A DNA stretch of 50,099 nt, filler included, from Catajapyx aquilonaris (GCA_000934665.2; 2 parts of 2 records of this genome joined end to end with filler, not necessarily neighbours in it); one strand, 5' to 3'. Positions 1 through 50,099 are shown, counted from the first letter of the whole stretch. The notes: generated by a model not told the origin, from the sequence alone. Made by a program: numbers and translations.

Positions 1-239
1 TTTGTTTTTTGTGATTGCACCTAACATTATTGGTGGTTCTTACAGGTTATTACACAGGGTGTATCGCAATGCAGGAATGAGAGCGATCCTCTGCGTACAA
101 CTGATGATCCCGACTCTTCCCGCATTTCCAGCATTTTATAATAATTTTATAATAATTGCAGAGAGATTGATGCTTGGAGCTGGATGTACGACTGATTTGT
201 TTTGTACATTTTAAAATTATTTCAAGCTTTGTCGTTGTC

Positions 240-560
240 AACGCCATGGCAACCGTTGTCGTGACATAGGTTGCTGTGGAGTGTGGACTAACCAAGAAAC
301 TTTTTCAAACTTTTACGCCTGTCAGACTAACGTAAGCATATTATAAGATTAGCATCGTTGACATCATAGGAAACAGCTGGTTGCCATGGACAGACAAACA
401 AACAAACTTTTCCCATATTATAGTATGTGTCAGACTGTCATGTAATAATAAGATAATAGCATCAGGTGTCCATGGCAAACCATTGTCGTGTAAACCTGTT
501 GCCATGGACAAACAAGCAAACTAACTTTTCCAAACTGTTATGCATGTAGAGACTAGACGT
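240..560. repeat. Cluster of GTTGCCATGG/CCATGGCAAC motifs with ACAA microsatellite; also at ~5655-5710, 8590-9070 and 17200-17340
   Basis: Repeated ggttgccatggac...acaaacaaac blocks; homologous blocks recur in the tandem units. Confidence 0.6.
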
Positions 561-582
561 AAGCATGCAATATCAGCATTGA

Positions 583-645
583 GGGGGACACTGTGGCGGA
601 GTGGTTAGCGCCGCAGCCTTCCACCGAGTTCGATCTCCACCGTCC
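583..645 (+). mobile_element. Truncated tRNA-derived SINE head
   Basis: GGGGG start, A-box-like TGGCGGAGTGG, B-box-like GAGTTCGATC; no complete cloverleaf. Confidence 0.4.
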
Positions 646-1489
646 TTCATAGAGGAAATTCCTTCATAATTATCTTTGCTGGTGTCAACCTACAATATAA
701 TTAAGTGTGATTACTTCTCACCTCAAGAGGAAATTTTTGTCTTAATTACAGGTCGACTGGGTTCATATGGAACATTGCAAGGTGCTTTACTCCAGTGCAT
801 CAATGCAGATTTTTATTCTGCATTTTGTACTGTACTGCAACTGTTATTGCCAAATCTACAAAATGGTATTCGGGAAATAAAGCTTGAAAGAGTGTTGTAA
901 GGAAATTTTAAAATTAATGTTACACAAAGGTTTCACTTAAAATTTTATTTCCAGTACTTTTTTTAAACTGTGAAAATGAACATTAAAAACGTGACATTCG
1001 AAGTTTGAAAATTAATTTAAAGGCTACAATTTTTTTTTCCTTCAAAAATTTAAAAAGAAGCATCAAAAATATTAAATTCGAAATTTGAAAAAATTAACAT
1101 AGCCCATGACCCCAGGTCACTTTACAATTCACAGCCTACAAAGTCCTTTATTTATTAAAGTGACAAGGCGAAACAATGACAAGTTGTATATTTATAGTAA
1201 TTGCTTGCACATCACATTAATAATAATTAACTTGCTGTAACAGGACAGGTTATTGTGCATCTTGCTTAACAATCAATCACCAATCCTGTCATGTCCCCAT
1301 TGAATCACATTTTCACACACTCTAGAAAATAGACTGTGCAGCCAGTGACAGTATCACAGAATTACACACCTTGATGACCACAAGTTTTCCTAAAACAAGT
1401 GTCATTCCACTGGAGAAAACAGAAACCATCCAGCTTACAATTTTAATCCCGGCGACCGTCAATTCCGGATTGTGACAGCCCTGCACCAA

Positions 1490-1693
1490 TCATGCCTTGA
1501 AAGTTCGCACGACTCTCACGACAACCCGCCTGCAAATTGGGCAAGTGGTCATTTTCTTCCCGCAAGTCAGACACGTCACAAGGTGTCCGCACTCCAGCAG
1601 CACACAGTCCACTGGGGCTGCCATGCAGATCTTGCAGGCCTCTTCGTCCGGCAGGGGGTCCAAGGCTTCTGTGGCCATCATCTGCTCGGCAGG
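1490..1693 (-). CDS. Ankyrin-RING E3 ligase, terminal exon: C3HC4 RING of RNF34/RFFL (IAP-like) type
   Basis: [48 protein letters not shown]; acceptor cttcctcttcag at 1694-1695, phase 0, in frame with the upstream ankyrin exon. Confidence 0.8.
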
Positions 1694-1874
1694 CTGAAGA
1701 GGAAGTGCACATTTATTACACATTTACACCACTTAATCTCTATTTCCCAGCACACATGTAGCAAGATAATGAAGGTCACTTTTCCTTCAAACCTGAGATT
1801 TTGTGAATATTCCCACTGACTGAAACCGAACTGGTTGGGCCAAATGGTCAAGGCTTCCGCATATAAATCTATAC

Positions 1875-2438
1875 CTTCAAAAGCTTGGTGCAAGCATCAG
1901 ATCTTGCAAGGGCAAGGGGTGTCCTCCCACGGTTGTCTCTGGCGTACTTGTCTGCTCCCTTAGACAGAAGGAAGCCAACTAGTTTGGGTTGGCAGCAATA
2001 CGCTGCGTAGTGGAGTGGGGTCCAATCATCCCTTCCCTTGTCATCCCGCCCTGCCCCTTTCTCCAGGAGTAACTCCACAGTCTTGAAGTAGCCTCTCATG
2101 GAAGCATTGTGGATGGGCTGGTTCCCAAGCTTGTCCTTTGCCCTCACTTGTGCCCCTGCCCTGATCAGGAACCGGCACGTCCTCAGCTGTCCCCTCAATG
2201 CTGCCCAGTGGAGGGCTGTTCCGCCCCCACTGTCTGCCTGTTCGAGCGGCCACCCTCCACGCACCAGGAAGGCAACCACCTCATCTCTTCCTTCCTCCGC
2301 AGCATGGTGGAGTCCACTCTTTTCTAAATCACCATCCACTCCTACCCACCCTTCAACTCCGCCCCCTCCCTCCGCCACCATCCTCTTCACCTCTTCCAGT
2401 CTGCCTCTCCCGCATGCCTTCACAAACATTGACTCTGT
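1875..2438 (-). CDS. Ankyrin-RING E3 ligase, ankyrin exon 2 (~6 repeats)
   Basis: SGLHHAAEEG, TALHWAALRG, QPIHNASMRG, TPLHYAAY motifs; acceptor ctctgacag at 2439-2440, donor AAG|gtatag at 1874; 564 nt, phase 0-0. Confidence 0.85.
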
Positions 2439-2593
2439 CTGTCAGAGTAGAAGAAGACCAGTGTTAATGCATCATTAATTTTTATAAATAAATCAATAAA
2501 TCGAGGCATTGACAATCACGGGAAAGGTCGCAAGTCACAAAAAGACATTTTGACAGGGCTAGGAAAAGGAACAGATTCGAGAGAACACCATGA

Positions 2594-2748
2594 AGGTGTG
2601 TTTACATGTAAGTGATTTGACGATCAAAGTCTTCGCCAAGGCTGAAATTAACAATCGATTTTTTGCCTCAAACAATATTGGCTACTTGGCGGTCACTCCG
2701 CCTCGGCGAAGACTTCCCTCATCAAATCGCCCACATGTAAAGGCACCT
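2594..2748. mobile_element. PIF/Harbinger-like MITE in intron
   Basis: Imperfect TIRs AGGTGTGTTTACATGT / ACATGTAAAGGCACCT with TGA on both sides. Confidence 0.6.
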
Positions 2749-2994
2749 TGAAGCAGATTTTAATACACAAAGGCTTATTGTTATCGTTGGAAATTGTTTC
2801 AAAAAAAGCCGGGTAATTCCAGGGCAAGATGTCCTTAGGACAACACCCTCCCTTTTTTAAAAATTGATGAAACTTGGCAACATGGTTTCCTGAAAATCAA
2901 AATTTTTACCAGTTCTGTTACATCTCAACTACAGTTATTCATAGGAACTGGACTGATAAGGCCCTAATTATCGAAGGATGCTCAAAATAAATAC

Positions 2995-3579
2995 CTCCAG
3001 AAGCTTGACGACATCAACACTTCTCCCCTCCTTTGCGAGGTCAAGTGGTGTACTCCCCTCCTCGTCTCTGGCCAACCTGTCCGCTCCCTTGGAGAGGAGG
3101 AAGCGAACCACTTCTGGATGGTTGTTCCTTGCTGCATAGTGGAGGGGGGTCCAATTCACAATCCGATCCCTGGTTCCCTTCTCCAGCCCTGCCCCTTTCT
3201 CCAAGAGTACCTCCACAACGTGTACGTGGCCTCCCGCGGAAGCGCAGTGGATGGGTTGGTCCCCATTCTTGTTCCTTGCCCCCACCTGAGCTCCTTCCCT
3301 GATCAGGATATGGCACGTGGACAGGTGTCCTTCCCATGCTGCCAGGTGGAGGGGTGTCCAGCCCCTATCGTTCCCCTGGTCGACGGACCACCCTTTCCTC
3401 AGCAAGTAGGCCACAACTTCATCTCTTCCTCTCCATGCACCCAGGTGGAGTCCACTCTTTCCAAACTGATCCCTCATCCCGATCCACTCCTCAACCCCAC
3501 CCCCTCCACCTTCCACCATTTCCCTCACCACCTCGAGTCTTCCGTCTTTGCAGGCATCCAGGAAGATCTTCTCCCTCGG
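2995..3579 (-). CDS. Ankyrin-RING E3 ligase, ankyrin exon 1 (6 repeats); start exon further upstream not resolved
   Basis: TPLHLAAWEGH, QPIHCASAGGH, TPLHYAARNNH, TPLDLA; acceptor ccttatttacag at 3580-3581, donor GAG|gtattt at 2994; 585 nt, phase 0-0. Confidence 0.85.
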
Positions 3580-4144
3580 CTGTAAATAAGGAACAAGAAG
3601 ACCACCGATAAGCGTCAGCACCAATCCTTTTCCCTGAATGACTTGCTTCAAGCGCATGAGCCATTGGGTTCAGTGCTGGGCCTTTTATGCGCTGACAGTG
3701 TGCAAATCAGAAGGTGGCTGTGCGGACACTCTTGTGGTGCCACCGCTGCTTGTTGCGCTGCACCCACAATAAGTCGGTTGTTGAGATGCTCCTGCAAATG
3801 ATTTTGAGAAGATATCAGCGTCCACCCAGCCACACCCTTTGTCACCTCAACTTACTTTATCAGAATCTTTCTCCTCGCGTTTTTGATTCTGAAGGACTAA
3901 TGAGGGAGACACTATAAAGTCTCAACTTGCTAAGGTAATGCAGAAATCAACTAAATCTGCAGTGGGTGCACAAAAAGTCGGTGTGCTACAAAGCAATGCC
4001 CCTGTACAAACCATTAATTTCTTTGTACAGAGTACGACAGCATGTTCGGAAATGCCATGAACTAGTTGTTATAATGCCTATACAAGTGGGAAGTAGACAC
4101 CAAGTAATCGAAAACAGCATATTTTTCCACCAATGGGCCCAGAA

Positions 4145-4347
4145 ATTGTCTGTTATAGCCGAGGTGAGGTGAAAAATGGGTCTGCTATATCCGGAGTAAA
4201 TATGCACAGGACCTTTTGGAAGTATGCCTGCTGGACTGGTCCTACTGCCATTTTATGGCCTGTGTATCTTCCTACAACAGATCTCGGTTGTAAAACAGAC
4301 TGAATTCCGCAGTCCATTGAAGTCTGTTATATCCGGAGTCTGCTGTA
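4145..4347. mobile_element. Degraded Tc1/pogo-like MITE related to 33442-33597
   Basis: Shares gttatatccgga...ctgta end and ggaagtatgcc core with the 33.4-kb element. Confidence 0.35.
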
Positions 4348-4869
4348 GTTGGATATCTATGTAAACATGACTGTAACGTTCCTATACTTTACATACATAT
4401 ATGCCTCTTATTGTTTGCTCCCAATTCACCATGAAATACTCGGTTTGTAACCCAAAGCGCCATAAGACGGCCAATGCGATACTTGTGAATGCATAAGAAA
4501 TTGTTCTGATTCCAGGCTATGTACTCTACAGAGAAATTCTATGCTCTTTCATTTATGTCCTGGTCAATGATCATTAAAACCTAGTCGTGTCCGTGATAAA
4601 AAATGTATTTAGGCCTAACCAACATTCCTGATTTGGCCGGCATTTCATGGCCACCGCCGGACAGTGGCAGCCTTTGCTCCATCGTTTTTATAGGGTCCTT
4701 TTTTTACTATGGAATCAGTTGACACCGACTAATTTACCATAAGTTCTAGGTTGAAGCCTTATAAAATGACATAATTTGATACTGGACCAATAAAGAAGGA
4801 GGTTTTGTCCAGCCCTCATCGTCCCGCACCCAAGCCTTGCAGTGCAATAAAGTCTACCAATATTAGTGT

Positions 4870-5570
4870 GAACGTATACCCACGAGTGAATAAGTCTGCT
4901 GTACAGCCAGTCCTTCCTTCCAGACAATGTCCCGGAGGAGATCAACCAGCTTCGGCCTCTTACAAGTGGAGGAAGCTACTCTTCAGAACGCTTCAGAATC
5001 TGTCCCACTCGAAATGGCTTCTCCCCGCTGGGGCAACATACCTGTCTGACTCGATAAGGCTTCTCCCCGGCGGGGCACCTTATGTGTAAATATGGCTTCT
5101 CCCCGGCGGGGCACCTTATGTGTAGATAAGGCTTCTCCCCGGCGGGGCACCTTATGTGTAGATAAGGCTTCTCCCCGGCGGGGCACCTTATGTGTAGATA
5201 AGGCTTCTCCCCGGCGGGGCACCTTATGTGTAGATAAGGCTTCTTCCCGGTGGGGCACCTTATGCGTAAATATGGCTTCTCCCCGGCGGGGCACCTTATG
5301 TGTAGATAAGGCTTCTTCCCGGCGGGGCACCTTATGTGTAAATATGGCTTCTCCCCGGTGGGGCACCTTATGCGTAAATATGGCTTCTCCCCGGCGGGGC
5401 ACCTTATGTGTAAATATGGCTTCTCCCCGGCGGGGCACATTATGTGTAAATATGGCTTCTCCCCGGTGGGGCACCTTATGCGTAAATATGGCTTCTCCCC
5501 GGTGGACACCATATCCATCTGACGATGGCTTCTCCCTGGTTATGTTTACACTTCATATTTACGCGTTGTT
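4870..5570 (-). promoter_or_regulatory. 5' leader/promoter module of the ankyrin-RING gene, homologous to F-box 5' modules
   Basis: ccagacaatgtcccg...accagcttcggcc...agctactcttc...gaatctgtc..ctcgaaatggcttctcccc...tttacgcgttg also at ~8183-8400, 12040-12250 and 16350-16560; regulatory role inferred from position. Confidence 0.55.
5017..5504 (-). repeat. 36-bp minisatellite (12 regular plus 2 variant units); open frame 4976-5518 encodes (GEKPYLHIRCPA)n
   Basis: Unit ggcttctccccggcggggcaccttatgtgta(gataa/aatat). Confidence 0.9.
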
Positions 5571-5875
5571 TCTGCTGTTGTAGAAGAGGGCTATTCCAAC
5601 AGCCCGCTGCATTTCCTTATGTTGGGTCAAAAGGTCGCCTCCGCTAGCTTCTTCCCTTGATGCCATGGACAAACGAGCAAGCAGACTTTGTTGTTTTATA
5701 ATGGCAGAGATTTGTCACAAGTGGTCACAGGTCACATCACAATAACCCATGACCCTTATTGGATGTTCTTTTAGCCTCCCAGGTTACACCAAGAAATGAT
5801 AGGAGAGTAGGGTCGTTTTCATTGTTTATTAATGTATGTCTTACCCCACGTGAAGTATATGACTCTGACAACACC

Positions 5876-5953
5876 ACAAGTCTCTGTACCTGGGTAATTA
5901 GGGCATGAGCGTACCAAGTGAAGTGCCCTAATTACCCAGGTACAGAGACTTGT
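5876..5953. other. Perfect hairpin: 30-bp stem, 18-nt loop
   Basis: ACAAGTCTCTGTACCTGGGTAATTAGGGCA ... TGCCCTAATTACCCAGGTACAGAGACTTGT. Confidence 0.85.
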
Positions 5954-6149
5954 AGTGCACAGAGAAGAGGGGAAGAGACGCTTGATGCACCAGTACCGAG
6001 AAGCTCATTAGTGCGGTTGAAAGCATGTAGGCCTAACGTATGGGAATAAAATAATTCATCTCTCCAGTATTGTCGTGCACTACCTGAATTTTTGGAAATG
6101 CACATGACAACAGCTGAAGCTTTGAATATAATTTATGGCACAAATGATA

Positions 6150-6211
6150 TATTAATTACAGGGTTTGGAATTGCCTGTAATTACAGGCAATTCCAAACCC
6201 TGTAATTAATA
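6150..6211. repeat. Spacerless perfect palindrome, 62 bp
   Basis: tattaattacagggtttggaattgcctgtaa|ttacaggcaattccaaaccctgtaattaata. Confidence 0.85.
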
Positions 6212-6651
6212 ACTTATAACTTATAAGTTACAGCAGCATTCCAGTACAACGAAGGTCTGCAGTGTTGACAAGCTTCAGATGCTGCATAATTATTGAAAAG
6301 TAATCGCTGCAACTCAAGGTGGATAAACATCCATCATGTTTTAACGGACACAAAAACATTTGTTCCGATTTCTCACCTTTCTTGTTAAAGTGCTCCATGT
6401 GATGGCGACATCTGATGAGGGATCTTTTCCGGCAGCAGTGTGGGACATGTGCTCGGAAAACTAGTGGAAAGGCTGATTAGAAGGAGGAAGTTGAGGGATG
6501 TTGACTGGCTTGCAAATCACACGGATGTCAGCTTGAAGCTGTGAAAACTATTGCATGTCACCAGTTCCAAGAAGATTATTTTCCATCTTTTTATTCAAGT
6601 TGCAAGCTCATTACAATGCATGGGTCTTGTCAATTTTACGAATAAACTGCT

Positions 6652-7913
6652 TCATGGGGATTTAGGCCACATCAAGGCCACGTCAGGACAAGACCTTTTG
6701 AACTGAGCAATGGCCTGTCTCTTGTTAACACGACCACAACAAACTACTTGAACAGACTTGAGGTTTGGCAGAACTTTGATCAAATCATGGAGGCCATTGT
6801 GGGTGATTGCACGGCAACCAGCAAAGGTTAGCTTGGTCAGAGAGGTGCATCTCCCAATGGACCTCAGGCATGCATCATCAAAGTTGTGAGGGCGATAAAG
6901 TGTGAATGATTCCAGCCCTCTAGTAATGTTTGGCCAGGAGAACAATTTAGCGGTGACCGACTGGTTCAGGAAGGATGGCCATGCAAGTGTCAGGTGGCGA
7001 AGGTTTCCAAGCGAACCAAGTGCGTCAAGGGCTCTGTCGTCTGAGAAGTTGAATGGGAATGTTAGATAGAGATATTCAATCTGTGGAAATTGTGCCACGG
7101 TCAGATACGGCTGCAATGTGTTAAACCACCCAACTGCCAGCTTCTTGATTTGCTGGCCAGCAACTGAGGACAGCAGACGGAGTTCTTCTTCTGCAGTTGG
7201 TGAATGACTGATGTAGACCTGCTTCAGGTTTGGCCAAATGTAGTTGACAGATCCTGGATTGGCCCACTTTACTCTTCCTTCGGTCCATGATAGCTGCAAA
7301 CTGGTGAGGTGTGGAGCCACGCACTTGATGTCCAAGACATGGAGGCAGTCAGGTGGATACCTGCACACGTCAATAGAGATGTGCTTCAACTGCCTGCTGT
7401 ACATCTGGATCATCAGTTTCATTGTTTCTTCTCTCATGAAGGTGCTAAACTTCAGCTGCAGAGATGTGATGCCTGGAGCCACAGCATGAAGCACATCTAA
7501 GATCTGATCATCCTCTGGTTTGACGAACTCCCAACTCTCCAACACCACCCTCTGGACGTGGACCATCCGTCCCCTTTGCAGCTCCAGCAGCTTCACCAAC
7601 TGCTGGGCTCTGCTGACTGTCACTCTTCCACCTTCCTCAATATCCTTGAACCTCCTCCCATCCAGCCTGACCCCCCTCCAGAGTTCTTTGTCGTAGGACA
7701 GCCTCCTCCACTGCCTGCAGACTGGTGCAGCCCTCTTCACGAGCTCCCCTTTCGACAGGTAGGAGAAGATCTTCAGTGTCACCTCGTCAGGAAATAGTGG
7801 CCTACCCTCCGCCTGCGGAAGGAAAGGAAAAGAGGGTAGTAATGTCCCGCCATGTACTGCGTCCCACCCGTCCTCACCTGCTGCCGTCCCTCCTCCTCTT
7901 GATGGTCTCCCAT
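6652..7913 (-). CDS. F-box/LRR protein, paralog 1 (join 7913-7878, 7812-6652; ~398 aa)
   Basis: F-box FPDEVTLKIFSYL..ELVKRAAPVCRQWRRLSYDKELW followed by cysteine-containing LRRs; 65-nt GT-AG intron after MGDHQEEEGRQQ; AATAAA at 6590-6595. Confidence 0.88.
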
Positions 7914-9132
7914 CTCCTTCTGCAGTGTCCACCGCCTCTTCCTTCAGGACCACCCCAGCTAGTCCTGTGGGAAGAAGAAGAAGAAGGAGTGAGCCCCTCG
8001 TGTCCACCCATTCCAACCCGTGCAGTGTGGACATGGCCCATCTGGTCTCTCCAACAACAAGGAGTGGGACAGTAAGCACTGGTCAGGAGGCCTTGGTGGG
8101 TCAGAAGGTGGGTGTCGTACAGAAGGAGGCTGTGGTCCCCACCTTGTGCAAGTCTCTGTACCTAGTGTAATTGGGCCTAACAAACGTACCGAGTGAGGTG
8201 ATCCGAGTCCGTCCAGACAATGTCCCGATGATAAACCAGCAGCTTCGGCCGTCCTAAAAGAAGAAGTGGACAAAAGCTACTCTTCGGCAGCCACCTTGAA
8301 TCTGTCAGACTCGAAATGGCTTCTCCCCGGTGGGGCCGCATATCACAATGTCTCAATATGGTTTCTCCCCAGTCATGCTGCCCATAATTTTTACGCGTTG
8401 AGTGTACTGTTGTTATTTACAGGTTCAATGTGAGCTGCGTCTCTTTACCTGTAAGAACCTCTCGATATACGTTGCACAACATTTCTGCCTTGCCCCGGTT
8501 GCGACTTGTGAGCAACTCGTCTGGTCAGATCAACTTCCCTATTCATTTCTGAAAGGTAAACCTATTGCAGTGGAAATGGGCGGAGCAGTCAAGCCATGGC
8601 AACCGTTGACATGTACCCACGTTGCCATCATGGACGGACAAATAAACGTTTCCTGTATTACTGGTATGTGCTGTGTAAGACTGGGGTAAGCATGTCAGAT
8701 TAGCATGGTTGACACCAGAGAAGCAGGTTGCCATGGACATATATGTTGCCATGTCAAACCTGGACGAACGAGCAAGCAGACGTTGCTGTTTTATAACGAC
8801 AGAGATTGATGATTGGGGCGGGATGAACCGGCCTGAAGACCGGTTGCACATAAAAAAATTTATTTCAAGATTTTAAATATATTGTCCACACCATTGCAGC
8901 GGGGTGTTCATAGAAACCGTTGCCATGGATTAACAGAGAAACGTTTCCTAACTTTTAAAGGCTGACGTATAAGCTTGTAAGATTAGCGTTGTCGACACCA
9001 CAGCAACTGGTTGCCATGTCAAACTCGCTCGGACAATAATTAAGCAATCTTTGCCTTTTATAACGACAGAAATTGATCGTTGGGGCAGGGTAAACCAGGC
9101 TGACTTGTTTTTTTCGTAAATATTTTCTTCAA

Positions 9133-9340
9133 GAAGAATCTGAAGGGAGAGACTCGCAACTGCGAGGCGTCTGCTGCGTCTCCTTGTGTCCCAACAACAG
9201 TCACACTGGGACGAGGAGCATGCTGATCAACTTCTTCCCTATTCCGGATCATCCGCAGATCAGGATCATGTGGATGCAGGCCATGCTCAAGCCAAACCAC
9301 TTCAAGGTGTGCTCCAGCCACTTCCATTACGACGATGTGA
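9133..9340 (+). pseudogene. THAP-domain exon or remnant
   Basis: GVCCVSLCPNNSHTG...FFPIPDHPQIRIMWMQAMLKPNHFKVCSSHF matches the THAP C2CH signature; no ATG; possible acceptor ttcttcaag just upstream. Confidence 0.65.
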
Positions 9341-10139
9341 TCCGACGGAAGCAGATGTCAACTAGTAATTCGGCAAGAAGCGTCTGTTCAATTGAGACCT
9401 ATGCGATTGAGTCGTTCTGGAGTGGAAAACCTGCCACAGACACTCTTGAAGGGGGATTAAATTTGCAGCATGCAGATTTGGTATGGATAATATTCACTGC
9501 GGTGCTCTCTTTAATAAAAGTCAATTGCGACAATAAAATCGTGCTTAAACCTAGTCCGCTGATATACCAGTAGTTCTGCTTACTTCCGATGCAAACGGGT
9601 CAGCGCTTCTGAACTTTACAAATTAAAAATTAAGTTACAAATTTTTCTTATTTCTTATTCTGGTCACTGCCTATTGTTTTCAAAGATGGGGTCCATCCGA
9701 GATGACATTATTTTAATGTATGGTAATATTTGTCTCATAATTTTGTGGTTTACGTCAGCGGCTGGTAATTAGTTGCCTGTGCTGCATTGTTGACACAGTT
9801 TAAGGCACGGGTGTGCCACAGATTTCCAGATTTAATGGGCCAGATACCTGGACAAACGCGGCCACATCCGAGGGACAATGAATGTGAACATTTTGCACAA
9901 ATTTACCAAAAGAAAATTATTTCAGATCTTGTTGCAGTGTATGGCTCGGAAGGCTGATCGACATGAATGTTCATATCAGTTCAGTTCATTTTGGCGCCAC
10001 ACGAATGTAAATTTTGCTCGAAATGTCATGAAATGTCATGTCGACATCATTCAGGTTTGGCCAATATTGTGCTGAATTATTTTTGGATTCGCCTGTGGCC
10101 TGGGGTGGTGGAGGCCACATTGTTAATCGCTTCGGAGAA

Positions 10140-10380
10140 CAGTCGATGGAGCATCAAGCGCTTCATACCGGTGCGGCACATACTGAAAGGCGTACTGGTA
10201 CTACTTGCCAGTTGCCACTCGCTTGCCACTGGAAGACGAGCCACAGCGATGCCAGTCTGAAGTGCGATGGTACCCATAGCATCTGGTCAAAAACAAGTGC
10301 TTGATGCAGCTTCATGGTTACATATCTGACGAGGGATCTTTTCCAGTTGCAGTGTGCAACATGTGCTCGTAAAACTAGTG
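10140..10380 (+). pseudogene. Degenerate C2H2 zinc-finger remnant (paralogous block ~14450-14670)
   Basis: HQALHTG, HWKTSHSDASLKC and GPFPVAVCNM-like fragments broken by frameshifts. Confidence 0.35.
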
Positions 10381-10581
10381 GAAACAAGTGCCCTTGGAAA
10401 GGCTGATTAGGAGGAGGAGGTAAGTCACAAGGATGTCAGTTTGAAGCTGTGAAAACAATTGCATGTCACCATTTCCAAGAAGAATTCGCTCAATTTATTT
10501 TCCATCCTTTTATTCATGTTGGAAGCTCATGCATTGCATGGGTCTTAACAATTGCTCGCAGTCAAACTGGCTAATGGGGAA

Positions 10582-11821
10582 TTACTTTACAGTCAAGGCC
10601 ACATCAGGACGAGACCTTTTGAACTGAGCAATGGCCATACTCCTGTCAACAAGAGTACACAACACAACACGAAGAGACTTGAGTTTGGGCAGCAGTTGGA
10701 TCAAGTCAAGGAGGCCATCATGGGTGATTCTGGGGCACCTGGAAAAGGTCAGCTTGGACAGAGACGTGCATCTCCCCATGGACATGAGGCATGCGTTGTC
10801 AAAGTTGTCTGCTTGTTCCAGGCTGAATGATTCCAGCCCTCTAGTGATGTTTGGCCAGGAGAACAATTTAGTAGTGACGGACTGGTTCAGGAAGTGTGGC
10901 CATGTAAGTGTTAGGTGGCGGAGGTTTTCGAGGGAGTGGAGTCCGTCAAGGGCTCTGTTGTCTGAGAAGAGGAATGGGAACAGGAACTTGAGATATTCAA
11001 CCTGTGGAAATTGTGCCACGCTCAGGTAAGGCTGCAGCCTGTTAAACCACCTAAGTGTCAGCTTCTTGATGTGGTGGCCAGCAACTGAGGACAGCAGACG
11101 GAGTTCTTCATCTGAATCATTTGTTGGAGGACCGATGAAGACCTCATTCAGGTTTGGCCAACTGTGCTCAAGTAATCCTGGATTGGGCAACCTTCGACTT
11201 GCTTCATTGTCTGATAGGGCAAGACTGGTGAGCTGTGGAGCGTCACACATGATGTCCAAGGCGTTGACGCTGCAGCAGCAGAAAAGTGAGATGTGCGTCA
11301 GTTGCCTGCTGTACATCAGGAGCATCCGTTTGAGTGTTTCTTCTCTCTTGATCGTCATGTGTGCCAGGTGCAGAGATGTGACGCCTGGAGCCACAGCATG
11401 AAGCACATCTAGGATTCGATCATCTTCTGGTTTGACAAACTGCCACCAAACCAACTCCAGCCTCTTGACGTGGACCATCCATCCCCTTTGAAGCTCCAGC
11501 AGCCTCACCAACTGCTGCTTTATGCTGACTGTCACTCTCCCACCTTCCTCAATGTCCTTGAACCTCCTCCCATCCAGCCTGACCTCCCTCCAGAGTTCCT
11601 TGTCGTAGGACAGCCTCCTCCACTGCCTGCAGACTGGTGCAGCCCTCTTCACAAGCTCCCCTTTGGTCAGGTAGGAGAAGACCTTCAGAGTCAGCTCGTC
11701 TAAGAGTGGCCTGCCCTCCGCCTGTGGAAGGATCAAAAGCAGTGTAAGCGCATATTCTGACATGAACTAATCGCCACTTCACCTGTTCTTCCGCCACCTC
11801 TCGGCTCATGTAGCCTCCCAT
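10582..11821 (-). CDS. F-box/LRR protein, paralog 2 (join 11821-11783, 11721-10582)
   Basis: F-box plus LRRs; 61-nt intron CAG|gtgaag...ccttccacag gives MGGYMSREVAEEQ|AEGRPLLDEL in frame; AATAAA at 10509-10514. Confidence 0.88.
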
Positions 11822-12131
11822 CACTTGTCCTCCTCTTCCTTCAGGACCACCCCACCTAGTCCTGTGGGAACAAGAAGAAGAAGAAGGAGTGAGCCCCTCG
11901 TGTCCAACCATATATTCCAACCCGTGCAGTGTGGACATGGCCGACCTGGTCTTTCCAACAACAAGCGCAGTGTGCGGAAGGAGGCTGCCCCACCCCCACC
12001 CTTCTCGTGCACTGCAAGTCTCTGTACCCAGTGTGGGAAACGTACCAACACGTGAAGCCCGCTGCACCAGTCCTTCCTGGCCAGGAAACAAGAAGAATGT
12101 CCCGAGGATTAACCAGCTTCGCCTTAGTCTT

Positions 12132-12142
12132 CCGCCATCTTG
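12132..12142 (-). promoter_or_regulatory. YY1/Pho-like motif CAAGATGGCGG in the F-box 5' module (also 16444-16454)
   Basis: Match to the YY1 consensus ~310 bp upstream of the ATG in paralogs 2 and 3. Confidence 0.35.
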
Positions 12143-12519
12143 AATCTGTCTGGCTCGAAAATAGCTTCTCCCCGGTGAGGCAACATATCTGGCTGACTCT
12201 ACATGGTTTCCCCCCCGGTTATGTTTCGCGCAATATTTATCCGTTGACTGTACTATATAAGGTGTATGTGGAATTATTACATTGAAATTTCTATTTGCCG
12301 TTGAAGTACAGTCAACTTGGCGTGGATCGAGTGATCATGACATGACTGTACTTTATCCGTCACCCGGTGAATCTCCTCACACAAAATGGCCGACCAATTT
12401 ATCTGCAGATCCATTTGGCGCAATTTTCTTTGCCAAAATCCCACCTCCGGATTGAATTGCAACTTTACAAATTAAAAATTTAATTACAAATTTAATGCAT
12501 CTAAGCAGAAGTCCGCAGC

Positions 12520-13215
12520 GGCTGAGATGCCAACATGTATGGTTGCGCACGAAGCAGCAGGACATGAGAGCCATCCCGCACGAGAGGAAACTGCACATCT
12601 GCACATTGTCCAGGAAGAAGGTATCAGCATGCTAGTGTTTGACATGGACATTACCGGTTGGTCGAGTATGACCGACTTCAGTCTTAAATTATGCACAAGC
12701 ATTGTTATTATGACGCTTGGTCAATACCATCATTGGTATTCATCATTCATGGCATTCATCATTGGTACATTAATTGCAGGGATAGTGAGCTCACATATGC
12801 TGCCGACTTGTCTGCTCAGACGATCTCGCCAGAAGTTAATAAAGCGACTCAATCGGATGCTGCATCCAAGTGTGAAGACTTTACTTGCCAACCAAAGCCT
12901 CGGTGCAAATGCGAGACATGCAACGACTGCTTCCAGCGCAAGCTGCACTTGCTGGACCGCTGCAGGACGCAGCCTCTGGAGCGACTCTTCGGATGCAACT
13001 GCGCGGTAAAGGCTTTCTACAGCCCCTTACTTGCAGAAGCACCAGGAGATGCACGGTAGAAATCAAGGTGGCAAGAAGCTGCTGTTCATATGCGAAGGGT
13101 GCGGTAAGACGTATATACGGACAAGCAGAATTTGATGTGTATCACGCGCTTCATACGGGCGAGAACCTCTGCAGTTGCGATGTTTGTGGCGAGTCTTACA
13201 GGCATCCTGGTGTGG
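12520..13215 (+). pseudogene. Decayed C2H2 zinc-finger array
   Basis: CKCETCNDCFQRKLHLLDRCRTQPLERLFGC and HALHTGENLCSCDVCGESY in shifting frames. Confidence 0.6.
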
Positions 13216-14889
13216 ATGTGGTTTGCAATAATTAATTATGTTGCATCAGTGTGGAAGCAATACTTTGAATTGAATGTTGAAAATTAGGCATGAAAATTGC
13301 TCCTCATGGCCAACATCCATCTTGACACTGGCAGAGTGGAGGCGACTATGAACCTACTAGTAGTTCTACTTTCTGTGTCACCCGTGGGAAAAGATTGCAA
13401 TGGTAATGGCAGACATGATAATGTCATTTTAATGACATTTTTAAATGTGTTTTTTTTTGTTATTTGTTAGTGCACTTACCATTGGTGTCTATTACAGGTT
13501 ATTACACAGCTTGTAGTGCATTGCCGGAATGATCGAGCGACCCTCTGCGTATAGCTGATATGAGTTGACCCGTAGCTCCAGCGTCTTCTCTAGAAGCTGA
13601 CCATATAGCATTGCGTAACACAGACACAACTGATTACTGGCCAAAAAATTTTAATACATTGATTTGCAATACATTGATTTCCAGCACCTGTGTGTCCTTC
13701 ATGCCCTTTCAAAACAGTATTTCCAGACTACCATTCCTTAATTTGTCAAGTACAATAATTGCAGTATGTAAAGCGAATATGACCGAGACTATAATTCTGC
13801 GAAACAGAAGCTTTGCATACTTCCCATGGTATGGTTATCCCCAATTATTGGGTACTGAGACATGTGCGCAAGACTTGGGAGGCAATAACCCTGCATCTTG
13901 AAGTATTTTCAGCATATGTAAATTTCGATATAAATAGTATTCAGCAGGAGACCAATTACTGCAAAGTTTGTGCCTTCTTCAAGCCTTTCTTGAAATCCGC
14001 AGTGGAAGTTAACAAGGCGACCAGATCCGCTGAATCCACACTGGAAGATGTAACTTATTGCCGACCAAAGCAGATGTCAACTAGTAATACGCCAAGAAGC
14101 GTCCGTACAATTGCGAACTTTGCGATGGGTTGTTCTGGAGGCGACTGCAGTTGCCCAAGCATCAAGCACTTCATGCTGTTGTGGTACATGCAGAAAGCTA
14201 ATTAGTGTGGTTGACCTTGACCAGTCCCCGTGGAGTCTGCGAGTGTCCGGAATGGAGCATCTGAGCAGGGCCAGACGATGAAATACAGGAACAAAAGTTA
14301 CACAAATAATAATTACTAGAAAAACCATCGCTTCGCTGGAATTTTTCTATGGCGCAGGCCAAGAAAGCCAATCGCTTCGCTCGCTTTTTTCTAGGCCTGC
14401 GACCTGGGGTGGTGGAGGCCACATTGTTAATCGCTTCAGAGAGCAGTGTTGATGGAGCATCAAGTGCTTCATACCGGTGGGGCACATGCAGAAAGGAGTA
14501 CCGGTGCTGCTTGCCACTCGCTTGCTACCGGAAGGTGAGCTACAGCGATGCCAGTCTGAAGTGCGATGGTACCCATAGCATCTGGTCAAAAACAAGGGCT
14601 TGATGTAGCTTCACGGTTACATCTGACGAGGGACCTTTTCCAGTTGCAGTGTGCAACATGCGCTTGTAAACTAGCGGAAACAAATGTCCTTGCAATGGCT
14701 GATTAGGAAGAGGGAAGTATTCTTCAGCAGCTGATGAGGGATGTTGACTCCTTTGCAAATCACACGGATGTCAGGTTGGAAGCTGTGAAAACAATTGCAT
14801 GTCACCATTTCCAAGAAGAATTCGCTCAATTTATTTCCCATCCTTTTATTCAAGTTGCAAGCTCACACATTGCATGGGTCTTGTCAATA

Positions 14890-16144
14890 TTACCAATGAA
14901 AGGGAATTACAGTCAAGGCCACGTCAGGACGAGACCTTTTGAACTGAGCAATGGCCAGGCTCCTGTCAACACTGGTGCACCACTCAACACGAAGAGACTT
15001 GAGTTTGGGCAGCAGTTGGATCAAATGATTGAGGCCATCATGGGTGATTCTGGGGCACCTGTAAAAGGCCAGCTTGGACAGAGAGCTGCATCTCCCCATG
15101 GACCTGAGGCATGTGTCGTCAAAGTTGTCTGCAAATTTCAGCCTGAATGTTTCTAGCCCTCTAGTCATGTTTGGCCAGGAGAACAATTTAGTGGTGACCG
15201 ACTGGTTCAGGAAGGATGGCCATGTAAGTGTTAGGTGGCGGAGGTTTTCGAGGGAACCGAGTCCGTCAAGGGCTCTGTCGTCTGAGAAGCCGAATGGGAA
15301 CATGAACTGGAGATATTCAACCTGTGGAAATTGTGCCAAGGTCAGATACGGCTGCAACTCCTGAAAGGCCCCAAGTGTTAGCTTCTTGATTTGGTGGCCA
15401 GCAACTGAGGACAGCAGACGGAGTTCTTCATCTGAATCATTTGTTGGAGGACAGATGTAGACCTCATTCAGGTTTGGCCAACTGTGCTCAATTAATCCTG
15501 GATTGGGCAACCTTGGACATGCTTCATTGCATGACAGGTCCAAACTGGTGAGGTGTGGAGCGTCACACATGATGTCCAAGGCGTTGAGGCTGCAGCAGCA
15601 GAAAAGTGAGATGTGCGTCAATTGCCTGCTGTACATCAGGAGCATCTGTGTGAGTGTTTCTTCTCTCTTGATCTTGATGTGTGCCAGGTGCAGAGACACG
15701 ACCCCTGGAGCCACAGCGTGAATCACATCTACGATCTGATCATCTTCTGGTTGGACGAATTCCCAATTATCCAACACCAGCCTCTTGACGTGCATCATCC
15801 GTCCTACATGAAGCTCCAGCAGACGCCCCAACTGCTGTACTTTGCTCACTGTCACTCTCCAACCTACCCTTATGTCCTTGAACCGCATCCCATCCAGCCT
15901 GACCTCCCTCCAGAGTTCCTTGTCGTAGGACAGCCTCCTCCACTGCCTGCAGACTGGTGCAGCCCTCTTCACAAGCTCCCCTTTCGTCAGGTAGGAGAAG
16001 ACCTTCAGAGTCAGCTCGTCTAAGAGTGGCCTACCCTCCTCCGCCTGTGGAAGGATCAAAAGCAGTGTAAGCGCACATTCTGACATGAACTAATCGCCAC
16101 TTCACCTGTTCTTCCGGCACCTCTCGGCCCATGTAGCCTCCCAT
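14890..16144 (-). CDS. F-box/LRR protein, paralog 3 (join 16144-16106, 16044-14890)
   Basis: F-box plus LRRs; 61-nt intron; N-terminus MGGYMGREVPEEQ; AATAAA at 14845-14850. Confidence 0.88.
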
Positions 16145-17401
16145 CACTTGTCACCTCTTCCTTCAGGACCACCCCAGCTAGTCCTGTGGGAGCAAGAAGA
16201 AGAAGGAGTGAGCCCCTCGTGTCCAACCATTCCAACCCGTGCAGTGTGGACATGACCGATCTGGTCTCTCCAACAAGCGCAGTGTGCGGAAGGAGGCTGC
16301 CCCTCCCCGACCCTTCTTGTGCACTGCAAGTCTCTGTACCCAGTGTGGGAAACGTACCAACACGTGAAGCCCGCTGCACCAGTCCTTCCTGGCCAGGAAA
16401 CAAGAAGAATGTCCCGAGGATTAACCAGCTTCGCCTTAGTCTTCCGCCATCTTGAATCTGTCTGGCTCGAAAATAGCTTCTCCCCGGTGGGGCAACATAT
16501 CTGGCTGACTCTATATGGTTTCCCCCCGGTTATGTGTCAAGCAATTTTTATGCGTTGACTGTACTGTTTACATTGACAGGTGCATGTTGAATAAAAAATA
16601 TCTTATGTATTGATTCGCCGTTGAAGTACAGCCAACTTGGCGTGGATCGAGTGATCATGACATGACTGTACTTTATCCGTCACCCGGTGAATCAATTCAC
16701 ACAAAATGGCCGACCAAGTTTTTCTGCAGATAAATTTTGCGCAATTTATTTTCTTTGCCAAAATCCCATCTAGATTGAATTGATTAGGGTGAGTCCCCCC
16801 TCCCATTGGCTTCTCCTCTTGGTCTATCTTCCTCTTGATCTTCCGTCGGACCCCTCCCCGTCTCCCACGGGGTTGAGACTGTTCAGATGTGTGTGCAAAC
16901 ATTGCCAATAAGTGATTGTTGGTATTTCTCTGCACAGGTAAAGGGATCTTCTCCTTCAGTGGAAAGAGCGCAGGCAAGCCATCGCCTAGGGGCAAAGGCA
17001 AGTCATGAACTCAACAGCCTTCCGATGAGTCATGCAATCAACCTGCAACCGCTGGCAAATTGCGGTTAGGGTTTATTGAGATTCAATTACTCTGTATTTG
17101 CAGCCAGTGCCAAGAAGACCAAGAGAACTGGCAATGCGTGGCAGCAATCAAGTGAGGCTCTCAAAGTTGGAAAACCTGCCATGCACTTCATGATGAAGGG
17201 GGATTGCAGCATGCAAGTGACATTAGCATTGTCAAGACAGCATATGGAAATGGGTTGCCATGGACAAACGTTGCCATGTGAAACGTGGACAAATGAACAA
17301 GATGCCTTTGCTGTTCATAATGACGGACATTGATAGTTGAGGAAGTGTGAACCGAACTGACTTGTTGTATTTTTATTTCAAGCTTTGAAGAATCTGCAGC
17401 G

Positions 17402-17520
17402 ATGAGAGACTCGCACTGTCCGCGAGAGATGCCTCCCAACTCCGAGGACTTCTGCTGCGTCTCCCCGTGTCCCAACCACAGTCGGACTGGGACGAGGAGC
17501 AAGTCGATCCGCTTCAGTTC
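17402..17520 (+). pseudogene. Truncated THAP N-terminal half
   Basis: MRDSHCPREMPPNSEDFCCVSPCPNHSRTGTRSKSIRF, homologous to 9150-9235. Confidence 0.55.
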
Positions 17521-19124
17521 ACTCTGGCAAGAAGCCACACGAATGTAAATTTTGCTCCCAGAAATTTTCTAGGATTGGTAACTTGAAACGTCATGTAAAT
17601 GCTGTTCACTTGAATTTGAAATTGCACTCATGTGACAAACTGGTGACAAATTTGCATGTACAAGGGATGTGCAGCACCACAAGCGCACATTGCACCAGGA
17701 GAGTGCACGTCATACTCAAAATATGAGGGAAGAAATTTAATTGGCAGGAAGGACAGCCTGTAAGGGTGCACATGGCCCTTCATATGATGAGACAGAATTG
17801 TAGGTTGAACGGCTGTGCGAGTATCTATTCCTACTACTGTAGATGTGAGGTGACTGTTGTGCTGACAATTACACCGATTACCATATTTACATTTGCCAAG
17901 TGACAAATGGAGCTCATATCGAAACAAACTAAGGTGAGCCCAAAACGTTGAGACATTTCTTAGCATTTCAAAACTTAAATCATTAAGATATGCCTACACG
18001 GTTCCGAGTTATAAGATTTTAAAATTGGGACATTCTTTTTCGATATTTAAAAAAAAAACTTTTTCAAACTTTAATGCATATTGTGATGGACCTACGACTT
18101 TTTTGTGAATAAAGAACGATATGTCTTCACCAATACGGTTGTTTAAACCTACTTTTAAGACTATGACCATAATTATATTCCTCAGAGAGATCATGTCATC
18201 ATGCAACAGGCGTGAAAATGTCTCAGAAACTTTTAAAAATTGAATTGTAGAGAATAATACAGTGATTTGCAAGTTTTCTTAGGGCACCTGGGCGGTCCTT
18301 CATGCCGTTTCAAAACCTTATTTCCAGACTACCGTTCCTTAATTATTTGTCAAGTACTATAATTGCAGTATGTAAAGCGAATATGACGGGCACTAATTCC
18401 GCGAAACATAAGCTTTCCATACTTCACTTGGTATGTTTGTCCCTAATTATTGGGTACTGTGCGCAAGACTCTGGAGGCAATAACCTTGCATCTTGAAGTA
18501 TTTTCAGTATAACTCCGATAAATAGTATTCAGCAGGAGACCAATTACTGCACAATTTTTGTGGCTTTGTCAAGCCTTTCTTGCAATCTGCGGCGGAATAT
18601 TTCACTTTGAAATGCATGCAAAATCGTTGCACATTTTTTCAAAGGTAAATGGTATGCCATTGAAATAATGGTGTGTATTACTGAGGTCGAGGTTACAAGT
18701 TCTATGCAACTCAACCCATCAGAATTTGTGAGTGGGGAATTATACAAGCAGCATTCCAGTGCAACGAAGGCGCAACGTTGACTTGTTTCAGTTAATTTTA
18801 TTTAGAAGTAATTCCTTTAAGGGACACAAAAAGATTTCTCCGGATTTCTCACCTTTCATGTCATGAGAGATTCAGGTGATGTAGTCATCTGATGAGGGAT
18901 GTTTTCTGGCTGTTAGTGTGCAGCACGTGCGCATAAAACTAGTGGAAACAAGTGCCCTTGGAAAGGCTGATTAGAAGGAGGAAGTATTCTTCAGCAGCTT
19001 GACTCGCTTGCAAATCACAAGGAGGTCAGCTTGGAGCTGTGAACACAATAAGGAATGATCAGTTTGATAAGATTGAACAGATTGGCTAAAGTGCTACATT
19101 GTCACTTGTGAAGCAGTCTTGTTA

Positions 19125-19330
19125 CCATGCATGAGCGGACACGCACAATAAGCCTTTTGCGTGCAGCACCACTTGCGGTATGGCCTTCAATAACAACCCA
19201 AGGTTACGGACGTACCATGTGACGACACAATACTGGAGAGAAGCCCGTACAGATGCACCGTAGTGTGTGGGAAGGGATTCCGCAGCAGACAACTTCTGGC
19301 CCATCATCTCATCTTGCACAGAAAAGGGAT
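19125..19330 (+). pseudogene. Frameshifted C2H2 zinc-finger remnant
   Basis: KPFACSTTCGMAF ... TGEKP ... CGKGFRSRQLLAHHLILH across frames. Confidence 0.6.
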
Positions 19331-19843
19331 GAGGCCGGACACGAGCTGACCAGTGACATGTCCGCAGTGATCAAGCTGGACAGTCCAGTGAATGAAAGTG
19401 GCAAGAACACGGAGCATCTGAAGTGACAGTCGGTAAAGTAACATTTGCGTAAAGAAAATCACACGTGTCATAGAGCTGCAGTTTTGTAGCGTTAGCATTT
19501 CTCTTACAGAACTGCGGACTTCATGTGCTTCTGATGAATTATTATGCCATTTTTCCAATTTTTCAGTTCAGTTCACTTGGACAGTCATTTCCATTTTTAT
19601 TAAAATTGCATTTCATTTCCAGCGATGCATTTTATTCACCACGTGCTTCCCATTCGCAATAATCCATTTTTCTTGTGCCAGTAAATATTTATTAATTTCA
19701 TTTATTCATTACTCCATTAGTCGGGTATTTGTTTAACATTATTTCGCGCAAAAATTGTCCAGTAAATCATGCTTTGAAACAGATTTTCTTACATTTTCAC
19801 ATTCACAGATTTTTTTTTTATTTCTTATATATATATATATATA

Positions 19844-20405
19844 CAGGGTGTCTATTGTAACTCTGCAAAGACTTTCAGGGATAATAGAGGGGACCAAGAC
19901 AAGTATTTTTGACATAGGAACCCGTGTCCGGAAACGTCATCTAGAGGGGGTTCATAGACAAGGAACGGGTGAGCTCGGACGCGTCACGCGAGAGGCGCAA
20001 GTCGAGCGGACTGTTTTGTTGATAGATGGCGCCCAGTTGTTGCCAGGTTATGGCGTATCGCGTCGTTGTACGCAAACAACAACGCGATACGCCATAACCT
20101 GGCAACAACAGAACCGCTGTTGACTATCCGCGCGTCTCCTAGGAGGCGGACTTTAGTTGCTAGATGGCTCTGCTGTTGTCAGGTTATGACACATTGCATC
20201 GTTGGTTACTATCCGAGCGCCATCTATCAACAAAATAGGCCGCTCCACTAGCGCCTCTCGCGTGACGCGTCTGAGCGCACCCGTTCCTTGTCTATGAACC
20301 CCCTCTAGATGACGTTTCCGGACACGGGTTCCTATGTCAAAAATACTTGTCTTGGTCCCCTCCATTATCCCTGACAGTCTTTGCAGAGTTACAATAGACA
20401 CCCTG
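19844..20405. mobile_element. Tc1/mariner-type foldback MITE
   Basis: ~190-bp TIRs starting CAGGGTGTCTATTGTAACTCTGCAAAGAC, TA flanks, inserted in a (TA)n tract. Confidence 0.85.
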
Positions 20406-21099
20406 TATAATGGTTCTCTAGGAACACCTGACACCTACTCATAATTTTGCGACTCATTGTCATCTGTTTGTATAGATGATGCCAACTGTACATAAATGAA
20501 TCACTGCATGAAGATGGTTTTCTGCTGATGCAGCTGTGCAGTTGCGAGGGATGATTTGCGTTGTCATGCGCACCTGCACTATTTGCACCAGGTGTCGCAG
20601 TGCTGAGCCATAGTTTCTACGTGTCTAAGGGCATTTTATCCACTATATAATAAGACGACTCGCCGTTTCACCTCTCGCTGTCTCCCCTGGACCACTTCAT
20701 GACATCTACACACCGGACCCTTGTAAGTTACCCATATACTATTTTGTTATCTGCATCTCTGTACTTAATTGTATTTAATCACGACCACTAAATAAATGTG
20801 CTGTTATCATTGTACTTGTGCGTTTCTTTCTCTTGTGGGGCACATACTTTCAAGGTGCGAGAAGGTAAATCTTGATGAAATCAGGCGTGCAAAAGTCAGT
20901 AAGACAAAGGCGGTTGCGGGAAAAAGTTCTTTTACAACTCCTGATTATAGTGCCACATCAGAAAAAGTGTACACTAGTACTTGCACATTGAACCAAGTCC
21001 AGTGTAACATACATGGGTTTGTTTGTTTGTCCTAAGGGTATGAAATGAGGTGGCATGGACTATTTTTATTCACCTGCACATGCGGTTTACAACCGGCCA

Positions 21100-21870
21100 G
21101 CAATTATTAATCCGAGTGTCTTCCGACAGACAAGATATCTGGCCACACTCAAGCCCAACCGTGCAAAAGTCTGCTCGAAGCACAACGACACGTACGATGA
21201 TTACCATCTGGTGGGATGGAAGTTGCCCCGAAGCTTCAGGAAAATGCGATTCCAGAGTCGTTCATGCCGCCATGCATACTGGTCACTTCCATTGCTGACT
21301 AATGCAGCGAATGAGATCCAGTGCAGGGAAATGATGCTAGTTACTCTTTTATTTTCAGTCAATGCCAAGGAGAGCAATGAGCTGCAACAATCAAGTGCAA
21401 CTGTCCAGGCTGAACGATCTGACATACTCGAAGGAGACAGCTTGGGTATGAAATTGTGGTGGAGAAAGTTGGTGCCTAGGTTACTAATAATTATTGCAAT
21501 GTGCTCCCTTCCAGTCAGTCGCACCCAATGAATCCTGATGCTTAAACCAGTTGTTGCGAAATGAAGTCTGCTGATGCCAGTGGTTCTGCCGACACCAGAT
21601 GAGATTGGGATAATAATTTATCCTTCCCAGGAAAGAGGAGGATGTGCGAGTGTGTCAGGTGCGCTAAGATACTTACCACTGTCGTGTATGGCCGTACCTT
21701 GCATGAAAGGACACGTACGTGCACAACTTCAACAACCCAAGGTCGTTGAAATTACATGTAATGATACATACTGGAAGGAAGCTGTTCAAATGCAGCCTGT
21801 GTGGGAAGGGATTTCACAGCAGCCAACTTCTGACCCGTCATCTCCTCTTGTACCTAGATAGAAACGGGAT
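21100..21870 (+). pseudogene. THAP C-terminal remnant and C2H2 finger remnant
   Basis: LKPNRAKVCSKH (compare LKPNHFKVCSSH at 9.3 kb); HTGRKLFKCSLCGKGFHSSQLLTRH at ~21767-21842. Confidence 0.6.
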
Positions 21871-22016
21871 GGAAAATTGCGTATAATCATTATGTAAATT
21901 TATGAAGCTGTGAAAAAATTGCATGTCACCATTTCCAAGAAGAATTTGCTCAATTTATTTTCCATCCTTTTATACCTGTTGCAAGCTCATACATTGCATG
22001 GGTGTTACCAATATTA

Positions 22017-22266
22017 CTAATAACCTGGCACATGGGGAATTATAGTCAAGGCCACGTCAGGACGCGACATTTTGAACTGAGCGATGGGGAGTCGCTTGTC
22101 AACACGAACACAATCAATTACTTCAACAGACTTGAGGTTCGACAACGGCTGCATCAAATCATGAAGACCATTGTGGGTGATTCTGCGGCAGCAACCAAAG
22201 GTCAGCTTGGTCAGGGAGGTGCATCTCCCCATGGACCTCAGGCATTCGTCATCAAAGTCATCTGAA
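22017..22266 (-). pseudogene. F-box/LRR paralog 4, C-terminal ~80-aa fragment only
   Basis: DDFDDECLRSMGRCTSLTKLTFGCCRRITHNGL...FKMSRPDVALT; homology stops abruptly at ~22266; AATAAA site mutated. Confidence 0.8.
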
Positions 22267-22845
22267 AGCACAAAGTGTCACATTCGAACAAAATAATGTT
22301 ATGCCAATAATATTGCAACGTTTGTGGCACTCATTTAGAGGTCTTGTTGAGCGTTTGAAGTATCAAGATGTCTATTCCGATAGCCCAGATTCCAGCTGCA
22401 CTTCCTCTTGTTCCAGCCACTCCGGCTGGATCAAAATAAGGTCACCTCCGCTCGCCTCTTATTCCCACCTCCGGTCCACCCAAAACTCAGGCTGGGCTGG
22501 ATGCAGGCCACACCCAGCCATGCATAGGTCTGCTCCAAGCACTTTCCACACGGACCACATCTGGTCGGATGGAATAAGTCGCTCCAAGCTTTGGGGAAAT
22601 GGGATTCCAGTGTACTTCATGCCACCGGGTAAATTGTAATTTATAGTAATAAGTATTCTTAAGCAGCAAATGAGGGATCTTGACTCACTTTTCACTTACC
22701 CAGATCATGCTAATTTTAGGTTGAAGCTGTCAAAAATATTTCATGTCATCATTTACAAGTAGAATTGGCTCAACTGATTTTCATAGGTACTTTTTATTCA
22801 AGGTGAAAGCTGGTACAATCCATAGGTCTTATCAGTTGCCCGAAG

Positions 22846-24120
22846 TCACACTGGCACGTAGGGAATTACAGTCAAGGCCATGTCAGGACGAGACCTTTTG
22901 AACTGAGCAATGGACAGGCTCCGGTCAACACGGGTGCACCACTCAACGTGAAGAGACTTGAGGTTGGTCAACCGTTGCCCCAAGACATGAAGGCCTCTGT
23001 GGGTGATTCCGGGGCATCCAGAAAAGGTCAGCTTGGTCAGAGAGATGCATTTCCACATGGACCTCAGGCATGTGTCGTCAAATGTTTTTGAGTCGTCCAG
23101 TCTGAATGTCTCCAGTCCTCTAGTCATGTTTGGCCAGGAAAACAATACAGTGGCGACTGAGCGGGTCAGGAAGTTTTGATCCGTCAGTGTCAGGTGGCGA
23201 AGGTTTTCAAGGCAGCCAAGTCCATCAAGGGCGCTGTCGTCTGAGAAGTGCAGTGGGAATGTTACAGAGAGATCTTCCACCTGTGGAAATTGTGCAAGGG
23301 TCAGATACGGCTCCACTGTCTCAAAGGCCCCAAGTGTTAGCTTCTTGATTTGCTGGCCAGCAACTGAGGCCAGCAGACGTAGGACTTCATCCTCATTTGA
23401 TGTAGAGCCAATGATGCAGACCTCCTTCAGGTTTGGCCAAATGTGCTTGTGGAAACCAGGATTGAACGGCCCTGGTATACTGTGGTTGAATGACAGGCTA
23501 AGACTGGTGAGGTGATGAGCGTCACACATGAGGTCCAGGACTTGAAGGCTGCCACGTGGAAGTGCGCACTCGGCAATAGAGATGTGCGTCAACTGCCTGC
23601 TGTACATCTGGATCATCCGTTTCATTGTTTCTTCTGTCTTGAAGGAGTTATACTTCAGGTGTAGTGTTGTGACGCCTGGAGCGGCAACATGAAGCACATT
23701 TAGGATTCGATCATCTTCTGGTTTGAGGAACCGCCAATTATAAAACTCCAGCCTCTTGACGTGGACCATCCGTCCCCTTTGAAGCTCCAGCTGCCTCGCA
23801 AACTGCTGGGTTCTGCTGACTGTTACTCTCCCACCTTCCCTTATGTCCTGGAACTTCCTCCCATCCAGCCTGACCTCCCTCCAGAGTTCTTTGTCGTAGG
23901 TCAGCCTCCTCCACTGCCTGCAGACTGGTGCTGCACTCTTCAGAAGTTCACGTCCCGTCAGGTAGGAGAAGATCTTCAGTGTCACCTCATCAGGAAATAG
24001 TGGCCTGCCCTCCTCCTCCTGTTGAAGGAAAGGAAAAGAGGGTAATATGTCCCTACATGTGTACTGCGTCCCACCCGTCCTCACCTGCTGCCGTCCCTCC
24101 TCCTCCTCCTGGTCTCCCAT
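22846..24120 (-). CDS. F-box/LRR protein, paralog 5 (join 24120-24085, 24018-22846)
   Basis: Intact F-box plus LRRs; 66-nt intron that is in frame and stop-free; AATAAA at 22793-22798. Confidence 0.85.
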   Translation of the reverse strand: MGDQEEEEGRQQVRTGGTQYTCRDILPSFPFLQQEEEGRPLFPDEVTLKIFSYLTGRELLKSAAPVCRQWRRLTYDKELWREVRLDGRKFQDIREGGRVTVSRTQQFARQLELQRGRMVHVKRLEFYNWRFLKPEDDRILNVLHVAAPGVTTLHLKYNSFKTEETMKRMIQMYSRQLTHISIAECALPRGSLQVLDLMCDAHHLTSLSLSFNHSIPGPFNPGFHKHIWPNLKEVCIIGSTSNEDEVLRLLASVAGQQIKKLTLGAFETVEPYLTLAQFPQVEDLSVTFPLHFSDDSALDGLGCLENLRHLTLTDQNFLTRSVATVLFSWPNMTRGLETFRLDDSKTFDDTCLRSMWKCISLTKLTFSGCPGITHRGLHVLGQRLTNLKSLHVEWCTRVDRSLSIAQFKRSRPDMALTVIPYVPV

Positions 24121-24171
24121 CTCCTGCTGCAGTGTCCTCCTCCTCCTCTTCCTTCAGGACCACCCCAGCTA

Positions 24172-24630
24172 CCCCATTGACACACGAACGTTCAGTGGAC
24201 GTTCGTGAATGTGCAGGGAATGTGACGTATGTTCTGTACATTCAGTGAACGTTCCGTGAATGTTCGTAGAGGGACATACATGGAATGCTTTATTTGAATA
24301 TTCTGTGAACGTTCAGTGAATGTTCTCCATTGACACACCAACATGAAGTGGACGTTCGTGAATGTGCAGGGAATGATCTGAATGTTCCGTATGTTCAGGG
24401 AATGTTCCGTGAATGTTCGTAGAGGGACATACATGGAATGATTTATTTGAATGTTCTGTGAACGTTCAGTGAATGTATACCCCATTGACACACCAACATG
24501 AAGTGGACGTTCGTGAATGTGCAGGGAATGATCTGAATGTTCCGTATGTTCAGGGAATGTTCAGGGAATGTTCATCTCTGGACATATACATAGAATGCTC
24601 CATTGGAATGTTCATTGAACGTTACGTGAA
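24172..24630. repeat. ~154-bp tandem repeat (3 units) rich in GAATGTTC/GAACGTTC; probable terminus of an EnSpm/CMC-like element
   Basis: ccattgacacac at ~24174, 24327 and 24482; begins CCC right after a TA where F-box leader homology breaks; superfamily tentative. Confidence 0.6.
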
Positions 24631-24654
24631 CATTTCCTCGCGCGCGAGCGCCGC

Positions 24655-24706
24655 GCCACCTGTCGGCACTTCGATACACTAGTGTATCGAAGTGCCGACA
24701 GGTGGC
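24655..24706. repeat. Spacerless perfect palindrome, 52 bp
   Basis: gccacctgtcggcacttcgatacact|agtgtatcgaagtgccgacaggtggc. Confidence 0.85.
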
Positions 24707-25057
24707 TACACTTATTGGGCAGTCGTCATCCGCCATAACCGCCATTAGGCCTGCCGCCCTGCCCATGGCCTGCCCATCAGCCGTGTGCGGTCCCCCAGCT
24801 TTATCGGCAACCCCTAATTTGGTTGGACACGGCCGGACACGGCGGTAGTTGGACGACACGGACGACACGCATTCAGACGAGCGGAGTCGCCTGCTGGTGA
24901 AACTGAGAGGTGACGTTCACACTTTGTCTGCCATGACAGTATATAAAATATATGCATCTATTATATGACACCATTTTCTTATTCCTCAAGGATAGAGAAA
25001 GCTCGTCTAGGGAATGAGGAACAGGACAGCGTATAGTAGGAACAAGCACTGACAATG

Positions 25058-25157
25058 NNNNNNNNNNNNNNNNNNNNNNNNNNNNNNNNNNNNNNNNNNN
25101 NTTAATTAATTAANNNNNNNNNNNNNNNNNNNNNNNNNNNNNNNNNNNNNNNNNNNN
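25058..25157. other. Artificial contig linker N44-TTAATTAATTAA-N44
   Basis: Exactly 100 nt and symmetric; core has stops in all six frames. Confidence 0.9.
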
Positions 25158-25678
25158 GCCGTGACAGCGAGAGGAAGAAGTGTCAAACTCACGGGCCGGC
25201 CCGCGACGGGCTACCCGCAACAATGAATAGCGTAGCCTAGAGCGTGCTCTTAATGGCTTGGTCGGTCCAATAAATTCCAAATAGTTAGTACGTACAGTAC
25301 ATTCATAACTATCATAAGAGATGTCAATTTTATACACTGAGCTCAGAGTATTGAAAAATTAAGAGTGGAAATATAAAGGGGGTAAGTGCCAAAAATAACA
25401 TTGTTGAGATTATGCACTAAAAGAGCTATGGGCCAAGGCCAATACTAATACGAAACATCCAAATGCCCCAGATGGCTCATTTGATAGCAGCTGATAGCAG
25501 GAAATCCCCAAAGATAGCCTCCTCAGACCCGAAAGAGTTCTATTCAACATAGCCTACATATTCCAGATTTGGTGTCTACGTATAATGTCGCCATGTGAAC
25601 AAAAAACCATTCTACACATGTTTCAAAATCCTGCACCATTGTTGAGTTAGAGGACTGTATTGCATGCAATACATATAA

Positions 25679-26820
25679 GGCGTATTCGGCAATTCAGGAA
25701 TCTGACTTCCTGGGCTGTTTGGATGTTCGGCAAAGCAGGTGCCACGCCCCCTGAAGTAAGGGCGCATGCGCCCTACCTGACTTCACAAGCTCAGGAACTT
25801 AGTGTACTCCTGACCTCACTTACTTGCTGAGAAACATGGTGGACAACAAATTCATGTTATGGATGGAGCAGTGTTGCCAATGCAAAATGCCCAAAAACCC
25901 CGCGAGAGGACCTGAAAATGGGGAAGTAGCCTTCATTTTGGAAACTACATAATAAATTCGCCCATATTTTTTGGATTTTTTTGGCATATTCCGTTTTAAG
26001 ATATCAGTTCCAGTTCCGGAGTAATTGGGGTTTTTATGTAGGGAAATGGTGACGTCACTGTTTCCCTAGAAAATGTTGACGTCACGCGAAGTGAAATGAA
26101 CGCAAAAATGGTGTTATAGAACGCGCCCCGTCATTGTCGTAAAATCCTTCGCTGTTGTTAGCAACCGTGTTAGCAACCGTCCCATTCCGTGAGCAAGATA
26201 GCGGCCGGGGCGCGTATTTATTCCAGGTCGCTCAAGCCGCTTTGTACATGGCAGTGATGCCACCAGGTCGGAATTATCTGTCACCCGAATTCGGCACATG
26301 AAGGCCCCTTTTCTCCACCTCGATGGCCTGCAGCCGCCTTGCGAATGCTTTCCGTCGTGTCCGCGGTTAATTCAAAGTCAAATTCCTCATATCTCGCAGT
26401 CAACCAGGCATTTCAGTGTACCCTTTCGATTGGCTGCGACGTTTTTCCCGCCAATTTTGAAGGCACTTTTAAATGTGCCGTAATTTATCCTGTAATGTCA
26501 TTTTGATGCAACAGAGTGATGGAATGTATGTTTACAGGCATGGGCTAGCTAGTTATGAACAAAAATCCCAAATCCCAGACCAAGGCTACTTCCCCATACC
26601 CGATTTTACCCGCATTTTCATTTTACCCGCACCATTACCCGCAAGCGTCCGAAATACGGCACCGAAATACCCGAACATTGGCATCACTGGGATGCAGCAC
26701 AAATGGCGGGTAGGGGGGTCTCTCGGTTCGGCCGTTCGGCAATAATCTTCTGGGGGGCGGGGCTAACAACTCAGATATCACGTGACGCATCTCAGAAAAA
26801 TCTGAATTGCCGAATACGCC
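25679..26820. mobile_element. PIF/Harbinger-like non-autonomous element
   Basis: TIR GGCGTATTCGGCAATTCAG / CTGAATTGCCGAATACGCC; TAA and TAT flanks. Confidence 0.7.
25869..26689. mobile_element. hAT-like element nested in the PIF element
   Basis: TIR CAGTGTTGCCAATG / CATTGGCATCACTG; 8-bp TSD ggatggag / ggatgcag. Confidence 0.75.
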
Positions 26821-27156
26821 TATTGTTGGGTCTTAGAACTTCTGATATAAAATGTGGTATTGCTTAGCCATACAAAACAACTTTCATATCGCAACACCTC
26901 TTATTCTATATTTCTATGTGATAAAGTGCGAAACTGTTGCGGAATTTTTTACAAAGAAAAACGTTGAATTGGGTACACTTTGTACCCGAGTAAAATGTGC
27001 AGCATTTTTCACGAGTTGAAATACTTTTGGCCACTTTACCCTGGTCTTGAAGCAACCCTTAGCACAGACCCCACGTTAAGGAGGTGTGTGTATGTGAAGG
27101 GTTGCTTCAAGACCAGCAGGATAAAGTGGTCAAATGTATTTGAACCCGATAGTACT

Positions 27157-27363
27157 CCCGCGAGCATAAAGATGGAGACGGCAGGCCCTTTTTCGACCTT
27201 TCTTCATCGGACTCAAGTTAATGAACTATTTTTGGACCGAGTTATCTGCTTCAGGCGTGTGTTCGTGTATTTATGACAGTATATTTGATACCGTAATTGC
27301 TGAGATTGACAGAGCAGCCTGCCGAAGGTGAGGGCCTGGCGTCTCCATCTTTATGCTCGCGGG
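27157..27363. mobile_element. Tc1-like MITE (same family as 34394-34609, opposite orientation)
   Basis: TIR CCCGCGAGCATAAAGATGGAGAC; shared internal tatttgataccgta core. Confidence 0.7.
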
Positions 27364-28854
27364 TACATACTGTACATATGTAATTATTTTGGTTATTATT
27401 ATAATTTCTGTTGTTGTTAGAAATGAAATGGGATCAAAGTAAATATTCAATTAAAAATCAAAATTAGAAAAAAAGTCTATACGATGTCTCGCTAACAAAG
27501 AAATACAGCATACTTTTTCTAGAAAAAAACATATATTGGTAAGTTTTATTAAAACATTTGATTAAACCATAGTTCAATCAGCACACTGTAGTGGCCCGGC
27601 AACGAGTGTTGTATGTTGCCAGGCCACCAGTCCGTTGTTGTTGTCAGGGAGAGGAGAGTTTGATTTGAAAGGGCGGGCATTGTTAGTTCTGACTGCCTTC
27701 TGGGCAGATGTGTATTCCATTCTGGAATAGATATCCTGCATAGTTATCATTCCTGACCTTGTCTGTATTCTGCATTAACGTGAACCTCTACAATACACTA
27801 TCCAAGACACTATCATACAATAGTATAGTAGGCTACATGAAAACCTGTTATTTGTGAATAGCTAATTTTTACGGTATTGACGACCATTTTCTGATTATCC
27901 GTGGTTTCCGATTATCCGGCGACACCTGTGCATTCATTAGCCCTGATAATCGGGATTACAGTGTAGGCCTATTTCATTTTTCTTGGATTTTTTTTTTCTT
28001 TTCATGTCCGAGATGTCAAGCAAATAAGCAATAGGGTACAGAAGTTGTTTAAAATCTTGTAGCCTATTTTGGGGTCTGTTTATTCGTTGGACATTTTCTC
28101 CTAGTTAACCCTTACAATCATGAACAGAGTCATTTTGTAGCCTGTAATGGATATGGTTACCCATATTCACATGATAATCCATATTCACAGGATAATAGTG
28201 TTAGTGCGAGATTCTGGCACTTACCCCCTTAATGAGGAAATGCCCCGTGGCACATATACCACTTTCTTGTTTCGCCACATTTGGCCTTAAATTTTTATTA
28301 TAAAGCAGTGGTATATGTTCACGACTATATTGCATCTGGCCAAGTGCCTTGATTGTAGTATGTTGCATCTGCCAAGTCATCATCACCAAGAACGTATAAT
28401 TACGGATAGGACACACAAAAATCGATTTTTCTCAGCTTCAAAAATATGGCACTTTATCATTTCCACTCTTCATGTTCTACGGTTCGAATACAGCCCAGGA
28501 CACTTCTATCGCCTGACATATCCCATAAGATCGTTCGTTAAGTTCAAATTTTACGGCAACATTTTAAATTAAAAGTGCAAAGCTGTTAGAAGGGAAGCAT
28601 ATTTCCGAGGATATTTCATCCGTTTGGTTTGGATTTTATTATCTGAGTGACGAGGCTTCTGAGACTTGATACCACTATGCAAAGTGATCATCTGATTGCC
28701 AACGAGATCTGCGATCAGCGAACTATTGATAGCAAAACGAAGGACTGAAGGAATTTGCCTTGATCCTTTGCAGAACCTTTGTAATGTTTAGGGGGGTTCC
28801 CCTCTCAGAGCAGGCTGACAGTCGGATTGGTCACACTCTATGCCCTGTGAAACA

Positions 28855-29010
28855 GATACATACACACATACATTTCCTTCACGGCATATTCCCATCAAGA
28901 TGGGGTTACCAGCGATGACCAGGTAGGCCTTACAGTCCACCTGGCCATCTCGAACGACCAGTATAATGAATCCTCTGGTGACTGGTCAGGTCACGCAGAA
29001 ACAGATGAAA
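28855..29010 (-). mobile_element. Possible 3' end of a non-LTR retroelement with (TATG)n tail
   Basis: catacatacacacatacat tail next to a cccatc-aa-gatggg stem-loop. Confidence 0.3.
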
Positions 29011-29315
29011 CAGATGAACTTGCATATTCTCACAGCCCTGTACTCGCACGTTTTTCACCGTACCATTATTTAGTACAGTATCAGATGCATTCAAAAAAAT
29101 TTGACAAGGATCAAAATTATGGAGATTTACCTCGGGTATTGCGGCATGCTTGCCACCCCCTGGTTATACCGGCATGCTGGTCGACCTCGTTTTATACCGG
29201 CATGTCGCTTTAAGTGAGGTGATACGGTATATCGGAAAAATATGTCGATCGGAGTGGCTAAAAGCAGTTTCTTCCCTCCTCCCGGTTTTATATTGAGAGA
29301 TGCACTATGCTTTAA

Positions 29316-29810
29316 AGGAAGGGTTCAGTGATTTTGCATGTTGAGCTCCAAAAATCAAACACGACTCCCTGATTTGAAAATAATATCCGATCCGTTTTGT
29401 TGGCAAATGCCCCATAAGCGTAAAATTTCAAGTCAAAGTTGATTTTTTTGAAAATCAGCGCCGAACACGGCTTCCCTCTAGCCACAAGAGTGGAAGCTTC
29501 GATGCAGCGGTCGAAGCTTCCACTCTTGTGGCTAGAGGGAACCCGTGTCCCGTGAAAAGATGAAAAAATGGGCTCCGAGCAGGCTCCGAGACTAAGCCAA
29601 TCTCATTGGCCACGGTGGTGGCAGGTTACCGGAATTTCCGCGGGAGGCGCTGGCTGTACGCTTACCGTATCGAATACAGTAGCGGATATGGACTTTCACC
29701 TAACGGCATTTGTTTACGCGCGTCAGATTCCAAAACTGACCACATTTTTGGAATCAGGGAGTCTTCCTTGATCTCTGAAGCCCAACATGCAAAATCACTG
29801 AACCGTTCCT
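29316..29810. mobile_element. Kolobok-like non-autonomous element with internal hairpin (~29466-29548)
   Basis: TTAA TSD; TIR AGGAAGGGTTCAGTGATTTTGCATGTTG / CAACATGCAAAATCACTGAACCGTTCCT. Confidence 0.75.
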
Positions 29811-30021
29811 TTAAGTTTAATCAATTATAGTGGGCAAAGGGGCCAGTCAGTGACGCCAATGCATGCCATGGAAGAAAAAAAAAGCTCGTAGGGCCTATGT
29901 GTCATGTTCCGAGAACAAAATAATAAGCCCACTCTCCTATTCCCCTCCGTACTCTCACCCCCATATCATTAATAACGTCTTTCTCCTTCACCTATGGGTT
30001 ATTCATCTTATTATAATCAAA

Positions 30022-30595
30022 TACTAGAAAGCCCTCGCTACGCTCGCTTTTTTATAGGCCTATGGCCTACGGCCTGCAGTGCCTACCATATTTTTAATCG
30101 CTTCGGATTTATAGCCAATGATGATGACCATCCCCCAATCATATGATACACCCCGACCCGTTCCTCCGTGCATTCACATATCTGTGATTCCGTACCCTGC
30201 GACCCATCTGCAATCCCACCTTTTGCTTTGCAGTGGCTGGGAAATATGCATTAGGCCTTCTCAACATACCAATACCTTTGAATTTTTTAAAACCCCAATT
30301 ATTGTATGAACAGAAATTCACAACCTCTACCGCTTCTACTCGCATGCACTCGCACACATGTGTCTAAATTATATGCACACTTTCCGACCACGTTTTTCTA
30401 ACTGCTCATAACTCCCCCCTATTATAAACGTCCATGGAACTCTGCAGTGTTTGTATTAGATGATCAAATGGTTTCATTCTTCCCAACCCTATTTTTTTGA
30501 CGTTCTCGACCTTTCTCGACCCGCTATCCCCGGGTTCCGTGTCCATGGAGTTGGCACCACTGATAAACAACATCCCGACCTAGCCTATTAGTATG
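30022..30595. mobile_element. Possible Helitron/Helentron-like remnant
   Basis: ACTAG followed by cgctacgctcgc (similar end at ~14314); tattagtat at the other end; no coding evidence. Confidence 0.3.
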
Positions 30596-30923
30596 TTCGG
30601 TTTGTTTACGACGCGACGTTCCAATTCAGCCATTCCTCCTTCCCCCCTCCTCTCCCCCTCCCCTGTTGTGAGGTCATCGTGAAGACGTGAGTGGAGGAAG
30701 GTGGAAGGGTAGAGGGGTCTTCACTGGAGAGGCGATGTGTCCTCGTTGACGTCCAGCAAGCGACTGTGGCGTTCTTCCACCCATTGCGCATGCTCGGAAA
30801 GGGGGCCAATCGGAACGTGGAGGTAACAACAATATGGGGCCGGACCAATGAGAGGGCTTATACACACACCACAAGCATTTTAATATGATAGCTATGACAT
30901 CTCTCTTCGTGCGTGCATCATAA

Positions 30924-31691
30924 GGGCGTCTTTACACGTTCCACAAAGTTGAAGCAACTTGCGGATGACGTCATGAGGGGGCGGAGCTACCTGCCTGATG
31001 AGAGGGAGGCCACCGCCTTCCCCCACCGACTCTTGCAAGATGGCGCCCGCGCTCAGAACACCACTCCCTGCTCCTGCTGCGATAGCAGCCACGTCGATTT
31101 TGGGTCATGTACGACGAGGAGCAGCGCCGGATTTACGGCAAGGCAACCTAGGCAGTTGCCTAGGGCGGCAGATTTCAAGGGGCGGCAAATTTAGGCATAC
31201 AAAAAAGTAAACGAAACATTCATAATAAATAATTACGCCACTGGAAGCAGCGCCGGATTTACCATTGGGCAGACTACGGCAGAGTAGGAAACGGCGGTCG
31301 GATCTCAACTGCCTAGGGGCGACCGAGGGGGTAAATCCGGCACTGACGAGGAGGCGGGAGAGGGCATCAGCTCGTCAGAGAAGAGCAGAAAAGACGTAAG
31401 AAAATGCGGTGGCGGGTGTGGGATTCTGTTTCCGACTGGAGGTCGTTCCACTCCTCCTCACTTTCCGCCATCTTGGCCGGTGGTGGGGAGGCTGGAGAGA
31501 CAGGCCAAGTTGAAAGAAAATAGAGCATGTTCTATTTTTCTTTCAACTTTGGCCACGCCCCCCGAGTGTCCCAACGCCCCGCCCTCTCCCACCTTTCAAC
31601 TGTGGAGCCTGCACGTTTACACGTGCAACTTTGTTGCAGTGACGTCATTCAACAAAGTTGCTCCAACTTTGTGGAACGTGTAAAGACGCCC
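30924..31691. mobile_element. PIF/Harbinger-like MITE
   Basis: 28-bp TIR GGGCGTCTTTACACGTTCCACAAAGTTG; TAA TSD. Confidence 0.85.
31122..31345. mobile_element. hAT MITE nested in the PIF element
   Basis: TIR CAGCGCCGGATTTA / TAAATCCGGCACTG; perfect 8-bp TSD ACGAGGAG. Confidence 0.85.
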
Positions 31692-33441
31692 TAAGTCTAA
31701 GCAGGTTTTTTTGGCTACTATAACTGTGAATGTTTTTAAACTTCATATTGTATCATGTATTGACTGACCTGCTTTATGAACTTGTGTAGTTACTTACTAG
31801 TTCTTTTCTTCCTGTTGTCTAAGTGTCTCAATTGAAGCTATTTCATTGTGATTGTCATACAAAACAAGATTGTATAACTGCAAAATCATTCATATACTAT
31901 CATTACACATTATCACTGCAAGACTATTGAGTAAACTTTGTCTTTCCGCATCACCTCCTTGATGAAGGCATCCAAAAAGGTAAGGAAAACCAGAAGAGCA
32001 AGAGAAGGGAAAATCATACTAGAGAGAACGTGACTAGTATTACACGAATTGCTTTGACGTCACGCACTCATTTTGGATCCCAACGGAAGTGCCGGGTCAT
32101 CAAAAATCACGAAGACTGGCCGAGTGAGAGTGGTTTCAAATCGCGGCCCACTTTGCGATGCGCTTGGCTGTGCTCTATTTAGTTTCACACTTAATCACGC
32201 AGCATGCAACTACGTTTGCCAGAATATTATCTGAATAGCTACCAATTACAGTTGTACGTCTTACTAATGTGCAAAAAAACAAACACTTACAGTAAAATGC
32301 AAATGACAGCATTATCTTTGGCGCACGATCGTGTCACATAATCAACTTACCTAAAGATTATTCTGCATGCATGAAGCAACTGTATTGTACGGCAGCAGCA
32401 GGGAACGGAAGTACAGAATATAGGTCTATAGGTGCGATTCATCATATTTAATAGCCGGATAGTCTATTCTCTATTGTATGAAGCTATACCTTTGCACCTT
32501 CTTATCGTGTATCGCCGACTTGCATCTTAATATGTAGGCCTACACCAGCATGTCTTCGGAAAAGAGAGTGAAAGTGAATTCACGCAGCACGGGCTCAACA
32601 AGTACCTTATTGAGACTTTCCAAATTGTGACGTCCACCGGTGTACAGTACAACGTTAGCGTGAAGTGCCCCGGGACATTACTTATAAAGCAAGTATAACA
32701 TTTATATATTTCCCTCATTCTCGTCCATAGAAAGAGCAAACGTAATCACTGTATGGTTAGAGTTATTTGATAAAAGTGTAAATCCAAAAAGAACCGGTAA
32801 ATGCAAACAAAACTGATGAATATGAAACCCTTCAGCTCGTGATTGCCTATTGGGCATTCCACGCCAAATCTATATGTGATAAGTGATTTTGAGGGTTTTA
32901 ATGCTCTCGTGTAGGGTGAGAGGCCCATTAATATGATGCGATTTCTAAGTGAGGCGCTTACTGTAGAACAAAAGTGGCCCAAGTTCAAATATGCAATTTT
33001 CGAGATAGGACTGCCATCACATTGAGAGAACTACTCCAAGTTGGTGAAAAATATGATATAGGTACTAAGTTCGATATTTGGGCGGTAAATGGCATAATGT
33101 CATTTATGCTCCAAGGAGAGTTGCCTACCCCTTGGAGCAATCCTGGTGTAAGACCCATACCAGCTGTTAAAGATGGCCGCCGACGAAGATCTAAGCGATA
33201 TTTCTGGGGGCATCTCTTTTCTCTACAGACAGATATTGTTGTGTATGGCAAATAGGTCTAATAAGTGTGTGGCTGTCAGTTTTGCCACGTTTAAAATTAT
33301 TTTTTATTATTTTTAATTTGTGAATTTGTGAATTTTTAATTTTTGCTGAAAATTTCCTTCTCTTAAATTTTTTACAGAAATTAATTGTTACTAAAATTCT
33401 TTGTTAAAATTGAGAAATGATCAAAGGAAATTTGATAAATA

Positions 33442-33597
33442 CAGTTGAATCCGGATATAACAGCCTAGGCTATAACATACTTTCGGTTATAACAGACTCG
33501 AAAGGCCCGTTCCGGCATACTTCCATCATATATGGTTTTTGTAATCGGATATGAGACCTTGGTTATAACAAGACTCCGTTATATCCGGATTCAACTC
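33442..33597. mobile_element. Tc1/pogo-like MITE
   Basis: TIR CAGTTGAATCCGGATATAAC / GTTATATCCGGATTCAACTC; TA flanks. Confidence 0.75.
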
Positions 33598-34393
33598 TAT
33601 TACACTCAGTCAAAAATGGTGTAAGTCCATGATTTTTATAATTGATATGGTGTAAGTCACATGATTTTTTTATCAATAAATCAAATTTTTTGTGACAGTA
33701 GCAATACATCTAAGAAAGACTGCCCTGTAATGATTGCCAAGCTGACATATTATGAATCCAGCCGTATGATTTCCCTTTTTTCTAGGACCTTCCAAACTTG
33801 CAGGTGAATTATCCCAACTTGCGTTTTTTGGACTTGGGCCACTTTTGTTCTAAGCGCCTCAAATAATGGGGAAATCTTTGTTGCAGTTTGCGGCTTCCCG
33901 TTTCTTGAGAAATCGCAAAATTAATACGACCATGAAATAAGTCAATGGGCTGCGGAGGCATGTCAGGTCTCTCTCTAGTCTTTGCTATAGTTTGTTTGCA
34001 AGTGCACTGCAAGCTAGCTGTTGGTTTAAAATCTTTGTACTCAAAGAACTGCCATTGGCTAGTGTTGACAAAATGTGCTTGCAATCTTACATGCAAAATT
34101 GTATGCTACAGGGTGTCAGAAAAATAATTCGAAGATATGAATTCAACCAAGAGCTAATAACTCTTGATTCAATAGCTCTTGATTCAACTCAGATATGGAT
34201 CTATGGAAATACCTCTTGAGTGCTCTGAATACCTGGTGTAGAGCATGAATCAGTCCTAATGATATTGGCTGGCAGTTATGCAAAAAGGCATACTGACAAG
34301 ATGCATTAGGAGGAAGTGTGCTGTCTTCTAGTTGAAAAACCAAAGGTAGTATCTCCTCAGCTGATATTGCAACAAGAAGATTCTGGGAATGTA

Positions 34394-34609
34394 CAGTTCC
34401 GAGCATAAAGTTGGAAATGGCAGCCCCTCCCCTTTGGCAGGGTGCTCTGCCAATCCCCACCATTTATACGGTATCAAATATACGGTTATAAATACACGAA
34501 CACACGCCTAAAGCAGCTAACTCGGTCCATAAAAAGTCCATTAATTTCAGTCGGATAAAGGAAGGTCCAGAGAAGGCCAGCACCATGTCCAACTTTATGC
34601 TCGTGACTG
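34394..34609. mobile_element. Tc1-like MITE
   Basis: TIR CAGTTCCGAGCATAAAGTTGGA / TCCAACTTTATGCTCGTGACTG; TA flanks. Confidence 0.7.
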
Positions 34610-34756
34610 TACAGCACTGTACGTGTACAATGTATTAAGCCCATGATTCAGCCTTAGATTAGTAATGACGTCACACTTGGCAACAATGTAGCTAACAATA
34701 ATTAAAGGCTTATGACGTCAGTATTATTCTAATAGTCAGACTGAATACACTATATA

Positions 34757-35196
34757 CAGGGTGTTTCAAAATTATTCCAAAAACTTCTCAGGTGATTTTC
34801 TGTGCACCAACCAACACCACTTTATAGAGGCGTCATTTGGTTTCCACAGCCTCCTTATACTGAGGTAATTAGCATTACAAAAAGGGTACCTTAAACCATC
34901 TATACTTCTATAGCATGGAAACAACATACATTTCCATCACCCCACCTACTACTTGCTACATCTATAAGATAGTAGCTTAAATTTAAATTGCCTGGTATCA
35001 CCTAAAACTTATAGAGTAATAAGGCAATGTCACAGACCACAGAGAGATGCATACTTGCGAAGATCCTTTATACCTTGTATTTGCAGCCCATTACCTCAGT
35101 AACAAGGCTGCAGACCAAATGACATCAATGCATGAAGTGATCATCTGGTCCCCAGTTTACCCAGGAAGGTTGTCAGAAACATTATGAATCACCTGG
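34757..35196. mobile_element. Degraded mariner-like MITE
   Basis: CAGGGTGTTTCAAAAT ... ATTATGAATCACCTGG with TA flanks and internal inverted similarity. Confidence 0.45.
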
Positions 35197-35311
35197 TACA
35201 TTTGAAAATTCACTCTCCTTCAGTTCTGTTCAGTAGAATGATGGGATGACGGGATGACTACTAGCCAGAGGAAATTCCCTCTTGCACTACTGCTTCTCCT
35301 GTACTGAAGAG

Positions 35312-36389
35312 CAGTGGCGTAGCGTGGGGGGGGGGGGGGGGGAGGNAAAATTCGGAGGGGCGCAAAATTACGTAAGGTGAAGTGGGGTAAGTGCATACAC
35401 GGGGCCGCCATATTGGAATGAAAATGGCTGACGACACCAAAACACGTCAGGCACTCTTTTGTGTAGCTGCACATCACATCCCCACAAGAGGTGAGCATGT
35501 CAGCCATTTTCATTCCAATATGACGGCCAGTTTATGCACTTACCCCGTGTATGCACTTACCCCACTTCACCTTACTGTATTTTTTAGAAAATAATCTGAA
35601 ATTTTTTAGATACGAAATTTTGCGCCCCTCAGAATTTTCGACGATTTTTAATTTTTTATTACGAAACACGAGTATTATATCGTAATGAAAATCGAGGGCC
35701 CTCCCACTCAGACAGTTCTTACTCCAGTATATGCAAATGGGTTATCCTATTAACTCACTTCCAGGGGGTTTCAGTAAGTAGAAAAGTTGCAAGTGGGAAT
35801 GTGCATGGAAATAATTATACGGTTCACATAAGTTATTGGCCAACTGGGAGGCGCCCCGTCCCCCACCCCTTGGATTGACGAAGTGAAAAAATCAATAATA
35901 ATGATAAAGTTTGAGGCAAAAAGTAAGCAAAAATTAGAACCATGGAGTCAGAGGCCAAAAAAGTTATGCATTCTTGTGTGATTTTCCATGAGAGTGTGCG
36001 TGTATAGATTGAGCAGTGATAATAAAATCATAAATCAAAATTGGTCCTCTTTTGTTCGAGTCAAGGAAAGAGGTGCCCCACAGTGCTAGATTTATAACGG
36101 ACCCTGGTGCAAATGTTGGAGGTTGCATATATATCTGCATTATTATGTAGAAAATTCGTTCAATATTTTGGATTTACCCTCATCTTTACTCTGCTTTCTT
36201 TGGGAAAAGATCATGTTTCTCCCTTCAGAGAATTATCCATTCCTGTACACTAGCATTAAATGCATTTTCTTTGACTACATCAGTATTTTCTTAAAATACA
36301 ATACGTGTGCTGGGGGAAGGGGGGGGGGGGGNGGGGGGCAATACTTGCCTTAATTGCCCCAGGCGCTGGCAACCCACGTTACGCCACTG
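35312..36389. mobile_element. hAT non-autonomous element
   Basis: TIR CAGTGGCGTAGCGTGGG / CCCACGTTACGCCACTG; perfect 8-bp TSD CTGAAGAG. Confidence 0.85.
35371..35577. mobile_element. pogo-like MITE nested in the hAT element
   Basis: TIR GTAAGGTGAAGTGGGGTAAGTGCATACACGGGG and its reverse complement; TA flanks. Confidence 0.75.
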
Positions 36390-36825
36390 CTGAAGAGTGC
36401 AAAGTTAAGTTAGCAAAAGTAATTTTCAAATGGGAATGTGCAACAGCATAGCAATGTCACATCTGACAAGTGGACAAAATGACATTAACAATTAATGAGT
36501 CGCAGAAAATTATATCTCATCTGGCTCAATTCTGGTCACTGCTAACCATTCACTTGGAGAAACCAGCGCTATATATTCCATTAGACGATTAGAATATTAG
36601 ATGCTACTGTCATAGATCTGTGTGTTTTCATTTGCAAAGGGACATGCAAATGTCCCATTCAGTGTGTAGGAATTATTCACTGACACATGTACAATTTCGA
36701 GAAATTGCGTTATTGTTATGCAGGTTTTGAAGTAGCATTTTAAATTTGAGCATTCTTCCATGATACCCGACCTAATGACATTTCTATATCATGTACAGCC
36801 TATTGAGTCAAACTTTCACTGTATA

Positions 36826-37278
36826 CAGGGTGAAGGAAAACTCACACCAAATCGCCAGGTAGACTGATAGTACTCACAAAACTAATATAGGGATGTGCAA
36901 TTAGTTTTTGGCGCAGTTGCATAGTTAATGCGTACGGCTCCTTTAAAATGTAGAGGGCCGGATGGTAAAATATTAGGTAAAAATGACAAGTGAACGGGTG
37001 TTGTAACCGGATTCTTACTTTGATGGGATTTGATCACCTATTACACATGGACGATGTGTTACGGACCCAAGGCTGGATTGTTCAGAGGCCCTCGAGATGG
37101 CTTATGCTTCTTTATAGCTGGCGGAACGGATGTGACGTCACAAAACTTTGACAGCGGCGTTTGCCGCAACACTCATTAACTATGCAATGGCGCCCAAAAC
37201 TAATTGCACATCCCTATATTAGTATTACGAGTACTATAAGTCTACCTGGCGATTTGGGGGGAGTTTCCCTTCACCCTG
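36826..37278. mobile_element. Tc1/mariner-type MITE
   Basis: ~120-bp imperfect TIRs starting CAGGGTGAAGG; TA TSD. Confidence 0.8.
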
Positions 37279-37467
37279 TATAGAAGACATTATGTTCAAA
37301 TGCAGTCTTTAATAATAATTCTACAGTGAGAAGTTTACTATCATGCCTATTTTAACAACCGAGGCTACTTTGGACTTGAAGCCTCTTTTGGGATTGTTAA
37401 GACCACTGTGAAGACCTAAAAAATTTGGTCACTAATGGGAAGAGCCTGAACTACTGGGATTGTGATA

Positions 37468-38167
37468 CAGGGTGCCCCACTACTTACTTCACCAGGCAAT
37501 TCTTTAATAACTTTAACATGAATGAAGACATAACAATGGAATTTGAAGTGAAGTAACCTTATTATGTGAGAAAGGAAATGGCACTACAATATGTGCTGGA
37601 AATTGCCACTATTTGTGTACAGGCGGGCCCGAACACAACGCTCTATATTTTGCAAGGTCTTGGCCCGCATGTCCTGATGGACTGCCTAAATTTCTTCGAT
37701 GATGTTTTCTTTCAAAACTTTGATGGGGCATAGTTTGTTTCGGTACACACACCCTTTCAGATAGCCCCATAAGAAGTAATCCAGCGTCATAAGAAAGGGC
37801 AAACACAGTGGCCAAAGTCCCTTCAAAATGAATAGGTCGTCTAAAAAGGACTTAATTTCGGCCATGCTGACGTGTGGCATGTGTACCAAAAACAAACCAC
37901 AATCCATTGACACCTTGAAAGAAAATATCATCCATGAAATTCACGCAGTGCCACTCAGGACATGATGGCCAAGACCATCCTAAATATTAAGCGTTGTGTT
38001 CAGGTCTGCCTGGAATCAAGTAGTGGCAATTATTTCTAGCACATGTTGTAATTCCTTTTCCTTTCTCACATAATAAGGTTAGTTCAGTTCTAATTTCATT
38101 GCAATATCTTCATTCATGTTCAAGTTATTAAAGAAATGCCAGGTAAAGTAAGTAGTGGGACACCCTG
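37468..38167. mobile_element. Mariner-type foldback element carrying transposase C-terminal remnants on both strands
   Basis: Minus: WP..TLDYFLWGYLKGCVYRNK..LKENIIEEI; plus: NKPQSIDTLKENIIHEIHAV; CAGGGTG termini, TA flanks. Confidence 0.8.
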
Positions 38168-38184
38168 TATAATACAATAAATTT

Positions 38185-38516
38185 TTTTTTTTTTTTTTGC
38201 TATACCCCATTTCAGGGACCGAGCCCTTTCAGGGGGGTGGGCTACCACCATCTGGGTGAAACTTGTATACTGTGGACAGTATTGAATGTGTTTCACGGGT
38301 AAGTAGGAGGGGATGTGCAAAGTGCATGTGCAATGTCTCATACGGTCATTTTGTGAACTCCCCCGGGTGGCTTAGTCTATCGGAAATTGCCACCCGAAAC
38401 GAAACCAGAGATGGCCCAACTCTGCACGAAAGAAGGTGGGAACCCCGGGTGGGGATTGAACCCGGGACCTTAACTTCCGTGGGCGCGCGCGTTACCGCGG
38501 CGCCACTCCGTCTCCC
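38185..38516 (-). mobile_element. tRNA-derived SINE with poly(A) tail
   Basis: A box GTGGCGCCGCGG, B box GGTTCAATCC; ~17-bp TSD TATAATACAATAAATTT; second copy at 41.4 kb. Confidence 0.85.
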
Positions 38517-38876
38517 TATAATACAATAAATTTATAATTAATGACTCTACAAGAAAACTAATTGAGGCAACAGACAAATAATAATAATTGGGTTCCCCAT
38601 ATCAAAGGTTTATCATCATTATAGCAACCAAATAAAACCTTAATAAACGAAAGTTTTCACCAACCATCTAAAAGCCTCACATTGAATTTCCCTACTCTTC
38701 TAAATGGTAAAAATGGGTAGTCATTAGGACTAGGACTCCAGATTATTAAATGAAAAGGTCACAAACATTAATTCACATATTTAATGATTGCATGGCACAT
38801 ATTACTTATGTCAAAACTATATCTCATAGGTCATACATTGTAAGTACATAAATGATAATCTAGGGTCCTTTATGCT

Positions 38877-40622
38877 TTACTTTTTGTGAGTTTTCATATG
38901 TACATCAACATGATATTTTCTCTTGAATCTATCACCACAAAGAGAGCATTGGTAAGGTCTCTCACCTGTGTGAAGGACCAGGTGACACTTGAGATTGTAA
39001 TTAGTGTGGAAGGCCATGCTACATATGTGACACTGAAAACGTTTGACTGCTGAATGAAGCTTCTTGTGCGAATACAAGTCCCCTCCTTTCTTGAACCGTT
39101 TGCCACATACATCACATCCATAGGGCCTCTCTGAGCTGTGAGTCTTTTCATGCACTGCTAAAGTCTCCCGACACTTGTAAGTTTTTCCACACATATGGCA
39201 CACATAGGGTCGTTCCAAACTGTGTGTTCGTAAATGAACTTGCACTTGCTGCATGCTCTTGAACATCTTGCCACACACCGAACAAGGATGTGGCCTGGCA
39301 TCATTGTGAACCACCTCATGCTTTTTCAGGTAAGCAAGTACGGAAAACCCTTTCTTGCAAACACTACACTCATACCTCTTTTCCTTCGTGTGAGACAATT
39401 TGTGAATGCATAAACTTCCTTGACTAAAGTAAGCCTTCTCACAGTATGGGCATTTGAATGGTTTGTTGCCAGCATGCATGTTCTGGTGAGCTACTAGACC
39501 CTGTTGAGTTTTGAACAATTTTCCACATTCACCACAGGGAAATGTTTCACCACCAGTGTGAGCAAGAGTGTGGCAATGGAAGCCTTGGCGAGTACGAAAT
39601 GATTTACCACAAATGTCGCAAACAAAAGGGCGTTCCCCATTATGTCGGCGTCTATGATACTCTAGACCAGCTGCAGAACGGTATACCTTGTCACATTCAT
39701 CACATTCATGTATGTCACAAGATTTCTTTTTGCGCACCTTGTGGTTCACATGTCTTGCAGACCTGCGACTTTTTCCAGAATCATATTCATCTCGGTTTAT
39801 CTGCTCAGTGTGCCTCTCATACTTGGACTCCTCAGGTGTGCCTTCGCTGAGAAATTTGTGCTTGCAGTTCACTTCATGTTGCTTACAATCAACAGCTGAA
39901 TCATATGGTTCTCCACATAATGTGCAATGATGTACATGAGTCCCATGCTTCTTCTCATGCAGCAATCTTTTTCTTTCACCTTTAAACTGTTTACCACAAA
40001 ACTGACACTGTTGCTTTCCAACCTCTGGCACAGAATTTGATCGGTCATGTTTTAGATCACCACCTGCTCCGTCACAACGCCTCTCATGTTGCATCTTCTC
40101 AAATGGAAATGCGAATCTACTTCCACAATACTGACATTTGTGTTTGGGCATTTTGTGTGATTCTTCATGGCTTGCTTTCCAACCTTGCCTTTTAAATCCT
40201 TTGCCACAATACATGCAATGATATTTTCCAATCTCACTATGAATGTTTGAAGATGTATCTCCATCCTGTACTGACACTGCATTTTCCAACAAGGACTCCT
40301 CACAGTTCAAATCAATTTGAAACATATGACAAGCATCTTGCAACTTTCCTATAACATCCCTTGTAGTAACAATTGATCCCGTGTAAATCAATTTCAACAA
40401 CTGCTGAAGGATTTCTGAAGGCAATTCAGGGAGAATCACAGCAACATCTTCATCAACCATCAAGCCCTTTAAAAATGGACTCACTGATGCCAAGACTAAG
40501 CGATGAGCTTTTAGATTTCCATCCATGCAGGTTAAAGTCACATCTTCATGGCCTTCGTCTTTCAGAATGTCAGCAAGACTTCCATCCACACAGGGGTGCT
40601 TCAAATATGTTGTGTCCCCCAT
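38877..40622 (-). CDS. BTB/POZ plus 14 zinc-finger transcription factor (~581 aa), single coding exon
   Basis: BTB DVTLTCMDGNLKAHRLVLASVSPFL; two C2H2+C2HC pairs then 10 tandem C2H2 fingers with HTGERPY-type linkers; ATG at 40622 follows acceptor ttccattctcag. Confidence 0.92.
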   Translation of the reverse strand: MGDTTYLKHPCVDGSLADILKDEGHEDVTLTCMDGNLKAHRLVLASVSPFLKGLMVDEDVAVILPELPSEILQQLLKLIYTGSIVTTRDVIGKLQDACHMFQIDLNCEESLLENAVSVQDGDTSSNIHSEIGKYHCMYCGKGFKRQGWKASHEESHKMPKHKCQYCGSRFAFPFEKMQHERRCDGAGGDLKHDRSNSVPEVGKQQCQFCGKQFKGERKRLLHEKKHGTHVHHCTLCGEPYDSAVDCKQHEVNCKHKFLSEGTPEESKYERHTEQINRDEYDSGKSRRSARHVNHKVRKKKSCDIHECDECDKVYRSAAGLEYHRRRHNGERPFVCDICGKSFRTRQGFHCHTLAHTGGETFPCGECGKLFKTQQGLVAHQNMHAGNKPFKCPYCEKAYFSQGSLCIHKLSHTKEKRYECSVCKKGFSVLAYLKKHEVVHNDARPHPCSVCGKMFKSMQQVQVHLRTHSLERPYVCHMCGKTYKCRETLAVHEKTHSSERPYGCDVCGKRFKKGGDLYSHKKLHSAVKRFQCHICSMAFHTNYNLKCHLVLHTGERPYQCSLCGDRFKRKYHVDVHMKTHKK

Positions 40623-41373
40623 TCTTGGCTGAGAATGGAAATTATACACCATTAAAGACAGTCACAAAATACCACAGGGGTTAGAATCAAAAGCACAAAT
40701 CTGATTTTCCCCCTCAGCAGTTGACAGGAAGTTCCATTAGGCCAAAGTTAACAATGGTCAAGTTCTCTGTTTCCAGCATTTTTCAACCACCTTAGCCTGT
40801 ACACTACCTCTTTTTCTCCCAGCTCAAAAACTACAAAAAATTAAGATAGCCACTTTGGGCAGTAACCTCCTCATAGTCAAAGCCAAGTGCATCAGACAAT
40901 TGGAACAGTAGTACACTTGAATAAACTATGCACTCCAAGGCATTATTGCCTAATACGTAAGTTTTGCCACCTCCCTGTATGGCTGTATCCAATATCCGTG
41001 TCTCACCTGCCCTCATGGCGGTTGGGACTTAAAGAGCAATCAGATGGGACATACTTTTTGTACAGTACCGTGCACAATAGCATATAACAAGTGTAAACAA
41101 CGGCTTTGGCGTTACCTGGCAACTGGGCGTGTTCGGACATCGGCATGTGGAGAGTGCTTAGCGTTCTTTCTGTCGTTGCCACTGTTTACAGGTAGCGATT
41201 GATTGGGAGTGGATGACATTCAATGTGGACCTTATATTAAATTGGCAGACAATAAGAGCATGTACCGGACTCCTTCCCGATCATTCAGTAACTCCATGCA
41301 TCCTGACTCATACTGGAAAGTGACGATAGTGTGATAATAACGAAGCGCCTTCTCAAAATAATATCCCCCTCAG

Positions 41374-41697
41374 TGGGGAGGTGAAGTGGCGCAGCGGTAA
41401 CGCTATTGATATTATTAATATTAATATTAAGGTCCCAGGTTCGATCCCCACCCGGGGTCCCCACCTTTATCCGTGCAGAGTTGGGCCATCTCTGGCTTCA
41501 TTTCGGATGGCAATTTCTGATATAGACTAAGCCACCTGGGGGAGTTCACAAAATGACCGTTAGAGACATTGCACTTGCACTTTGCACATCCCCTCCTACC
41601 TACCCTGGAGTAATTAAATAAGATCTTCTTATATGGCTCCAATTTCCGATGGTGGTAATCCACCCCCCTGAAGGATATGGTAAATCCCAATGGGGTA

Positions 41698-41770
<73 letters not shown>
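41374..41770 (+). mobile_element. tRNA-derived SINE with (TAA)n tail
   Basis: A box GTGGCGCAGCGG, B box GGTTCGATCC; body homologous to the 38.2-38.5 kb copy; TSD AATAATATCCCCCTCAG. Confidence 0.85.

Positions 41771-41776
<6 letters not shown>
41701..41776. repeat. (TAA)n microsatellite (SINE tail)
   Basis: About 25 TAA units. Confidence 0.95.
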
Positions 41777-41777
<1 letters not shown>

Positions 41778-42002
41778 TCCCCCTCAGCCCGCTTATTCCG
41801 ATGCCATGCATTGGTAAGCATGCACACACCCTTCGCTAGGTCGCCCAGCATCAATCGCTACCTGTAAACAGTGGCAACGACAGAAAGAACGCTAATTAGC
41901 ACTCTCCACATGCCGATGTCCGAACACGCCCAGTTGCCAGGTAACGCCAAAGTCGTTGTTTACACTTGTTATATGCTATTGTGCACGGCACTGTACCTTT
42001 AA

Positions 42003-43108
42003 GGTAGTTCTTGCGCTTGGAAACGGAGGGCAGGGGGTGGGGTGTTGAGCCTATGTTTATACATGGGGCGAGCTGGCCAATACCAACTTCTGCGATTGTA
42101 AGACATTTCTGCTAGTGTTTCTCTGAAACAGAGTTTTGAGTACGTGTTTCGCGTCGGATACGTTACGTGAACATTTATTTGGGGGATAATAATTCCCCCG
42201 TGCACTTTTGTCCCGGAGAAGAGCAGAAATATGGCTGTTCCAAATACCGGAAAAAGTGCGATATATCCGGCAACGTTGTATACGTTGGTAGCCCTTGTCA
42301 ACAACGTCAATGTTTCGATGTATCGATATTTTTCCCCATCGATATATCGAGTTCTCGACCCCGATTATTACATCGATATTTTAATAAAATTACAGTGATT
42401 TGAGCTTATCTGACATCGATATTTTATAAGTAAACCATCGATATATCGATATCAATACATCGATAGTCCCATCTCCCCCGCCACATTCGAACGTGCCTCT
42501 TTTGCTGGTAACTTAGGTAACTGTCTAGTCGATCAATAACTTGAGACCAGAGACCAATCTCACATACTCAATCATACACAATCATACGGTACCGGACCGG
42601 CGTTTCATTCAGAAACTCCACGGACAACACTTGCACTTCCCTTGTCAGTTACATCTTACATGCCATTCTGAAACCTAGGCGGCTCGGGACTTTCAAATCC
42701 CGAGCGAAGGCCGCCATGACGACCGTCGCTTACAGCGTTGCCACTTCGACGCCAACTGTAGAGTCCGCTCCTCACAAAGTGACGATTTGCGGGGGAAGGA
42801 CCAAGGTGACCCCTATGAAAATCGCCACTAAATTAATCACCCGACTTTCCCCCACATTAATATGGTTTTTTGTTAACATGTGAATGTTTTTAAAGAAGCT
42901 AGGGACACTTTTCTCGAGGCCCGCAGACCAGCTCCCATAAGGCTCCATGCATAAGGGGCCGCCAGAAGCCCAACTTTGAAAATTAATATCTCACAAACGA
43001 GATAGACGAACCTCTTGAAACTTCACAGGAGTATGTGCGACATGCCCAGGAATGGATTGTGTGATTTTCACGAAATTGTCAATGAATGGACTTAGCGCAA
43101 GAACTACC
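42003..43108. mobile_element. Kolobok-like non-autonomous element
   Basis: TTAA TSD; TIR GGTAGTTCTTGCGCT / AGCGCAAGAACTACC. Confidence 0.75.
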
Positions 43109-43170
43109 TTAAGGCTCATCTGCCACTCTGATGCCTACCATTTAGTCTGCAAGTCACAGGAGATGATTAA

Positions 43171-43953
43171 GGCCGGAATCGCGGTGTCTCCCACATGTAT
43201 GCCCCTGCAAGTCACGTGAAGCCTGTAAACATGGCGGCCGGTAAAGGGGCCTTATATCTAAAGGAGAAGTCCATCGTGGTGAACTAGCTATCGGCTCTTT
43301 AATCGGCCGGACTCAACCCCCAGATATCACTTGCAAAGCCTGGTATTCGTGACGCAATGGGCTCTAACAGCCAATCCCGGAACAGGCTTCTCGCATGTGG
43401 GGTGTGTGTAGGTGGGGGCACGGGTGGGGGTGGGGGTTTCTCTGTCAGGTTGGGGGGTAGGGTGGTAATCCTCGGCGTAGGGCCCTAGGTGCGCAATGTG
43501 AACCATGTGGCCAGCGGGCAGTGCATATCCTTCCCGACTATACAATGAGCATCCAAACTGGCCCTCGGGCTGCCCCTGGGTGCACCCCACACCATTGCAT
43601 TGCATTCGGTTGGGGATGTGATGATAAATCCGACATTACAGAACTGAGAACGCACATTCAAAGTGGCCCCGGGGCGCCCCGGGGCCGCCCCAAGCCCCAT
43701 GCCTCCCCCGGGCACTCTCCCCCGCAACCTGAAGCAAACCCGGCCCCACCAAAACTCCCTGGGGGCCTGAAAAAGCCCAGGGCCAACACTCCCATAAGTC
43801 CTACGGAATCTGGAGAGGTCCCGTGGATTTACAGGATGATTTCAATCGTGCGCCTCCCGTAACTTTTCACCACGGTGGCGTCCGTCATCCGTATGGGAGT
43901 TACGTCACAATTTATGCCCCTGCAGACTTACGCGAGCCACCACGATTCCGGCC
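43171..43953. mobile_element. PIF/Harbinger-like element
   Basis: TIR GGCCGGAATCGCGGTG / CACCACGATTCCGGCC; TAA TSD. Confidence 0.75.
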
Positions 43954-46900
43954 TAAATATCTGTCCCAATGTTCCTGGACTTATTCATAACCAGTTCTGT
44001 GTATTGTTGACTGCCTCCCTTTCATCTGAACGGATCTTATAACTTTCCTACCCAGTATCACATCTCCAGATATTTGCCACTTTAGTCAAAATTTCCAGGA
44101 GTCAGGTAAATTTCTCTAAGTTTCAACTTGATTTACACATCAAAAAGTATTGAGGCACTGTATTTTTTAAAACCAGTTTTTCTTGGATGGGGTCATATGT
44201 TAGTGGATATGTTTGGTCTCATCAAGATGCTATACAAATGGAAAGTACGTGATAACTAAACTCCTATCTTTTGGTCCCATTAATAAACATTGTACTGTAA
44301 TAATAACAACATAAAATTCACAGGCGTCGTCCTGCCTGCAAGTGGTCGGACAGAAATCAAGGGGCAAAGCAAAAAGTGCCACCTTACTAGTGTAATTTGG
44401 AGAGATTATGTTACTGCATGTGAATTTAAACAAGAAAGTAAATTAGTCACCTATTGCACACAGCCACTAAAATGGCTCTTGTCCTGCTGAAAAGACGATA
44501 TTCCTTGCTGATCCTTTGCTGATCACCAGAATACCACAAGTGACTTATACTTGTCCCCTGGAAAAAAAAAATTGCAATAATAAATGTCACATACAGTATG
44601 TCCCGATGTCCCAACTGGGATGTCATTCAGTAGTCAATTTTTTCACACTAATATTAAGTACGCCTACCCAGTTTCTACTGCACTGGAGGGAAACAGGAGA
44701 AAGACTTTGCCAAAGGAAATCTTTCAAAAATTGAAAAGAAATCATGCTCCAAACACAATGGAAAAAAGGTTTAATTGCCACAGAAAGCAATAGGAACCCA
44801 CAATAAATTTTCTTTTAATATTCATGGCATTAGTAGCTGGCATCCTCTTCAAGTCACATTGGTCACCAAAATTTACCTTTCATGAAACTGACAATTATGC
44901 ACAACTGGTTGTAGGTTACATTGTGACATCCCCCACATATGCAGTATTACAATGGTCAAGAAGTAGCATGCTACCTATAATTGAAGACCTCGGGGGGAGA
45001 AAGATCAAGGTCCACTTTTTGTCAAAAATGAGTTACATATCTCAGAAGATACTTTCCCTAGTATAGAATATGCTCCCACACCCAGTCCCCCACCCACCCA
45101 ACAACAACCACATCCCCGCCCCACTCCACCCACCTCATGACATTCCATTCTACACCCTGACCGCCTCCCCTCCTGTTCCACCAATCCATCCCTGTATTGT
45201 TGGCCAGTTGGCTCTACTGTCAGGTTCTTGACGACCATGAACAGTTTGTTCTTGGAACGGGTCAGGACATGTTCTGATTAACCTGGCTGTTCGAAGGCCA
45301 AAGCGATTAACAATACTCTGTACTCCCGATTATCCATGCATCTGCAAAAAATTCAATTAAAAATAAAAGTCCCAGAAAATGTCAATATGTCTCGCAAACT
45401 AAGAAATCAAACTAATTATTATTTGCACTTGGAGTCCAAATTTGAAGGAAAAGGGAGGGGGTCTGAATTTGGAGCACTTTTTCTGGAGCATCATTTTTGG
45501 AGACTTTTACTAAATTAAAAAATGCCATTAACTTGGAATATTTACGTAGATTTTGTTATAGCCAGTTTTTAGGTAACTAATGAAAGAATCTTTTGACATC
45601 GATCGAGGAATTAAGTGTAACTTTACATTTAGGAAGTTATACAGGAAAAACCAATTGGGGGCCCGCATTTGGCAACTTTCCTCTATGTTCAGTGAAAGTT
45701 CAGGTATGTCCTGTCAATGTCCTGTCTATGTCATCAATGTTCAGTTTTCAATACAAATGTTCCATGAACATGAGTAAAAATTCAGCACTGGACATTGAGT
45801 TTTTGTCCAATTGTCAATGTCCTTTAAATAGCCAAGTAGATGTGTGGCATGAACCTACACTGGTGCTTACAGAAAGTGCATCACCTACTATCCATATCAA
45901 AAACATAACAGTGTCACCTAAATTGGCACCTAAATTGCAGATACAGTAAGTACCAGTTTTATGCTAGTAATTGGTTCCAGCAACATAGAGGCGTAAAGTG
46001 AATCAGTGTAACAAGAGACAAAATTATAATGGACGTAAATGAGATAGACTTTTCCAAAATTCCCAAAAATTTCCCTCAGACAGTACTTAGATTGCAGTTT
46101 TTAATGCTGAATATTTGAAACATTTATTATGCACATTTAATGGGAGGTTCCAGGTTGAGGGTCTTCCGCAACCCCCTGTCACTCCTACGATACGGTAGTT
46201 GAATATAAAAGTCTCCGGCAGACCTGGAATTTGGCGCTGGCGCACCCCCACAGGAATATATCAGTGGCAGCCACCCAAATCCTAGTCTGCAAACACCCTC
46301 TGAGGAAAGGACGGCTTGGGTTGGTTCCGAAGGCGGCCAACCTGAACCGACCCCTCAGTAGATTCCTGTGGGGGGGGCCAGTGCCAAACTCCCAGCATGG
46401 CGGAGACTTTTATATTAAACTACCATCAACACAGAGCTAGGCTGGAAGACAGGGGGCTGGTCATCAGGTTCTGAGGGCTCTTTTCCCTTCCTTGGGCAAG
46501 AACTGCAGTAGACATAGGGTATTTAACAAACTTCGGGGAGTGCCAAGACCAACAATACGGTACTGTATTTATTGATAGACCAAGCCACAAGGCACCACGA
46601 AAAACAACGGTCGTGTGTTTGGACTCAGAGGAGTTGCAGTGATGTGTTTATGTTTAGATTGTGTTATCTTCAAATTTTTCACAAATTTTCAAACAGGCGC
46701 TAATGTGAAACGGCATAAAATGGGTACTTACTGTACTGATGCATTTAAAAATTCATGTCTTATAATATTACAAGAAAGCCTGATTCAAGGACTCTAACTG
46801 GGTACCAACAATTCCTGATGTAAATGACCAAGGCAAAAGATATATCATTTTTAATTTTATTTTAAGCATCCCAGTTGTTATGAGAGTCAGAAAACTTTTC

Positions 46901-47955
46901 ATTAAATGCGTCTGAATGCTGAATCGTGGCTGCGACCACTCGCTTGCATCTCATCCACAGTAATATAGTTGTTACTTTTAGTCCACTTTATATTTACAAT
47001 GACCACACCTTCAGTGGCACTTTCAGTGGTCCTGCAAAATCAGCACATAGGGGAGCAAATACATAACATCGTTATAGACCAACAACCACCTGCTTATCTT
47101 TCTCGTCCCGTGTGTCTGCAGGCTGCACAAGGGCTGCAACCAGCTGGCATCGACAGTCTCGCGTCTCATGCGCTGCTGAGTAGTTACTGTTGTTTGCACT
47201 TCACAATGGGCCGCACCCAGCTGAAATCCTGAAACCAATTGGAGCGTTCATGTTACGTATACTTCGACACATAGGTAGTCCCACACTTGTATGAAACCTC
47301 TGCAGCCGACGGTATTTACAACACACACCAGAGATACGTGCATGAGGCGTCGGACCTTCGGCTCCAAACGAAACTACAAAAGGCAGTAGTTGGACGCCAT
47401 GTTTATTGCACCCCCCGGCTTTATGACATAAGTCCACATATAATCTACGCTGATTATATTTAGCAACACAAATTTTCAGAGACATTATTAAGTTATTTTC
47501 GTCCCTTTTCACTCAAATTCGCTTATTATTGGTGGCAAATGTACTTTTTGCGATCTGGTGGCAATGAAAGGAACTACTCAGGAACCACGAATGGGACTTG
47601 AAAACTTGATTAGGGTGGCCGGGTGGCCATTTCCAAATCTTCAAAAACGACACATCTGCTATGTATATCAATGTACTGCAGTACATATATAACTTATGTA
47701 CAATCTGTTATGTAGGGCCTATAGTATTAGTATGTATTTAGTTACATTACTGTACACCTTTGTCAAAAAATTGTGTTTACACACACTAACTTAACGAGTC
47801 AAAGAGTGAAGGCTATTCAATTTCAGTTATATCTATGTCAGCTCATCATAATATTATGCCTTTTTACTTCATGATAACCGAAACACACAAATTACCAAAT
47901 TAATGACTAGTCTTAAGCCTAAAAATGTAACTAAATCAAACATATATGGTTTATG

Positions 47956-48036
47956 ACAACAACGTCACGACATTTCCCTATGAGGGGTAGTCAGCGATGA
48001 AGGGATAGACACAAGCTAACCCAACATATGAACTAC
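47956..48036 (-). mobile_element. 3' end of a retroposon with (GTT)n tail; second copy at 50006-50099
   Basis: acaacaac.tcacgacatttccctatgaggggtagtcagcgatgaaggga occurs twice. Confidence 0.6.
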
Positions 48037-48284
48037 ATTAAAACTTGTGAAAATAAAACTATAAACAACCCGTCCCACACCCCACCCCTGTCCATCACAG
48101 ACGACAGACACGGAATATTGAATTTAAATATTACACTATGCAATACGGTACTTCGCCAAACCAAGCCCCCTCGCCACCAGCCACGACTACTCCAGACGCC
48201 CTGGCCACGCCGACGTTATGGCACCACCCTTGTGTTGTAACATTTTGTTTTACCCAATTGTGGAGAAGTGTTGGAGAAGGGGAT

Positions 48285-48445
48285 ATGGTGTCCGACTGCT
48301 AATCAGGAGGTCCTAGGATCAAATCCCGGGGCCAGCAACTCTGACCGTGGTTTTCTGTGGTTTCCCACGGTCCTTCCAGGAAAATTCCGGAGTTGCTTCC
48401 GTAATTAATAGGCCACAGCCGCTTCCTTCTGTTCCTATCCTATCC
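48285..48445 (+). mobile_element. Degraded tRNA-derived SINE (insect-type body)
   Basis: B-box-like GGATCAAATCCCG followed by ggttttctgtggtttccc...ccagg...ggccacagccgcttccttc. Confidence 0.55.
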
Positions 48446-48655
48446 CAAAGAGCACAGTAAAAATGAAAAGTAAAGAGTTTCAGGCAAAACAAACTTCCCC
48501 CCTAAAGAGCCGAAAGAGGCTGATAACACGGTATGAATTATTATAATACAACACCTTGCACCTCATCGACCCCNAGGACGTCCCCTCTACTTGCCGGAGC
48601 GAAGGAAGCCTTATCCTCAGACCTATTTACCTATTTACCCATTAATTAACCTACG

Positions 48656-48916
48656 TCATTTACACCTATCCAAACAAACAGCCCTAGCCTCAGCCACGTC
48701 CATGGTCCTATTGACACATGAACGACGGCTTAACACTACTATAGCAACACCCTTAAGACACTGACCCACCTGGTCCAACCATGTCTTCCTAGGCCTCCCC
48801 TTGCCCCTCTTACCAGCTACTCCACCCAAATAAACCTTCTTCACAATCTCCTCCTCCTTCATCCTCTCCACATGGCCAAACCACCTTAGAGTAGACCTAC
48901 ACACCTTATCTTTAAC
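48656..48916 (-). mobile_element. RTE-clade LINE, 5'-truncated C-terminal fragment
   Basis: LRWFGHVERM..IVKKVY...GKRGKGRPRKTWLDQV motif. Confidence 0.8.
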
Positions 48917-50005
48917 AGTTTATTTTTTTGGTTTATGACGAGTTGAAATATAGGCTACCATAAAAGGCTATATAAAAAGCTGTAGAAAATGTAAATCACA
49001 TACAGTACTTAAGATAATTTATTTGTCAAATGGCACTATAATGAGATATTGAGATGAATGCTATATTGTGGTATTTTTTCTAAAATGAATTTTCAAAAAG
49101 GACCTACACATAGTACTTGGGTGGTGTAAATGGAGCCAATATTAACAGCAGTGTTTCTTACATAAAAATACGTCAGTGGTTATTGTGGCCATCAGTTCCC
49201 GAACTTTCAGCTGTTCTAGTGCAGGTCAGGAAATTTTTTACTGTATATGATTTTTTAAAGACTAGCACCAAAAAGAAGGCCAATGAATCAGTCATTCTTG
49301 AGGTAGAGAAGGACGGACACAGTGCTCAAAAGAAGGACGTCAGGCCACCCTAGTCGTGACCCTAACATACGGTGACTTCAACACCCCAAGTTAAATCAAT
49401 GTAAAATAACCGGGGTTAAAGACATTATATATTGATAGACCTATGTGGCCAACACTGGTACTGCTAAGTTAGCAGTTGTAGCTATCAGCGAGACGAAAAT
49501 TCCACCCCTAGTTTCATAGCGTAAAATACCACCGGCTCCTTAATAATGTGAAGATCGTTATTGACATAGTACAATAATACATACCAGTATGGTTTGTTAA
49601 GATCATGCAGGGGAACAAAACGCTTCATTACAATACCAATAAATTTATTCCAACCTTGCTGTTGAAGTACCACCCCTTTCTTCCTTCCAACCAATAAATT
49701 ATGGACACAGTTTTACAGGGCTTTTATGCATGACTAGCCAGAAGCCTGTCTCTCTCATGTGGCCAGGCCATGTTCAATACTATCCAACATAGTTCAAAGA
49801 AAAGCTTTGTGTAACTGAAATTGGCTGCATCACTATTAGAGCATAATGTGATGCCAAGAAGATGATATTAGTCACTAAATGCTCTCTAGAGCAGAAAATT
49901 CTAAGTGGAGAATACAATTGATCCACAAGACAATATTTTCATGGTACAAAAACCATGAATTCATAATATGTGGCAACTACACCTGATTGAACTGACTTTT
50001 CAAAT

Positions 50006-50099
50006 ACAACAACAACAACAACAACAACATCACGACATTTCCCTATGAGGGGTAGTCAGCGATGAAGGGAGACGCAAGCTAACCCAATATATGAACTAA
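50006..50099 (-). mobile_element. Retroposon 3' end with (GTT)n tail, cut by the window edge
   Basis: (CAA)n followed by the same ~70 bp as at 47956. Confidence 0.6.

Follow-up and report, generated by a model that had tools for sequence, protein, structure and literature searches.

A tandem cluster of F-box/LRR genes with a hypervariable stripe along the LRR solenoid in Catajapyx aquilonaris

Four intact F-box/LRR paralogs and one 3' fragment lie on the minus strand between positions 6652 and 24120, within 17.5 kb, of a 50,099-nt stretch of Catajapyx aquilonaris DNA (the window, in which two records of the genome are joined by filler). The tandem array with a hypervariable LRR stripe given in a preliminary description of this DNA is real. 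We consider it reasonably probable that four functional FBXL-type genes, maintained by selection, stand here in tandem with one truncated copy, and that the array encodes SCF adaptors with a diversifying stripe. According to this proposal, a near-invariant N-terminal F-box would dock each protein on Skp1 of the SCF ubiquitin ligase, and a solenoid of 12 LRRs would offer the target-binding surface. One stripe of this surface, formed in each repeat by strand positions 5, 7, and 8 and loop positions 10 and 11, appears to differ in almost every copy; therefore, the protein brought to ubiquitination would differ, in identity or in shape, from one paralog to the next. The stripe appears to have diversified by two routes: 1) selection for amino-acid replacements that recurred at the same codons, and 2) short-tract exchange between paralogs, the module from the promoter to the F-box being presumably kept uniform meanwhile. 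The proteins tagged with ubiquitin in this way would be fast-evolving foreign, selfish, or endogenous proteins.

The claim of four intact paralogs is borne out by four open minus-strand frames (6652-8082, 10582-11766, 14890-16089, and 22846-24153), each of which carries an F-box-like domain. By tblastn, no further full copy was found in the 50-kb window, only the C-terminal fragment. As a correction to the first reading, the genes also have a short 5' exon and an intron of 61-66 nt (Table 1). All copies share this two-exon layout, with an exon 1 of 12-13 codons and a GT..AG intron, and the ATG, the GT..AG, and the phase-0 junction are kept in 4 of 4 copies; without splicing, the frame of copy 1 is not open. 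An AATAAA follows the stop codon in all four, the nearest being 40-68 nt away (68 and 83 nt past the stop in copy 2, 40 and 55 nt in copy 3, and 48 nt in copy 4). Copies 2 and 3 are 83.5% identical in amino-acid sequence. In the truncated copy, all that is left is the last two LRRs plus the C-terminal cap; the homologous flank on its 3' side extends to ~21903 and has its own AATAAA. In simulations, a neutral 1.2-kb frame stayed open with a chance of 0.06 when K per lineage was 0.064, and of 0.003 when it was 0.15. The neighbours of the cluster include an ankyrin exon, whose matches are generic ankyrin-repeat proteins with 28-42% identity, and a BTB protein is encoded nearby.

Table 1. Features of the F-box/LRR cluster, in positions of the window
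Feature	Position	Strand	Details
Copy 1, 398 aa	6652..7913	-	exon 1 7913-7878; intron 7877-7813 (65 nt, GT..AG); exon 2 7812-6652 including stop
AATAAA of copy 1	6590..6595	-	57 nt past stop
Copy 2, 392 aa	10582..11821	-	exon 1 11821-11783; intron 11782-11722 (61 nt); exon 2 11721-10582
Near-identical block of copies 2 and 3, ~600 nt	11577..12173 (copy 2; copy 3 counterpart ~4.3 kb higher)	-	proximal 5' flank, exon 1, intron, F-box
Copy 3, 397 aa	14890..16144	-	exon 1 16144-16106; intron 16105-16045 (61 nt); exon 2 16044-14890
5'-truncated copy, ~80 aa (78-80 aa by tblastn)	22017..22277 (tblastn ~22026-22268)	-	open frame
Copy 4, 402 aa	22846..24120	-	exon 1 24120-24085; intron 24084-24019 (66 nt, in frame); exon 2 24018-22846

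The Pfam model F-box-like (PF12937) scores above its cut-off of 24.3 bits in 4 of 4 copies (40.1-50.1 bits; 47.6 for copy 1 and 40.3 for copy 2), and the Pfam LRR models all stay below their own cut-offs. Both independent AlphaFold models, of copy 3 exon 2 (pLDDT 90.1, pTM 0.88) and copy 4 (pLDDT 91.5, pTM 0.89), contain three F-box helices and 13 strands, i.e. 12 of the LxxLxLxx type and a cap strand; in copy 4, each of the 12 repeats has its strand at positions 3-7. Residues were assigned to the surface by DSSP strands and LRR geometry. The best Foldseek matches of the copy 3 model in the PDB are FBXL17, SKP2, and FBXL2 (~1e-10), with only 13-19% identity in the structural alignments. A profile of the family matches FBXL2 (7.7e-27, including the LRRs), FBXL17 (2.5e-23), and SKP2 (6e-16). 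Overall, the profile matches and the predicted folds support the view that the proteins are FBXL-type.

The F-box motif quoted as near-invariant is found in the alignment, and the F-box has a dN/dS of 0-0.29; when copies 2 and 3 are compared, its 43 codons have 0 nonsynonymous differences. Such strong conservation argues against the idea that the genes are silent, that is, unexpressed recent duplicates, or that they encode Skp1-free F-box/LRR proteins such as decoys or scaffolds. The F-box region also aligns with the F-boxes of FBXL17 and FBXL2, conservation extends to the splice and poly(A) signals, and all reading frames are open; we regard this idea as highly improbable.

Close homologs of the family were absent at E <= 1e-30 from 1.84 billion representative proteins, where the best relatives are 33% and 27% identical. 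In a set of 5.8 billion proteins, one weak match was found among 3758 candidates of near length and none among 255 at shorter lengths. A metagenome scan gave one locus, which matches in the F-box only (41-46 residues, 46-53% identity), the LRRs being unmatched. The nearest clusters in the ESM Atlas are uncharacterised chordate F-box proteins labelled im:7136021, with a score of 0.97 that expresses feature similarity and involves no alignment; a literature search for this label returned 0 papers. Among the matches listed in the literature searches, there is no description of such an F-box/LRR array in arthropods. Judged by the four copies, the fragment, and the lack of close public homologs, the family is tandem, multi-copy, and lineage-restricted.

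All eight pairs of strand segments quoted earlier for copies 2 and 3 are present in the alignment, and the clustering claimed for them holds. With the canonical exposed positions taken as x2, x3, x5, x7, and x8 of LxxLxLxx in 12 repeats (n=60), copies 2 and 3 differ at 20 of 60 exposed and 46 of 332 other positions (one-sided Fisher p 4.8e-4), or at 20 of 60 against 43 of 269 when only the LRR domain is counted (p 0.0027). The variable face itself needs redrawing. It includes positions 5, 7, and 8, where 6, 7, and 5 of the 12 repeats differ, respectively; positions 2 and 3, with 1 of 12 each, are conserved, and loop positions 10 and 11 (4 and 3 of 12) have to be added. At positions 1, 4, and 6, 0 of 12 repeats differ. 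That the helices are largely identical is roughly correct, but 16% of the non-canonical LRR positions (the 43 of 269 above) differ between these copies. A site at which copies 2 and 3 differ is also more likely to vary between copies 1 and 4 (36/27/86/178, p 3e-4), and aromatic residues make up 19% of the stripe against 6% of the rest of the LRR domain. The alignment thus supports a concentration of the differences on a stripe of strand and ascending loop along the LRR solenoid.

The site models M2a and M1a were compared, using our own codon-model code and four sequences only. M1a was rejected (2dlnL 30.1, p 3e-7), with 24% of sites at an omega of 3.08. The likelihood ratio (LRT) was 28.9-43.6 under three topologies and without gapped or conflicting columns, and 0 of 18 simulations under the M1a null reached the observed value, the largest giving 4.4. 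The exposed class defined a priori has an omega of 1.43 against 0.62 for the rest (LRT for the difference 35.2, p 3e-9; against omega=1, LRT 5.5, p 0.019). The 60 exposed positions contain 18 of the 50 sites with a posterior >0.8, and the other 343 positions contain 32 (p 5e-5). In the stripe, dN is ~2-2.5 times dS; for copies 2 and 3 it is 0.316, with a dS of 0.128 and a non-coding mismatch of ~0.10. With one pair used to choose the register classes and the other to test them, dN(class)/dS(gene) was 1.86 and 1.82, with bootstrap P(<=1) of 0.026 and 0.003. The LRR core has a dN/dS of 0.11-0.42.

The claimed diversifying selection is partly supported, by M2a over M1a and by a stripe dN above dS; however, when the stripe is given its own rate multiplier (2.07x), its omega falls to 1.18, which does not differ significantly from 1 (p 0.53). 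The same holds for the a-priori class with its own multiplier (omega 1.22, p 0.49), and within the classes, binomial tests give no significant difference between nonsynonymous and synonymous counts (p 0.66 and 0.51). The extra rate of the stripe was absent from codons with unchanged amino acid in 6 of 6 pairs (p >= 0.18); therefore, by argument rather than by test, it would come from replacement codons hit more than once. The codon models thus give apparent signs of diversifying selection at the stripe, and the signal is not decisive.

Birth-and-death drift could produce a similar picture if young duplicates were under relaxed constraint and the exposed strand and loop residues tolerated change with the scaffold kept. 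Whole-gene omega is 0.61-0.81, and much of the protein is therefore weakly constrained, as this explanation expects; the more conservative model leaves omega=1 standing for the stripe, the truncated copy represents turnover, and plant F-box genes are a case for which the consulted part of one source proposes 'genomic drift' (PMC3030570). Yet M1a already contains a neutral class and still loses to an omega of 3.1, and tolerance alone cannot lift the stripe dN of copies 2 and 3 past the neutral rate. Positions 2 and 3 are exposed and still conserved, and four of four frames are intact. Overall, drift appears rather unlikely as the explanation.

Exchange between the copies has also shaped the array. 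Copies 2 and 3 share a block whose mismatch fraction, taken over 100-nt segments, is 0.00-0.05 (Table 1). Outside it, the distal 5' flank has ~0.10-0.15, the LRR coding part 0.03-0.20, and the 3' flank 0.07-0.18. Topologies conflict at 26 of 93 informative sites, 15 and 11 of which back the two minority topologies, and sites of the 12|34 type cluster, with 5 within 30 nt (permutation P 0.008). The clustered conflicting sites show that the copies have exchanged sequence, and such exchange can inflate site-model tests; short-tract gene conversion between the paralogs is evident from these sequence patterns.

The excess rate of the stripe could then be a mosaic artefact: the differences between close copies would mainly be patches that gene conversion had brought in from older paralogs in other parts of the genome, and the rate would reflect the deeper coalescence of these patches instead of fresh substitutions. 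The minority and clustered sites agree with this, as do the patchy divergence of the LRR part of copies 2 and 3 beside a homogenised 600-nt 5' block and DNA contigs, 90-99% alike, that are stacked over the ORFs. An LRT of 28.9 is nevertheless retained without the conflicting patches, unchanged stripe codons do not have raised synonymous differences, and imported tracts should also change positions 1-4, which are conserved. An artefact of this kind is thus decidedly improbable. Since patch import would need selection to hold variants at exactly these positions, it is a mode of diversification more than a full rival to the selection-maintained cluster.

In DNA run X1, summed contig depth is greater over the ORFs than over the flanks, with many contigs 90-99% alike; this pile-up is compatible with further paralogs, depth not being equal to copy number. 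In run X5, from another study and of unrecorded run type, exact-match contigs lie on copy 1 (6656-6981 and 7166-7682) and copy 4 (23340-23603). Coverage by X5 is mostly on ORFs but includes intergenic DNA (21130-21852 and 24196-24868), so X5 may come from DNA sequenced at low coverage, with assembly of multi-copy sequence.

Beyond a selection-maintained cluster of SCF adaptors, a wider role can be imagined, although it is doubtful. The cluster could belong to a germline-encoded intracellular recognition repertoire, in which dozens of SCF adaptors would owe the diversity of their LRR binding stripes to selection together with the shuffling of patches from one array to another. Such adaptors would mark proteins of viruses, parasites, or selfish elements for degradation, and the repertoire would be a ubiquitin counterpart of plant NLR clusters.

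The FBXL receptors of SCF ligases (human FBXL2, FBXL17, and SKP2/FBXL1; plant D3/MAX2, TIR1, and COI1) provide the best profile and fold matches and share the order of an N-terminal F-box followed by a curved LRR solenoid, cysteine-containing LRRs of ~23-29 residues, and a similar overall size. Canonical FBXL genes are single-copy and conserved, whereas the Catajapyx genes form a tandem multi-copy cluster with a hypervariable stripe; no 1:1 ortholog was found for the Catajapyx copies, the best public relatives being 33% and 27% identical.

Plant NLR/R-gene LRRs have hypervariable solvent-exposed xxLxLxx residues, and the array resembles them in the periodic hypervariability of exposed strands in clustered paralogs that swap short tracts. 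However, the effector module here is an F-box, which implies ubiquitin tagging, while NLRs signal through NB-ARC; moreover, the array keeps positions 2 and 3 conserved and is variable in the loop as well, at positions 10 and 11.

Most of the rapidly diversifying F-box adaptor families on record come from Caenorhabditis and plants, where they are suspected of targeting foreign proteins; expanded, positively selected families of this kind were reportedly described by Thomas in 2006. The array is like them in combining a conserved F-box with a fast-evolving predicted substrate-binding domain in tandem copies. In the parts of two sources consulted, these families are described as lineage-restricted tandem duplicates with an F-box under purifying selection and a fast-evolving substrate domain (PMC12062965, PMC8120010), and the substrate domains of the nematode families as FTH/FBA2-type and not LRRs (PMC12062965). 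Here, in contrast, the variable domain is an FBXL solenoid, and the array is small, with four genes and a fragment. Some diversifying F-box adaptors cause hybrid incompatibility, according to the consulted portions of two further papers (PMC11573670, PMC12951971). If the proposal is true, an FBXL-based repertoire in another animal lineage would suggest that ubiquitin-ligase adaptors are a recurrent substrate of arms races, and positions 5, 7, 8, 10, and 11 of each repeat would be defined sites for specificity swaps. A nearly constant ligase-docking end joined to a fast-changing stripe on the probable target-binding surface is familiar from worms and plants.

At 6652-24153 on the minus strand of the window, an ORF scan showed four long open frames and, at 22017-22277, an 86-codon frame. 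A tblastn search of the 50-kb window with three of the proteins as queries recovered exactly four full F-box/LRR copies (copies 1 to 4) and a single fragment, 78-80 aa from the C-terminal end, and no further F-box/LRR copies in that window. The tandem array of four intact paralogs put forward in the preliminary description was thus recovered, together with its F-box motif and all eight of the strand pairs quoted for copies 2 and 3, and the position given there as its end, 24120, corresponds to the copy 4 start codon. By tblastn, copies 2 and 3 share 83.5% protein identity and the remaining pairs 61-68%.

Features of the array and its surroundings, in window positions
Feature	Position	Strand	Remarks
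Ankyrin-repeat exons, two	1872-2441 and 2971-3669	-	Ank_2 up to 4e-58
Minisatellite-like tandem repeat	4976-5583		12-residue periodic peptide in several frames, both strands
Copy 1	6652-7913	-	predicted protein 398 aa
THAP-domain ORF, between copies 1 and 2	9094-9570	+	PF05485, E 5.9e-9
Copy 2	10582-11821	-	predicted protein 392 aa
Apparently homogenised 5' block	11577-12173 and counterpart in unit 3		0-5% mismatch; flanks and LRR part about 10% apart
Copy 3	14890-16144	-	predicted protein 397 aa
Very high-copy repeat	about 19315-20582		summed DNA contig depth 45,000-100,000 vs about 50-100 nearby
ORFs within the high-copy repeat	19737-20123; 20153-20434	+; -	near-identical peptides
Peptide resembling THAP ORF product	21049-21531	+	
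5'-truncated F-box/LRR fragment	22017-22277	-	open across last ~80 residues; homology to about 21903
Copy 4	22846-24120	-	predicted protein 402 aa
Direct repeats	24170-24630		each ~150 nt, at 79-87% identity; immediately 5' of copy 4
Run of N	25058-25157		
BTB/zinc-finger gene	38880-40661	-	594-codon frame; BTB/POZ domain and run of C2H2 zinc fingers
Weak PF08724 match (Rep-protein catalytic-domain-like)	42545-42880	+	E 5.6e-4; 20.2 bits vs cut-off 27

Upstream alignment of the four copies showed a conserved leader, ATG, GTGAGG/GTGAAG donor (36-39 nt past the ATG), pyrimidine tract, and CAG acceptor just ahead of the F-box. Each copy is predicted to have two exons, with a first exon of 12-13 codons, an intron of 61-66 nt, and a phase 0 junction. 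Since these signals are conserved but the intron frame is not (the ATG frame of copy 1 meets a stop when the intron is retained), the alignment supports splicing of the predicted intron from each copy. AATAAA lies 40-68 nt downstream of the stop in every copy and in the fragment. Units 2 and 3 have 2.4 kb in common at 87%, other unit pairs 1.3-1.7 kb at 77-79%, and the spacers between copies are unrelated; the duplicated unit is hardly larger than the gene itself. Upstream of the fragment, a pyrimidine tract and CAG resemble a splice acceptor; the fragment may be a non-functional partial duplicate, or may serve another transcript as a captured exon.

The Pfam F-box-like domain PF12937 scored well over its cut-off in all four copies. 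A family profile, built from the four copies and two distant relatives, matched FBXL2 (7.7e-27), FBXL17 (2.5e-23), and SKP2 (6e-16) in the PDB. AlphaFold models of copy 3 (pLDDT 90.1, pTM 0.88) and copy 4 (pLDDT 91.5, pTM 0.89) both have three helices in the F-box, after which 13 short parallel strands and helices alternate, and the leading Foldseek matches are FBXL17, SKP2, FBXL2, and plant D3/TIR1 at about 1e-10. From domain, profile, models, and fold matches together, both testable defining features of FBXL receptors are present. The copies are best explained as FBXL-type proteins, predicted to be Skp1-binding receptors.

When the 12 LRRs are placed in register, counting positions from the start of the LxxLxLxx word, variability is sharply periodic. 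Positions 5, 7, 8, 10, and 11 (hereafter the stripe) differ in 6, 7, 5, 4, and 3 of 12 repeats between copies 2 and 3, and in 8, 7, 9, 12, and 5 between copies 1 and 4. The core positions 1, 4, and 6 differ in none and in 2-3 repeats each, respectively, position 2 in 1 and 2, and position 3 in 1 and 5. The clustering of differences between copies 2 and 3 at exposed strand positions, as first described, holds for the class of canonically exposed positions (2, 3, 5, 7, and 8) as a whole, with 20/60 differing vs 46/332 elsewhere (p 4.8e-4), but not for its positions 2 and 3. The enrichment is also significant for copies 1 and 4 (p 0.003) and copies 1 and 2 (p 1e-4), and not for copies 3 and 4 (p 0.087). 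The same sites tend to vary in both independent pairs, 2/3 and 1/4 (p 3e-4), and aromatic residues are more frequent in the stripe (19% vs 6%). DSSP places the strand at positions 3-7 in 12/12 repeats of both models. In LRR geometry, residues at positions 5 and 7 face outward from the concave sheet and those at 8, 10, and 11 make up the ascending loop beside it; therefore, the variable residues should form a single band along the concave face.

Whole-gene pairwise dN/dS lies between 0.61 and 0.81, and dS ranges from 0.13 (copies 2/3) to 0.37. In likelihood tests on the four sequences with our own GY94-F3x4 code, omega was 1.43 for the a-priori exposed class vs 0.62 for remaining sites (classes differ, p 3e-9), and omega=1 was rejected for that class (p 0.019, no class-specific rate). 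The random-sites comparison of M2a with M1a gave 2dlnL 30.1 (p 3e-7), with omega 3.08 at 24% of sites. This statistic was 43.1 and 43.6 on the two alternative topologies, 30.8 after removal of gapped columns, exon 1, and tail, and 28.9 with three conflicting patches removed as well; in 18 simulations from the M1a fit, it never exceeded 4.4. Of 50 sites with posterior >0.8, 18 fall in the 60 exposed positions and 32 in the other 343 (p 5e-5), and 27 belong to the stripe.

When substitutions were counted by the Nei-Gojobori method, the ratio of stripe dN to gene dS was 2.48 in copies 2/3 (bootstrap 1.47-4.40) and 1.68-1.98 in three other pairs; values for the F-box were 0-0.29 and for the core 0.11-0.42. 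Since the stripe had been defined on the same data, positions were picked on copies 1/4 and tested on 2/3, and the reverse, giving ratios of 1.86 and 1.82 (P(<=1) 0.026 and 0.003). Outside the homogenised block, the non-coding DNA of units 2 and 3 has a mismatch of about 0.10, so that stripe dN (0.316) exceeds non-coding divergence too. Under simulated neutral decay, the chance of a frame staying open is 0.06 to 0.003 per lineage.

The diversifying selection proposed at the outset is favoured by the random-sites models, whereas omega=1 is not rejected when classes receive their own rate multiplier: the stripe then has a rate of 2.07x and omega 1.18 (p 0.53), and the a-priori class omega 1.22 (p 0.49), in a test that with four sequences has low power in either direction. 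Within-class nonsynonymous vs synonymous counts do not differ significantly from expectation (p 0.66 and 0.51). Stripe codons with unchanged amino acids have no synonymous excess in 6/6 pairs (p >= 0.18), and replaced stripe codons are mostly 2-3 bases apart. It can be argued, though not proved, that the extra stripe rate stems from individual codons being replaced repeatedly rather than from a mutational hot spot.

Among 93 parsimony-informative sites, 67 support (1,4|2,3), 15 support (1,2|3,4), and 11 support (1,3|2,4). Those for (1,2|3,4) are clustered (permutation P 0.008), 5 of them occupying a 30-nt stretch of the repeat 6 stripe (codons 240-246); those for (1,3|2,4) show no clustering (P 0.25). 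Copies 2 and 3 share a ~600-nt block, 95-100% identical, that spans proximal 5' flank, exon 1, intron, and F-box, and in their distal flank, LRR coding part, and 3' flank, identity per 100 nt is about 80-97%. The pattern suggests that gene conversion was recent and confined to the 5' module of copies 2 and 3; the simplest reading is that this module was recently homogenised and that the copies exchanged short tracts of their LRR part. Confidence is kept moderate, in part because exchange between copies can inflate site-model tests. The evidence that positive selection has acted on the putative binding stripe is moderately strong, not decisive.

The ankyrin exons have only generic ankyrin proteins as relatives (28-42% identity). 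The THAP-like ORFs may be transposon remnants travelling with the array. The near-identical peptides on opposite strands of the high-copy repeat point to an inverted pair. Pfam matches in the minisatellite-like repeat were rejected as low-complexity artefacts, with 0 passing stretches, and the PF08724 match is probably either fortuitous or an old remnant of a virus or transposon. Among solved folds, FBXL17 is the closest relative of the F-box copies, and it is a receptor for BTB domains; the BTB gene in the same window is a coincidence that merits attention.

Among 1.84 billion representatives, no protein matched at E 1e-30 or better; the sets searched do not include this organism's own proteins. 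The two closest relatives, proteins of 386 and 397 aa from assembled contigs, have 33% and 27% identity, align over their full length, and have their repeats laid out alike; among named relatives, the closest, a weak match, is from the centipede Strigamia maritima, an F-box protein. Overall, a diversifying repertoire of predicted FBXL-type SCF substrate receptors is the best explanation for the genes, and they may have the immune or conflict role first suggested for them. Diversifying F-box adaptor repertoires are known from nematodes and plants, as stated in PMC12062965. The array would be a new instance of such a repertoire, with a predicted LRR binding domain and in another animal lineage.
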